Shown in pieces: positions 1-64,000 of a stretch of 64,000 bases of DNA. Numbering within the stretch: position 1 is the first letter of the stretch; each line of letters starts with the position of its first letter. Under the pieces are notes generated by a model. That model had not been told where the DNA came from, ran no database searches, and saw only the letters and a list, made by a program, of their open reading frames with translations. A program made the translations under genes and the position numbers. Where the stretch lies: assembly GCA_009859145.1 (NCBI GenBank), contig VRVR01000045.1:96049-160048 (forward strand), in the 5' to 3' direction. Origin of the DNA: Andalucia godoyi And28. Its lineage: Eukaryota; Protista; Jakobida.

Positions 1-193
1 CTTACTGTACCGTACCCGCGAGAAAGGCCACTTGATGCACGACGGTGATCGATGCAACATTCGTTCACGTTCGTAATTCCCGCCACAAAACTCCCGACGC
101 TACGAAACCTCGATTGATGTTTTGTTGGCGGTTTCCAGTCCTGGAAAAAAGCTCATTCACCGTTTTGATTTCGACGTCTGTGTGCTAGGCTCC

Positions 194-412
194 ATGTCAA
201 TGTCCATGTCTTCCCATAACGACGACCTTTCAAAGAATCACTTATACAGCGAATTAGGCTTCCAGCTGTCTCGACTGAGCAATGCAATGGACTCTCTTGC
301 AGCAAACGTCGAGCATTCAAAAGGAATGACAGACGAGACGCTGTCGCTTGCTACTCGATTGACTGCTATGCTCTCTGCTTCCAAGTTTTCTGACCCCTCT
401 TCACGCCCGTGA
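194..412 (+). CDS. Small coiled-coil protein (72 aa), Hsk3-like DASH/Dam1 complex subunit candidate
   Basis: ATG at 194, TGA at 410-412. YSELGFQLSRLSNAM...LATRLTAMLSAS matches the spacing of the Hsk3 pattern (Y-x-x-L-x-x-QL-x-x-L ... L[GA]-x4-A-x3-A[AS]) as I recall it. Confidence 0.5.
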   Translation: MSMSMSSHNDDLSKNHLYSELGFQLSRLSNAMDSLAANVEHSKGMTDETLSLATRLTAMLSASKFSDPSSRP

Positions 413-413
413 T

Positions 414-490
414 TCTCTCTCTCTCTCTCTCTCTCTTTCTTTCTCTTTCTCTTTCTCTTTCTGTTTCGCTGTCTCTTTCTCTGTCTGTGT
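414..490. repeat. (CT)n / pyrimidine-rich microsatellite
   Basis: Direct reading: ctctctct...ttctctttctctttct immediately after the stop of the small ORF. Confidence 0.9.
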
Positions 491-855
491 GTGTGTTGCT
501 TTGTAAATACTCGTTTGCTTTGCTGCCTTTCTGCTCTTCGCTGTGTTATAAGCACTGCGACAGCGGCTTCCAATGAATTTTGTTTGGACGCAAGCTCCTT
601 GCAGACCGTCTAAAGAAAGAGACCAACTGCGAGAAACAAGAACGGTTGGCAGCTTTGTGTATCAACGTTGAATGTCAAACAAGCAACATCATTACCGGAA
701 GTTTGTTTATCTGTCTACAATTTCCCCATTCTTCACGTTTCTCCTCTTTCTATTATTCTTTTCGTTTGTCTGTGTTTTATAATCGAATCCTCAAGCAGCA
801 CCGCATCAAAGACAAAAACATCTCATGGCTCCAAAGAGGGATCGTCCCGACAAAC

Positions 856-1212
856 TCAAAGCGGCCACGCCAGAAGATACCCGAGGACCAAGAAACCCGC
901 TGATCCCCTCTCGTCGGAGGCGGAGAGCAACATATTTTTAAATTCACGGAGATGTGATCGATTGCGTTCGGAATGCGCCTTTCAAGTCAGAGAACAAGAG
1001 CGAGCAAAGGCAGAAGCGTCGTCAGGCGCAACGTGTCCCACCGACGACCACATTCTGTTTCCTCCAACATTCATTGTTGAATGTTGAATCGATTGGGGGG
1101 GGAGTATATTGGGTTGCGATGACCCTTTGATATAGAGTAAAAACAGCAACAAAATAACGTGTGGCTTGGATCTGTCTTCGGTGACAGTGAAGCCGATGAT
1201 TAATAATGATTC
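856..1212 (+). repeat. 357-bp repeat, copy 1 (inverted relative to 7587-7942)
   Basis: Hand alignment to the reverse complement of 7587-7942 gives 3 substitutions and a 1-bp indel in a G run. Confidence 0.95.
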
Positions 1213-1593
1213 CTGTTTGAGAATGTGATTCGTAGGATCGATTGCCATGCAACCCTGCAATAGTACCAATTAGGATCAATTAGTACTGATGCAGTATACC
1301 GCAGGCGTAAAAAATTTCGCAATACACCAACGCGATTTTTTTGTATTGGGGAGTCCTGTTTCAACGAATAAAAAACGCAACTGCTTCGGGTCGGAGGAAT
1401 TCTCTAATTTTTTTTCTTTTGCCATCCATTTTATTTTTCCTTCAATCGGTTTTTAATTCTACCTCTTTTTTCTTTTTCTTTTCCACCGGTCATCATCACT
1501 GTTATTTGTTGTTGTCATCATCATTGTTGTTGTTGATCTTTTTTTTTGGGGGGGGAGGAAAGATTATTACTCTTTTTTTTTGGTTGGACGTTT

Positions 1594-3138
1594 ATGTCGG
1601 AAACTGCGGCTGCAGTGCGTCAGCGGCGCCAATCTGTTGATTTTTTGATCAATTCCAACTTGGATGGCCCTCTTCATCCGGGCCCTACGAACTTGTTGCC
1701 TCATCTTTCCATTTCGACCACTCCGACATCTCACTATGCGCCTGCAGAGTCTCCCCGGAACGTCCGCGCTTCCCCCATTGTGGACATTCAAGGTCCGCGC
1801 TCCATTCATGTTCAGAACGTCCACCGGACGAGTCTTCCGGGAGTCCCGATGACTCTGACCAGTGGATATGTTCATCCATCTCCCCCAGTAACGTCTCATC
1901 CGATGCACCTTCACGGAGTGCGCTCGTCACCTTCTATGGGGTTTCCCAACAATTCGTACGGTATGAATCTTATGGTTACGGAAGACCAGTATCCTGGGAT
2001 GGCGTACCGCAGATCATCTGCGCCTGCTGATGTTTCCAACCTGAACATGCCTGGCTTTGCGAATTATCAATACTCGCATGGAAGCCCCTTGCAGCATCTT
2101 GTGGTTCATTCTCAGGGACCGCAAATCCCGCCTCCCAGCTATATGCCTGTTGTGTCGCCCCACGCGCGCTACTCGACCGGCCCTGTCACACAGTACGTGC
2201 CTGTATCCTCGAACGACCCGTCTTTTGGCAATAACGGTGTTGGTACGGGGACGCCGTTTATGTCGAGAAAGCGCGATTCAGTGACGTCGTCTCTTGGGAA
2301 TTTGAATATGGCTGAGTTTCCTTCTGGTGCTCCTGTCATTCTTCCACCACCGACTGCTCCGTCGACGGTCGCGAATGTCTCCTCTCCCGTTGCAAGCAAG
2401 GAGGTGCCGGTGAACCCGGATGGCAAACGTCGTCGGTCGGTCCCGTCGATTCCTTTGCAGTTTACCTCTCATCACATTGTTGTGCAGTCAGACGCCCAGG
2501 GGACAAGTCAGAATCAAGTGACGGACATCATCAGTGCCAAACTGAGTTCCGCTGCTCCTTTGCATCATGATCTTTATCCGGCAGATGCGAATCACCAAGT
2601 TGTGATGTCACAATCGCAATTGGCTGTGGAATTCGGTCTTATATCCAACGAGAAGAAGCTTCAACAGTTTCGTTACCGCGATTTCAAGCGCGCGGTGATG
2701 GACAGAGCGTCCGAACAGCATCGTGCGTTCATCGGACTGCATCCTGAGCACAACTTATTTACTTCACGATTACCCCACAAGATGTCGAAGAGACATTTTG
2801 CTTATCGTATCGCTTTGGTCATTTTCCACAGCATTCTAGCGTCCGGTGCGGTGCCTTCTTGTTGGAAGAGGTTGAAAAAGAGCGTCTTTTACGGAAACTT
2901 GCCTGAATTTGCCAACGAAATTCTCCCTGAAGTTGCTCTTCTCGCGTACTCCAGAATGCATTATGAGGGAATGACTCTCGCTTCAGCCATTTCGTATGCG
3001 CAGTCGCAACCTGTGCGCCCCCAACTCTCCAGCGTTCTTGAAACGAGTCCTTATGTATCCTCTGATTCCGAAAATGACAATCAAGGCGATGCTGACCAAG
3101 AGGATGATGAAGAAGAGGAGCCAGTGTCTAGTTCTTAG
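1594..3138 (+). CDS. Pro/Ser/His-rich protein with an unrecognised C-terminal basic domain (shared with 22920-25043) and an acidic tail; putative transcription regulator
   Basis: Long ORF, first ATG at 1594, TAG at 3136-3138. Low-complexity N-terminus, then LAVEFG...FRYRDFKR...RLPHKMSKRHFAYR...WK. Confidence 0.8.
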   Translation: MSETAAAVRQRRQSVDFLINSNLDGPLHPGPTNLLPHLSISTTPTSHYAPAESPRNVRASPIVDIQGPRSIHVQNVHRTSLPGVPMTLTSGYVHPSPPVTSHPMHLHGVRSSPSMGFPNNSYGMNLMVTEDQYPGMAYRRSSAPADVSNLNMPGFANYQYSHGSPLQHLVVHSQGPQIPPPSYMPVVSPHARYSTGPVTQYVPVSSNDPSFGNNGVGTGTPFMSRKRDSVTSSLGNLNMAEFPSGAPVILPPPTAPSTVANVSSPVASKEVPVNPDGKRRRSVPSIPLQFTSHHIVVQSDAQGTSQNQVTDIISAKLSSAAPLHHDLYPADANHQVVMSQSQLAVEFGLISNEKKLQQFRYRDFKRAVMDRASEQHRAFIGLHPEHNLFTSRLPHKMSKRHFAYRIALVIFHSILASGAVPSCWKRLKKSVFYGNLPEFANEILPEVALLAYSRMHYEGMTLASAISYAQSQPVRPQLSSVLETSPYVSSDSENDNQGDADQEDDEEEEPVSSS

Positions 3139-3669
3139 ATTTGCTCCTCAACGAATGTCGCCTTCAGAGATACTGTATTTTGTTGAATGGCTTTCGGAGA
3201 AATGTTGCTGTATCATTTTGGTACCAATTCGTGTATGTTTATTTTGGAAACCTGTGTATCATACGTCAAGCTGCAGAGATCAGTACTTTGTGGTTGACTC
3301 TGCGTATCGTGTATATGATGTGAAATTATTGTCTTTTACAACACTCAAAAAATCGACTTTATGATCCTTTTCAAACATCTCTGTTCGCGAGACTTTTGGA
3401 CGATCCATTTCTCCAGCACGTGAATTAACAGCACGCTCAAAAGAACAGAAAAAATCCACTCGTGAAAAAAGACTGGCGTCATGTTTTGCAAAGCACATCT
3501 GATCCTGTGTCGGACATTATTTTTGATTTTTCCGACAGCGCTCCGCAAGCCCAAAAAAATGAGACAGCAGAAAAACGTCCCGTGTCTTTTTCTGGACTTG
3601 CGAAGCAGTAACCCCAACGCCTGTTTTTTTTTTTCCTCTAAGCATTAAAGGAAGTAGTGTGTCTGGGAA

Positions 3670-5787
3670 ATGCGGTATTTTTTAGTTCTGCAGCTTTGCT
3701 TGTCCGGGGTCCTGTTCCTCGCTCATGGACTGAGTCCCCTTCGACCTCCTGCAGTGCCGCTCGTTGTCTCTGATCCTTTCGTTTCCATCTGGTCGACGAC
3801 TGACAATTTGTATGACAGCTGGCCGCAGCATTGGAGTGGCGCCACTACCGCGCTTACTGGACTGATTCGGATTGACGGCAGCCCGTTTCGGTTCATGGGA
3901 CCAGATGATGGGATCCTTCCAAATGCGACAATGCAGCAAACGAATGTTTCAGTGTTCCCGACTCGCACGGTGTATGAATTCCAGCGGAATGGTGTTGGGC
4001 TGACAGTCACGTTCAATACACCATCCATTATCAAGGGAAAATCTCTCGGTGACGACGCTGACATGTTGTCTCGAGGAGTGACCTATGTGGACTTTGAGAC
4101 AAAAACGCTTGACGGCGCACCGCACTCGGTGTCTTTGTATTTTGATATGACGTCTGAATTGGTTGTCAATGATGTTTCGACTCCGGTGGTTTGGAATCGC
4201 GTGGCATCATCTACTGTCTGCGGATTCACCAGCTTGAGAATGGGATCTGAGAAACAGCCTGTTCTTGACCAGGCCGGCGATGCCGTCCGAATTTCTTGGG
4301 GCTATGTATACTTGAGCACCACAAATGCTTCTGACGTAAGCTCTGTGTTTTCTGGTTCGGTGCTGTCTCGATCTGCTTTCGGACGCGATGGCAGCCTTCC
4401 TAAGGTGGACGACAATCGAATGCCACGTGCGTGTAGTGACAATTGGCCTGTAATGGCGTTGGTTTTCGGAAACATGGATGTGTCTGCCACTGTTTCACAG
4501 CAACGATGGATTATGCTAAACGTGGACGACCAGTTTTCCGTCAAGTACTTTGGACAGTTTTTGCCACCCTTCTGGAAATACTTGTTTGGAAATGTGGAAC
4601 GATTGATTTGCACTTCGATATCTGAACATGATCAGTTGCAGGTGCTTTCGAAGTCGTTTGATCTTTCGTTGCTTTCGAACTTGGAGAGCACTGGGGGCGC
4701 CTCGTATGCCACTCTCGGCGGCCTGACCTATCGGCAAGTGACAGGTGCAACAAAGCTTACATTCGACGCGGACTCGGGAAGAATCCGGTTTTTTATGAAG
4801 GAGATTTCTTCTGATGGTGATATCCAGACGGTCGATGTCATATATCCTGCATCACCATTCTTTTTGTATCTCAATCCCCAACTCCTAACTCTCCAGTTGC
4901 TTCCTATCTTTGAGTATGCGCTGAATATGACGTCGGACCCGTATCCTCTGGTTTGGGCTCCGCACCATCTTGGCACGTATCCGATTTGTGATATTCTCCC
5001 TTCGCAGCAAGAAAACATGCCTGTGGAGGAGACTGCGAATATGATTCTGATGTTGGCTGCCATCGCCCAGAAGGATTCGTATTCTGCGATGATGAGCATG
5101 CTACCTGAGGGCTCGTGGGGCATGATCGAACAGTGGGCACAGTATCTGTGGGAGAACACCCTCGATACCGAAAACCAACTTTGCACAGACGACTTTGAGG
5201 GCCCTTCAGCGCATAACGCAAATTTGGCTGCGAAAGGTATTGTTGCCATGGGTGCGTTTGCGTATCTGGCACATTTACGTGGCGATGACGTGCAGTCTCT
5301 GAAGTTTGTGAATATGGCACGTAATTACTCATCATTTTGGGAGAAGTATGCACTCGATTCGTCGTCTTCTGGACCGGCGCACTACAAGCTGCAGTATGAC
5401 AAACCAAATTCCTGGTCTTTGAAGTACAACCTCGCTTGGGATCTGGTCTTGGGCACCGCTATCTTCCGCCCAGAAGTGGTTTCCGCTGAACTGGACTATT
5501 ATTTCTCTCAACACACAACTCACTATGGGCTTCCTCTGGATGTCCGGTCTGATTATGCCAAGTTTGACTGGTGTTCCTGGGTAGCAGCTATGTCTCCCGA
5601 TCCAACAAAGTTCTCGAGTGTGATGGATTCGTTGCTGGCATATGCAAACGAGACGCCTTCCCGGGTACCCCTTTCGGACTGGTATTTTGCTCACACGTCG
5701 GTGTCTGTAGGATTCCGCTCTCGATCAGTTGTGGGAGGTTTATATCTGAAACAACTTGTCTCATCTGCTGTGGCCAATAATCGGTAA
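3670..5787 (+). CDS. Secreted GtaA/'glutaminase A'-like protein (DUF4965/DUF1793-type family)
   Basis: Signal peptide MRYFLVLQLCLSGVLFLAHG, then RPPAVPLVVSDPFVSIWS, KEISSDG...TVDVIYP, HHLGTYP, MPVEETANM, QLCTDDFEG, NLAAKGI, SLKYNL and YGLPLD, motifs typical of the GtaA family. Confidence 0.85.
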   Translation: MRYFLVLQLCLSGVLFLAHGLSPLRPPAVPLVVSDPFVSIWSTTDNLYDSWPQHWSGATTALTGLIRIDGSPFRFMGPDDGILPNATMQQTNVSVFPTRTVYEFQRNGVGLTVTFNTPSIIKGKSLGDDADMLSRGVTYVDFETKTLDGAPHSVSLYFDMTSELVVNDVSTPVVWNRVASSTVCGFTSLRMGSEKQPVLDQAGDAVRISWGYVYLSTTNASDVSSVFSGSVLSRSAFGRDGSLPKVDDNRMPRACSDNWPVMALVFGNMDVSATVSQQRWIMLNVDDQFSVKYFGQFLPPFWKYLFGNVERLICTSISEHDQLQVLSKSFDLSLLSNLESTGGASYATLGGLTYRQVTGATKLTFDADSGRIRFFMKEISSDGDIQTVDVIYPASPFFLYLNPQLLTLQLLPIFEYALNMTSDPYPLVWAPHHLGTYPICDILPSQQENMPVEETANMILMLAAIAQKDSYSAMMSMLPEGSWGMIEQWAQYLWENTLDTENQLCTDDFEGPSAHNANLAAKGIVAMGAFAYLAHLRGDDVQSLKFVNMARNYSSFWEKYALDSSSSGPAHYKLQYDKPNSWSLKYNLAWDLVLGTAIFRPEVVSAELDYYFSQHTTHYGLPLDVRSDYAKFDWCSWVAAMSPDPTKFSSVMDSLLAYANETPSRVPLSDWYFAHTSVSVGFRSRSVVGGLYLKQLVSSAVANNR

Positions 5788-7586
5788 AAATGATGGCGTT
5801 CGCCGCGTCGATCAACGCCTTTCGTACGCTTTCAGCAGGGCAAACGCTGGCATCTGATAGATCTTTAGACCAATGTCTGAAGCGTGGACGTTACAGCGGG
5901 CGTACGAAACTTTGTGTCCGCAAATATTTACTCTATTCCGTCTCATTCATGATAACAACAGTGAGTGATCGTTGCAGGAGGGCGTTGCAAAATCTCACTT
6001 CATAAGCATGGAAAGAGGGCACAAGCCGTTGCAGCAAATTGCGAAAATAATCCAACGCACGATTGACAGACAAAAACGGAAATACTCCAGAAATCGCAGT
6101 TTGAATCCCCGTAAAATCACAGTCAAGAGTTCCAGGATGGAATGCTACTAATCCTGGCATGAATACCATTTCCACGGCAAAAACCAGAGACACTGAAAAG
6201 AGCTGTCATAAATCGAAAACAGAAAGCAATCGGAAAGGAGAGATGTATCAGAAGAGATAAGCCAGAAAGAGATCGTCTGCATTTCCAGCGGGGGCGCAGA
6301 AAATAAATCGCAGATACAACGATTGTGCGTGTGTGTTGGTGGGGGGGGGGGGAAAGGTAGAGGGAGAATTCTTCTGATCATCCGAGTGTTGATTCTTACT
6401 GCGGAGTCCTTACCGACGGCAAGGTTGGAGGAAGCAATCTCTTCCCGGCTCTGCTGTGCTCACACATCTAACCGCACCGGCTGGAGGCTAGTGATGAAAA
6501 CAATGATGAATGTTTTGATGGGAAAGCAGCATTTTGAATAAAAGTCGTCGCTAAACTTCTATGCAGGTATTTCGGAGAAAGTGTTGCCGAAGCGCGACAA
6601 ACGTTGTGTGTCATTGACTACATTTCCGCACCCTTCAGTATTTTTACAAGATCCCCGCAGGCTGTTGAATCTCCGGGACGGAGTGATCATATGCCTCAGG
6701 TTCAACTCGGCTGAAGTCTAAACGTTGCGAAAGTTCATTTTGCCAGTCCGAGCTTCCTCCCCTGAAGCTGATAAGCGGACGAACAATGCCTATCTTAATT
6801 GCCCCATACTATACTTGCACAGATTGTTTTTCTGCTGTGAACTGCAGACAACTGTGTCTTTGCGGTGCCATTATATGCGGGCCCACGCTGAGGAGTGGAA
6901 TTGCTGCCCTGATTCCCACGCGCTCCAGACCGGTTTGACTAGCTTGACTGATTCGATCAACAGATGTGCTTTTTCTCAGTCTAATCGTTTAATGTTCTTC
7001 GTCGTTCTTTGTTCCACGACGCTATCTTATAAAGGAAATCGTCATTATCTCGAGATCAGCCTTCGCTCTATCCTGTCCTGTCTGATTCACAGCTGGCATC
7101 TCGCTTGACATTGAAGGCACGAAGCTGGCCTTTCCCACCAGCATGAAAAAAGGCCCATCCTTTGCTGTGTGCATTATATCATTTCCCCTCTGCATCAAAT
7201 CATCTACTTACAGGATGAGGAAGATGAAAGTTCTCAGTTGCTTTTTGCCACTGAAAGAACGGCTTCGGTACGGTCACATTGATTGGGTGGACAAAGGGGA
7301 TGTTCATGATGCATGCAATACACAAAGTATCCTCAATTCGCATGTTTTTATAATCTGATGTTTTACGCTTTGTTTGCGTTTTGTCTGGAAAAGGACTCTA
7401 GAATGCGCCTTGGCTTATCAGGTATCCACGCCACCTGCAGTCATTTTCTTCTCCGTTATCCACCCAGCTTGGTGCCTCTCGAGTTTCTGCCTTTCGCAGC
7501 AGCGATAGTAATTGGGATCCGATACCGCGAAGCAGTTCTACAGGAGGCTTTGGATGCGAATTCAATGCTGACGCTTACCAGAAGAT

Positions 7587-7942
7587 GAATCATTATTAAT
7601 CATCGGCTTCACTGTCACCGAAGACAGATCCAAGCCACACGTTACTCTGTTGCTGTTTTTACTCTATATCAAAGGGTCATCGCAACCCAACATACTCCCC
7701 CCCAATCGATTCAACATTCAACAATGAATGTTGGAGGAAACAGAATGTGGTCGTCGGTGGGACACGTTGCGCCTGACGACGCTTCTGCCTTTGCTCGCTC
7801 TTGTTCTCTGACTTGAAAGGCGCATTCCGAACGCAATCGATCACATCTCCGTGAATTTAAAAATATGTTGCTCTCCGCCTCCGACGAGAGGGGATCAGCG
7901 GGTTTCTTGGTCCTCGGGTATCTTCTGGCGTGGCCGCTTTGA
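7587..7942 (-). repeat. 356-bp repeat, copy 2 (inverted)
   Basis: Reverse complement of 856-1212, about 99% identical. Confidence 0.95.
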
Positions 7943-8082
7943 CGCGATTAGAACAGCTAAAAAGTAGCCAACGGAAGGCTGTTTTCCCCCCTTCTTATTT
8001 TTATCCGTCTTTTTGTCGTATCGAACTTTGACAAGTCTCCTTTCGGATTTCCGCTTCGGTACTTTATCTACATTAGAGAAAA

Positions 8083-11000
8083 TTACGAAAATTCTCCTTC
8101 ATAGATCTGTCCGTTTGCATATCTCATGCGGCCCCACTTTCGCTTGCCATGAGCAAACCGTCCTTCAAAGACATCTCCGCTCGCGTATGTTTGCCTTCCA
8201 TTACCGTCTCGCTGACCGTCCACGAAAGTCCCTTCATATACACTGTCGACCTGCGCGTCTTCGTGTCCAATCAATTCGCGGAGTGACTCGTTGTTGTGGC
8301 CAGGAATTCGGACGCCGAGTTGATACAGCCGCTCGAGGAAGGGCGACCGAGGCCATCGCCCAACTTTCAGGGTTCCATGGCCATTGTAGAGATTCTTCAA
8401 AAATGAACCAGTGAAGCATTCTCCCTTCGTGGCGTCCCAGAGCCATCCTTCACCTTGACGTTCTCCCGCGATCATAGGACCATAGTAAACTATTTTGGAG
8501 GACCACCAAAGCCCAGATCCATGAGGACGGAAAGCATCGTCGACTGGGCCATCCCAAACAACGTCTAGCATCAAAGGCTGAGGAGGCGCCATGGGTGCCA
8601 AAGAATCGTGGCGCGATGATCCTGGGGACGCTGGAGAGGGCTGTTCCAGCGCCACCGCAAACGACAAACGACCTTGTGTTGGCACGTCGGAAATCCATTC
8701 TCCAGAATATTGCTTCAAAATAACAGTAGCATCTGCAGCAGCAGCAGAAGAGGAAAACGACATGGTTCCGGATCCATGACGCAAGCCTGTGAAAAACTCT
8801 CCATTATACGATGACCCATCGCTCCACTGAACTGTCCCCGGACCATGGTACTTGTCCTCTCGGTAGTAACCAGCATGCAGAAGAATAGAATCGATCGCTC
8901 GAGGTGCCGTTCCCACAGTCACAGACACATGACCTGATCTGCCGAACGAGGAGGATCGAGAATAAGTCGTCGTTCCTTGTCCATGACGCAAACATTCCTT
9001 GAATTCCCCCTTGTAAGCAGCGTGCAGACATCGCAGTTCTCCGTGACCATCAATAAGACCATTTCGCATGCGGCCACAGAACGAAGCAGAAATGCCGCCA
9101 AACGAAGAATCATCACAATCCCACTCAAGAACAAACGTACGATGCAGCTGGCCTGCGACCGAGGCAGATCCCAGTGTAAAGGAAGAATTCGAAGCGAGCC
9201 TGACGTGCAGCGAAATATCAGGCTGCGTTCCATCTTCCAGCGATGCAGAAGACATGAACTGCGCAGACAAAAGAGAGGTACGAGGGATAGAACCGGGCCA
9301 CTCCACCACCAACGGCGTCTGAGGAACTCCTCCGGACCATTTTCCGGAAACAGTAATTCCAGATCGCTGAAACACCATGACACCATTTCCTTCACGTTCA
9401 TCTTCCAAAAATCCACCGTCGTATTCGATGATGTCGGGAGCCCCGGCCGACGAGCCAGTCGCACTTGTCACTCCCTCTAAAGAAGTCGCGACAATGACTT
9501 GCTTTCCGATGCCACTCTTTAACCCGTCAACAACAGATCCGACATATGTATCCTGGGTAGCGTACCGAATACTTGCTTTGGGACACGTCATTTGATCTCG
9601 CACAAATTCGCCTTCGTAAACATCTCCGGTCTCGTATGAAAACACACCCTTTCCCCATCTAAAACCCTCCTTAAATTCACCATCATACGTTCCAACGCCA
9701 GGAACGCAGAGCCTGCCATGGCCATTTCCTTTCCCGCGTTCGAAGGAACCGGTATACACAAGCTGTTTTGGTGGGCCGGTTTCGCCCGGCACAGGTTGCC
9801 GGTACTCCCCTCGACCCCATGCCACGCCATCGCGAAACTGGCCCTCATATTCTGACCCAGCAGGAGATATGTAGAAGATACGACCATAGCCGCACATCAT
9901 GTCCCCTGAAAAATCACCGCGATAAACATTGCCCAGCGGATCGGTGTACACCGCGCCTGACCCTTCTCTGACGTCGGCAACGAAAGGACCGTCATACAAT
10001 GCACCAGATGCATACTGGAGCACTCCGTGGCCATGCTTTCGTCCAAACAGGAACGCTCCTCGATACACATTCCCGACATCGTCAATAAGCTCCCCTTCTC
10101 CAGAAGGCAAATCATTCACCCACGGTCCAACGAAGGACACGGCAGCAGACAGGGAGATCCGCCCGAGGCCATATCTCGCACCTGCAGAAAAATCGCCTTG
10201 GTACACATCGCCGTTAGCATACTTGCGAACTCCTTTTCCATTCATTTCGCCTTTGGAGAACTCGCCTTGATATGAACCGCCACCTCGTTCGTCTGAGTGG
10301 TTCCAGAGAGTGCTCGCAGAGAATTCGGGGGGAAATTCACCAGATGCTGACGGCGCTTTCACCTCTAGATAATGAGCAGAGAAAGACAACATGCCTTGAC
10401 CATGCATATACTGATTGTCAAAGCCGCCTTCGTACGAATGTCCTCGTTCGATGAAAGAGATTTTTCCTTTCCCAGAACGCACACCTCGGGCATACGTCCC
10501 TTCGTAGATGGACACAAGACACTGATCGGAGACAGAAGCAAGAGATTGCGTCTCCGGTTGGCAGTAGTATCGAGTCTTGCACAGGCCATCGGGAAGACCG
10601 GAATCGAAGGCACCTCGTATCTCCTCCCAGAAACTCACATTCGGTTGATGCGCGTCTCGATTCGAGAAATACAACAGAATATCCACAACGGTAGGTGAAT
10701 AGACAGCTGCCAGCGATTGCCGACAAATTCCGCGACCGTGAGGACATCCGTTGTACCAAGAGCCCTCGTAATACTGAGAATCAAGTCGGAGAATGCCAAA
10801 CCCGCTGGGTAAATTTCTCTCACATTCGCCTTTGAACACCCAAGAACTGAGGGATATCCAGCCAAAAGAAGAAAGCTTTGAATTGGTCTCGTCGACTTGC
10901 AACTTTGTCCCAAAGATACCGTCCACTCTCTGCAGTTTCATGCAAGATGCAATCTGGGATCTTGTGACATTCACATCGACTGCAGTGTTGACCTCCACTT

Positions 11001-13770
11001 GCGTTTTTGAAAAACCCAAGGCATCTGCTGATCCGCGGCAAACAAGGCCAGACCGGAAGCTGACGTAAACAGCCTCGCCGCCAAAAGAAAAATAGGGAGA
11101 CGAATGGTCTGACTGCGCAACAATGATTCCAGAAGCAATCGAAGGGATGTCCACAGGGTTTGCAGGGATGCATGGAAGAAGGACAACTATAATAGGAACG
11201 GACGAGGAAGGACGATCATGGCAATATTCGCACATCACAGCCATGTAATGCGCTTCTGCACACGGCTCGTCGCATTGGATAATCGACATTCCAAATCCTG
11301 CGCGAGCATCTCCAACATACGTGCCCTCAAAAATCACTTCCGTCCACCCCTGTGACCATGCGGCAAGTGATTGTTGAAGATTGTGAAAAGCTTCTGTAAA
11401 GCAGTTCATGGAGGAAACCTTTGCATTTGAAGCCACCATTGCAGAAACCACGGTGTGTTGCGGGACTTCGAAAGCATTTAACTTCAACGAGCACACACCC
11501 TGTCGCTTATCAGACCACCAAGATCCCTTGATGGTAATTCCACGCCTTGCTGCATCACCAGCATCGTTGGGTCCCGCAACAGGATAGTGGTACTTCTCTG
11601 TTCCAGCACCATGGCGTGCCATCCCACGGAAACCACCCTCATACGTTCTTCGAGTCTTTGGAGCCACAGCAACAACGGATTCTCCAGGAACGACCCAGTC
11701 AACATCCACACTTTCGATTGCCAGTTCATCTTCTTCTTGAATAGACTCTGCAAAAATAGGAGACAAGAACCGTGCAATACCCAGACGGCATTGCATCAAC
11801 AACTTGGGGATTCTGCCTTCTAAAACACGGACCAAGCGTGCCTTTCCGACGGGTACTCCTCGGACCCAACGGCCCTCATACCGATCTCCTCTCTTATTCG
11901 TGAGCATTCCCGACCCCTCGCGCACATTTCCGGAAAATGACCCTCGGAATTCACCGTCATACTCTTCCTCATCGCCATTCTGGCCATGAGTGCTGACAAC
12001 ATTGTCTTTGCTGCTCGACACTGCATGCTTGTTAGCAGAAGAAGAAGAAGAAGAAGAAGAAGAAGAAAATGATGATGATGATGACAGTTGGGACGAAGAT
12101 TCAGTCGTAGGCAGTGATGTGAGAGAAACGCCAGCATCAAATGCAGAAACCAGCTTCTCCACTCCCGAAAAATATCTTTCTCCTTGAACCCACGTCCCAG
12201 AATAACTTGATCCGTCACTGTACACCATCGTTCCTTGTCCGTGAGGCTTATCCCCTGCCCAGTCTCCCTCATACTTTCGCTTTCGCTTCTCCGTAGACTT
12301 GCCAGAAATCGTGGAATCTGAATGCAAGATGAAAGACATCGTGCCTCGACCATGTCGAATGTCGTCTCGCCACTCCCCTTCATACACACTACCATCTGCC
12401 CATTCCATCCTTCCTTGCCCATGTCTCCGGTTTGCGCTAAACTGTCCGACGTACAAGCCCCCTGACGATACGGTACTCGAGACGTCTTCTCCTTCATTCA
12501 ACGGCCGTGATACACCATATCTCAGCGTACCTTTGCCCTGCCGCAAGTTGCTGCGAAACTCTCCTTCGAAAACATCGCCCGTTCGTGCTGAAAAGTAAAT
12601 GCCGACACCATGCATTTGGTCTTCAAACCACTCGCCATCGTATCTGTCCGTCGAAATACCGTCTGTCAGCTTGCGAATTGGGAGGTCTTCGACAGAATTA
12701 ACAAGTGGTGACGAAGACCCGACGTTGTTGTTGTTTCTTCTTCCGTCAAGTTGCGCATCATCTGAAAACCAGTATTTTGCGAAGCGAGTCTCTAGCTGTT
12801 GGGCATTCAGCGAAGTCCACAGCAATACACTCTCCGGCTTCTTCGCAGGAAACTGTACTTGTGTATTTTCTTCAAATTCCAAAACGGAAGGAGTTGAGCG
12901 AGATGTGAACCAGCATATTCCCTTGCCATGTTTTCGTCCGTTTTTCCAATCTCCAATGAACATGCATCCATCTTCTGCATACCGATACAGCCCGAGGCCT
13001 TCTCGAGTATCATTTTTCCAGCCCCCAACGTACACATCACCGCAGGCATACTCTGCTCGGGCCACTCCGTTAATCGAAGAGTGCTTCCATTGTCCACAAA
13101 CGAGAGTCGAGCCAATGGCAGAGGAATGCTGGAAAGACACGGAGGCATGATTTCTGTTCATAAAAGAAATTAGCTTATCGTGTGCAGCGGATTCATCATG
13201 TGACGTAGAGCCGAGTGCACTGTACATGGCAGAAAGAAAGGGCTCCAAAGGAAGCATCATAATCCACGAAGCCACCGGACGCCGATCGTGCCGTTCGTCA
13301 GCTTTCCAGAACCCACCATAAAACGAACCGTCGGGAAGGACCTCCACTCCTTGGCCGTGCTTTTGATCATTGCACCACTCTCCGGCATACGAAAGAGTCG
13401 TTTTTGGAACAGGATCGCGAGTAAGGGAGTATATTTGCTGCTGTGTGAATACTCCTCGCCCATGCTTCTTGTCATCGACCCAGTTGCCTTCATACAACAC
13501 ACGAAGATGGACTGCTGAACCGTGCCTTGTGTTTGCAACGGCATCTTTCGGTTGAGACGGATCCAGCAGTCGGGATAAGGCATACGTTCCGTGTCCGTTC
13601 CGCAAGTCTCGAGCCCAAAAGCCGTCATACACAGACTTGTCCAGCGCAAATACATGGCGACCATTGCCCCATCTCATACCGCGAACAAATTCTCCTTTAT
13701 ACACATCTCCAGAAGGATATGTTTTAGACCCCTTTCCATGCTCTGACCCGTCGTCTTGGAAATCAGACAT
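8083..13770 (-). CDS. Large MORN-repeat protein (1895 aa)
   Basis: Dozens of YxGxW/F...xxHGxG repeats in several clusters. ATG at 13770. The frame ends abruptly at YEGEFS*. Confidence 0.9.
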   Translation of the reverse strand: MSDFQDDGSEHGKGSKTYPSGDVYKGEFVRGMRWGNGRHVFALDKSVYDGFWARDLRNGHGTYALSRLLDPSQPKDAVANTRHGSAVHLRVLYEGNWVDDKKHGRGVFTQQQIYSLTRDPVPKTTLSYAGEWCNDQKHGQGVEVLPDGSFYGGFWKADERHDRRPVASWIMMLPLEPFLSAMYSALGSTSHDESAAHDKLISFMNRNHASVSFQHSSAIGSTLVCGQWKHSSINGVARAEYACGDVYVGGWKNDTREGLGLYRYAEDGCMFIGDWKNGRKHGKGICWFTSRSTPSVLEFEENTQVQFPAKKPESVLLWTSLNAQQLETRFAKYWFSDDAQLDGRRNNNNVGSSSPLVNSVEDLPIRKLTDGISTDRYDGEWFEDQMHGVGIYFSARTGDVFEGEFRSNLRQGKGTLRYGVSRPLNEGEDVSSTVSSGGLYVGQFSANRRHGQGRMEWADGSVYEGEWRDDIRHGRGTMSFILHSDSTISGKSTEKRKRKYEGDWAGDKPHGQGTMVYSDGSSYSGTWVQGERYFSGVEKLVSAFDAGVSLTSLPTTESSSQLSSSSSFSSSSSSSSSSANKHAVSSSKDNVVSTHGQNGDEEEYDGEFRGSFSGNVREGSGMLTNKRGDRYEGRWVRGVPVGKARLVRVLEGRIPKLLMQCRLGIARFLSPIFAESIQEEDELAIESVDVDWVVPGESVVAVAPKTRRTYEGGFRGMARHGAGTEKYHYPVAGPNDAGDAARRGITIKGSWWSDKRQGVCSLKLNAFEVPQHTVVSAMVASNAKVSSMNCFTEAFHNLQQSLAAWSQGWTEVIFEGTYVGDARAGFGMSIIQCDEPCAEAHYMAVMCEYCHDRPSSSVPIIVVLLPCIPANPVDIPSIASGIIVAQSDHSSPYFSFGGEAVYVSFRSGLVCRGSADALGFSKTQVEVNTAVDVNVTRSQIASCMKLQRVDGIFGTKLQVDETNSKLSSFGWISLSSWVFKGECERNLPSGFGILRLDSQYYEGSWYNGCPHGRGICRQSLAAVYSPTVVDILLYFSNRDAHQPNVSFWEEIRGAFDSGLPDGLCKTRYYCQPETQSLASVSDQCLVSIYEGTYARGVRSGKGKISFIERGHSYEGGFDNQYMHGQGMLSFSAHYLEVKAPSASGEFPPEFSASTLWNHSDERGGGSYQGEFSKGEMNGKGVRKYANGDVYQGDFSAGARYGLGRISLSAAVSFVGPWVNDLPSGEGELIDDVGNVYRGAFLFGRKHGHGVLQYASGALYDGPFVADVREGSGAVYTDPLGNVYRGDFSGDMMCGYGRIFYISPAGSEYEGQFRDGVAWGRGEYRQPVPGETGPPKQLVYTGSFERGKGNGHGRLCVPGVGTYDGEFKEGFRWGKGVFSYETGDVYEGEFVRDQMTCPKASIRYATQDTYVGSVVDGLKSGIGKQVIVATSLEGVTSATGSSAGAPDIIEYDGGFLEDEREGNGVMVFQRSGITVSGKWSGGVPQTPLVVEWPGSIPRTSLLSAQFMSSASLEDGTQPDISLHVRLASNSSFTLGSASVAGQLHRTFVLEWDCDDSSFGGISASFCGRMRNGLIDGHGELRCLHAAYKGEFKECLRHGQGTTTYSRSSSFGRSGHVSVTVGTAPRAIDSILLHAGYYREDKYHGPGTVQWSDGSSYNGEFFTGLRHGSGTMSFSSSAAAADATVILKQYSGEWISDVPTQGRLSFAVALEQPSPASPGSSRHDSLAPMAPPQPLMLDVVWDGPVDDAFRPHGSGLWWSSKIVYYGPMIAGERQGEGWLWDATKGECFTGSFLKNLYNGHGTLKVGRWPRSPFLERLYQLGVRIPGHNNESLRELIGHEDAQVDSVYEGTFVDGQRDGNGRQTYASGDVFEGRFAHGKRKWGRMRYANGQIYEGEFS

Positions 13771-14360
13771 ATTTCCAAGGATTCAATGAGAGTCTTTGTC
13801 GTCCTTTCTTCTATGTTGTGTGTTCTGTGTTGCCGGAGAAAAATAATGTTTTTTTTTCTTTTTTCTCGTTATGAGGACGTTTGTCTGGAACAGCGGAAAG
13901 ACAGACGGATGACAAGCCGATGGCGGCGCATGGCAGCTTGGACAGTGAACTCGTGGGGGGAGGGAGACCAACGCTCGGGACGAAAAGGCTGCTGGCACCC
14001 TACAGCCGTTGAAATCGCAACAATGAACCTGGGAGAATAGTGTGTGTCATTGGGAGGGGTTTATTCTCGTTAGGACGACGTACAGCACGATACAAACAGC
14101 GAGATCCAAAGAGGTGCTTGCATGGAAGTGAGACACGAGAGACACTCCGACAAACCAAATTCTTGAGGTACTGCACATCTGTTCGGTCCGTTGTTGAGAG
14201 AGTTGAAACTCTGGACTTTTGGGAGTCTGGAATGTTTTGACCTGTGACGACCGAAAATGAAATGTCCGCTTCTTGCTGTGTAGATGGCGGGGCTCAGCTT
14301 CAATGAACCCAGAAACAACAATGACACTTAAAAAAAAGGACAAAAAAAAGATGTACAGAA

Positions 14361-15089
14361 TCACGATTTCTTTCCAAAGAACGAGGAAATTGACCTCGTG
14401 CCTGCTGGTGGACCCTGGGAAGCGGCCTTCTTCGTCTGTCCCGACTTGCCCTTTTTATCGACTTGCCTTGGCGGTTCACTCGCTGTTCTGCCCTCCAGCA
14501 CATCGCCAATGACAGTAACTTCACTCTTGTTGTAAGCAGGACCAAGACAAGCCTTTTTGGCGTTTGCAGCGACGGACAGCCACGTGTCCAAGTATTTCCC
14601 ACGAAGCCTTGTTGCGACAAGGTCTCGAATGACTGCCGTTTGATCGCACGCTTTCCATTTTCTTTCGAAATACTGCTGTACCCTTTGTTCGTCAACCTTG
14701 AGAACCGTCATGGATCCAAACTGTTTTGTAGCACAAATGTCGTCGATCCTGTCCATAAACTGCGGATAAACCGACGAAATTTCCTGCAGCAAAGGATGTG
14801 ATTCCAGCGGTTCAAAGACGTCTCGCTGCACAACCTCGGAGAAGTATGCCAGACACAGGAAAACAGGATCGAATTGCGACAAGACGGCCACGGAGGCTGT
14901 GGGAAGGACTGCATCTGTCGAGCACAACACAGACATGAACGGCGCGTTTGGATGAGCGACTTTCTCCAACAGGAACAACGATCCCGCCGAGGCAACAAAC
15001 GTCTGCCCGGGGAAAATGCTCGTACAGAACATCTTGTTCACAGCCGCAACATCAAAATGCCCATCGCAGATAATCAACTCTTCCTCCAT
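14361..15089 (-). CDS. RNASEH2B: Ribonuclease H2 subunit B
   Basis: FDPVFL motif, about 240 aa, C-terminal PIP-box-like SISSFFGKK. Confidence 0.7.
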   Translation of the reverse strand: MEEELIICDGHFDVAAVNKMFCTSIFPGQTFVASAGSLFLLEKVAHPNAPFMSVLCSTDAVLPTASVAVLSQFDPVFLCLAYFSEVVQRDVFEPLESHPLLQEISSVYPQFMDRIDDICATKQFGSMTVLKVDEQRVQQYFERKWKACDQTAVIRDLVATRLRGKYLDTWLSVAANAKKACLGPAYNKSEVTVIGDVLEGRTASEPPRQVDKKGKSGQTKKAASQGPPAGTRSISSFFGKKS

Positions 15090-15209
15090 TCTTTTTGCGC
15101 TTCAGACGCGGAGTAATGCGCGGCGGGGGGGGGGGTCGTGTAGAAAACGCGATGCAACAAACGAAAACAACAGAAATGAAAAAAAAGAACAGCGTCGATC
15201 ACCAGGCGT

Positions 15210-15220
15210 TTTCGCGCCAA
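15210..15220. promoter_or_regulatory. E2F-like site TTTCGCGCCAA in the divergent promoter upstream of RNASEH2B
   Basis: Matches the TTTSSCGC E2F consensus about 120 bp upstream of a replication-associated gene; function is inferred. Confidence 0.35.
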
Positions 15221-15497
15221 TTTTTTCCCTTCCGCAAGTTCTGCCGGACTTCCTGTGGCTTTTTAAAATATGCACAGTACAGGCGGTGGAGACAGGGGGT
15301 GGGCAGCTAGCAGCATTTCACTTGAACGTGTCCTTGCGGCGGCACGTGAAGCAGCAGCAGGCCTACTCTCTGCACTCCCTTGCAACCCGGAAACTCGGTG
15401 CCGCAGACGCCTCGGTCTTTTCCACGCCCCGCCTGCCCCATCGACACGAAGACTTTCTCGCACCCGGCTCTTTTCCGTTTTCCACAGCGCGCTAATC

Positions 15498-16802
15498 ATG
15501 CTTCCGGCAAATGTGGACTTCGGGGCCAATCTGCCGGTGTTCTTTCGTCCAGTACAGATCCCACGGATCATCTGCGTCGTCTCCGTTTTATTACTGGGAC
15601 TGCTCCAAATCCTGTACTGGTTTTTCGGCGCGAACCAGGAGAGCCAGTTTCCACTGGTTTCGACGACTGGACAGCTGTATCCGGCGTCTGCAATATTCCA
15701 AATAGCGTCCGCAGTGATTGCGTTTCTGTACACGTTGCAGGTGTGGATACTGTACGGTATCTTTGGCTACCTGCTTCGAAATCGACAGTCCATATGCCTT
15801 GCGGAGGCCGGTGTTGGTTCGAGGAAGTTGATGGAATTTTGGATTGACGTCCACGACCACTTCGAAAGGTTCCAGCATCTCAACACCGCTCAGCTGGGAG
15901 CTGGGTGGTTTTCGTGTTTCTGCGCAGTCTGTTTGGCCACCTTGTCGTTGGAATTTGATTCTACAATGCATGGATTAACAGCTGTTGCGTTTTTCTTTGG
16001 ATTCTTGTTGCACTCCGTACTCGTCATCTTGCTCATATTCGCCTGTTTTGAAAGAGTCTCGCACGACAGACTCATCGTGGGATCGAATCCCACATATACT
16101 GTTGTCAAGAGGAAAGCCGCTCGGCACAGGGATCGAAGCAATAATGCTTCAGGATCACATTCTGCGGAGGAACCCGACCTTGAGGATTCGGCGGACGCAA
16201 ATCGGTCCATCCACAAGCGTGACGTACTGTTCCCAACCTTTCCACCCTACCATAGTGAGGACGCGGAGCACGTGCGCCGAAATGGAAAGTATCAGGCTGT
16301 CGTGTTACTTGTGATGTTTCTTTCTGTTCTGACGTACGTCGTGGTTTTGCCAGCATTGCAGCCCGCGGATTGTCCTGGAAGAAAACCCGAGGACTGCCCG
16401 GTTCTTCACAACGTCCGATCTGCTACCGAGTACCTCAGTCTCATCGCGTTTGTGGTGCTGATTGCGTCGTACAATCGAATCCTGACCCCGTGGTCATTGA
16501 CAGTAGTCTCGTCGCACTGGGTGGAGGAGCAAGTCCACGTGAAATCGCAAAGACTGTTTGTCTCGAATCGGCTGTCGCACATTCTTGCGGACGCGAACTC
16601 TCTGCATCACCCGCAGTTGTCGTTAATTCAGAGGAAACCGAGCTATTCCACATTTCGCCCGTTTTCCACGTTTGTGGGGCCATCTCTTGATCGTGGTGGC
16701 TCGACTTCTTCCGGAACCAGTCGTCACCTCACGACTTCGTCAAGATCGCATTCTCTCGATTTGGGAAGCCAGGTACATCGCATTCTGCCGAGGGGTCACT
16801 GA
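15498..16802 (+). CDS. Frag1/DRAM/Sfk1-family multi-pass membrane protein
   Basis: First ATG at 15498. FPLVSTTGQLYPASAIFQ and MHGLTAVAFF resemble the family; about 6 TM segments and a Ser-rich tail. Confidence 0.7.
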   Translation: MLPANVDFGANLPVFFRPVQIPRIICVVSVLLLGLLQILYWFFGANQESQFPLVSTTGQLYPASAIFQIASAVIAFLYTLQVWILYGIFGYLLRNRQSICLAEAGVGSRKLMEFWIDVHDHFERFQHLNTAQLGAGWFSCFCAVCLATLSLEFDSTMHGLTAVAFFFGFLLHSVLVILLIFACFERVSHDRLIVGSNPTYTVVKRKAARHRDRSNNASGSHSAEEPDLEDSADANRSIHKRDVLFPTFPPYHSEDAEHVRRNGKYQAVVLLVMFLSVLTYVVVLPALQPADCPGRKPEDCPVLHNVRSATEYLSLIAFVVLIASYNRILTPWSLTVVSSHWVEEQVHVKSQRLFVSNRLSHILADANSLHHPQLSLIQRKPSYSTFRPFSTFVGPSLDRGGSTSSGTSRHLTTSSRSHSLDLGSQVHRILPRGH

Positions 16803-16977
16803 CACAAGGTAAGTCCTTTTTTCATTTTACTCCAAAAACCAAAATACAATTGCAATGATGCAAATGATAACAAACAACAAAACACAAACATAAAGCAAAA
16901 AACAACAAAAAAACAACAAAACAAAACAACCACAAAAAAGAAGACTGCTGATGGAGGTCAAAGGACAGGAATGTTCA

Positions 16978-19900
16978 TTAGGATGCGGTTCTTCTCGTCG
17001 AAGGGCCAGATCGACCGTTGTTGAAAGAATCTTGAACGGCTGGAGAGCGAGGGCTCGTGCTCAGAATGGCGGACCCCGACACCGGTCCGCCGAAGGAAAA
17101 CTTAGGAGCTGTATCCAACGACAACCCTCCATCTGACTTTGTAGCCTTCATCAACAAAATGCACCTCTGGAATCCCTGGCGTGAGGCGTCGTCAATGGGG
17201 GTGCTGCCCCAGCGATCCCGACTGTTAGGATCTGCTCCCGCATGCATCAATATCCGAACAATTTCCAAATGCCCTGAGCTTGCTGCTAGGTGGAGTGCGG
17301 TCCTGCCATCGTAATCGCCCATGTTGATGTCCACCTTCCTCGCAAGCAAGCGCCGAACTTCTGACACATCGTCCTTCGCAGCGGCCGTGCAGACAGCGTA
17401 GATGTCGCGATGCAGGGAAGTCAATCTCCACAAACACGGATTCTTCTTGAGAGTGAACCCCTGTGTGTTTGATTCAAATGGATGGAAAGCATACATGTCC
17501 GCCAAGCGACGCGCAAAATCAATGCCACGGACGGAAATACGCGACGCGTTCAACGGAGGACTGTACAGCGCAATTCCCATGACGCCCGGCACAATCAGCA
17601 TCACGGAGCCCGATGCACCCGCAACAGCCGGAAGCCCCACCAAAAACGCCCACTCGCCGGAATAATCGTACATTCCACAAGAACTCATAATAGACAAGCA
17701 TGACCGGACCGTGGATGACGAAAAGATCCGCTCGCCCGTCAGTGGACATACACCGCCGGACGCCAATGTCGCCGCAATCAAAGACATACTTGCGCAGTTC
17801 CACTCGAGAGAGCACATCATCAAATAAAACTGCAAAACTTCCTCCAAATTCGTACCCTTTGGGAGTGCATTCTTTTCTCGCATGTGATATGTCAAACAGC
17901 GATTGCGGTCGGAATTTTGTTCCTCACTGAGAAACACAGCCAAATTGAAACCGACAAGATCATGGTCATCGCCGGAGTCTGGATTTCCAACCGCGCGGCG
18001 GTACAGTTTCATCATGTAGTCGTAGCGATCCGGCAAGGCGTCATCTGGACAGACAAGCGACAGTGCGGCCATCGCTCCGGCATTTGTAAACGGGTTGTGA
18101 GGTAGGTCCCGGTGATTCAAGAGAAGATGGTTCCCCACAGAACCCGACGGCTCGCGACCCATTCGTGAATGCACAACCTTTTCACCGCGCTGTTCCAGAG
18201 CAGCGCAGTACGACAGCGCATTCGAACAATGCTGGGCAGTAAAAGGAGCCAGCGCAGATCCAAAGTATGCTCGCTGGCCATCAACAGTGCACACCGCACA
18301 CCCAAACAAATCAGAAGGCACCGCAGCAAGTTCAGGAATGTAAGAAGCATTCGCCGCATCACCAATCGACACCTCCGATGATTCGCAGAATACAGAAGCT
18401 AAATCTTCAGAAAGAGAGGGGAAATCGGGCACCATTAAAGACCCATCCAATGTTCTGCGAACTAAGCTGGCCGTCGAGGGAGAACACGCTCCCATGGCTT
18501 TGTAAAAATCCGATTCCGTAAATGACTCTGGCAACGAAAACTTGCCACGCAGCCGAGGATCTCTGTCGACATCAATTCCGCTTACAGTGAACCGCTCACA
18601 AACTTTCTTAAAACTTCCATGGCCACTTTTGTCGGTTTCAAACGACGAAAACAACAAATCGAGGCCCATGCTCACCGCTTGATCATCTTCGTCATCGGGG
18701 TCCTGGTCAACAGCTGATTCGTGTGCAGTGTCATCATGGTTCTCGGCGCTCTCAAGAGAAGGACCGTTGTTGGGACACGCTGCTACTCCCTGCGATGCAA
18801 TCATTGGTGATTCGTTATTCTTTGGGTTCTCCAGGATCGACTGTTGTGCTTCTGCTTTTTTCAGAAGATCTGCGATCACTAGGTGTCCATGCCGCTCTGC
18901 GTCATTGCGCGGTGTGTTTTGGAAACGGTCGCGAGGTGACAGAGACACGCCTTTGTCAATCAGATACTCCGCAATTGATCGATGTCCGTTGGAAGCAGCG
19001 AGATGCAGCGCAGTCCTCCCGTCATAGTCTTCGTACTCCAACGAGCATCCTCGAGCAGCGAGCTGTTTCACGCGATGCAGATCCCCAACTGCAGCAGCAA
19101 ACAGCAGGTTCACCAAATCATCCTCAACGGACGCAGACTGCGCGAGTCTGGGATTAATCTTCTCAACCGACTGATCGCCACTGTTGTCAAACGTATGGAA
19201 CTGATACCGCTGTGACATCAGTCGACAGAATTCCACACCACGAACAGAGTTTCCAAATTGGTCCAGCCGCGGCGACCATACGCAAAATCCGGCAACATTC
19301 GGAACGACAACCATGAGAGAACCGGCAACACCTGATTTCGATGGGAGTCCGACTGAAAACGCAAACTCTCCCGAGTAGTCGTACATCCCACAAGAGGTCA
19401 TGAGGGACATTGCATCACGAACCGTGGACGACGAGAAAACACAGCGTCCCGTGACCGGACAAACACCTCCGTTTGCAAGAGTGGCGGCTACCAGCGACAT
19501 TTGCTCCGCCGTTGTTTCGATAGAGCACATCATGAAGTACATGTTCAGCGTCTCCACGAGATTTGTGCCAGCGGGAAATTTCCCGGCTTCTTTCATCATA
19601 TACCCCAACGTGAAATTCCGATCTGCGGTCGATGCCTCGCTGAGATACGTCGCATTATCAAAGCCGATACGGGAGTCTCCGGCTAGGCAGCTCCAAGTGG
19701 AAAGCACATGGGTGATGCGATCCGGCAATCTGCTTTGGTTGCGAATGAGCGACGTTGTCATAATCGCACCTGAATTGATGTACGGATTGTGCGGCAGATT
19801 GTCCTTGTTCAGCACCAGCTCATTGAAGTTTCGACCAGATGGTTCTCGACCAACGTACTTGTGAACCTCGGATTGCCCCAGCTCTTCCAGCGCGATGCAG

Positions 19901-20742
19901 TATGAAATTACTTTGGAACACGATTGTGCGCAAAACGGAACTCGTGCATCGCCATGGCTGAAGCGCTGGCCGTCAATCGAGCACACGGCGAGACCCATTT
20001 GGTCGGGATTCACGCGCGCCAGCTGGGGAATGTACCGCGCCACGTCCCCTTCATTGCGAGCGGCGACCTTCTCGAATATTGAGACCAGCTCGTCACAGAA
20101 CGACGACCACTCTGGAATCGCCAGGTTGCGATTCATTGCACGCTCAATCAAGAACGACCGGTTCAGCAGAGCCACAAACTCTTCAAGCTGCAGCGGCGCC
20201 GAAAGATTTCCAGCATACTGCGCAAATATGCCAGAAATTCGCGAGTCTCGAAAAGCATCGATTCCCATCTCGGCCAGCAGCTCCACGACGTGTCGAACGA
20301 GAACTTTTGGCTCTGAAACCGGGATGAAATTCGCGGAAGACAATAGAGACAGACTCGACAGCGACGCCGAATGAATCATTCTCCCTTCAGAATGATGTTC
20401 AGATCCAGAATCCCTTCTACTAGTGTCCTCCAGGCCACCGACGGATGCACCGGAAGCAGCCGTAGTCGTCGAAGCATCCGCGTGCGATGACGCGATGCTT
20501 TCATACAACGCCTCCATTTGCGCCAAGTGGAATGCAGCCAAATCCGCGCTTTTATCGATTCGGGACGAAATGGAGTGCGAGCGCGATCGGGTCGAGCTTG
20601 TTGTGACATCTCGAAGAAACGGACTCGCGGAATGTGGAGCACTCGGGACGTGGGAGGGCGGAACTGGCGGCGAGTCTCGAGACTCCGCAAGGCCCATTCC
20701 TTTTACACCATGGTCGACAGACTCTTTTCTCTTTCCAGTCAT
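16978..20742 (-). CDS. GLS: Tandem double kidney-type glutaminase: (EF-hand-like + glutaminase + ankyrin) x2
   Basis: First in-frame ATG at 20742. Copy 1 has QSCSK, GREPSG, PHNPYINSGA, GMYDYSG, KSGVAG and ankyrin DYDGRTALH. Copy 2 repeats the whole layout with QHCSN. Confidence 0.9.
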   Translation of the reverse strand: MTGKRKESVDHGVKGMGLAESRDSPPVPPSHVPSAPHSASPFLRDVTTSSTRSRSHSISSRIDKSADLAAFHLAQMEALYESIASSHADASTTTAASGASVGGLEDTSRRDSGSEHHSEGRMIHSASLSSLSLLSSANFIPVSEPKVLVRHVVELLAEMGIDAFRDSRISGIFAQYAGNLSAPLQLEEFVALLNRSFLIERAMNRNLAIPEWSSFCDELVSIFEKVAARNEGDVARYIPQLARVNPDQMGLAVCSIDGQRFSHGDARVPFCAQSCSKVISYCIALEELGQSEVHKYVGREPSGRNFNELVLNKDNLPHNPYINSGAIMTTSLIRNQSRLPDRITHVLSTWSCLAGDSRIGFDNATYLSEASTADRNFTLGYMMKEAGKFPAGTNLVETLNMYFMMCSIETTAEQMSLVAATLANGGVCPVTGRCVFSSSTVRDAMSLMTSCGMYDYSGEFAFSVGLPSKSGVAGSLMVVVPNVAGFCVWSPRLDQFGNSVRGVEFCRLMSQRYQFHTFDNSGDQSVEKINPRLAQSASVEDDLVNLLFAAAVGDLHRVKQLAARGCSLEYEDYDGRTALHLAASNGHRSIAEYLIDKGVSLSPRDRFQNTPRNDAERHGHLVIADLLKKAEAQQSILENPKNNESPMIASQGVAACPNNGPSLESAENHDDTAHESAVDQDPDDEDDQAVSMGLDLLFSSFETDKSGHGSFKKVCERFTVSGIDVDRDPRLRGKFSLPESFTESDFYKAMGACSPSTASLVRRTLDGSLMVPDFPSLSEDLASVFCESSEVSIGDAANASYIPELAAVPSDLFGCAVCTVDGQRAYFGSALAPFTAQHCSNALSYCAALEQRGEKVVHSRMGREPSGSVGNHLLLNHRDLPHNPFTNAGAMAALSLVCPDDALPDRYDYMMKLYRRAVGNPDSGDDHDLVGFNLAVFLSEEQNSDRNRCLTYHMREKNALPKGTNLEEVLQFYLMMCSLEWNCASMSLIAATLASGGVCPLTGERIFSSSTVRSCLSIMSSCGMYDYSGEWAFLVGLPAVAGASGSVMLIVPGVMGIALYSPPLNASRISVRGIDFARRLADMYAFHPFESNTQGFTLKKNPCLWRLTSLHRDIYAVCTAAAKDDVSEVRRLLARKVDINMGDYDGRTALHLAASSGHLEIVRILMHAGADPNSRDRWGSTPIDDASRQGFQRCILLMKATKSDGGLSLDTAPKFSFGGPVSGSAILSTSPRSPAVQDSFNNGRSGPSTRRTAS

Positions 20743-20966
20743 TGTCGGAAATGCTGAGAACGCAAAAAAATATAATATTACTAATAATAAAAATATAATC
20801 CCAGAGTGAAGACCTGCCTGCAGAACAAACCAAATGAAACCCTCCAAATCCCAAATGTCTGCTGGATGGGTGTGAATATCATCAGATGGTATGGCTGAGT
20901 TGACAGCCGTCGACAATGCTGTTGAATGAAGGCCGACGTTTCCCTCCCTGCAGATTGCTACTACCG

Positions 20967-21000
20967 GTTGCTGTCGTTGTTGTTGTTGTTGTTGCTGTCG

Positions 21001-21066
<66 letters not shown>
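20967..21066. repeat. (GTT/CAA)n microsatellite
   Basis: About 30 interrupted triplets upstream of the glutaminase ATG. Confidence 0.9.
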
Positions 21067-21067
<1 letters not shown>

Positions 21068-21867
21068 CGCGGCGGCGTGGGTGTGCAGGTCGAGGCTCTA
21101 TGAGACACTGTCGAATATTGACAACCGATTCCTTGTAATCGATGGTGGGCGCTGATGCAGATTGTAAAAGTCACTTTACGCCAATAGCCTGTTTTTGAGA
21201 CGCGGCGGCATGCGAGACATTTTATCTTTTTTTTTTTTTCGGAGACGTTTCGGTTGGAGGGTAAACACTTGAGTGAATGAACCGACTCGGAGAGTTAGAG
21301 AGGTCAGAGGGCTTCGGCTATGTGGATATAGTACTTTTTTATCCAAGTATATCTTCATTTACGCCAAGTAATTTCGTTGGAAATTTTTGAACTCTCTTTT
21401 TCTGATCCGCATGCGAAGTACACTGCTCCGTAGTCCGTGCAAATCGGCACGCCACCAGAAACAACAGCGTTCTCAAGAGAAATGCTGCACCGAGCGCGCC
21501 ACTCCAGTTTCGGTCATCCTTGACGGACGGACGGATGGATACGCTGGACACCGAAGCAGCAACACCTTGCTCCCGCTCCGGTTTCTGGTCGACATTTCCT
21601 CCAAAGACCACACGACTTGGGCGTGCACTCCTTCCTGCTTTTTGCTCTGCAGTCTTTGCTGGAGTCGGCGGTAATTCCGGCCTCGGCATCAAGACCAGCG
21701 GAGAGCAGCCGAGAGCCCAGAATTCTGGGGCAGCCGACCGGACCCGTCGGGAAGTCGCAGCAGAGACCGTTGCTGACACCCACCAGGAGGCCAGAATAGC
21801 AGCAAACGGCTTCTTCTTTGCAGGTTCGACGGCGTCTGTCAATGACTCAATGACGATGATAGCGATA

Positions 21868-21971
<104 letters not shown>

Positions 21972-22919
21972 AGTGGCGCAAGAGAAAATTGTTCCAGCTT
22001 GAGGGTGGTGGATTGTGCGTTTGTCCCAGTCAGCAAAGCGCGCAGCGCGGGGCAAAGCGCCATCCTCAAAAAAGAAAGTTTGAGCGCTGCCGACGTTTCA
22101 ACTTGCCGGGAAGCTCCGAGGGTCTGCTCAGACGACGAAGTTTCCGATGGCTGCTTGCCGGTCCATAGATTGAGGGAGCCTTTTACGGAACTTCTGCGCT
22201 CGCACAAATATAAAAAAGATTCAAAAACACGGCTGGCACATCCGAAGTCCCGATGGCCGAACAGATTTGCCGGAAATCCACGGGGGCTTGGCGCACACTC
22301 GCGGTCTGGTAGGATGGCTGGACAAAGCTGATTTGGGTTGACGATCCATCAGAAGAGGCAGTGGCTGAAAAAGGAAATGTCACAGCAGGCATGCATGGCG
22401 GATCGGGATGCGTGTCGCCGGGGCCTTGACCGCTGACGTATTGCGAGCCGCATCTGCTCGCATTATGTCCGCATTTGGGCAAGCGCGTGCGGCCAGTTTC
22501 CTCTCGGGCGCAGTCCACCACGGTTTATCCCTCATGCAAGCACATGCGGCTCGTTTCCGTACATTCCGTCGAACATTCATCCGGCTTTCCCCTCCCAAAA
22601 CTCCGTCTTGCGCAACACCTTGTATCCTGCTGATTTGCGGTATTCCTGAGCGTCTTTCATTCGTTCCCCATTCGCGTCCTCCAGCTTCTTCTCAATTCTT
22701 CTCCGTCCTCCCCCTTTTGTTGCTTTTGCTTCTTCTTCTTCTTCTTCTTCTTCTTCTTCTTCTCTTTGTTTTGTGCCCTGCTTTCCCTTTTCTGTGTGTG
22801 CGTGCATCATTGTTCTTTTATTAATTACGTTTTTATCTCAAAAAACAAGAATCGCTTCCAGAGTGTCTTTTTGAGGCCCCCCCACCCTTGTCATATTGTT
22901 TTGTTTTTCGGCGGCAGGC

Positions 22920-25043
22920 ATGAATCATCGAGTTTCTGCGTTTTCTCGTCCATATCCGTCGAACGCGTCAGCCCATCCGGCTCCGTTTCCAGGGTCCTCG
23001 ACGGCGCCACGAGAGTTTCACGGCCACCCGCCTTCCCAGTTCCAGCATTCGCATGCGCCGCCTGTGCTTGGATACCCCATGCGCCCGCCGACGCTCCTCG
23101 GCGATACCCGCGTGCCTCCACACCATCAGCAATACTATTCGCAGCAGCTTTCATCGCAGCCTTGCTGCCCTTCCTTCCAGTACCAACCACATCCGCCGCC
23201 TCAGCATCTCCTGTACGACAGCCCACCTGCTCCCCAACAGCCTTACTCTCCCCAGCACCATCATCCCCAATACTACAGCTATCAAGCACCTCCCCCGCCT
23301 CACCACCAGCAGGTCCAGCCGCCCCAACAGCACTATCCATATCCAACGTACCCCGCCGTGTACCATCCGCTTCGCAGGCCGTACGCGGGTTTCGAAAGCG
23401 AGAAGTATTCCTACTCTCAACACCCCCATCAATCTCAGCACGCGCCTCCATCCCAGCACGCTTCGTCACCAAGGAAGAGAAGACCTCGCGCATCGTCAGC
23501 AGATGGCTTTATTGCGCTTCCCACAAATCTTGTTTCCCATTTTTCTCCAAACACTTCATTATCGTTATCCTCCTCCTCCTCCTCCTCCTCTTCTTCTTCT
23601 TCTTCCTCCTCCTCCTCTTGTTCGTCTTCATCTTCTTGTTCGTCATGCTCGTACTCGACATGCTCGTCGAACTCCTCAAGTGGTGCCATATCAGCGACAA
23701 CGACGGCGCACTGCGCTCCTTCCGCATCATCTTCCATCAGTTCGCTCCATGGAACTCAAAAATTCATTTCTGCTGTGCCTTCGATTTCGGCGTCCATCAG
23801 CCATTCGTTCTATGCACCCGGAGCACGGCTCGTGGGCTCAAAGAGAGACCGCGAGGGCTCGATTTCATCGCTAAATTCTGGATCATCGTCAAGAAGGGCG
23901 TTTGGCACTGCAGGCGACGATGAGGATCAGGGCGCAGAAGAGAACGACCGCCGTCCACGAAATGACGATGATGACCGCGATGGTGACGATGACGAGGATG
24001 GTATCGAGGGTGATGATGATAAGAGATCCTTTCGAATTGTGCATGAGGTTCCGAGTGGATCCGAGACCAGAGATCGAAGAGATTTTACGATGTGGATTGG
24101 AGAGGAGCCGCCCTTGTGGCTTGCGGTTTGCATCTCCGCACATGCGCATTGCACAGCTTTGCTTCGTTCTCTGCAGGACCTACCAGAAGAGGATTTGAAG
24201 GGGAAAGGGTTTGATCGAGTGAAAAAGGCCGCGGTGCAAACTGTGCCCTTTCCTCTCGCTGATGCCTTGCTCTCGCTCTTTGCTACTGAGATTGCAGATC
24301 CTTCTTCCTCCTCTCCTCCTCCTCCGTCTTTGTCGTCTTCTACTTCGCCTGCTGCTCCTTCTGCTGGAAGAGTGATTGATTCCTATCTGGATCGAGAGGC
24401 GCAGCAACTGGTCTCGCAGATCAGAGCACTCGTTGTTGCTTCTTCCAAGTGGTCTGCGAATGAACAGGACGCGAAAGACAGGAACGAAGACGAGGAGAAA
24501 AAAGAGTGGAGCAAACGGAACAGCATGGTAGAGAGTGCAGATCCGTGCAAGAAACCGGGCTTCGCCTCGTGGACAATTATGTCTCCAGAATTGCGAAGAT
24601 CGTTGGTGCAAGTGGACTTGGTTGTGGAATTTGGAGTGTCGTCTTCTGTGATCGATGCGTCACTGTTCAGATTCCGCGTGTTTCGTCGCAAGATTCTGTC
24701 CCGAATCGCACCACACGAACTTGAAAAGAGAATGGACGGGGTGTTCGCAAGTGCAGTGGTGGATGCGCTGTCGGAGTGCAGCGGCATGGCCGCGGTTGCC
24801 TCCAAAGATTCCAGTCTTCTTAAGAACGAGGGACTCCTGTGCAGACCGTTGCTTCATCGCTTGCCAAGAAGGATGTCAAGGAGGGAATTTGCTTATCGGT
24901 TGCTGCTGCTCCAGCAGTACCATGCTCGGTTGCTCGACGTTTCACTGCCGTTCTGGAAGTCTGTGCGCATCGCGAGACTCGCTGCAGTATCCACAGTCTC
25001 CGCCGCACCGCTTCTATCTGATATTTTGGGTCTTTCTACATAG
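22920..25043 (+). CDS. Pro/Gln/His/Ser-rich protein with the unrecognised C-terminal basic domain shared with 1594-3138
   Basis: First ATG at 22920. PQH-rich N-terminus, basic PRKRRPR, poly-S, acidic tract, then LVVEFG...FRFRVFRR...RLPRRMSRREFAYR...WK. Confidence 0.8.
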   Translation: MNHRVSAFSRPYPSNASAHPAPFPGSSTAPREFHGHPPSQFQHSHAPPVLGYPMRPPTLLGDTRVPPHHQQYYSQQLSSQPCCPSFQYQPHPPPQHLLYDSPPAPQQPYSPQHHHPQYYSYQAPPPPHHQQVQPPQQHYPYPTYPAVYHPLRRPYAGFESEKYSYSQHPHQSQHAPPSQHASSPRKRRPRASSADGFIALPTNLVSHFSPNTSLSLSSSSSSSSSSSSSSSSSCSSSSSCSSCSYSTCSSNSSSGAISATTTAHCAPSASSSISSLHGTQKFISAVPSISASISHSFYAPGARLVGSKRDREGSISSLNSGSSSRRAFGTAGDDEDQGAEENDRRPRNDDDDRDGDDDEDGIEGDDDKRSFRIVHEVPSGSETRDRRDFTMWIGEEPPLWLAVCISAHAHCTALLRSLQDLPEEDLKGKGFDRVKKAAVQTVPFPLADALLSLFATEIADPSSSSPPPPSLSSSTSPAAPSAGRVIDSYLDREAQQLVSQIRALVVASSKWSANEQDAKDRNEDEEKKEWSKRNSMVESADPCKKPGFASWTIMSPELRRSLVQVDLVVEFGVSSSVIDASLFRFRVFRRKILSRIAPHELEKRMDGVFASAVVDALSECSGMAAVASKDSSLLKNEGLLCRPLLHRLPRRMSRREFAYRLLLLQQYHARLLDVSLPFWKSVRIARLAAVSTVSAAPLLSDILGLST

Positions 25044-25353
25044 AGCACGTCCCGTACCTTTCTGCGCACGTACTCGAGTGGAAAATCCCTGTCTCACCAT
25101 AGGCACAATCGTAACTGCATTTATTCATCTAAATTCAAGGGTTTAATCCGTCTTTTCTGAATTTCGTTCCATTTCTTGTTTGTATGTTTGTAATTTCGTG
25201 TTATCAGCGCAATTGGATTATTATCATCGTTTAGAATTGCTTCTCCGCATCATGTCATATAAAACTATTTGGCTTTCGTCTTTCTAACAAACCCCATGTT
25301 CTCACAGTGTGTACAAGCATCGTTTGGAAATGTGTTCCCATTTCTTTTGTTGC

Positions 25354-27180
25354 TCAATGCAATCCCGGGCCGACCCATCCACGGGCTACATCGTGTTCCC
25401 AAAGCTTGGCTCCCGCGCGTCCAACTGCATCGGCAACAAAGGCAGCATCTTCGCTTGGAATCTTGGACTGTAAGTAGGAAGTCCGTCGAATAATCTGCAC
25501 AATATCTTTGGAAGATGCCGTCGCAAGCCTCTGGGTAATCTGTTGCTCTTTCCTCCTCCGGATCTTCCGTCTCCTGTCTCGTTGTTCACCGTCAACATCG
25601 TCATCACCATCATCATCATCGTCGTCGTCATCATCGTCAAGAGCAGCAGTAACCCGTGGCGGCGACCTCTTTGAAGTCGGTGTGCCTTTTCCTGTTTTCT
25701 GCGCGCCGGAATGACCATTGCCAGACTTTGAATGGGAAGACGTTGATGCCGACGTTGACGTTGAAGCATAGATCGAGGTAGAGGTTGGCAGCAGCAGCAT
25801 GCAATCGGCTACATGCTCCTCTGCATGTTCGCCGGGTTGGAGAAGCACTCCGCAGAAAGGGCAATCGACCATTCCACGCCGTCTGCTTCGGCTTTGCTGG
25901 CCCTGGCTCTGCACAACAGTCGGCGAAGAGTGTGACGAGATGTCAGCAGTACGCTTGGAGCTTGGAGTCCTCCTCTTCCTGTTCGACCTATCTGTCACAG
26001 CGGACTCCACGACCACCGCACTGTCATCCGGACACGGTGCAAAGTCTGCGGGGGACACCTTCGCCTTGCATGGCGATGCAGACTGCAACGAGACATGTTG
26101 CTGCAGCTGAAACGAAAACGCGAATACATCTGCGTCGCCTTCGAACGCGATGTCGTCATCACGCCCATGTCCAGGATCAATCTCATCTGCCGGATCAATC
26201 TCCATTTCCTGTTCCCTCATCTTGCGTTCCTGCTCTTCCAACAGCGAAAGAAACAAGCAATCGTCAGCCTGGAGCAAATTCCTTCTCTGCACCGAGTGGC
26301 TCTCCACGAAATCCCGTGCACGCAGCGGCCGCATTAGGGCATTTAAGTCCACCGTTCCATCCGCATTCCTCTTGACAGCCGCACCACCATTGCCGACGCT
26401 GCTGTTCCTACTGCCGTGCACAGAATTGCCAAGCGCATGATCCAACGCATTGGATACATCCATGTAAGCATGCGCATGAGAATTGCCATTGCCATTGCCG
26501 CTGAACGTGGATGTGGATGTGGATGTGAAAGTGGAAGTGGAAGAGGATGACGATCCCAAGTGCTCGAGCCTCGTCTGCTTCCACGCATCATTTCGCGGAG
26601 CAGACCCAGCCGGAAGCACTACAATCGCAGCAATCTCCGCTTGCTTGGGGAAGAACGCAGAAATATTCGAACGCACAGTTGCGGCTTTCCTTTCTTTTCC
26701 TTGCGATTTGTCCACTGGCGCAACCGTTTTCGGCACCGTCTTGGAAGAAGCCTCTCGCTGCACATGCCGCTGACGCTCCGTGCTCGTGTTCGTTGTCGCT
26801 GTCGGCGCCGCCACCGCCTCCTTCCCCTTCCTCTTCTGCTTCGTCTTTGGTGCATGTTGTTTGGACGACTTGAAGAACCCGTCGTCATCACTCCCAATGC
26901 CGCTACCATGACTATGCTGCTGGAGATCAACATCGCTGACATCCGAGTGCGTCTCAATGTCGTCGTCGTATTCAAAGTCATCGGCTCCATTCGCAAGCCG
27001 CGCAAAACGATCGTACTTGTCATTCACGCGACTCTTCCTTTTTTGATGTGGAGTTGGCGAGGAAGGAGATTGGTTCGTTCGGCGACTCACCGGAGTTGCA
27101 AGTCGAGCCTGCTTAGGAGAAGACCGCGCAGAACAATCCGACTCCACAGCTTCATCAGAATCAATCACTCTCTTCCGCAT
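25354..27180 (-). CDS. Low-complexity hypothetical protein with a UBZ-like zinc finger
   Basis: 608-aa ORF from ATG 27180; CPFCGVLLQPGEHAEEHVADC (C2HC); acidic and basic tracts. Confidence 0.7.
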   Translation of the reverse strand: MRKRVIDSDEAVESDCSARSSPKQARLATPVSRRTNQSPSSPTPHQKRKSRVNDKYDRFARLANGADDFEYDDDIETHSDVSDVDLQQHSHGSGIGSDDDGFFKSSKQHAPKTKQKRKGKEAVAAPTATTNTSTERQRHVQREASSKTVPKTVAPVDKSQGKERKAATVRSNISAFFPKQAEIAAIVVLPAGSAPRNDAWKQTRLEHLGSSSSSTSTFTSTSTSTFSGNGNGNSHAHAYMDVSNALDHALGNSVHGSRNSSVGNGGAAVKRNADGTVDLNALMRPLRARDFVESHSVQRRNLLQADDCLFLSLLEEQERKMREQEMEIDPADEIDPGHGRDDDIAFEGDADVFAFSFQLQQHVSLQSASPCKAKVSPADFAPCPDDSAVVVESAVTDRSNRKRRTPSSKRTADISSHSSPTVVQSQGQQSRSRRRGMVDCPFCGVLLQPGEHAEEHVADCMLLLPTSTSIYASTSTSASTSSHSKSGNGHSGAQKTGKGTPTSKRSPPRVTAALDDDDDDDDDDGDDDVDGEQRDRRRKIRRRKEQQITQRLATASSKDIVQIIRRTSYLQSKIPSEDAAFVADAVGRAGAKLWEHDVARGWVGPGLH

Positions 27181-27357
27181 TTCTCTCCTCCTCCACCACC
27201 GGGGAATGCTCTCGGAATTACAATTAAAATAATAATAACAGTAAACAAATAATATCGCACACGTGCAGCCCGGGGAAGGGAAACAAGGAGAAGAGGGGGA
27301 AGGGGAGAGAGATGAGTATGCATGAAAGCAAATCTCACGGCAGCGTAGCTCTTGTAA

Positions 27358-27455
27358 GACACGATGGCCGAGCGGTTAAGGCGTTCGACTAGAATTCATT
27401 TCAACTAGATCATCGATTGGGATTTCCCGCGCAGGTTCGAATCCTGTTCGTGTCG
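27358..27455 (+). tRNA. tRNA-Ser(AGA) with a 17-nt canonical intron (27395-27411)
   Basis: Acceptor stem GACACGA/TCGTGTC, D-arm GGCCGAGCGGTTAAGGC, anticodon AGA at 27391-27393, variable arm GGG/CCC, GGTTCGAATCC T-loop, downstream T-run. Confidence 0.95.
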
Positions 27456-27687
27456 CTTAATTTTTTTAATTTTTTAATTTAAATTTGGAAAATAACATTC
27501 TTGAATCTATTATTATTACAAAGTAATTTTCTGTTTCTGTGGTGCGTGATGGAAAAACCTTTGGCAACGTAGTGAAAACATAAACAAAGCAAGAGGTACT
27601 TTTTTTTTAATAAAGGTTTTTTTAAAAATATATTCATCATGATTTGATGCCGAGTTTTCATTTTCTATGCATTTTGAGGCGTGTTCT

Positions 27688-29943
27688 TTAGTTGGCCAAA
27701 AAGATGGTTGCAAAGACCATTGCCGACGCAACGCTGATCATGTGCATCGGTGATCCCGAGTTGGCGCCTGGGACGTCCTGTGGCTGGCTCGGCTGCGGGT
27801 CTGTGTCAGCAGGAGGAGCAGCGCTGGCAGTGACGAGCGTGTCTTCTGCGGCCGGCTCATCGAGGATGTTTCCGTTCTTGAGAGTGGAAAAGGAGGCTGT
27901 GAGCGCATAGTAGGCATCGTTGGGAACACGGAATGTGGAGGAGGATGGCGCAGTGATGGTGACCACACATTCCACTCCTCCATTGATCGGGCTTGCCAGG
28001 GGCAGCAGAATGTCAAAGTCGCAAGGGATATATGTGTTGGTGACGGCAGGGACAGCATGCGAAGCTGGGCCGTATGTTGTGCATCCGCTGACCTGGAATT
28101 GCAGTGCACTGCCAACAAACGCCCCGAGTCCTCGAGGAAGAGTGATGCTGATCTGGGGATTTTCGGTCGAGAGAATGGTGTTGAAAGGAGTTCCTTTCAG
28201 CACGAGAGACTTGAGTGGCTGTCCGGCAACACTGGGGTCGACGACGGTGGAGAATCCTCGAAGCGTGTGGATTGGAACAGAGAACATGGCGTAGTTGATC
28301 GCATCTGCCTGAATGGACGTCTGCGTTGCATCCGTTGTCGAAGCCAAGACCACCTGGACTTGCCCCGAGCCTGCATAAAAGGTCGCTGCGAGCGTGGTCG
28401 ACTGCGGCTGGACTTGAACGGTGCAGGTGGCGTCGGTGAGGATGAACGCAGAGTTGGCAGGAAGCCAGATGGTGCACTTTCCTTCCGTGCAGACGGAGTT
28501 TGCACGGATGTTTTGGAGAGTTGCGCCGCATCCAGAGACATCCATACGCCAGTCATTCTGGGTCTGTCCATTTGCGATTCCGACAAAGGTAATGCCGGTC
28601 AGCTGCACCTGCAGCACAGAGGCGGCCGCAGGGAAGTTGCGGGGGCGCCCAGAGATTGTGATGCTCTGCACAGGACCGCGGGGAACGACGTTGTTCGGAG
28701 TGAACGAAGCGGAAAAGTCCTTCCACTGGCTCGGGGTCACCGGATGGTACATTCCAACATACAGGGGAACCGCGGGATTGGAATCGTGGGTGTGGTCCCA
28801 GCGGGAGACACCGTGATCGTGCATGATGTAGACGTTCACTTGAATGTCGGTTGCCGAGGGCAGAACAAGCTGTCCGGAGCCGGCGATCTTGGAGACCGTG
28901 ACAGTGCACCAGCCTTGGCCGATCAGGGTGTCGCCAACCTTTCCGTAGCCGAAGCGCGCACTCGTCGCATGGAACACCTTGCCGGCCGGCGATTCAACGC
29001 AGCCCGTAACAGAGATTCCGTAGGTGGAGCCGGCAGTGTAGACGTCAGTGTTGAATTCAAAGTCGAAGCGATTCTGCGACGGAAGCACTTTGTAGTGGAA
29101 GGGATTGACGCTGTCGGGATAGCTGGGAAGATCTCCTTCTCCGTGCGTGGGGTCGTAGCCGGGATCGCCGGGCTTGCGGGCCTGGTGGCTTTCGTCGAGA
29201 TCGTTGAATGGCGGCTCGATAACGTTGTAGTCCATGTGCGGATCGCGAATGGGAAGGTAGAATTTGAACTGGAGAGCGTCGAACGAGCCCGATCCCTCCG
29301 AAACGACAGTTCCGCGAATTCCAGACACCGTCACGTTCTGAACGTGGTTGAGCACCCGCATCAGCGCATGCTTTCCGTTTCCGTTGTACGACTGCATGAC
29401 GGGCTGCGCATTCGAGTTCATCACGGTGATTGCGAACGTGTCATACCAGTTTCCCTGCGGGTTGAGCACCGAGCCGTACGTCAAGCGAGGCAGGCGCAGA
29501 TCCAAGGGAAACTCCGTGGGCTGCAGCTTCTTGAGCGTGACATTGCACGGCTTGTCCAGCTGGATGGTTCCGGAGAACTGACCCGCGCGGGACTGTGCAT
29601 ATCCCAAGTCTCGGTTGGCAGTGGCGAGCGTGTCAACCCCATTGATGCAGCCGGATACCTCCATGTGAAGGCCACGCTGGGGGGTGTACGGCTCGAAGAA
29701 GTTGCCATTGGGGACGGAAATGCGGAAGATGGGGTTTGTCACAGCAACAAGAGGCGTGAACGAGACTGTCAGCGAATCTAGAGTGTCGTGGATCCTGGCT
29801 TGCTCAGGCCATACTTTCTGGCCGCACATCGGCTCCTGTGCATTCACGGTGCCTGACGCGCACAAGAGAACGCATCCAAGCGCAATGAGAAGCCGTTTCA
29901 CCAGAGCGCCGCTCGTTGCTGGGCGTGACGGTGCTCTTTTCAT
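27688..29943 (-). CDS. Predicted GPI-anchored surface protein with four internal beta-rich repeats
   Basis: ATG 29943 with a signal peptide (LLIALGCVLLCASGTVNA); four V[ST]GC...C[NTV]V units; Pro/Asp/Thr linker and hydrophobic C-terminus ending SAMVFATIFLAN*. Confidence 0.8.
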   Translation of the reverse strand: MKRAPSRPATSGALVKRLLIALGCVLLCASGTVNAQEPMCGQKVWPEQARIHDTLDSLTVSFTPLVAVTNPIFRISVPNGNFFEPYTPQRGLHMEVSGCINGVDTLATANRDLGYAQSRAGQFSGTIQLDKPCNVTLKKLQPTEFPLDLRLPRLTYGSVLNPQGNWYDTFAITVMNSNAQPVMQSYNGNGKHALMRVLNHVQNVTVSGIRGTVVSEGSGSFDALQFKFYLPIRDPHMDYNVIEPPFNDLDESHQARKPGDPGYDPTHGEGDLPSYPDSVNPFHYKVLPSQNRFDFEFNTDVYTAGSTYGISVTGCVESPAGKVFHATSARFGYGKVGDTLIGQGWCTVTVSKIAGSGQLVLPSATDIQVNVYIMHDHGVSRWDHTHDSNPAVPLYVGMYHPVTPSQWKDFSASFTPNNVVPRGPVQSITISGRPRNFPAAASVLQVQLTGITFVGIANGQTQNDWRMDVSGCGATLQNIRANSVCTEGKCTIWLPANSAFILTDATCTVQVQPQSTTLAATFYAGSGQVQVVLASTTDATQTSIQADAINYAMFSVPIHTLRGFSTVVDPSVAGQPLKSLVLKGTPFNTILSTENPQISITLPRGLGAFVGSALQFQVSGCTTYGPASHAVPAVTNTYIPCDFDILLPLASPINGGVECVVTITAPSSSTFRVPNDAYYALTASFSTLKNGNILDEPAAEDTLVTASAAPPADTDPQPSQPQDVPGANSGSPMHMISVASAMVFATIFLAN

Positions 29944-30730
29944 TTCGGCCACCGTAGAGCAGGTCCAGAGCAAGAAAGAAGGAGTGGATAAGAACAGAAA
30001 TTTAACGATTCGAGTAGATTCAACAACGAGTTCAAGATTGAACGGTGCAGTGTTTTTTCTTTGTTTGTATGGAACGAAAGAAGGAAAAAAGAAAGAGAGT
30101 GAGAGTGAGTGAGAGAGAGAGAGAGAGAAAAAAGAAGTGGAGAATGCTGTGTGTGGCGACATAATATATGCTTTGCTGCAATGTATTTTTGCCAGCGGGG
30201 GACGATGGTCTAATCGGACAAGTAGAGTTCCTTTCTGGTGTGCAGTGATTGTCGATTTACTGAATGTCTATATTTCCGTCCAGTCGCAAGCAAGTGTCTT
30301 TCGAGTCTGTTGCAGCGTCGCGCCCCCCCCAAGGGAGAAAATACAACTTGCCGCAGTGCGTCCTCGTGTAAGCGGCCAATTCCCTTTTATGTAAATCTGC
30401 CCGCACAATTCTGCCCATCCATTTCCTTTTTCGGTATCCGACACTTTCCTCTACTTGTGCCCGACTGTCCGTCAACTCGACACGAACAGACCCGATCAAC
30501 ACGACCATCTGGAAATCACCCACTTGCCATGCTCCTCAATCGATTCAGTTTCATCTTCCTTCACGATCTCTTTTTAATGCTCATCGATTCTGCTTTTCGT
30601 CTCTCTTCCTCTTTCTTTTTCTTTTCCATTTCTTTTCCATTTCCATTTTCATTTTCTGTTTTTTTCATTCTTCAATTCTTCAGTTTCGTAATTTCCCCTT
30701 TCCTTCCCATATTTCATATAAAGCGAGAGA

Positions 30731-31831
30731 ATGTTTGACAAGCTTGACAAGTCGCTGCGAGACCGGTTTTTGAGTCTGCCTCCTGATCCCGAGTACTATC
30801 AAGCCGAGTATGTCTGGGTTGGTGGTTCTGGGCGTGACATCCGGTCCAAGTCGCGGACTCTTCCTGTGTCGTTGCCGCAGCGTCCCGAGTGTCTGCCAAT
30901 CTGGAACTTTGATGGGTCGTCGACGGGCCAGGCGCCCGGATCGGACTCGGAGGTGCTGCTGAAGCCTCAGGCGGTGTACAAAGATCCGTTCCGCCCAATT
31001 CCTACTGGGGATGGATACACGGGGCTTCCGAACATCATTGTCATTTGCGACTGCTACAAGCCGGACATGACGCCTGTTCCTGGAAACACGCGGGTGTTTG
31101 CAGAGCGCGTGTTTTCGCAGAAGAAGGAGCTTATTCCGTGGTTTGGAATGGAGCAGGAGTACGTCATGTTCAGTGCGAGTGAGAACTGGCCTCTTGGATG
31201 GCCGCGAGGAGGGTATCCGGGCGAGCAGGGTCCGTACTACTGCTCGGTCGGTGCAGAGGTGTCGTTTGGGCGCGAGCTTGTGGAGGCGCATTATCGCGCG
31301 TGCTTGTATGCTGGAATCCGCATTTCGGGAGTCAATGCAGAGGTCATGCCGGGCCAGTGGGAGTTCCAGGTCGGGCCATGCGAAGGAATCTCGGTTGGCG
31401 ACCAGCTGTTGTGTGCGCGATACATCCTTGCTCGCATCGGCGAAGACTTTGGGGTCCGCATTTCGTATGATCCCAAGCCGATTCCCGGCGACTGGAACGG
31501 CTCGGGCTGCCACACCAACTTCTCCACACTCCCTATGCGCGAAGACGGTGGCTGGAAGCTCATTGCTGAGGCCTGCGACAAGCTTGGTGCCCGCCATTCC
31601 GAGCACATTATTGCATACGGCGAAGGAAACGAACGGCGGCTGACCGGCCACCATGAAACAGCTCCCATGGACAAGTTCACCTGGGGCGTTGCCAACCGTG
31701 GGGCGTCGATCCGCGTCCCAAGAGACACTCATCGCCTGCAGAAGGGCTACTTGGAAGACAGACGACCGGCCTCCAACTGCGACCCGTATCTCGTTCCCGC
31801 CCTCATCTACGAGACCACTTGCCTCCTCTAA
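30731..31831 (+). CDS. Glutamine synthetase, type II
   Basis: [77 protein letters not shown]. Confidence 0.97.
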
Positions 31832-32460
31832 CTTTATCAGTTTCGTGCTGTCAACTGTAGAAGTAAAACACAAGAAATAAAAAATGGTTCACCATTGTCC
31901 ATCAATTGACACTAGACCTTTTCTTTTTTGGGCTGCGTTTCGCTGGAGCTTTTTCGCCTTTTCTGGGCTTTCTCATTTTTTCCTGTTTCGTTCGGTTTCC
32001 CTTTTGTTTTTCTTTGGTTTTCCCCTTTCTCTTTTTCTTTTTTTCCTTTCTCTTCTCAAGGCAAATGATGGTAAATAAATTATAAGCTCAACAGGACTGA
32101 CAAACAACATCCTTGATGACAACATCTTCCCTGATGCCTTTCCCAGCTTCCTTTTTACGTTCTTGTCCAAACTTCAATCCGTCTTTCATTGTTATGATTA
32201 TCATTATTAATACTCCTTTAAACACCACGATGTTACACTATACTTTTACGACAGACGTTAAAAAAACAACAACAGAAAACGACAGCGACCACATCCAGCA
32301 GAAAACAAATAAAACCATGCTGCAAGACGCAGGCTCTGTAATATGCATGGAGGGAAATGTAATACTGGTATCTGCATACGATGCAGTACTCGCACGTCGA
32401 TGCTGGTGACCACATTGCAGGACGCGAGAAGGAAAGACGCCGGCCGCCGGCCGCGGGGTG

Positions 32461-33924
32461 CTAGCGGGTGGAGGCGCATTTCTTATGGTCGTGTGTGACG
32501 GCGAGGCCTCTGTAGTGGAGAATGTATGCATTGGAGGCGGCGACCGACAGGTCCTTGACGAGTCTCTGGGGCCCGATCTTGTGAATATGGATGAACTCGA
32601 CGTTGGCCGTCCGGACCATGAACTTCCGGCGCCCGTACTTTGTAGGACAGGCGTCTCTTGGGTACGCCTTGGACACACACTCGGCCTCGGCGCCGGCATC
32701 CGTCTTGGCCGACTGGGCGTGGATGTCCCTGAGCCATGCTTGGGACCCAATGCGTGACCAGGACTGCTCGACACAGACATCGTAGTCCTTGTTCACAGAT
32801 CCGAACGAGACACCGGCATAGCTGCTCTGCTGCGCGAGGGTCGAGTCCAAGTACGAGCCCAGAGAAGAGGCAGACGGCGGCAGAACGAGAAACTCGTCAA
32901 TGTCAAAGTGACCGTAGTAGGTCGCCGAATTTGCAACGCGCAGGAACGCATCGTTGATCACGACGGTCTGGCCAAAGTACCAAGTGTCCGAGTCGTTGCG
33001 TAGCTGCGGGAAATAGTACCACTCAATCCTCGACTCTTCCTTGTGCTGCAGTTGCGTGAGCTGCGACAGGCACTGCGGCTCGGGTGTGATCGAGTAGAAC
33101 ATCAGTCGGTCGATACGCAGCACATCCAGCATGTACGATGTCCACTGCGACACCACTGCGCAGTTGAGCGTCCCAAACGACGATGCAACCGAAACTGCAG
33201 TGGAGATGAGCCCAAACCGCGCGGGTCGCAGAATCCGGACCGGAAACGACCACTTTTCCGGGCCCTCTGCACCCGCAATTACATATTCAAGCTGCACTCC
33301 TCCTCCTGCTCCCCTTGCTCCGGGTCGGGTGATGTTGCTCTCGTCGCTTTCCTCGCTCTTATCGTCGTCGGCGTCGCTGTTGACGCTGTGCAGATGATAA
33401 AGTGGACACCGGATAAACACCGGTTCATGGGGTTTGTCGTGGTGCTCGCCAAATGCCTGCACCGAGCAGCCGGACGACACTTCACGCGCCGTCTCGAGAT
33501 CCGTCACCGTCAAGCCTACTGGACACATCGACTCCACATGCGAGTGCTTGAGCGCCAGTATCCAAAGCATCCGCGAGGTCGTCGCTGTCTCTGTCACTGG
33601 CAGAAGCGGCGGCACTGGTGATGATAATGTTGAGTGGAAGAGTATGGCGCCGTGGAAAAGCATCCACTGGCCATCGTCGGTGACATGCGACTGCACCGAG
33701 TCGGTAAGGACCCTTGCAAAGGCTGCGGACGGCGGATCCCACGCAATCGAATTCCCAAAAGGAACATCCACGTGATCCGAGTCCGAGAAACACGGATGCA
33801 GCAGCACAACGCACAGATCCGTAAGAACAAACACCACCGTAAGCACACTGATCAAAAGCACATTTTCCTCCGCGAAACTCCGAAACTGTCTCCATGTTTC
33901 CCGCTTCGGTCGCGACGAGCCCAT
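32461..33924 (-). CDS. Type II membrane glycosyltransferase, GT92/DUF23-like
   Basis: N-terminal TM anchor, YFGQTVVINDAFLR...YYGHFDIDEFLV (DxD), then GRRKFMV and ILHYR. Confidence 0.75.
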   Translation of the reverse strand: MGSSRPKRETWRQFRSFAEENVLLISVLTVVFVLTDLCVVLLHPCFSDSDHVDVPFGNSIAWDPPSAAFARVLTDSVQSHVTDDGQWMLFHGAILFHSTLSSPVPPLLPVTETATTSRMLWILALKHSHVESMCPVGLTVTDLETAREVSSGCSVQAFGEHHDKPHEPVFIRCPLYHLHSVNSDADDDKSEESDESNITRPGARGAGGGVQLEYVIAGAEGPEKWSFPVRILRPARFGLISTAVSVASSFGTLNCAVVSQWTSYMLDVLRIDRLMFYSITPEPQCLSQLTQLQHKEESRIEWYYFPQLRNDSDTWYFGQTVVINDAFLRVANSATYYGHFDIDEFLVLPPSASSLGSYLDSTLAQQSSYAGVSFGSVNKDYDVCVEQSWSRIGSQAWLRDIHAQSAKTDAGAEAECVSKAYPRDACPTKYGRRKFMVRTANVEFIHIHKIGPQRLVKDLSVAASNAYILHYRGLAVTHDHKKCASTR

Positions 33925-34171
33925 CCCACCAATCGCCCCTCACACAATGACTCTCACAGCGTGTGCGTAAGCCTTCCCAACCTTTTTCTTAAATCAAAAA
34001 CTTAAATTAAAAACAATGACTTTATGTATCGGATAAGAGAACAATAAAAAATGCGAGCGTCTGTGAAAACGTACAAATATGATATGAAAAAAGGCACCTG
34101 CACTACAGTACGTACAATACCTCTGGCACAGTTGATGCTTGATGTTTTTGTTTGTTGCTTGTTGCTCGCCA

Positions 34172-34792
34172 CTACAGTAGCGATGAGGACTCCAGGACTA
34201 CTGCGTTGAGGTGGTGGCAGACGGCTGGGATGTCGAGATGGAGAAAGCACAGCCCTTGGATATTTGCTCCGTGCAACATCTCTTCGTACGAAGCAAGCAG
34301 CAGCTGGTGTTGTGCGTGCTGAAGATCTGGCGACAACCACATGCCAGTGCTCATACTGCTTCCGGCACTGCTGCTGTGACTACTAAAATAGCCGCTGTCT
34401 CCGCTGGCACTACGGCCCATGCACTCCGTGCTGGCAGCACTACGCTGCTCCTGCTCCCGTTCCTGCTCCCGTTCCTGCTCCCGTTCCTGCTCCCGGTTGT
34501 GGTGGTTGTTGTTACTGGATGCGGCTCGGGAACGCAGACAATGATACCGTGCATAGTTCTTCACCTGGACATTGTCCCGCGTCCTGACAACCTCTGCAAT
34601 CGCCTTCCAATTGCCAAACCCGTACTGCCGAACACCTTCGCGAAACCTCTTTGCCTCTTCATACGTCCAAAACTTCTTCTTGATCAACACCACCGGCTCC
34701 GTACAAGAAGACGCAGACACTGCATCGCTGTCGGGCGCACACAACCTCCACGGTAGCCCCGCAAACGTTGTCATCACCATCATCGACTTCAT
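34172..34792 (-). CDS. Single-repeat Myb/SANT domain protein
   Basis: WTYEEAKRFREGVRQYGFGNWKAIAEVVRTRDNVQVKNYAR. Start taken at ATG 34792; the frame is open further upstream. Confidence 0.8.
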   Translation of the reverse strand: MKSMMVMTTFAGLPWRLCAPDSDAVSASSCTEPVVLIKKKFWTYEEAKRFREGVRQYGFGNWKAIAEVVRTRDNVQVKNYARYHCLRSRAASSNNNHHNREQEREQEREQEREQEQRSAASTECMGRSASGDSGYFSSHSSSAGSSMSTGMWLSPDLQHAQHQLLLASYEEMLHGANIQGLCFLHLDIPAVCHHLNAVVLESSSLL

Positions 34793-35272
34793 TCTCCTTT
34801 TTTCAAACAATGATTCATGAAGAAAAAGAAAAACGAAGAAAAGAAAAATGAAGAAAGAAGGAAAAAAAAAGAAACAGTGGAAACGGTAGATATTTTGAAA
34901 CATCAACAGAAGCATAAAAAATAGACACAAAAAAACAGCTTGTTCTGCTGCGACTATTTCCAACGATTCGTGAAGCGCACTGGTGCTTTCCCCCGATTGC
35001 CCACCTATTCTCACCCCATCATGTTGCTGACGATTGGACTTGAATCCGAGCAAACGGTGGCTGGACTGCTCGCATCCATCGCGCATTTTTTGCGCAGCTT
35101 GCACCTGCACCCGAGCCCCATTAGGGTCAACCGCTCCGCTGGGTGCTTCAATGCGTTTCCCTCTTTGCTTCTACCAGCGCACGCCTAAACAAACAAACAA
35201 CGCATATTTAAAACACGAGTCGAAACCGCCCAAAGTGTCTCGACTCTCGAGGCAGCCTCTTCCTATCCTACC

Positions 35273-36052
35273 TCAGTCATCGGCAGGGATGTCGGTTTTG
35301 GTCCACGTATACAAGTATGCGGAGCCTCCGTTGGCGGCGGACTTGGCGAGGGAAATGTCCGAAATGTCAAACCCGCCATGCTGGTAAATGTATGGCTCGA
35401 TAAGGAAAGGGGCGTTTCGGGAAACGACAAGAACGGAAGCGCGGGGCTTCAGCGCATTCCACAGCGCCTGCAAAAGACGGAGGATGGCGGGGTTATCGCC
35501 GTGTTCGGAAAGCCCCGTGGAAAGCATCGCGTCAAGGCAGCCCTTATCGAGAACAAACGCAAGCGAAGCGGAAAATAGCTGGTCCAAATGAGTTGCGTCG
35601 TGCTGAACAAGTCGGATGGCCGCTACTGCTTTTCGGAATGCCGGTTGCGCCAGCAGCCCCGATTTGTGCAGCGAGGCCAGAAACGGCGTGTGCACACCGG
35701 TTGATGTTGGCGATGCCGCCGAAACTACCTCTTGTAACAACCGAAGCTGCTCGATTGGGGCATCGGCAATTTCAACCTTTGTAAACACTGCCTTTTCCAG
35801 CAACTCGGGCGCCCCGCATAGCAAATGCTCCAGCACCAGCGAATTCCCGGCTCCAATCTCGCAAATCTCCGCCTTGCCTGTCGCCCCTCCCAATTCCCGA
35901 ATCGCCTGTGCCACCATCGGATCCAAGCGGCCCACGAGATCCTCCGCTCCCAAGTACCACTCGTACGGCCGTTGCCCTTCACCATCATTTCCCCCATAAA
36001 ATCCATCCCAGTAACCAGCATCACATACTCGATACCCACCGCCACTCTTCAT
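35273..36052 (-). CDS. Class I SAM-dependent methyltransferase, EEF1AKMT4/METTL13-like
   Basis: YWDGFY...YEWY, EIGAGNS, VLDKGCLDAM motifs. Confidence 0.8.
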   Translation of the reverse strand: MKSGGGYRVCDAGYWDGFYGGNDGEGQRPYEWYLGAEDLVGRLDPMVAQAIRELGGATGKAEICEIGAGNSLVLEHLLCGAPELLEKAVFTKVEIADAPIEQLRLLQEVVSAASPTSTGVHTPFLASLHKSGLLAQPAFRKAVAAIRLVQHDATHLDQLFSASLAFVLDKGCLDAMLSTGLSEHGDNPAILRLLQALWNALKPRASVLVVSRNAPFLIEPYIYQHGGFDISDISLAKSAANGGSAYLYTWTKTDIPADD

Positions 36053-36462
36053 CCCCACGTGTACCCTGTATTTTTCTCGCAGATACCAAAAAAAAAACAA
36101 CAAAAAACAAACCCCCCAGCAAAAAATGACAAGACGCCCGAAGCTCACAAGTTCGACTGCTTTGAAAAGACACAGAGGCCCCTCTCACCCCTCTCAACAA
36201 GGAACTGCCTATAAGCCAAACAGTAACATTCATAGTAAAATCATCGAGGAGTTGATGCTAGCTCATTTCCCGAAAGGATTGCCTCAACTCGAATTCCCCG
36301 GACTTTTTCCGGCTATCGTCTTTCTCGTCGAGCGATTTCACTTTTCATTCTTGATTTTTTTGGTTTTTTGATTTTCTAAAACTGTTATTATTGCATTGTT
36401 GATTGTCGTTCACATCAGAAGGGGTTTTGCAGTTCTGCGACGAAAGAGAAAGAAGCAGGAAA

Positions 36463-39096
36463 ATGAGCGAGTACACGGCGGTCATTTCTCCCAGCGGCGC
36501 ATATGTGGCGCTGCCAACTACGACGGCTGCGACGACGAGGAGGAGATACGGAGTGGTGTCGGTGCTCGGCGCGCAGTCGTCTGGGAAGTCTACGCTTCTG
36601 AACCATCTGTTCGGCACAGTGTTCCCGGTAATGGACGCAACCCACGGCCGATCGCAGACGACGCGCGGTGTCTTTTCATCCCTCTACACGACTGCACTAC
36701 GGCCGCTTAGCTGGACTGAGCAGGAAGAAGAGAAGGAGGAAGAAAAGGAGACGGCAGTGGTGGTGGTGCTGGACATGGAGGGAAACGACGGGGTGGAGCG
36801 CATCCGGTCGCATGAAGAAGACATTGAGCAGAAGCTCGCGCTCTTTGGCCTTGTGTTGTCCGACGTCCTTCTCTTGAACGTGTGGTTTCATGACATTGGC
36901 CGGTTCTCTGCATCGGGATACGCTCTGTTGCAACGCGTCTTTTCGCTTCATCTGCAGCTCTTTTCTACCGCATCCGTGTACGCCCAGACGCAGACTAAGA
37001 GCGATGACGACACCGTGGAAAAGCGAGTCATTCTTGTGTGTGTCCGAGATGTCGATGTGCATAGTCTCAGTGAGAAGGGGAGCGAAAGCCTTGCAATGCG
37101 CATCAAGAGCGATATTTTCGAGCTGTGGAGCGTCCTTCCAAAATCACAGTCCGTCATCCAGTATCTCGTATCGTCGTCTCATTCGGCCTCTCAGACCTCC
37201 ATGGGGAGTGTGTTTGACATGCTGTACGAAGTGCGCGTGGTGGGGCTTCCGCATTATGAATTCCAACGCGATCGGTTCCTTTCGATGATGCCCTCCGTCC
37301 GGTCTATTGTCCTCGACTCGTTGTTTTCCGCTTCCTCACTGGTCTCGGCAAAAGCGTCCCACCGTGACAGCGACGGCAACAGCGACAACGACAACGACAA
37401 CGACAGCAGCAATATGAACGAGAGCACGCGGTTGGAAAAGGAAAAGAAGAAAAAGATTCCATGGACGGATCTGAACGAGTATGCGCAGAGTGTGTGGCAG
37501 CGCATCGAGGCGGCAAGGGACGAGGTGTGTGTACCCGCAGTTCGCTATGTGCATTCCCGCACGCGATGTGAGTCCATCGCGCGGGACTTGACCCACTCGT
37601 TTCTGCGTCATCTTCGCCCCGCAACAGCATCAGAGGCAACACCGGCTCCGGGTGTGGTGGCGGCTATGACGGTAGATGAAATGCAAAAGGCAGTCAAGGG
37701 TGTGATGACCGAGTACGCAGCAGACACAGAGTGGTACATCACGTCTGTAGTTGATGAAGTCCGCAAGACGATGCTGGAGCCTGCACTCTGGAAGTGCATC
37801 GTCGAGCAGTGTATTCATCCGGTGCTTATGCGCTTGCAAGCCGACATTGAGCAGGGTGTTGTGACGAGGCTGATGACGACTTCTTCGACAACGATCACCG
37901 GGGTTGCAGCGATTGCTGCCTTTTATGAAAAGGAAGTGGTTGGTGCGATGCAGTTGTGGACGGAGCAGCTCGAGAATGCAGCGAACGAGTGGATCTCCGC
38001 CTACCGACAGGCGATGCACTCCGTCGATCATAATGCAACAGAAAAGCAGGCAAAAAAGGAAGAAGAAGAGAAAGACGAAAAGGAAGACGAAAAGGAAATG
38101 GAAAACGAGGTGAGAGAGCGAGTTCTGGGGCTTAAAAAGGCCGTGAAGAAACGAGTGGTGGAGCATGTGGTGCGGGTCGGTGTGCGGGATGAGCTTGAAG
38201 AGCGGTTCCCGCTGGCGCTGATCGAGGATCCACAGAAGGATTTCTGGGCCCGCATTGATGCATTTGCCTGCGAAACACGCAGCGCTGCTCTTGCTGCGAT
38301 TTCCAAAATTCGCGGCGAGAACTCTCGAGGTCAAGAGCAGGCTGATATGTGCGACGATGATGAGGGAGTGGCTCGCAAAGAAGAGATTGAGCAGATTGTC
38401 ATGAGCAGACTCGAGATTCGTCTGCAGATGTTTATGACTCAGCGCATTGTCCCAATTTTGAAGCAAAAGTTTGACGCTCTCTTCTGGGCATCATCTGCGC
38501 CCTCCCCCTCCCCCTCCTCGTCCAAGAAGCAAAAGAGCCCGAAAAGCACATCGAACCCCGGCAAGCGAGTGTTTGCAAGCCTCGCAGAAGTGCAGGAAGC
38601 GTTTGAAGGAGCGAATACCGAGCTTGATGCGATCCTTACCGCGATCTATCATCCCGACTCGGCGTCCTTGTCGCTCCTCCGCGAGCTGCCGTGTGTCGGT
38701 ACCTCGGGCACGCGAGACGATCGCATGGTCCGAGAGGCGCTGCAAGTGTATGCGGAGCTTGAGCGGTCGGCTGCGCAGCATGTCCTTCAGATGCAGGAAA
38801 TGGCCGCTGCGATGCAGAGCGCACATGCACAGACTGCCTCCTCCATCTTTGCTGTTCCGAGATGGCTCTGGATCGTCCTTTTGATTCTCGGATGGAACGA
38901 GCTCACCGCGCTGCTTTCCTCGCCGTTCTACATGCTGCTTGCAGTCATCTTTGCAGTCACCACCGTCGTTGTCTATCTCGCGAGAAACGTCCCTGGCATC
39001 GACTCCGTCGCTCGATTCGCAGCGGCCCAAATCCTCGGCTCTCCCCAACCTAATCCAAACGCAGTGAAAAAACTTGCACTTGGCAAGAACGACTGA
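36463..39096 (+). CDS. SEY1: Sey1/RHD3 ER-fusion GTPase
   Basis: VSVLGAQSSGKSTLLNHLFGT, QTTRG, DMEGNDG, INVWFHDIGR-like LNVWFHDIGR, C-terminal TM hairpin VPRWLWIVLLILGWNE. Confidence 0.92.
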   Translation: MSEYTAVISPSGAYVALPTTTAATTRRRYGVVSVLGAQSSGKSTLLNHLFGTVFPVMDATHGRSQTTRGVFSSLYTTALRPLSWTEQEEEKEEEKETAVVVVLDMEGNDGVERIRSHEEDIEQKLALFGLVLSDVLLLNVWFHDIGRFSASGYALLQRVFSLHLQLFSTASVYAQTQTKSDDDTVEKRVILVCVRDVDVHSLSEKGSESLAMRIKSDIFELWSVLPKSQSVIQYLVSSSHSASQTSMGSVFDMLYEVRVVGLPHYEFQRDRFLSMMPSVRSIVLDSLFSASSLVSAKASHRDSDGNSDNDNDNDSSNMNESTRLEKEKKKKIPWTDLNEYAQSVWQRIEAARDEVCVPAVRYVHSRTRCESIARDLTHSFLRHLRPATASEATPAPGVVAAMTVDEMQKAVKGVMTEYAADTEWYITSVVDEVRKTMLEPALWKCIVEQCIHPVLMRLQADIEQGVVTRLMTTSSTTITGVAAIAAFYEKEVVGAMQLWTEQLENAANEWISAYRQAMHSVDHNATEKQAKKEEEEKDEKEDEKEMENEVRERVLGLKKAVKKRVVEHVVRVGVRDELEERFPLALIEDPQKDFWARIDAFACETRSAALAAISKIRGENSRGQEQADMCDDDEGVARKEEIEQIVMSRLEIRLQMFMTQRIVPILKQKFDALFWASSAPSPSPSSSKKQKSPKSTSNPGKRVFASLAEVQEAFEGANTELDAILTAIYHPDSASLSLLRELPCVGTSGTRDDRMVREALQVYAELERSAAQHVLQMQEMAAAMQSAHAQTASSIFAVPRWLWIVLLILGWNELTALLSSPFYMLLAVIFAVTTVVVYLARNVPGIDSVARFAAAQILGSPQPNPNAVKKLALGKND

Positions 39097-39183
39097 GCTC
39101 AGTGCAACGGTCTCTTAGAGGGGAGTCGTCATAATGATCATGATCATAATACAAAACTTTACATGCGAGAATACTGTTAAAAA

Positions 39184-39215
<32 letters not shown>

Positions 39216-39298
39216 TGAAGAAGAAAGAAAGGGGACAACGGCGAGACACGCGCTTTCTGGCATCGGGCCATCGGTGGACGGGTGGGCACACTACGGCA

Positions 39299-39760
39299 CT
39301 AGACCTTCTTGACATAGAGGGACTTTGTGAAGTCGTCGAGGTGGGACCATCGCTGGCGAATTTGCTGGATTTCGCGGTCTCGCTGGATCTGTCGGGGATT
39401 AGAAGCGGCGATTGCGGCGGAGCTTGCGGCGATTTCCGCTTGCGACGCAGGAGGCAGATAGGCGCGTCGGGACTCCGAAACGAGCCGGTCGGACTCCACG
39501 AACCCATTCGGGGCGAATTGATGGCCCGGAAAGGAGCCCGTTTCCAACAGCGTCGGGCGCGCCGTCGGGGATTCCTGCAGGCGGCGCTGACCCGCTGCAG
39601 CAATCGTCGCTGCATACGTTGATTCCACCGACGACGAAGAAACAGGAAGCCTCACGTGATGCTCAGGTCGATACTGCGATGAAAACCGCTCTTCACTGAA
39701 ATTCCCTACAAGCGTCGAGCTCGAATACGCATTCTTTCCCGACCGTCCCAAATCACTCAT
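39299..39760 (-). CDS. Small protein with an NWE-like motif; candidate ciliary microtubule inner protein (CFAP107/68/95 type)
   Basis: N-terminal YSSSTLVGNFSEER resembles the YSxxVLIGNWxEER motif. Confidence 0.55.
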   Translation of the reverse strand: MSDLGRSGKNAYSSSTLVGNFSEERFSSQYRPEHHVRLPVSSSSVESTYAATIAAAGQRRLQESPTARPTLLETGSFPGHQFAPNGFVESDRLVSESRRAYLPPASQAEIAASSAAIAASNPRQIQRDREIQQIRQRWSHLDDFTKSLYVKKV

Positions 39761-40031
39761 TCGCTACTCGTCAACCGTCTTTTGCAGTTTCCTATCCTAT
39801 GCATTAAAAAAAAAACAAGAAGAAGAAGAAGAAGAAGAAAACACACTCAAAGACGCATTCAAAAAAATAATAAAAATAATTATAAATAAAAAAAATAAAA
39901 AACCAAGAGTGCCCAAAGGGTCGTTGGAATCAAACCGTAGCATCAAGCATCACTTCAACCGATGTCTTGTCTACTGGTTTCTCGTTTCCTTTCCCATTCC
40001 TTTTACGCACTCCATGCTTTGCTTTCCCCAG

Positions 40032-40068
<37 letters not shown>

Positions 40069-40215
40069 AACGCACGCGGACAACGACGACGACGACACAG
40101 TAGAATCAAAAAGAAATCGGGGGGGTCTCGTCTCGGAATATATCCATCCATCCATCCATCCAACCATCCATCTTCACACAGCGAGCAGCCATTGTTCTAC
40201 AGCAGGGGGCGAGGA

Positions 40216-40995
40216 ATGTCGACTGTAGGGACGCCAAGTTACCGATCGAGCGTGGTGGAATCCCGCTCGGTGTCGCGGAGTCCGCAATTGGTGCACCGGC
40301 CGGGTTTGGAGCCGAAACTGTCGAGTGGGCGCACGTCGCCGGTGTCTCCGATGCCACCTGCCATATCGGGAGATTCGCTTCGGTTTTCTCCGTGGGCGCG
40401 GCCGGTTCCTCAGGCCTCAGGTGGGCTGTTCCCGCCAGGATCTCCTGAAAACGGGACGTTGATGTACGCGACATCAAAGTCAGCAGCGTCAGCGACTCCG
40501 CACTCCCCAATCCAGTCCGACGGGTCACGAATCACACGCGTGACGCGGAATGTAGGGCCGTCTGAATTGGGAGTTTCCGACCTGTCAACCACATCATTGC
40601 CGCCGCAACAGGTCGCTTGGTCCACGTCCCCCACCCCGTCGGCCATGTCCAACTTGTCGATGCTGCGGGATCCGTCGCAGGACACGTATGCCCATTTGTC
40701 GGCCACTGCCCGATCGGTGCTGCAGGAATCCGAGGCCGAGCGGGATACGTATCGAGCACTGTGCGAGCTTCCAGGTTCTACCGAGTTCCAGGCTCTTGTC
40801 GCAAAAGCCTTTTCCGACCCCGCCCGGTCCGCCCAGGTCGCCGAAGAGTTCTACAAACAGCGGGAAATTGCCTATTTTAGAGACCTTGACGCCGCACGAG
40901 CTGCACAGCTCGACGATCTCAAGGCCGAAAAGGAACGCATGGCCACCGAGCTTGCCCAAATGGCATCCGCTGCCGATTCTGATTCCGGATTTTGA
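40216..40995 (+). CDS. Hypothetical Ser/Pro-rich protein with a C-terminal coiled coil
   Basis: ATG at 40216; low-complexity N-terminus, helical charged C-terminus. Confidence 0.65.
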   Translation: MSTVGTPSYRSSVVESRSVSRSPQLVHRPGLEPKLSSGRTSPVSPMPPAISGDSLRFSPWARPVPQASGGLFPPGSPENGTLMYATSKSAASATPHSPIQSDGSRITRVTRNVGPSELGVSDLSTTSLPPQQVAWSTSPTPSAMSNLSMLRDPSQDTYAHLSATARSVLQESEAERDTYRALCELPGSTEFQALVAKAFSDPARSAQVAEEFYKQREIAYFRDLDAARAAQLDDLKAEKERMATELAQMASAADSDSGF

Positions 40996-41142
40996 ATTTC
41001 TGATTTCCGAACTTCGTCCAAACTCGGTCAAACTCGTCCAAAAAAAGAAGTACATTCCCCCGCCTGCTGGATTGCAACGTATCCTATACATGGGTATTCA
41101 TTTTCTGTATGATAAATATATACATAGAAATAATAATAATAA

Positions 41143-42988
41143 TTACAAACTCTTTGCATACGCGGATGCGAGCCCCAGAGCGTCCGACCTGTCCCTGAGA
41201 AACCCCGTGTCTCCGTCCGCGTACACGGTCATAACAACGAGTCTTTTCGCATCTTCTTCCTCTTCCTTCTCTCTATCTCCGTTCTTCCCTTCATCTGCCT
41301 TTCTCGTGTTCTCATTTTCCAAAGACTGTTCTGGCTCTGCTTTTCTGGAATGCGTTTCGAACCCGGACGCGATCCTCGATGGCTCTTCTCGGGATGCGCA
41401 CGCAGGCCCGCGAGGTCATTCTCAGAAACAGATCTTCCTGATGTTCGACGCCGTCGCCGTCGGTGTGGGTGTGGATGTGCGGGAGCTTGGCTCTGGCGAC
41501 GACCACTGCACCGATTCCGAGATAGACTGCAAGGACTGCTAGACAGACGCCCTGGGTCGCGGTCGGCGGCGGGAAAAACTGGGCGACGATGTATCCTGTT
41601 CCCGTAACGATGCTTGCGACCGGCAGCCAGAGATGCTTTCGGCGGTTGTAGTTTCCGGGATGTTTGGTCATGATGAACCGGTAGATCGATGCATTGGGCG
41701 CGAGGTAGATGAGCAGGAGACCAATGCTTGCGGACTCTGTCACGAGATTGAATGCGCCCCAGCAGCCGTCTGTCGTCATGACGAGTGCCGAGCCTTGCGA
41801 CGTGGACGCAGAGGACACGTACAGCAGTCCGAGAACAATCGACAGACAGACATAGAAGGCCTCGAGCCAAAGAATCGCGCGCATAGGGACTCTTGCAGAC
41901 TCGCCCTTTTTAAGCGGAGGGACTGTTTGGGGCAAAGTACCGAAGACCGAACATGCGGGCCTCGCCAAGCGACTGGAACATGGAAAAGTTGAAGGAGTGC
42001 TGGGCCAGCGCGAGCGTGAAGCTGGCTGTGATCCCGCCAACGTCGACGATGGCTGCGAACCACGCCCCCGACGAATTTGCGAGCATAGTAGTCCACAGGC
42101 GATGAGACGTTGATGAGATTGGTAGCATCTGGGGGACCGATGGTGCATGCAAAGGCATAGGCGCCAAGACAGAGGAAGATCTGGACCGAGTAGACGGAGC
42201 CGACGACTGCACGCCCAATGACTTTTGCAGGATCCTGTGCGTTCTGGCCGAGTGCCGTGGCGGAGTCGAATCCCTGGAACAGCATCACCCCAAAAGACAA
42301 GCGACTGTGCGAACCGTGGAAATCCGTTTGGCGAGTCTCGTGAGTTAAACCACGGTGCGTATGGCGTGCCTTTTGCGATGAATGCGACGCAGGTGGCGAG
42401 CACCACGGTCATTGCGAATGAGAACAGCACCAGGCATGCCCATAGCGACTGGGTGACGCCGCGCAGTGCAAGAACGCATGTGATGATGCCGGCCAGCACC
42501 ACGGTAACAGGCCACGGGAACGCAAACCCCGACGACCGTTCGAGGATGTCCGAGATCCAGCCGGCGACCTACAGCAGCGCCTGGACCGCAATCAGTGCAT
42601 ACGAGAACATCATGATCCATGCCGTGAACTGCCCTGCGCGGCGGCCCAGATCCAGACTCACGCATGCCTGGAGCGACCCGGACGTCTGCACGTAGCATGC
42701 AGACTCGGCGACAGCCTGCGCAAGCGACCCGCCAAACACACCGGAAGCCAGAACCGCATACACACACTGCACAGGCATCCACCATCATCACCGGGAGAAT
42801 GAAGAAGATCACGGACGTCGGTGCAATGTTTGCTGCAGACAGCACTGTCGCAACACAGCCATTTTGCAAGCTTGCGCTGAATGTCCGTCGTCAGGTTGTG
42901 GCGGAAATGTCACACGTCTTGCGTAACGTGGCAGCGGGTCACGTGCATTGGCATCGCGTGGCAACAGAAAAAACCAACAATAACACAT
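41143..42988 (-). pseudogene. APC-superfamily amino-acid permease with multiple frameshifts and an in-frame TAG
   Basis: APC-like segments in successive frames: IQRKL; SGSLQACVSLDLGRRAGQFTAW; FQGFDSATALGQNAQDPAKVIGRAV; FAAIVDVGGI; RVPMRAILWL. TAG at 42571-42569. Both ends are approximate. Confidence 0.8.
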
Positions 42989-43324
42989 TAAATAGTGTCC
43001 GGGAAATTAGCGTCTGAACAACTTGGTTAAGCGAACAAAATGCGGATTCTCATTTGGTTTGCTCGTTGTCGCCTTTGTAAGTAACGGAAAGCAGTACGTC
43101 ATACGAGGGGAAGTATGTACTCTCTTACTTATTTTTTTTTTCTTTTTTTTCTTTTTAGATTGAAAAAGCCGGGGCACGGGGTGTGGTAAGCTATACAGTA
43201 GTAGTCGTCGTAGTCGTGGTATGTAGTTCTGCGTAGCAGTATGCAGTTCGAAACAAGGGAACTGAGGGGGAGAACAGGACGAATGCAAGGGGACGGGGGC
43301 GTGATACAAAGGTGCGGAACAGAA

Positions 43325-43651
43325 CTATCGCTTTCCTTCGAATGGAAAAGGCTTTAGTCTGGCCTTCTCTACGCATTCGTCGAGTGATTCTATATCATAC
43401 ACGACTCGAATGAGCAGCGAGCACGAAGGACACGTTGCGACTTCTTCGCCATCTCTCAAATCATCCTACACACCAATCAAGTCAAGTCGAGTCACGTTAG
43501 AAAACAAAAACAAAAACAAAAACGAAGAGCGAAAAGAAAGACATACGAGTGCAATTTGGAAAAGATCACCACATGGACAAGGATAGTAGAAACTGTCGTT
43601 TGCAGGATTGAAGTGCATGTCTTCAATTTCAATCTCGTCGTAATAACTCAT
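43325..43651 (-). CDS. DPH3: Diphthamide biosynthesis protein 3 (CSL zinc finger); exons 43651-43547 and 43465-43325
   Basis: Spliced product [12 protein letters not shown]...[13 protein letters not shown]|[23 protein letters not shown] (81 aa). Confidence 0.95.
43466..43546 (-). other. Spliceosomal intron, 81 nt
   Basis: GTATGT...TTCTAAC...TAG; removal restores the DPH3 frame. Confidence 0.93.
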
Positions 43652-44040
43652 TTCTCCAATGCTCTCGATCCAAACCTTCTTGTCTCTCGGCGTTTTTCCC
43701 GTCTCGTTTGACGTTGTCACTTGGCGTTGTCCTGAACTTTTCATCAACTGATTGTCCAGAATGACGCTTCGTCAGACTCGTCGTTTCGCGGAATCCCGTC
43801 CAAAAAAAGAGTCCGGCAGAGCCTTCTTTTTTTGATGGAATTTCATGTCCGAGTTGATGCTTGATACTTGACTCCAGTCGGGAATTTTTCCAGATGTGGT
43901 GCTGTCTTTTTGCTCATTCACCGTTGTCTGCCTATTTGTGTTACGAGACAGAGAAGTCGAAGGGGGAAAAAAGACAACGTGAAGAAGAAGAAGAAGAAAA
44001 AGATAACTTCAGACGGTGGAAGACAACGAACAAGGTGGCG

Positions 44041-45003
44041 ATGGGTGTGGTTTCGACAGTATATCTGAGTGTGTACAACGCGGTGCTGTCGTGCATATGG
44101 ACGACGATTTTTGTGCGAGTGCTCGTGTCGATGGTTGTCGACCCATTGTCGATGCTGCTGCTGACGGTTGCGCAGGTTCTTGCGGTTCTTGAGCCAGTGC
44201 ATGCGCTACTGGGGATCACGAGGACGTCGCTTGCAATGGCTGTGCTTCAGGTGCTTGGTCGCAACACGTGTCTGTTTTGCGCGGCAGTCCCGCTGTGGAA
44301 CCATCTTCCTGCACTGCACTCTCTGACGGCGACGCACATCGACAGCCTCCTGCGGATCGGCAGCGGCGGCGAGTACAAAGAGCACGCGACGGCATGGGCG
44401 GCGTGGTTTGTCCAGGAGTCGCTCGACTGTGGCTTCACGGCTGCTGTCTCTGCACGGTCGTTTGTGCCAGCTGCAGATGCTGTGTCGGCGTCCGTTGTTG
44501 CATTCTTGCAGTCCCGTGTTGCACCGCTTGTGTCGCTCGTGTTTGCAAATGCTGGATCGTCGTCCGCAAAGGCCGTTCCTGCAGACTGGATGCTTGGCGA
44601 TTTCGCGCTGGGATCCGGCGTGCTCACTGTCCTTGTGCTCACGTGGTCGCTGATTGAGTGCGTGCGGTTTCCTCTGTACTTGGCGAACACGCTGCTCGGA
44701 GCATCATCGGCGGTCGTTCGGCTCCTGACGTTCTTCAGAACAATGCTTCCAGTCATTCTCTATCCAATCGGATTTGCGTCGGAAATCGCAGCCATGCTCC
44801 TTTTCCACGTTGCGTTCGCCGGCAGATCCGCCGTAACGAGCCTCGTCGGAGTGTATCTGGCCCTTGCAGTCATCGGATTCCTCATGATATACTCCCACGC
44901 CCTCCTTGCGTCCGCAAAGTACCTTTCCGGATCTCGATCACCAAGAAACCACGCAGGCGTCTCCGCACGCAAGCCCACAGGAAAGAAACCCAAGAAGGAG
45001 TAG
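44041..45003 (+). CDS. Very-long-chain 3-hydroxyacyl-CoA dehydratase (PTPLA/HACD/Phs1 family)
   Basis: YLSVYN, EPVHALLG...LQVLGR, WSLIECVRFPLY, LYPIGFASE; C-terminal KKPKKE. Confidence 0.85.
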   Translation: MGVVSTVYLSVYNAVLSCIWTTIFVRVLVSMVVDPLSMLLLTVAQVLAVLEPVHALLGITRTSLAMAVLQVLGRNTCLFCAAVPLWNHLPALHSLTATHIDSLLRIGSGGEYKEHATAWAAWFVQESLDCGFTAAVSARSFVPAADAVSASVVAFLQSRVAPLVSLVFANAGSSSAKAVPADWMLGDFALGSGVLTVLVLTWSLIECVRFPLYLANTLLGASSAVVRLLTFFRTMLPVILYPIGFASEIAAMLLFHVAFAGRSAVTSLVGVYLALAVIGFLMIYSHALLASAKYLSGSRSPRNHAGVSARKPTGKKPKKE

Positions 45004-45253
45004 TTGGTAACGGCAGGGAAAAGCAAGCAGTCGTAAAAAAATCAAAAAATCAATTAACAAAAAAATTCCATCTACAGTCAGCGTATCGCTTGTTGACAGC
45101 TGGGTAGTTTTCGCTCTTGTCTTTTGGCCCCAAATTGTTTCATTATGCAGTTGTGAATATTTCAATGCATATATACATATTTTTTAGCCATTCCTCTTCT
45201 CCTTGCTGTTCAAAAATCAGCATTTATTTTTAAACCGAAAAATCCCAAGAGAC

Positions 45254-46882
45254 ATGCGAGTAAAAGTGCTGTCTCGGGATCCGCAGATCACAACACGAGA
45301 CCGGGTGTGTGATCCGATGATCCAGCAGCATAATCTGGACCCTGCGCTGCACCCGCTTGAAAAGCCGCTGGAGTACGCGCGGGCGGTTGTTGCTGCTAAA
45401 AAGTCTCGTCTGTTTGCAAAGCCGTTTCTAGGTGCGCTCTCGGGGATTCCGTCGTCGTCTAACATTTTTTTGCCATCGAGCGACTCCGTTACAGGGAGCG
45501 TGGATGGTGATGGCGGTGGAGGGTCGTGGGCTCCGAGTGCGGGGCACTCTGACGGTGTTTGGTGCATGGCGAGACATCCGTCCCGCATTGGGCTTGTTGT
45601 GTCGGGAGCATGTGACGGGGAAATTCGACTGTGGGACCTGTCGCTTTCGTCGGGGACGAACGCAAAGACGCATGGATTCTGGATTGATTCTTGCCGGCTT
45701 GTAATTCCCAATGCGCATTCGGGATTTGTGCGCGGGCTTGCGTGGTCGCGTGCTGGATCGCAGATTGTGAGCTGTGGGTCCGACGGACGTGTGGGGCTGT
45801 GGCAAATCCACTCGGACTCGATTCAGATTCTTGCAGATTCGGTGGACTCGTCATCAATGCCCACGTTCACGGGTGGTCGCAAAGGCCTTGTTCGTGTGTG
45901 GTCGGGCGATCCGTCAGAGAAGAATACAAAGAAGAAGCAAGTGCGAAGCGAGGACCAGGGATTCTATGACTTGTCATACACGTCTGTCGACTACTCGGCA
46001 CTTGATGATCACCGGTTCTTGGCGGCTGCAACAACCGGGCTCGTGCTCTTCAACGTCACGAGGGCAGGTGCCGAACTTGTGTTTAGCTCGACTATGAACC
46101 GCGGGTTTTCATCGGAAGGATTCACAAGCGTCAAGTTCCACAAGTCGGAGCCGTCGCTGTTTGCGGCGTGCACGACGGACCGCGGCATTCTGCTTGGCGA
46201 TCTGCGTTCTCGAAGCATTGTGCGCAAGCTCGTCATGTCCCACAAGACCAACCGCATTGTTTTCAATCCTCAGAACCCGCTCGTGTTTGCTGCAGCAAAC
46301 GAGGACTGCAACGCGTACTCCTTCGACATCCGCAAGCTCGACAGCGCGTCGTGCGTGTACATGGACCACGTCGGTCCTGTGTTGGATGTGGACTACTCGC
46401 CGACCGGGCGAGAGCTGGTGACTGCATCCTACGATCGCACCATTCGCATCTATCCGGTGGATCACGGCCGCTCTCGAGATGTGTATCACACAAAGCGTAT
46501 GCAGCGCGTGTTTTCCGTCGCATGGTCGCTGGATGCGCAGACCATTCTCACAGGGTCAGACGATGCGCAGATCCGACTATGGAAGGCCCGGTCGGATGCG
46601 ATTGTCCATCGCAATGTCGACGGCGACAAGGAAAAGTCCGCAATTGAATACTCGCAGAAGCTGCTCAAGAGATGGGGCCACATGACCGAAGTCAAGCGCA
46701 TTGTGCGCCATCGGCACGTCCCGAAGGCCGTCTTGTCCGCTCGGAGAAAGAGAAACATCATCGACGACGCAAAGAGCCGAAGAGAAGAAAACGCCAGAAA
46801 ACACGCTGCAAAATCCAGATCCAAGGACGACTTGTCGCGCGTCGCTGAACGAAGAAAGCACATCGTCGCAATTGAAGAATAA
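45254..46882 (+). CDS. DCAF13: WD40 U3 snoRNP protein Sof1/DCAF13
   Basis: MRVKVLSR, NLDPALHPLEKPLEYARA, DYSPTGRELVTASYDRTIRI, SRDVYHTKRMQRVF, EVKRIVRHRHVPK. Confidence 0.95.
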   Translation: MRVKVLSRDPQITTRDRVCDPMIQQHNLDPALHPLEKPLEYARAVVAAKKSRLFAKPFLGALSGIPSSSNIFLPSSDSVTGSVDGDGGGGSWAPSAGHSDGVWCMARHPSRIGLVVSGACDGEIRLWDLSLSSGTNAKTHGFWIDSCRLVIPNAHSGFVRGLAWSRAGSQIVSCGSDGRVGLWQIHSDSIQILADSVDSSSMPTFTGGRKGLVRVWSGDPSEKNTKKKQVRSEDQGFYDLSYTSVDYSALDDHRFLAAATTGLVLFNVTRAGAELVFSSTMNRGFSSEGFTSVKFHKSEPSLFAACTTDRGILLGDLRSRSIVRKLVMSHKTNRIVFNPQNPLVFAAANEDCNAYSFDIRKLDSASCVYMDHVGPVLDVDYSPTGRELVTASYDRTIRIYPVDHGRSRDVYHTKRMQRVFSVAWSLDAQTILTGSDDAQIRLWKARSDAIVHRNVDGDKEKSAIEYSQKLLKRWGHMTEVKRIVRHRHVPKAVLSARRKRNIIDDAKSRREENARKHAAKSRSKDDLSRVAERRKHIVAIEE

Positions 46883-47289
46883 ACAGCAAGGGATTCCATC
46901 CACAACCAGCGCATCAGCTGTAGTCGTTCTTCCTCCTTCTACTAATCATTATTGGTCAATTCCTAGACTTGACTACGGTAGGGAAATCGTATTGTTTGAT
47001 GTTTCAGCGTTGGAGCGCAAAGCAGTCAGCCGTCTCGACTTCTGCTGTCCTCAGTTTCTTTTGTTAAATTTTTGGTTTTATTAATATTTTTTTCATTTCG
47101 TTTTTCTCGATCGATGGTCATATATACATAGATACACGACATATAATTGGTTGTTCATATTGTTGTGCAATGGAGCTTTTGAGTGCACTCATCCAGGTAT
47201 GCATCTTTTACCCTCCTCCTCCTTTGGTTTTCCTTGTTCCGTGACGACGACCCTCAATCACCATTGCTTACTTGATTGCTTGCTTGACG

Positions 47290-50265
47290 ATGACTGTTGT
47301 GATGATGATGATGATGGTGGTGATGGTGATGGAAATATATGCATGGATACAGACGCAGCAGGACATTTCGTTTGAGACGGATCTGCTCCGAGACCACCAG
47401 TGCCTTCCGCTATGGCTGTCGTACATCTCGACAAAGTCGGAATTGAACCCCGAAGTCCGGTTTTTCTTGTTTGGGCGTGCGATTGAGGCGGTTCCATGGT
47501 CGTACAAGCTGCGGTATCGGTTCCTGGTTGAATTGACAGACTTCGACTATGCGCAGTCGCAGGCGCAGTCGGATCCACGGCGGATTGCGACGATCATCCA
47601 CGTGTTCGAAAGCGCTCTGCAGCAGTTTCCTAAATACCCGGTTCTGTGGCTGTTGTACAGCACGTTTCTGCAGCGACACTCGCTGATCACAGAGACCCGC
47701 GTCGTCTTCAATCGGTCGCTCGCATGCCTGCCTCTGTCCCAGCATTGGCGAATATGGGATGCGTATGTGCATTGGATACTGACCTCGAAAGAGGCGCTGC
47801 CAGTGCAGACAGTATGCGCCGTGTCTGCAAGGTTTCTGCCGTTTGCACTCTCTTCGCGTCTGAAGAGGTTCTCGAAGAGCTTGGATGCGGTGGAAGCGTT
47901 GCTTTTGGAACGGGCGCAGTATCAGCCGGCTGTTCGGTTCGTTTGGAGGAGGCTCGAGCATGCTGTGAATTCGCAGCGTCACAACATCGCAGAGTCGCTG
48001 CTGGAGCGACTGTTGGAGCTCTGCTCATTGCATCCGCATGCGTCACAAGGCGTCGTCGACGTGGACAAGTTGTGCGAAGGGCTGTTGGGCCAAGCGAGCG
48101 CGGCATCGGCATCAGGATCAGGATTAGAAAATGTTCCCGTTGCTTCGAAGCTGAGGATTAAGAATCGGGCACAGGTTTGGTGCTTTTGGGCGCAGTTTCA
48201 TGCGGAACAGAGGCATTTGGAGAAAGCATTTATTGTTTTTGAGGACGGTCTACGCAATGCACAGACCATCGCAGAGTTTGCAGAAGTCTTCGATGGGTAC
48301 ACGACGTTTTTGGAGGCTCTTTTGGACTCTATCGAACAGCAGCTCCATCCAGACGACGACGAAGGACAAACAGGTCAGCATCAGTCATTTCTGGATGCGA
48401 CATTCCAGCGTCTCATGGCGCATTTGGAGCATCTGCTGGACCGCCGTCCGATTCTCCTAAACACTGTGCAATTACGCGAAGCGCCACAGCATGTCTCGCT
48501 GTACCACGATCGTGTTCGAATCATGCAAAAAAATCCAAAGTTGGGATATTCGCTCGAGGATGTTGACAAGACATATCAGGAAGCGCTAGAGAAGATTGAT
48601 GTTCTTGCTGCTCGTGGAAGACCACACACACTTTGGCTAGCTGCGGCCAAGTTCTATGCGCGAGAAATGGCCAACATGGACAAAGCCCGCGATCTGTTGA
48701 GAAGTGCTGTGCAAATCTCGTTTCCTCGGAATGACGACAATGCAGACCTTTGGTGCCAGTACGCGGAGCTCGAGCTGAAGCACACTCCAATTGCTGCTGC
48801 GGCGGGGGGGCTGTCCGCACAAACCGTCAAATCCATGGCATTGCAGCGCGCAATCCAAGTTCTGCGCCAGGTGCTTTACGACTCGGAATTGTCGGCTTCC
48901 GAGGAACACGGGGCAGCAGCAGGATCAGCAGGAGGAACAGGAGGAACAGGAGGAACAGGAGGAACAGGAGGAGAAGGTGTCGAAGTGAATGATTACGAGG
49001 TGGATGGAGGAGACTCCAGAAAAAGAAGGCGACGAGGCGGGAATTGGGACGGTGGATCCAAGCGTGCAAAGCTCTCGGCCTCGCAGATTATCGAGTCCTT
49101 CAAGATTAACTCTGCAGTGTCCTGTCGAACGGTCCCCCGCATTTGGGGAATGTTGAGCGACCTGTATGAGCAAGCCGGTGATATCGAGCAGGCGCGGCAT
49201 GTGTATCTCGATGCCCTGCAAGAGCAAGTTGCGACTCCTACCTTGTGTGTTTCGGGAGTTTGCATGCTTGTGGAGAACCAGCGATTTGAGCAGGCGTTCC
49301 AGCTACTTGAGCGCTCTGTGGAGTCCTTTCCGTGGCCCATGTCAGAGCCTTTGTGGCGTCTCTACGGTACCCTGTTTATCGATCGTTTTCGCGGGACCCA
49401 GCTGGAGCGTGGTCGAGAGCTGTTTGAACAAGCCATTTTGCAGGCCCGCAGTTTCAAATTGGGGAATGCGAGTGCATTGATGAACGGAGGTGAGCAAGCT
49501 CTCGTCCATACCAATGCGTTTGTGTCTCTCTTTCTCCAGTACGCAAGTTACGAAGCAAGCTACGGTCTGGAGTCGCGAGTGATTTCGATCTACCGACGTG
49601 CGCTTGCAACTTTGCCGATGCACGTCCGGGGTGTGATCGCCGAGAGTTTTGTTCGGTACCTGGTGTTGGAGTCCTGTGGCATTGCCCGAAGTCGTCCGTT
49701 TCTGGACAGCTTGTTGTCTCTGTCGTCAGCTGCAAAGCCCGGCTCTGCGGCGGCGTCGCCACCAACTCTGAATGATGCCGATTCAATTCGCCTCGGCCTT
49801 TCGTATGCTTCCATGGAAACTCGTCTTGGTGAGATTGACCGAGCCCGCGTTCTGTATGTCTATTGTGCCCAGCTGGCGAATCCTGCAGTCGTCGGCCAGT
49901 CACTTGCAAGCCTTGCCTGGAGTTCTTGGCACAAGTTCGAGTCGCAGCATGGCACCAACACTTCGTTTGCAGAAATGAGCAGGATCCGCCGCACGCTCAC
50001 TTTAAAGTTTGAACCCGAGACGAACGTGTCGGTTGCAGCGATGTTTCGTCACAGACGCGCCCCTCATCGGGTCCTCGGCCACGACGATGGCCACCATCGC
50101 CACCACCCTCACCACCAAGTCCCCGACCAAGTTCCCGACCAAGACCCCGATCAAGACCCCGGTCAAGTCCAGGATCAAGACTCCGATCAAGACCAGGATC
50201 AAGACCAGGATCAAGACCAAGCGAAAATTGACCAGTATCTCGAGGAATTTGAGCATCGTGGATAA
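47290..50265 (+). CDS. SYF1: Pre-mRNA splicing factor SYF1/XAB2 (HAT repeats)
   Basis: FETDLLRD...LWLSY, PWSYKL, ITETRVVFNRSLACLPLSQHWRIW, GTQLERGRELFEQA, LGEIDRARVLY. The exact start among 47290-47329 is uncertain. Confidence 0.88.
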   Translation: MTVVMMMMMVVMVMEIYAWIQTQQDISFETDLLRDHQCLPLWLSYISTKSELNPEVRFFLFGRAIEAVPWSYKLRYRFLVELTDFDYAQSQAQSDPRRIATIIHVFESALQQFPKYPVLWLLYSTFLQRHSLITETRVVFNRSLACLPLSQHWRIWDAYVHWILTSKEALPVQTVCAVSARFLPFALSSRLKRFSKSLDAVEALLLERAQYQPAVRFVWRRLEHAVNSQRHNIAESLLERLLELCSLHPHASQGVVDVDKLCEGLLGQASAASASGSGLENVPVASKLRIKNRAQVWCFWAQFHAEQRHLEKAFIVFEDGLRNAQTIAEFAEVFDGYTTFLEALLDSIEQQLHPDDDEGQTGQHQSFLDATFQRLMAHLEHLLDRRPILLNTVQLREAPQHVSLYHDRVRIMQKNPKLGYSLEDVDKTYQEALEKIDVLAARGRPHTLWLAAAKFYAREMANMDKARDLLRSAVQISFPRNDDNADLWCQYAELELKHTPIAAAAGGLSAQTVKSMALQRAIQVLRQVLYDSELSASEEHGAAAGSAGGTGGTGGTGGTGGEGVEVNDYEVDGGDSRKRRRRGGNWDGGSKRAKLSASQIIESFKINSAVSCRTVPRIWGMLSDLYEQAGDIEQARHVYLDALQEQVATPTLCVSGVCMLVENQRFEQAFQLLERSVESFPWPMSEPLWRLYGTLFIDRFRGTQLERGRELFEQAILQARSFKLGNASALMNGGEQALVHTNAFVSLFLQYASYEASYGLESRVISIYRRALATLPMHVRGVIAESFVRYLVLESCGIARSRPFLDSLLSLSSAAKPGSAAASPPTLNDADSIRLGLSYASMETRLGEIDRARVLYVYCAQLANPAVVGQSLASLAWSSWHKFESQHGTNTSFAEMSRIRRTLTLKFEPETNVSVAAMFRHRRAPHRVLGHDDGHHRHHPHHQVPDQVPDQDPDQDPGQVQDQDSDQDQDQDQDQDQAKIDQYLEEFEHRG

Positions 50266-50388
50266 GAGAGAGAGAGAGAGAGGGAGTGCTGGAGACGGTG
50301 TTTTCCAAGCGATTGATTCATTTTCATTTTATTCATTTTTTTTTTTAATACACAAAAGGATTGATTGTTGAGCGACGGTGGCTACTTG

Positions 50389-50907
50389 CTAGGCAGTAGG
50401 CGGCATTGTCTTTGTGACGTGTTCTTCTTCGACCTCTGGGTTCCTGCTGGCTTCCTGGACGATATGGACAAATTTCCGGAGTCTCTCTCCGACGACGGAG
50501 TTCAGCTCCGACTTTCGCGACGCAAGCAAGTACGCATCAAGACCCCCGGCCTTGTCGATGCATCGTAGAGCATGCGCCGTGACTTGCATCCGGATGCTCT
50601 GTCCAAGGGTCTCTGAATACATGTTCTTATACTGTACATTCGGCTTCCACAATCTCCGAGTCCTATCTCACCATCACGCATCATTAGCATCCACCTCATC
50701 ACCGACGGAAAACACACACGACAAATGCTGCATCCATGCATGGGGCAGCAGTAAAACATGAGAAGATTTAAAGGAAAGCGAGACGACATACTTGCGCTCC
50801 GAGAACGACACGTTGTTTCCAGTGAGAATCGTTCGTCCGGCGTACAGTCCACGTTGTGCACGATGCAGCACTCCCCGCGCGAACTCGCCAGCAATCGACA
50901 GCGACAT
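50389..50907 (-). CDS. MRPL28: Mitochondrial ribosomal protein bL28m; exons 50907-50792 and 50662-50389
   Basis: Spliced product RAQRGLYAGRTILTGNNVSFSERK|TRRLWKPNVQYKNMYSETLGQSIRMQVTAHALRCIDKAGGLDAYLL (129 aa). Confidence 0.93.
50663..50791 (-). other. Spliceosomal intron, 129 nt
   Basis: GTATGT...TGCTAAT...TAG; phase 2; restores the frame. Confidence 0.92.
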
Positions 50908-51189
50908 CCCCCCCACTCACTCACTCACTCACTCACTCACTCACTCTGATAACATGAAGAAGAAAAAGAAAAGAAAAAAAAAACAGGACTGAAAATGAAA
51001 TGAAAATGAAACCGAAAGCAAAACCAAAGAAAGCCCAAAAGCGACAGACAATTAGAAATGAGAGCAACAAACGAAAAAAGATGCGAAAAAGACGGGCGCC
51101 TGTCTCAAGTCGCAAGTCTCAAGTGTCAAGGCTTCACGAAAAGGAAAAAAGGTCCGACATTTCCCCCGCTTTTTTTTTTAGGTACAAAT

Positions 51190-51510
51190 CGTCCGCCCCG
51201 CATGAACGCTTGTAGTGCGCATCGGGTTTACTTCGGAGTCGGGAATTGACGCCTGTATTATACACTGAGCATGCATATCTACGAATAGACATGCATATTC
51301 AATCCTTGCATCCCGTTGCCGCGAAGGAGATAGGCCCCAACATGCCTCACGGCGTTCCTGAGAGGGGTGCATTTTGATTCCGACGGCCCTAGCAGCAGGC
51401 GTAGTGACACGTGGTCTCTTAGGAGGTCTGCGGGACCTAGGAGGCCCTGGCATCGGGCGGCGTAGGCGTAGGCGTAGGCGAGTGCGTCATCCCAGCGCAC
51501 TCACGCCCAT
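51190..51510. ncRNA. Candidate structured RNA, unassigned
   Basis: GC-rich non-coding stretch with two clear hairpins and several possible long-range helices; no family signature confirmed. Confidence 0.25.
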
Positions 51511-51819
51511 ATTTGAATTAATAAAGTGAAACCAACGAATGATCGAATAGATGGCTACGGATGTTGCGTTAAATCGTGTCGAAAATGCAGAGCCTGTGTC
51601 ACCGGCTGAATTTTGGCTGAGCGTGCGTAAGCACGAGTTCCTGTGAAGCAAACGTGCTAGTGTCGGCCAGTATTGACCGTGTCTGTTTATGGATACTTCC
51701 TTTCCGTATGCATGACAATGACACGTCATTATTCGACGGCGGTGATTCATTTCCATTAACGGTTCCGTTAGTCTGCATCAGCGGGCGAGATATAGGAATA
51801 AGAGCAGGGAAAAGTGTGA

Positions 51820-52758
51820 ATGGGGGGGTTTTGGTATTCGATCTCGCTGTCTGTGCTGGCGGGGCTTTCAACACCGCTTGGAGCGATTCCTGTGGTGTTA
51901 CTGGGCATTCCGACGTCGCGGACAATGGGTCTACTTGTGTCGTTTGCAGCAGGAGTCATGCTCTATCTGTCGCTGCTCGATCTAATGCCAGACGTGCTGC
52001 ATACCCTCGATGCATTCTCCTCCATTGCAGCATTCGTCTCAGGCACAATCTCTTTTATCGCAATCCACCATTTCGTCCCGGACTCGAACCCTATGCTCAC
52101 TCGACTCCTCTCCTCCTCCTCCTCCTCAGCATCGTCATCGTCGGTTGTGCAGCTGGAAAAACAAAATTCCGTGTCATCATCACAACCATCTCCACCACCG
52201 CCAGCATCATCGGCGTCGTCGAAAGGACTTCTACTTGTTCCGAGCAAGCAGCGACCAGGTGTAATATCAAAGTCTGCGCTGCTGATCTTGATTGCTCTGT
52301 CACTGCATAATCTCCCGGAAGGAATGGCCGTCTTCTTAACGTCGTCGTCTTCGACGTCATCGTCGTTGTCGCCGCTGCGATTGGTGGCTGCAATTGCGAT
52401 GCACAATGTGCCAGAGGGCGTGGCACTGGCGGCTCCAGTGTATGCGTCCACGCGATCTGTGCGAGCGGTGATGATCGCGACGTTCTTGTCGGGGCTGTGC
52501 GAGCCGCTCGGCGCAGCAGTGCTCGGCGGTCTCATTTCCGTGTCGTCTGTGTTCGGAACATCCGCAGAGGACCCGCTGTGGATGGCAGATGCGGTGTGGG
52601 CTGCGCTGGGCTGGGTCTCCGGCATGATGGCAGCCGTCAGCGTCGAACTGATGCGCGAGGCTTCGGGATACGCAGGAAGCAAAGTCGTCGCGATCGGGAC
52701 CTTGGCGGGAGGGTTTGCCACTGCTGCTCTACACACGGTCGCAGAATCCATCGCGTAA
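51820..52758 (+). CDS. ZIP-family metal transporter (ZupT/GufA-like)
   Basis: LAGLSTPLG, SFAAGVMLYLSLLDL, LHNLPEG, IAMHNVPEG, SGLCEPLGA. Confidence 0.92.
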   Translation: MGGFWYSISLSVLAGLSTPLGAIPVVLLGIPTSRTMGLLVSFAAGVMLYLSLLDLMPDVLHTLDAFSSIAAFVSGTISFIAIHHFVPDSNPMLTRLLSSSSSSASSSSVVQLEKQNSVSSSQPSPPPPASSASSKGLLLVPSKQRPGVISKSALLILIALSLHNLPEGMAVFLTSSSSTSSSLSPLRLVAAIAMHNVPEGVALAAPVYASTRSVRAVMIATFLSGLCEPLGAAVLGGLISVSSVFGTSAEDPLWMADAVWAALGWVSGMMAAVSVELMREASGYAGSKVVAIGTLAGGFATAALHTVAESIA

Positions 52759-52897
52759 AAAACTTGCTCTCCAATCGTCCTTGACATATAGATAAATAGA
52801 TAAAATAAAATGAAAAATAAATTTAATCGAGAACTTGCATGAATTGAATGTGGGTTGGATTCGGAAACGGAGCGGCGAGCAGTCGAAATTAACGATG

Positions 52898-54043
52898 TTA
52901 CGCTGAAGGGCTTGCGAGAATCTTGAGGTCTGCATAAACAGAGTAGTGGTCGGAAAGCTGCTTGAACGGCTTGTTCTCGACAAAGAATGGCTCGCAGCCT
53001 GCATCGATCACTTCGAACCGCCGCCTGGACAGCACCTCGCAGCCGTCGAAGCTCTCACTGCCGTCGCTCGTCGCTGTGGCAAAATCAGAAACTGAAGCAG
53101 AAGTTGTCGCTACGAGGTTTCTCTTTTGGAGTGCAAAGATAAAGTCCAGGCTCTTCTGGCAGCACCAATCCATCTTCCCGGTGAGCACCTTCTCTGTGGG
53201 ACAGACGCCCGACTGCATTTGCTCCTGTTCTTCCTGGATCTCCTTTTTGCTCTTCTTGTTTTTCATTGCTGCTTCTTGCTTTTGCTTCTCTGCCCCTGCA
53301 ACTGCTTCTTGCCCTGGCATTGGGTCTGCTTCGTGCCGGGGATCCTGGACATCTCCGACGGTGATTGGATGCTCCCCGGTGTGCTGAAAGACCGAGTCCA
53401 CGACATGTTCCCACACGCCGGTCGCAAAGATTGACTTGCAGAGCGAAGCATACTGCTCATCATCGCGCCCATCGACGTTGAGGTCTCCAGCAAGAAGCAC
53501 AACGTCGGCGTCCGAATCCTCGATGAACCTGCGCAGCTCCTCCAACTGCGCAAGCCTGACCTTCTGCTGCTTGGCCTTCTTTGCCCCCGACGAATTCACA
53601 TAGGAAGCCTGCAGATGCGTCGTCACGATTTCGACGCTGACGCCCGCCTCCGAGACAATCGTCGCGCCCAAGCATCCCTTGTGAGTGAATGCATCGATGT
53701 CGCACCCGACCTTGAACACCACCGACCGCGTCTTTGTGATGGGCACGCGCGACGCAATCACCAGCCCAGAGTCAATAACCTTCAATCGAAACACGTCTCT
53801 CCACGTCTTCCCCGGCATCACAGCATGGTAAATGTACCCACGCGCCGTCGCAAGCTCCAATGCAAGCTCCCGCCGCGACGTCAGGAACGAAAACAGCTCC
53901 TGGAAACACAGCACGTCGTACCGCCCCAGTCGAGCATCCGAGAAAAACTCTCGTAGTCGATCCGCTTTGTGGTCCGAACACCCATTCGAACGCACTGCTG
54001 GAGGCCGCAAAAACATATTGTACGACAGGACCGACACCTTCAT
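52898..54043 (-). CDS. Neutral sphingomyelinase-like endonuclease/exonuclease/phosphatase protein
   Basis: SYNMFLRP, LCFQELF, DSGLVIASR, TTHLQA, LAGDLNVD, LDFIF, LSDHYSV. Confidence 0.88.
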   Translation of the reverse strand: MKVSVLSYNMFLRPPAVRSNGCSDHKADRLREFFSDARLGRYDVLCFQELFSFLTSRRELALELATARGYIYHAVMPGKTWRDVFRLKVIDSGLVIASRVPITKTRSVVFKVGCDIDAFTHKGCLGATIVSEAGVSVEIVTTHLQASYVNSSGAKKAKQQKVRLAQLEELRRFIEDSDADVVLLAGDLNVDGRDDEQYASLCKSIFATGVWEHVVDSVFQHTGEHPITVGDVQDPRHEADPMPGQEAVAGAEKQKQEAAMKNKKSKKEIQEEQEQMQSGVCPTEKVLTGKMDWCCQKSLDFIFALQKRNLVATTSASVSDFATATSDGSESFDGCEVLSRRRFEVIDAGCEPFFVENKPFKQLSDHYSVYADLKILASPSA

Positions 54044-54625
54044 CCCACAACTCGCAGCGCACAACCCGCAGCACAAACGTACTCACTTGAGGAGGAAATT
54101 ATTTTATTTATTTATTTAAAAAAATGAAAAAAAATATAATAACACAGAAATCTGAAAAACGACGCGGATGGGAACATTCGATTCCAGAGCACAATTGTAT
54201 AGAAAGAGGGGAGCCAAGTACGGCAGGGAAGGAAGAAGGCGCGTTTCCCCAAATCAATCAATCATCGCCCCCCTCCCTTCAAAGCATCCAGCATCCAGCA
54301 TCAAGCATCAAGGAACACAGAAACGTGTTGGCTACAGACGTTTTATTTTCGTAAACGGTTGGGAAATTCAAAGGCTTGACGGAGGCCACTGCAGGTTATT
54401 GCTGATTCAGCCAAAAGCCAAGAGGTCATTATGGATTTTGATTCTGTTGATTTCTCCATTCTTTGAATGATTCTGTTTATATATACATAACTTTTTGGTT
54501 TTGTTTTGTCTGTTTGCTTGCTTGCTTTTTTTCCTCCGTCTCGCCTTCCTAGACGCAGTGAGTTCTGGTGAGTGGAACATCTGCTTTCCTGAGGCGCGCG
54601 TGTGCACGTGTGAGGTGGACCTGGG

Positions 54626-56443
54626 GTGGATGAGATAATGTCGTCGTCGGTGTCTGTCGAGCCTTCCGAGAGGAATGACAAGGTGATATATGGGACGTTG
54701 TATGGCGCGACGGTGCGGACACACACGCCGGAGCACAAGACAGCACGGCTGTTCTCGACGCTGCATCGATTATCGCAGCAGAAGTTGGAGGTCTCGAAGA
54801 CCGCGCTTGAGAAGGAGACCGCGTGGGAGCGAGAAATTGCGAGACGGTCCTCGCTGCGAGATGTGCAGAACACACACAAGGCACTCGTCGCGCACAGGGT
54901 CTCGGAGGATATGGAGCGTCACCAGAAGAGAAAGGAACTGGAATTGGAGCTGGAGCTGGAGCTGGAGCGGCAGAAGGAGAGGGAGAGTGAGAGGGAGCGG
55001 CAGAGGGAGAGGGAGAGGGAGAAGGGACGTCGCCCGCGATCGCACAGCAGTCTCGCGCACTCTTCAGCGCCAAGTTGGAAGACGACAACTGGAGGTGCAG
55101 GGGGAGGTGGAGCAGCGACGTCCATATCGCTGGTGGGTGCTGGTGTGGCGAGTACAGCGTCGACAACAGCGACGACAACAGCGACGGTGGAAACGGATGG
55201 AAACGGTGGTGTGGATGGGGTCATGATGATGAAGACGGGTGATTCGGGGAATGGCGGTTCAGCGGGCCAGCTGCCGCAGGTGAAGGCTTCGGGAAGAGGC
55301 AGACGAGCGGTTGCGGAGAGCTCGCGAAGGATGGGTAAATCCGCGTGGGCAGAGGCGAGTGACAGTGAGAATGAGCTGCGGCTGCTGAAGTCGGTGCGAT
55401 GGAAAGCCAAGACAGAGATGATTGCGAGAATCCAGCAGGAACGAGTCTTGCAAAAGGCAAAGGCGATTGAGGTGGACAAGACGCAGCTAGTGGAAGGCAA
55501 GATCCAGTCGCTGCAGAAGAAACAGGAGGACTTTCGGAGGTCCAAGCATGCAGAAAACGAAGCAAAGGCCCAGAAGGCGGATAATGCCAAGCTGGAGGCA
55601 GTGCAGAAATCCATTCAGCACGCGCTTTCGATTGAGAAGACTGAGCAGGAGCAGTTTGATAAGATCGAAAAACGCAGATCCGAGATGATGAGCCAGCTTG
55701 CAGACAGAAGAAAAAGGAAGCATGAACTGGAGCTCGAGCACGAGAGAAAAAATGAGCAGATGAAGCGAGAAGAGGAGGAAGAGAGACTGAAGCGAGAAAG
55801 AGAACTGGAAGGAAAGGAGCTGCGACAGAGGGAGAGAGATGCACAGACGACGGCGCTCATGATGGAGAAGGACCGCGAGCGCCAGAATCGAGTCGAAACC
55901 AGGAGAAAGGAAATGGAGGACGAACGAGTCAGAAGGGAGCAGGAGCTGACACAGAAGATCGCAGAGTATGACAATCGCATGTACGACTTGCAGTGCAGGA
56001 GAGAGAAGCACAGACTGATGGTGGCGGATTTGATGGTGCAGGAGAGGAAGCTGCGAGACACGCTCCAGATGACTGCATTTCGATTGTCCGCACATGGCGT
56101 TTACGACCCAGAGAAGCTGGAGAAGAAGGTCCAGAGGGAGCTCTCGGCTTCTGCAACTGCATACACCAGCGGAAGTGCGAGTGCAACTGCAAGCGGGTCT
56201 TCGTCGCGCGATCGTTCTGGAATCGTTCGCGAAGTGAAGTGTGCACTGTGTTTGGTTCCGCATCCGGCAGACTGCATGTCCAACACGACAACGCAGAAGA
56301 ACATCCTTGATATTCGAAAGCGCTGGGGCGTTGCAAAGCAGTTCAACCAAAACAAGGGAATGCGTGCAGGGACCATGTACGACTCGGTGCACGTCTGTGT
56401 ATTTTGCTTTCAGTTTTTTGCCACGGACGACAGTGGAGACTGA
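54626..56443 (+). CDS. Long coiled-coil protein with a C-terminal CxxC...CxxC putative zinc-binding module
   Basis: E/R/K-rich helical body; CALC...VCVFCFQFF at the C-terminus. Confidence 0.75.
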   Translation: MDEIMSSSVSVEPSERNDKVIYGTLYGATVRTHTPEHKTARLFSTLHRLSQQKLEVSKTALEKETAWEREIARRSSLRDVQNTHKALVAHRVSEDMERHQKRKELELELELELERQKERESERERQREREREKGRRPRSHSSLAHSSAPSWKTTTGGAGGGGAATSISLVGAGVASTASTTATTTATVETDGNGGVDGVMMMKTGDSGNGGSAGQLPQVKASGRGRRAVAESSRRMGKSAWAEASDSENELRLLKSVRWKAKTEMIARIQQERVLQKAKAIEVDKTQLVEGKIQSLQKKQEDFRRSKHAENEAKAQKADNAKLEAVQKSIQHALSIEKTEQEQFDKIEKRRSEMMSQLADRRKRKHELELEHERKNEQMKREEEEERLKRERELEGKELRQRERDAQTTALMMEKDRERQNRVETRRKEMEDERVRREQELTQKIAEYDNRMYDLQCRREKHRLMVADLMVQERKLRDTLQMTAFRLSAHGVYDPEKLEKKVQRELSASATAYTSGSASATASGSSSRDRSGIVREVKCALCLVPHPADCMSNTTTQKNILDIRKRWGVAKQFNQNKGMRAGTMYDSVHVCVFCFQFFATDDSGD

Positions 56444-56683
56444 TCGCGATCCAAGCCCGCGTCCCCCTTACGCATGTTCTCTCCCCCCCCCGCTACCTGC
56501 TCACCCCATCCACTTTCTCCATCCTCCTCCGTTCTCATCATCATCGTCATCATAATTACCACTATCATTATTACGATTAATTTTTTTTAACTACTACAGC
56601 AAGTATTTGTTTCTTCTTTTTCTTCTTCTTCTCTTCGTAGACGGCAGTAAAAACAGAAAGGGGGGAAAAGGGATTCTTTTAAA

Positions 56684-59600
56684 TTATGAAATGGGATGCC
56701 GTTCAAGGATGGGACTCAATTCCCTTACGCGTTTCCACTGGTTCAAGATCATTGTACGGCGACGATCCCAGCCCGGCAGATGATCTCCGTCTGTTGGGGG
56801 CGCAGAAGACGAGCGCGAAGGGGACCACGACGGGTTTGATTGCACTTTCCGTTTTCGCAAAATCCGTTCAATATCCGGAGTTCCCGACGGGGGAGCCGAG
56901 GTTTCCAAGTCATCTCTCTCGGACTCCGCAATGAGTGCGGAGGCGAGCGGATACTGCCGTCGACGGGGAGTGGGGATGAAGACAACCTGGCCCGGGGACG
57001 GCGAGTTAAAAGCAATATCCTGGTCATTGGACACATACGGCTGCTTGTCATGCACATGTACAGTGATGGGCGGGATCTTTCTGAATTTCGAGTACACCGA
57101 TGTGGTATGCCGAGCATTTTGCATCATCAGTTTTGTCCGGTCACGCTGCGTGCGCCGAATGGTTTCCAATCTCTCTGATTCTTGGCGTTGCATGACAATC
57201 GACTCCTTCATTGTGATCACTGCTCGCTTGTGCCGCTCCTTTTCGCGTTCTCGCCGAACTGAGTTTTCGATGACACGTTCTCGGATTCCAGACTCGCCTT
57301 CCGGGCCCATTTCATGCGGTAGAAAGTGCTTTTCCATATGTCCTCCGAGCCCGTCGAACGTCGCAACATCAACTTCTTGCATTTTCTTCATGTCACCAAG
57401 CATCTGTGAGATCGATCCCACGTTCTTGAAACCTCGCGACAGCATCGCATCGGAATGAAGTGGACGATACGGATGCAAGACTTCGGATGAAAACCGAACC
57501 GCATCATCGATCCGTTTGTTCTTCATCGACAGCTCCGTCAGTTGCGTCACGATTTCATTGATGTCTCTCGTCTCAATTTCTGCCTTGACAAGATCTCCAA
57601 CACGCACGGCGTCATTCGCGAGTTCCACCTCATACGGAGAAAACGAAGAGTATGCTGTGACGCTCTCAACGAATGCATGTTCGTCGTCGACCCCGTCCCC
57701 GCCATGCGCCGCCCGTGCGCCGGCCATGGACGCAGCACTTCGTGAGCGGTGCAGCGCTCCACCGTCCTTTCCGGCACTAACTGCAGACCAAGTATGCACT
57801 GCGTGGGAAAACGGATTGGACAGCACAGACGCCTCGCTGAAACGCTGCTTGGCAGTGTTGTACATCTTGGACTCCAGACTCTCCGTCTCCTGCTTTTGCA
57901 CATTCTGCAAACGGGTGAATCGGTGAGGAAGGACGTCCAGCTTGTCAAGCCGCTCGATGGAGTTCATGCGGAGATGACTCATGATTTTCGATCTCTGCGC
58001 CTGGATCTGCATTCTCCATTCCCCCTCGCCGTCGTCGGAAACAGATCTCTGGGTTCCGGTGGAGGAGGCGGGGTCCGATCTCCTCAGCAGCAGCTCGTTA
58101 TGTACAGATTCAGGAGAAAAAGTAGCGTCCAAGGTAAGCCATCGATTGACGAGCGCCGGATTGTCCGGAGTAATGATTCGACGAAGGACAGTCGGGCTCA
58201 GTCGTCCAGGAGATAGCTTCCTAGGTTCCACCGGCACGCTGGTGGCCGGAATCGACGGAGGAACGGACGCATCATTCGACGAACGATCGCTTTGATCGCC
58301 GTCGTTTTCGTTGTTGAATGACGCAGAGAATGCACGCGGATTGGAGCGCTTGTCGGCCGAGCTATTTGACCGTCCGCGCGTTCGCTTGCGCGCATCAGAA
58401 CCAGCAACCGGAGAATGCGTCCCTGGAGCACCGACGGCGTCACTTGGGGAGAGTTGAGAGCCCTCTGCCGGGCTCGGAGCCACAGCCAGCTTTTTGCCGC
58501 CATGCATGAATCGAAGCACTGCTTTGAGCCGCTGGAGAACACGAGCCTTCTTCACAGTACAATCAAAGTCGAAAGTTAGATTCTGCGGACCATGCAACGA
58601 TCGTCCCCCGAAAACCAAGCATCTGGCACCAGGATGCAAGTTCATCATTGCACACCCGCCTTCCACGCATTCAATGGGTCTCTTTCGCTTACCGTCAGAG
58701 AGATTCGGAACAATCTTCACCGAGTGCGACGTGTCCGATCCAGTGACTACCATGGGCATTCGCGCATCTTGACTACCGGACAATCGATACCACCGCAGGT
58801 TGGAAATGTCGAATAGCCAAGCGTCAAGGTCCTCTGGATCATGCAGCCCTCCCCAGATCACCATGTGTGTCCCGTACTGTCCACAGACATGATTAGCACG
58901 AGGTGGTGGCACTAAATGCTGCTTCAGGTATACAGCATCCTTTTCAGACGGTGCAGAAAATTGATGGTCAATGCGCTCCCAGCCATAGCTCTTCAGCGAA
59001 TGCCGACCCGTGTGTTTGAACACCAGCGCATCCCAAACGACGTTCAGCACGTATACATGATGATTGAGACCGCCTTCTTCTGACAGTCCTCCGTACACAG
59101 CAATCTTGTCATGCACCTCGGTATCCAGCTTTTTGTCAGCACTGCGAACGACAATATCGGGCTTCTTGACCGCGGGCTGCACTTCGGTCAAGAATACATT
59201 ACTGGAACGAGGGGTGTTACTACTAGCAACGCTCGATGAGCTGTGAGGCTTGAGATGTTCCGGGTGCTCAGCATCCAGAAAGACAGCGGCAGTGTGCCCA
59301 CACAAGGAAAGCATCATCTGTGGATTCCACGACAACTGGTCGGTACAGTACTTGGTGTGCCAATCTGCGGAGATGTCGCTGGGCAGCAGTTCCTGCCACG
59401 TAATGTGGACGTTGTGGACGCTGAACGAAGCATTGTCAAACAACCTCCACTCCCAATCCGAGGGCTTGTAAGAAGACGCGTCGAGGACCCACAAATCGTC
59501 AGATGCTCCGTTTGTCGCCTTGACAAAGCCGCCGAACAAAAACACAAAACCACGAACCATGGTCATTGTGAAAGCAGCTCGCGGGAGCGGCATTGAACTG

Positions 59601-60127
59601 GATCGCGATTCCGACTGAACCATGAGTTGCTGCATGACGTTAGCCGATGATGTGTGTCGCGTGAGCTGTGGAGAAGCATGCGATTGTGGCGGTTTTGGGC
59701 CATCTGAATTGGTCCCAAGAACCAGCTTCGCCCACTTCCCAATCTTGATCCAGTAGACGTACATGTCATTGAGACACTCGCTGTGCGACGAGAACCCTCC
59801 GAACAAAAACAGAGCATGCAGATGGTCAACGTACACCAATCCTCCATGCGATCGAGGGCATGGCATCTGGCCGAAAGAAGCGGAGCTGTACGCACCGGGA
59901 GGGTCGCACACCACTCCACCAATGCCCGAGCGTGCCCATACGTGCGGATGTATTCGTTTCCAGCGATTCTGCGAAACCGAGTATTCATACAAGTCATTCC
60001 GAAGACCTATAGCATCGCTGCTCCAGCCACCAAACACCCACATGGTTCCTATTGCAGAACTGGAGCATGAGCACTGCCCAACCCGAGCAGACGGACTATC
60101 ACCCGCCGGATTCAGCAATCGAAACAT
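56684..60127 (-). CDS. Kelch-repeat protein with a long low-complexity/coiled-coil C-terminus
   Basis: ATG at 60127; repeated FLFGG/VFGG...ND(L/M)Y...W Kelch blades in the first ~530 aa. Confidence 0.85.
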   Translation of the reverse strand: MFRLLNPAGDSPSARVGQCSCSSSAIGTMWVFGGWSSDAIGLRNDLYEYSVSQNRWKRIHPHVWARSGIGGVVCDPPGAYSSASFGQMPCPRSHGGLVYVDHLHALFLFGGFSSHSECLNDMYVYWIKIGKWAKLVLGTNSDGPKPPQSHASPQLTRHTSSANVMQQLMVQSESRSSSMPLPRAAFTMTMVRGFVFLFGGFVKATNGASDDLWVLDASSYKPSDWEWRLFDNASFSVHNVHITWQELLPSDISADWHTKYCTDQLSWNPQMMLSLCGHTAAVFLDAEHPEHLKPHSSSSVASSNTPRSSNVFLTEVQPAVKKPDIVVRSADKKLDTEVHDKIAVYGGLSEEGGLNHHVYVLNVVWDALVFKHTGRHSLKSYGWERIDHQFSAPSEKDAVYLKQHLVPPPRANHVCGQYGTHMVIWGGLHDPEDLDAWLFDISNLRWYRLSGSQDARMPMVVTGSDTSHSVKIVPNLSDGKRKRPIECVEGGCAMMNLHPGARCLVFGGRSLHGPQNLTFDFDCTVKKARVLQRLKAVLRFMHGGKKLAVAPSPAEGSQLSPSDAVGAPGTHSPVAGSDARKRTRGRSNSSADKRSNPRAFSASFNNENDGDQSDRSSNDASVPPSIPATSVPVEPRKLSPGRLSPTVLRRIITPDNPALVNRWLTLDATFSPESVHNELLLRRSDPASSTGTQRSVSDDGEGEWRMQIQAQRSKIMSHLRMNSIERLDKLDVLPHRFTRLQNVQKQETESLESKMYNTAKQRFSEASVLSNPFSHAVHTWSAVSAGKDGGALHRSRSAASMAGARAAHGGDGVDDEHAFVESVTAYSSFSPYEVELANDAVRVGDLVKAEIETRDINEIVTQLTELSMKNKRIDDAVRFSSEVLHPYRPLHSDAMLSRGFKNVGSISQMLGDMKKMQEVDVATFDGLGGHMEKHFLPHEMGPEGESGIRERVIENSVRREREKERHKRAVITMKESIVMQRQESERLETIRRTQRDRTKLMMQNARHTTSVYSKFRKIPPITVHVHDKQPYVSNDQDIAFNSPSPGQVVFIPTPRRRQYPLASALIAESERDDLETSAPPSGTPDIERILRKRKVQSNPSWSPSRSSSAPPTDGDHLPGWDRRRTMILNQWKRVRELSPILERHPIS

Positions 60128-61769
60128 GCTCAACGATGCGACCGCTTACACGGAGGAGGGTAGGAGAAAGGAAAAATGCTATCAGACAACAAAACAGTGA
60201 GATTCGCCCCGCTCGCTCCAATGTAGCAACAAACGACCTCTAGCAAACGACGGATGACTGTCAATGATGCTGCAATTTGAATAATAATATTATTTTTGTT
60301 TTTGTTTTTGTTTTGAGGCTCTGACGAAGATCCAGGATGTGCACGTACGGACGTGCACGTATGCGTGTGTTTTTTTCAGCAAAGAAGGAATCAGCACGAA
60401 CGAACAAATGAAAACAAAAACGAAAAAATCATGGAAATAACAAAAAAAGGCAATCCGTTCTTGTCCGTGCTTTCCCCCTTGTGTGTCTTTGACGACGAAC
60501 AAACCAAACGTTTGAAACTTTTGGAACTGTGGAGAAACATTCTCGCGTCGCTCCCCGTCAAAAGAGCAGTTTGCTACGACGCCCAAGTTGTGTGATTTTT
60601 CTGACTGTCTTCAGTAACGAAGCACAAAAACCCGTGCCCCAAAACGCCCCCCAGGTTTTCCTGTACTTTATTATTTTCCCGGTGTTTTTCTATATATTCG
60701 GCATTTCGGAATCTCAGCGTGCGTTACGGTGACACGGCTGCATGCGCCTCACATTACGAATAAAAGAAGGGAGAAGGCGCGTTTGTAAACACTGCTTCAC
60801 ATCGCACGACACACCACATCTGCTCGATTTAGTTGATCTTCATGCAAGGGCACGGGGGTTCGAGGTCCGGCGCGTCTGGTTTCCCCGCGTGCTGGACGTC
60901 CGATGAGCTGTCTGCATTCCCAAGCACCGCACTGGACATTATGCGAGTCGTCAGGAGTCCTGCCGCCCCAGCTACTGCTACAAGAAGCAGCCTTCGTCTG
61001 GTCACGATTGCCATTTCTTTCAGTCCAACCAGTTTCTTTGCCGTTTCGCACGCGCACGGTATGTGATGTCCAAGATCCTTCAACAGGCACACACACAGGT
61101 AAGCAAATCCTGGAAGGTCACGCTTGAACGGAAGAAAAGCTATTTTTATATATTATAAACCACCTGCCATATCTGGCAGCAATAAAATGCCCGATAATTG
61201 CCCGCTATCTGCCCGACGCCCGCATTGGTCTTCGTGCGACTTTACGTGCCGTGGTTCGTCGGGAGTTGCACACTCATCGACTCCGTGTTCGTGCTGCACA
61301 CGGGGGCGGGAGGGGAACAGCTAGATCTGGAATCTGGCTGTGCTCATGGAGCTTGGAGGATCGTTGGGAGCGCTGCGACACGCTCTCTCTCTCACCACAC
61401 TCCTCCTCGTTTTTTTGCAGCAGGGAAGGACCAAAAAGACGGGGGGGGGAAAAACGGCGCCTGACAAGAGGTGATGGGATGGAGCGCATCACATCGGAGT
61501 CACTCTGCTGGCACATTGTCGGTTTGCACTCGGATTCGTCCGTGTTTTTTTTTTTTTGGGCCGTTTTTCCCCCCCTTCTCTGCTGTATATCCAGAACAGT
61601 GTCAGCCAACGCTGGGGACTGCTGGTTCTGGAAAGATGCTATTTCAGCACCATTCTTGCTTTCCTGGGGTCTTCTTCTTTCGGGGCGAATTGCCGAGTTC
61701 CGCATTCTTTGTCTGTTTTCCCTTGCTTCGCTTGAAACGAAGTGCAACAAACTGCTTCTTTGACCGAGG

Positions 61770-62609
61770 ATGACAGTCTTGTCGTTTTGGGATTTTGTGT
61801 CTTACAAGGACAAACCGCAATCGCCGCTTCCGGCGCCGTTCACAGGAAACCGCTCCAAAGACGCACTGATTCCGAAGCTGCTGCTTGATCGTGCAGAGCT
61901 GATCGGAAAAGCAAAGACACCGAGACTGTATCGCGGAAAAGAGCTGTCTCCGAGAACTTGGAGAGAGTCGGTTCCGGAAGCCGCTGTCGACCGTCCTCGA
62001 GGAAGCGTCACGGATCGCACAAACCGATCCTGCGCTCCTGTGGACGTCCACAATCCAAACGCCAACAGAATTCGAAAGGAGTTCTACTTTGACAAGGTGA
62101 CTAATCAGCATCTTCCGGAAGTCAAGGAACCGATGCTGCGCAGAACCGTGTTTCGGAAGGTTCCGGCGGTAGTCGTGCACCATCCCGCTACGACCTCGGA
62201 CGTTGGAGAGATGGGAAGAGAGCACTACGAGAGACTGCCGCCGGTTGCAACGAAGCCCTGCGGCGATCCAGTGGCGCTCGCCGTACCTGGTCCGCAGCCA
62301 CAGGTGTCGCTGTTGCCGTCACAGGTCCGATTCACCGAGCACAGTGCGTCCGCGCCTGCGGACCATCGAGAGATTGTGTATCGCAAAGCGTCCATCGTCC
62401 TTGCGTTGGATCGGTCTCGAAGCTTGCGATCGCTGATGCATCTGGTTGAGCGAGAAAACCAATCGTTTGACGAAGAAGGTCTGCTTCGAGAACAAGAACG
62501 AGCCGAGCGGTACCGTCGCGAGGACGTACGACGTCGTGAGCTGCATCGTCTTCAGGTTCGAACCTCTGGTTTCAGTCAGAAAACCAAAACAACAACCATG
62601 ATTCCGTGA
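61770..62609 (+). CDS. Hypothetical protein (279 aa)
   Basis: ATG-initiated ORF with protein-like composition; no family recognised. Confidence 0.65.
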   Translation: MTVLSFWDFVSYKDKPQSPLPAPFTGNRSKDALIPKLLLDRAELIGKAKTPRLYRGKELSPRTWRESVPEAAVDRPRGSVTDRTNRSCAPVDVHNPNANRIRKEFYFDKVTNQHLPEVKEPMLRRTVFRKVPAVVVHHPATTSDVGEMGREHYERLPPVATKPCGDPVALAVPGPQPQVSLLPSQVRFTEHSASAPADHREIVYRKASIVLALDRSRSLRSLMHLVERENQSFDEEGLLREQERAERYRREDVRRRELHRLQVRTSGFSQKTKTTTMIP

Positions 62610-62648
62610 CACCAGCGAGTACGATAAATATATATCTTTACAAAACTC

Positions 62649-63564
62649 TTACTGCGCACGGGATTTCTTGGCCTCTCGGATCTTCTTGAGGAGCCCCTTG
62701 GCAAGGAGATAGAACCAGTAGTGATTCAAGAGCCCGCCGACAGCAGTCCCGAGCCAGTACGCGAGCGCCACGCCGATGCCCAGTTCGTGGACGATTGCCG
62801 GTGTGTTGGAAGCCAAGTGGTAGACGATGAACGGGTACATAACGATGCGCACAACGAAAAACACGACGACCAGCGCGACTCCGTTTCCGAGATACAGCTG
62901 TGTCTTGTCCCTTCCAACGGTGTACAGCTGCCAGCGCAAGTTCACGAACGGCGTCGAGACCTCCGTGATAGTGAACACAAGGCCGTAGAACTGCGCCGCT
63001 TGAATGCCGAATGTGCAGAACGGAAACAACAGCCCTGCCGTTGCGTGGTGAATCAGCGTTGCCTTCACCGACGAAAACGCACTCAGATTCGTCGAAATCA
63101 CAAGGGCGTCCACCGCAAGATACGACGCAGTGATCATCAAGCACACGTCAGCAATTGCCGGCGGTTTGTGCGTGATCTGTCCCGATATCGAAGGCTCCGT
63201 AATCAGCGCATAGCACGACAGCAGCACAGACACGATCGCATGCACCGTCGACACTGCATACGCATTCCACTCGATTTGCTTCGGTTCTGTCAAGAATCAA
63301 CAGTGAACGTGGTTAGACAGTGCGTTACAAGTTCATACCGCAGCTCGAACAGGCAGGAGTCGCACGTATTGAACGAAAGACGGAGGAAGAGGAAGGGAAA
63401 GAGGAAGGGAAGGATTTTTTTTTTGGAGAGAGCGTGGAGCTGGGCTGGGACATACTGGAAAACTTGCGGTAGAATCCAAACGGTGCAAAGACAAGCTGCG
63501 AGAGATGCTGGCACGCATACCAGAACCCAAACGACACGATCCAAACAAGCAGCATCGGATGCAT
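62649..63564 (-). CDS. TLC-domain membrane protein (TMEM56/TLCD-like); exons 63564-63456 and 63286-62649
   Basis: Spliced product ...FYRKFS|KPKQIEWNAYAVSTVHAI...SYLAVD...LIHH...TEVSTPFVNLRW...FFVVRI...LNHYWF (248 aa). Confidence 0.88.
63287..63455 (-). other. Spliceosomal intron, 169 nt
   Basis: GTATGT...GTCTAAC...CAG; phase 1; restores the frame. Confidence 0.9.
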
Positions 63565-64000
63565 TGTGCCAACGAGTTGAGTACGACCACCAGGCAATCA
63601 GAGTCCAAATGAAAATGTAAATGCACGTACGAGAGGGGGGGGGGAGGTACTTGCGTAAAGAACAGCCACACAAAGGAATCATCCAAATCCAGTACTCTTC
63701 TTTCCTTCTTCTAAATACGTTTTCCCGAGCGTTACTGGGTTTTGCTGCATTCGTGCATCATCCCGACTACGGGAGAGTCGCAACGGTGCCTTCCGGTTGA
63801 GTCGGTTGAGTCTGTGAAGCGAATGAACAAACGGCCCAGGCTGACTGAAGAAAGAACAGCGTGTCCTTTGCTTGGGGCTTTTTTTCGGAAGGGTTGCTAT
63901 AGCGTGTGTGGAGGAGATACCGGTAAGTAGGATGAATGAGATTCGGCGGTTGTTGAAGCAAGTTGAGAGAGAGCATGGGCGCGACTGTGTGATTTCAGAT

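Follow-up and report, generated by a model that had tools for sequence, protein, structure and literature searches.

A basic helical domain shared by two genes of Andalucia godoyi defines a new family of Discoba proteins that may bind DNA

Jakobids and heteroloboseans are deep-branching eukaryotes, and their regulators are counted only by Pfam domains derived from animals, plants and fungi. Jakobida and Heterolobosea retain gene-by-gene transcriptional control, and the Pfam-based counts in the Discoba survey are expected to miss lineage-specific factors (bioRxiv 10.64898/2026.07.29.740908). An earlier note on a 64-kb stretch of DNA from the jakobid Andalucia godoyi (the window, i.e., the whole stretch that was analysed) described two proteins, in each of which several hundred low-complexity residues precede a basic domain, and which shared two short blocks of sequence and little else. 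The questions raised by this locus are whether the two proteins are related, whether the domain is new, and whether the proteins could be transcription factors.

All features described here lie on the plus strand. Gene A (1594..3138) is a long open reading frame in a single exon, with its ATG at 1594 and its stop at 3138, as judged from the reading frame and the context of the ATG. It encodes 514 amino acids, and the protein library contains a 514-residue protein (P0001) identical to it. Gene B (22920..25043), defined on the same grounds, is likewise a long single-exon open reading frame with its ATG at 22920 and its stop at 25043, and encodes 707 amino acids. A is a full-length family member of the A-type, and B is a divergent and short member of the B-type. 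The organization of genes in the window is compact with few introns, and a neighbour of gene A is a glutaminase-A gene.

Hand counts from the translations gave 12/29 identical residues between A and B in block 1 (2620-2706 in A) and 11/17 in block 2 (2767-2817 in A), followed in both proteins by W-K at an equal offset (2863-2868 in A). These are the identities and the spacing described previously, as is the start of block 1 at 2620, with W-K ending at 2868. BLASTP of whole A against whole B, with composition adjustment, aligned residues 354-444 of A with residues 570-691 of B (numbering of the open reading frames) at 27% identity and E=7e-7. There was no second significant alignment, so the two proteins are unalignable elsewhere, as had been claimed. 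When each domain was compared with the window by tblastn, the other copy alone was matched (E 2e-5 and 2e-6), and a family HMM run against all six-frame open reading frames of the window matched A and B alone. Thus, A and B are the only copies of the domain in the window.

One HMMER search with a two-sequence profile, exhaustive over 1.84 billion proteins, yielded 40 relatives at E<1e-3, 13 of them at E<1e-10. Word-index searches for homologues with whole A, the A domain or a 34-sequence profile recovered little beyond A itself, namely ANDGO_07241 and a single fragment, so that the family is visible only by the exhaustive scan. The source organism was looked up for 30 of the 40 representatives; eight carry an organism name and all eight are Discoba: ANDGO_07241, ANDGO_07245, ANDGO_08500 and ANDGO_01925 of A. 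godoyi, two proteins of Stygiella incarcerata, and one each of Pharyngomonas kirbyi and Percolomonas sp. WS. This bears out the suggestion that the family is lineage-specific. These are true homologues with the same domain, all of them uncharacterised “hypothetical proteins”, and are 31-57% identical to the window genes. ANDGO_07241 falls in the same neighbour-joining clade as A, and ANDGO_07245 is the B-type counterpart. No confirmed loci were obtained when metagenome contigs and prokaryotic genomes were searched with alignment A3 and P0002, and a description of the family was not found in a literature search. To date, members have been found only in environmental assemblies that are unassigned and in two groups of Discoba protists, Jakobida and Heterolobosea.

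A profile made from relatives only, leaving out A, B and the B-like ANDGO_07245, gave E=7e-47 for A and E=3e-13 for B. Together with the tblastn and HMM results in the window, this demonstrates that the similarity of A and B is due to homology rather than chance. A and B are anciently diverged paralogues from different subfamilies of one protein family.

What defines the family is a single compact domain of about 135-140 residues, mostly α-helical (the working definition was drawn from alignment A2), which lies at the C-terminus or close to it in most members. In A, it occupies 2593..3009 (139 amino acids, residues 334-472 of P0001), as delimited by family alignments (A2 and MAFFT), AlphaFold2, the leave-out HMM and column conservation. 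The interval 2620-2880 proposed previously spans both blocks but falls short of the full domain. Its description as an Arg/aromatic helical domain is a fair one, except that both blocks belong to a single compact domain and are not two modules. The motif of block 1 in the family is Q-x-x-L-A-x-x-F-G-L, a variable loop, and [FW]-R-x-R-D-x-[KR]-R; A has every residue of it, and B has all but Asp30, which is Val in B and likewise in ANDGO_07245 and P0033. The motif of block 2 and the core is R-L-P-H-[KR]-M-[ST]-x-R-x-F-A-x-R-L-x-L-x-x-F-H ... G-x-x-P-x-F-W. A has the whole motif; B reads RLPRRMSRREFAYRLLLLQQYH...LPFW, in which the Gly is replaced by Val (it is absent from only two alignment rows, including that of B) and the F of F-H by Tyr. 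C-terminal helices (L-P...P-E-V-A...G-x-s-x-x-x-A-I-x-x-A), which are present in A, complete the fold of about 139 residues. The domain is basic, with a pI of about 9-11 in most members, and 11 columns are conserved as basic (R27, R29, K/R32, R33, K/R38, R59, K/R63, R67, R72, R/K86 and K/R93), and its conservation is dominated by a conserved core motif of hydrophobic and aromatic residues, F-H...G-x-x-P-x-F-W. The halves of the domain have similar “MS + helix” starts, but an internal duplication was rejected, as hhalign gave a probability of 0.2% for the N-terminal against the C-terminal half.

The structural comparisons suggested in the earlier note gave a confident helical model that matched no fold in PDB or BFVD. 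From 34 sequences, AlphaFold2 returned a compact, mostly helical model of the domain with a pLDDT of 97.3 and a pTM of 0.91, all five models being above 96 (with A and B alone aligned, the pLDDT was 45 and the model useless). Foldseek found no match for this model: the best PDB hit had E=2 with TM≤0.25, and TM was ≤0.31 over PDB and BFVD together. With matches reported to E≤1, Pfam had none for A, B or the 34 members beyond one sub-threshold Sigma70_r4. The domain has no match in NCBIfam, a profile search of PDB sequences gave nothing significant, and a profile of the N-terminal half alone matched only an OmpA peptide, spuriously. The domain is thus without a detectable relative in sequence or fold among annotated families or solved structures, as the earlier note had surmised in calling it unrecognised, and the evidence for a new protein family is good. 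The idea that the likeness of A and B is a chance resemblance, or a compositional artefact of two low-complexity proteins, could appeal to the biased composition of both and to an identity of only about 27%. It has next to no chance of being right: the region in common is not low-complexity, and it is refuted by the pairwise BLASTP score, the 40 independent relatives of the HMMER scan, the leave-out profile and the confident common fold predicted by AlphaFold2.

Outside the domain, both proteins have the architecture that was described. The Ser/Pro-rich low-complexity region of A (1654..2592, assigned by composition) contains no domain in a Pfam scan; the N-terminal region contains 13.8% Ser and 13.2% Pro over 333 amino acids in A, and 19% Ser, 11.7% Pro, 5.7% Gln and 5% His over 557 amino acids in B. 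Motifs resembling nuclear localization signals (NLS) lie upstream of the domain in A (SRKRDS at 2266-2274 and GKRRRS at 2425-2436) and in B (RKRRPR at 23472..23489, from a regular-expression scan), and the same scan found such K/R clusters upstream of the domain in most full-length relatives. These motifs are short and frequent in low-complexity sequence, which weakens them as support for reading the proteins as transcription factors. Near the N-terminus of A is the motif S-V-D-F-L-I-N (1633..1653, residues 14-20), preceded by a basic RQRRQ. Among 46 family proteins, seven (6 of them non-redundant) have a relaxed form, [DSTE]F[ILMV][ILM][NH], within the first 70 amino acids, compared with 0.2% of shuffled sequences, and the members with an SxDFLxN-like motif at the N-terminus are of both the jakobid and the heterolobosean type. 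A ends in an acidic tail, read from the translation (SSDSENDNQGDADQEDDEEEEPVSSS, 3058..3135); P0003 has a similar acidic tract after its domain, and B also has acidic tracts. Pfam detected no further domain in 10 full-length members, and the basic domain is the only globular part of these proteins. P0026 includes a phosphoglucomutase domain, but this most probably reflects gene calls that were merged.

What, then, could the domain do? A basic pI, 11 Lys/Arg columns, a block 1 like a helix-turn-helix (HTH), NLS-like motifs, acidic tracts and the lack of other domains all fit the binding of nucleic acid. That the proteins are transcription factors with a lineage-specific, predicted DNA-binding domain is plausible from these features of the sequence, at a little under an even chance. 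The conserved basic residues fit the binding of RNA, phospholipid or acidic proteins equally well. In the proposed mechanism, proteins of the family would be nuclear regulators, imported via KRRR-type motifs, and their basic domain would make contact with nucleic acid, most probably double-stranded DNA, through the block 1 element (a helix with Q-x-x-L-A-x-x-F, a G-L turn and an Arg-rich helix with R-x-R-D-x-K-R), joined by the basic segment of block 2 (R-L-P-H-K-M-S / R-x-x-x-x-R). Co-factors may be recruited by the long disordered region rich in Ser, Pro, Gln and His, by the acidic tracts and by the SxDFLxN motif of those members that have it, and the family would then comprise lineage-specific transcription factors with a DNA-binding domain of their own. 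This can be compared with ApiAP2 proteins of Apicomplexa and MADF/Myb-SANT-like proteins, lineage-specific families of transcription factors which combine a disordered region with a small basic DNA-binding domain. What the new family has in common with them is a single basic domain of small size, extended low-complexity stretches, acidic tracts and NLS-like motifs, several ancient paralogous subfamilies per genome, and restriction to a single eukaryotic supergroup. Their DNA binding has been demonstrated and they have recognisable folds or Pfam models, whereas the new family is known from sequence and prediction, and no Myb, MADF or AP2 model matched any of its 34 members at E≤1.

Could the domain belong, in highly diverged form, to an HTH family already known, of the AraC/XylS, MADF/Myb or sigma-70 region 4 type, rather than a new fold? 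Block 1 resembles a helix, a Gly-Leu turn and an Arg-rich helix; in short-loop members it reads LAQYFGLPGRFRDYKRSLF, a minimal HTH pattern, and the predicted secondary structure (helix 7-13, a loop with G15-L16, and helix 28-38 with R29, K32 and R33) would be compatible with a generic HTH. The AraC/XylS domains (HTH_18/HTH_AraC; MarA, SoxS, Rob) are of similar size (about 100-130 amino acids) and all-helical, their own fold having seven helices and two HTH motifs; L-A-x-x-F-G-L...F-R-x-R-D-F-K-R in block 1 mimics the AraC HTH (i-A-x-x-x-G-F-x-s-x-x-x-F-x-R-x-F-K), and M-S-x-R-x-F-A-x-R-L-x-L in block 2 mimics the AraC linker helix (s-p-x-x-Y-x-x-x-x-R-l-x-x-A). The W-R-Y-R-D-x-K-R of the domain also resembles the MADF helix, W-x-x-L-R-D-x-Y-R-R. 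The sole weak profile matches are to HTH regulators: the AraC-family chain 3mn2_A, which is the only match among PDB sequences (E=0.31 over profile positions 63-113), and Sigma70_r4 of Pfam. Among the MarA, SoxS, Rob, AraC, RhaS and RhaR domains of Escherichia coli (NC_000913), hhalign placed block 1 on the second HTH of MarA. Yet its probability was 1.4%, the block resemblances to AraC are in inconsistent registers, and the AraC family is bacterial whereas the new family is found only in eukaryotes. Together with the subthreshold E value of 3mn2_A and the lack of a Pfam match or of MarA or Rob in Foldseek, this led to rejection of the AraC/XylS lead. The MADF/Myb lead, for which a three-helix bundle with regularly spaced Trp would be expected, was rejected for want of a matching Pfam model or of a Myb/SANT structure in Foldseek, and the sigma-70 region 4 lead since it consists of one member of 34 at E=0.1, below any threshold. 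Foldseek against the PDB retrieved no AraC-family, Myb, SANT, sigma or other DNA-binding chain, an internal repeat is undetectable, and the two weak matches lie on different parts of the domain. The HTH resemblance is without statistical support, and descent from a known HTH family is very unlikely.

Three other functions compete with DNA binding. The domain may bind RNA, making the proteins post-transcriptional regulators, e.g., of mRNA stability or translation; the pI, the 11 Lys/Arg columns, the long disorder and the absence of other domains fit this equally well, and Discoba include lineages that lean heavily on control at the level of RNA (bioRxiv 10.64898/2026.07.29.740908). No named member is from Euglenozoa, the branch of Discoba most dependent on RNA-binding regulators, nor does the domain resemble RNA-binding families in Pfam or PDB, and acidic tracts with NLS-like motifs would be more usual in a chromatin or DNA protein of the nucleus; RNA binding is quite unlikely. 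A module for protein-protein interaction or association with chromatin without contact to nucleic acid, docking on an acidic partner (histones or a co-regulator complex) with the disorder as a scaffold, has a small but real chance of being correct. It would suit a compact helical domain that matches no HTH fold and whose conservation is dominated by the core motif, and short linear motifs such as that at the N-terminus of some members are typical of docking. But 11 conserved basic positions, concentrated in the short segments R-x-R-D-x-K-R and R-L-P-H-K, exceed the typical needs of an interface, and the domain, as the only folded part, must supply the specificity of targeting. A small metal-binding or catalytic module using conserved His and Asp is highly improbable. 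H79 is present in 33/34 sequences, D30 in 30/34, H53 in 27/34 and H62 in 23/34, but entire subfamilies, the B-type and the GRRKM group, have other residues in place of H62 and H53, D30 is Val in the B-type, Cys partners are absent, there is no similarity to enzyme families, and disorder with one small domain is unlike the architecture of an enzyme.

A bolder and rather doubtful reading is that the domain has an undescribed DNA-binding fold, and that the family is a Discoba-specific superfamily of transcription factors with at least six subfamilies, older than the split between jakobids and heteroloboseans, and either lost from Euglenozoa or never present there. That history would mirror the way in which transcriptional control of individual genes has eroded in Euglenozoa. 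The family is a concrete, testable candidate for a regulator: it is multi-paralogous, has been kept across two classes of Discoba and has a very confident predicted fold without a match in Pfam, NCBIfam, PDB or BFVD. If the domain binds DNA, it would extend the eukaryotic repertoire by a DNA-binding fold of a new kind and provide a handle on the transcriptional networks of organisms used for inferring features of early eukaryotes, and its absence from Euglenozoa would mark the loss of control by transcription factors there. Even a domain that does not bind DNA would give Pfam or InterPro a new family.

The B-type departs most from this general plan. The domain in B (24591..25040, 150 amino acids, delimited by alignments, the HMM match and the leave-out HMM) has an insertion of about 31 residues that separates block 2 from the N-terminal half, and is without the last 25 or so residues of the family profile, its HMM match covering positions 3-113 of 136. 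B clusters with ANDGO_07245, P0025 and P0033. The last two stop at the same profile position as B, so that the B-type represents a short form of the domain. With these changes (Asp30 to Val, the insertion, the truncated C-terminus and an extra block upstream), proteins of the B-type probably differ in their binding or serve as modulators. The closest named relative of B is ANDGO_07245, which is 57% identical to it in one block and 53% in another. The latter is a conserved block specific to the B lineage (PLWLAVCISAHAHC...VQTVPFPLADALLS, 24111..24275), which corresponds to residues 15-69 of ANDGO_07245; there it directly adjoins the domain, whereas in B about 110 low-complexity residues lie in between.

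Genes A (1594-3138, forward strand) and B (22920-25043, forward strand) encode proteins that share one domain and, in Pfam, match nothing. Gene A is a single ORF of 514 amino acids, with its first ATG at 1594, downstream of a pyrimidine-rich tract, and its stop at 3138; gene B runs from an ATG at 22920 to a stop at 25043 (707 amino acids). Composition confirmed the Ser/Pro-rich N-terminal regions described in an earlier note, with that of B also enriched in Gln and His. Counting from the translations reproduced the identities claimed there for two ungapped segments (block 1, 12/29; block 2, 11/17) and the equal offset of a W-K pair after block 2. The claim that the proteins are otherwise unalignable also held, as whole-protein BLASTP returned one significant alignment (E=7e-7), the rest being noise. 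Using tblastn, each domain matched only the other copy in the window (E 2e-5 and 2e-6), and the family HMM found only these two domains among all 961 six-frame ORFs. A profile built from relatives, leaving out A, B and the B-like A. godoyi protein ANDGO_07245, recovered A at E=7e-47 and B at E=3e-13; thus, blocks 1 and 2 are the best-conserved parts of one larger domain. The shared domain is therefore real, but its proposed extent in A, 2620-2880, was too narrow: it occupies 2593-3009. Chance is excluded as the source of the similarity.

The search of an HMM built from the two copies, which had been suggested as a check, revealed a family rather than a pair. When 1.84 billion representative proteins were scanned exhaustively with HMMER, 40 had E<1e-3 (13 had E<1e-10); word-index searches recovered almost none of them. 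The relatives can be aligned along about 135-140 residues. The conserved pattern begins with Q-x-x-L-A-x-x-F-G-L and a variable loop, followed by [FW]-R-x-R-D-x-[KR]-R-x-L and S-x-x-H-x-x-F-I, then by H-x-x-L-x-x-R-L-P-H-[KR]-M-[ST]-x-R-x-F-A-x-R-L-x-L-x-x-F-H, and, in the C-terminal part, by G-x-x-P-x-F-W, L-P, P-E-V-A and G-x-s-x-x-x-A-[IV]-x-x-A, in that order. An internal repeat was not detected in the domain.

Sources were looked up for 30 of the 40 representatives. The eight that carry an organism name are all from Discoba protists: Andalucia godoyi (ANDGO_07241, ANDGO_07245, ANDGO_08500 and ANDGO_01925), Stygiella incarcerata (two members), Pharyngomonas kirbyi and Percolomonas sp. WS. 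JGI/IMG, ENA or Logan assemblies are the source of the remaining 22. None of the 30 is sourced from NCBI or UniRef, which is probably why there is no Pfam model. No relative could be confirmed when prokaryotic genomes and JGI metagenome contigs were scanned by pattern. A neighbour-joining tree resolved at least six subfamilies. A clusters with P0002 and P0003 beside a clade containing ANDGO_07241 (31% identical to A); B clusters with P0025, P0033 and ANDGO_07245 (57% and 53% identical to B, in two blocks). Heterolobosean-type sequences (W-R-Y-R-D-I-K-R ... F-H-F-I-L-R-D-G) form a separate clade, and ANDGO_01925 and a Stygiella protein belong to a group marked by M-T-H-R-E-L-A ... G-R-R-K-M-T-P. 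As the A. godoyi members are spread over several subfamilies, the paralogy is older than the Andalucia lineage. The tags ANDGO_07241 and ANDGO_07245 are four apart, and four or five genes lie between A and B, which hints that linkage of the two types has been conserved.

From an alignment of 34 domains, AlphaFold2 predicted a single-domain fold with a pLDDT of 97.3 and a pTM of 0.91 (all five models above 96), compared with a pLDDT of 45 from A and B aligned alone. The model has eleven helices (residues 7-13, 20-25, 28-38, 41-49, 51-57, 66-84, 89-93, 96-102, 105-110, 112-125 and 129-138) and two three-residue strands (4-6 and 63-65), each just before the helix that opens a conserved block. Nearly all members have a basic domain (pI 9-10.9, net charge up to +13). 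Lys or Arg is conserved at 11 alignment columns (27, 29, 32, 33, 38, 59, 63, 67, 72, 86 and 93), clustered where helix 28-38 begins and near the R-L-P-H-K segment. Judging from helical periodicity, helix 28-38 would carry a hydrophobic stripe (F31, L35) opposite a basic face (R29, K32, R33). Where the loop is shortest, block 1 has the sequence L-A-Q-Y-F-G-L-P-G-R-F-R-D-Y-K-R-S-L-F, the pattern of a helix, a G-L-P-G turn and a basic helix.

Outside the domain, most full-length members have at least one K-R-R-R or K-R-x-R cluster upstream, often with Ser directly after it (SRKRDS and GKRRRS in A, RKRRPR in B). Acidic stretches form the C-terminal tail of A and a long tract upstream in B. Near the N-terminus of A, after basic residues, lies S-V-D-F-L-I-N (1633-1653, forward strand; residues 14-20). 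The motif [ST]-[IV]-D-F-[LM]-[IL]-N occurs in six non-redundant members, A included, of jakobid-type and heterolobosean-type clades; with LTFILN and LSFILN counted as forms of it, it lies near the N-terminus of P0002, P0015 (Pharyngomonas), P0031, P0035 and P0037. Its frequency, 7/46 sequences against 0.2% of shuffled ones, is far above expectation. It could serve to dock a co-factor or act as a degron, and bears a loose likeness to eh1 or EAR-type repression motifs. In ten full-length relatives there were no other Pfam domains, bar a phosphoglucomutase in one likely merged gene call: P0026 (JGI/Logan, 416 amino acids) joins the C-terminal two-thirds of the domain to a downstream phosphoglucomutase domain I, most likely because a prokaryote-style caller merged two adjacent genes on a eukaryotic metagenome contig.

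The earlier description of the domain as unrecognised is upheld: searches of Pfam, NCBIfam, PDB and BFVD detected no relative. Pfam gave eleven unrelated matches among the 34 domains, one member each (including Sigma70_r4 at E=0.1) and none to MADF or Myb; NCBIfam gave no consistent match. Foldseek with the model found no fold match in PDB (best E=2, TM at most 0.25) or BFVD (best E=2.1, TM at most 0.31). A sequence-profile search of PDB gave an AraC-family regulator at E=0.31, the rest being noise. When the 34-sequence alignment was compared by hhalign with MarA, SoxS, Rob, AraC, RhaS and RhaR of E. coli K-12, the probability was 1.4%, a resemblance of pattern and not homology; the second helix-turn-helix of MarA was the sole stretch aligned, onto block 1. 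A highly diverged member of a known helix-turn-helix family is accordingly improbable, and, were it true, DNA binding by these proteins would still hold.

Homology, family membership, the range of named members, a confident single-domain fold, basic character and architecture are established. A disordered region with one small basic domain is a familiar architecture for a lineage-specific regulator, and from this domain anatomy the family can tentatively be regarded as lineage-specific transcription factors, a reading with a real chance of being right. The K/R clusters would then mediate nuclear import, the helix-turn-helix-like element of block 1 and the basic segment of block 2 would bind nucleic acid, most likely DNA, and the disordered regions, acidic regions and N-terminal motif would provide effector function. 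More doubtful is a new DNA-binding fold that would define a transcription-factor superfamily of Discoba. A basic domain could also serve as a protein or chromatin docking module, which we consider unlikely, or bind RNA, which seems somewhat less likely again. A metal or catalytic module is very improbable: the sole pointer is a set of conserved residues, H53 (27/34; gene A 2749-2751), H62 (23/34; 2776-2778), H79 (33/34; 2827-2829) and Asp30 (30/34; 2680-2682), which are not universal and could form a structural hydrogen-bond network or a metal site.

No account of the family was found in the literature. Orphan families are common among under-sampled protists. A preprint on Discoba gene regulation counted transcription factors via 65 Pfam domains and points out that lineage-specific factors would escape such a count (bioRxiv 10.64898/2026.07.29.740908, 2026). 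The family itself is solid and readily testable, and bears on regulation in early eukaryotes, its function being putative.

The B-type members depart from the family pattern. The near-invariant Asp30 is replaced by Val in B, ANDGO_07245 and P0033 and by Leu in P0025. An insertion of about 31 residues precedes block 2 in B and ANDGO_07245, and B, P0025 and P0033 stop about 25 residues short, with B matching positions 3-113 of the 136 in the family profile. The ANDGO_07245 gene model is divergent beyond block 2. An extra conserved block, PLWLAVCISAHAHC...VQTVPFPLADALLS (24111-24275, forward strand; gene B residues 398-452), is common to B and ANDGO_07245 only (53% identity); it adjoins the domain in ANDGO_07245 and is separated from it in B by about 110 inserted low-complexity residues.

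The window is that of an intron-poor eukaryote, with genes packed compactly on both strands (GC about 0.46-0.58); the compactness and the scarcity of introns agree with the organisation reported for the A. godoyi genome (PMC7050145). Its other genes encode, among others, a Syf1 splicing factor, a Sof1 WD40 protein, an RHD3/Sey1 GTPase, a MORN-repeat protein and two kinds of glutaminase. Between A and B lie a GtaA-type glutaminase A (3670-5787, forward strand; DUF4964, DUF5127 and six-hairpin domains) whose N-terminus is hydrophobic and resembles a signal peptide, the MORN-repeat protein (8083-13770, reverse strand; 1,894 amino acids, at least nine MORN stretches) and a 1,397-amino-acid protein (16978-21174, reverse strand), unrelated to the first glutaminase, with a kidney-type Glutaminase domain matched in two stretches and C-terminal ankyrin repeats. 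Long, perfect or near-perfect microsatellites, (GTT)34, (CGATGA)18 and (CTT)12, occur at 20967-21067, 21863-21971 and 22729-22763; those in intergenic sequence give rise to long spurious ORFs on both strands (e.g. 21339-22055 and 21520-22002). Within gene B, a (TCC)n or 24-27-nt repeat at 23568-23629 codes for a poly-Ser run.
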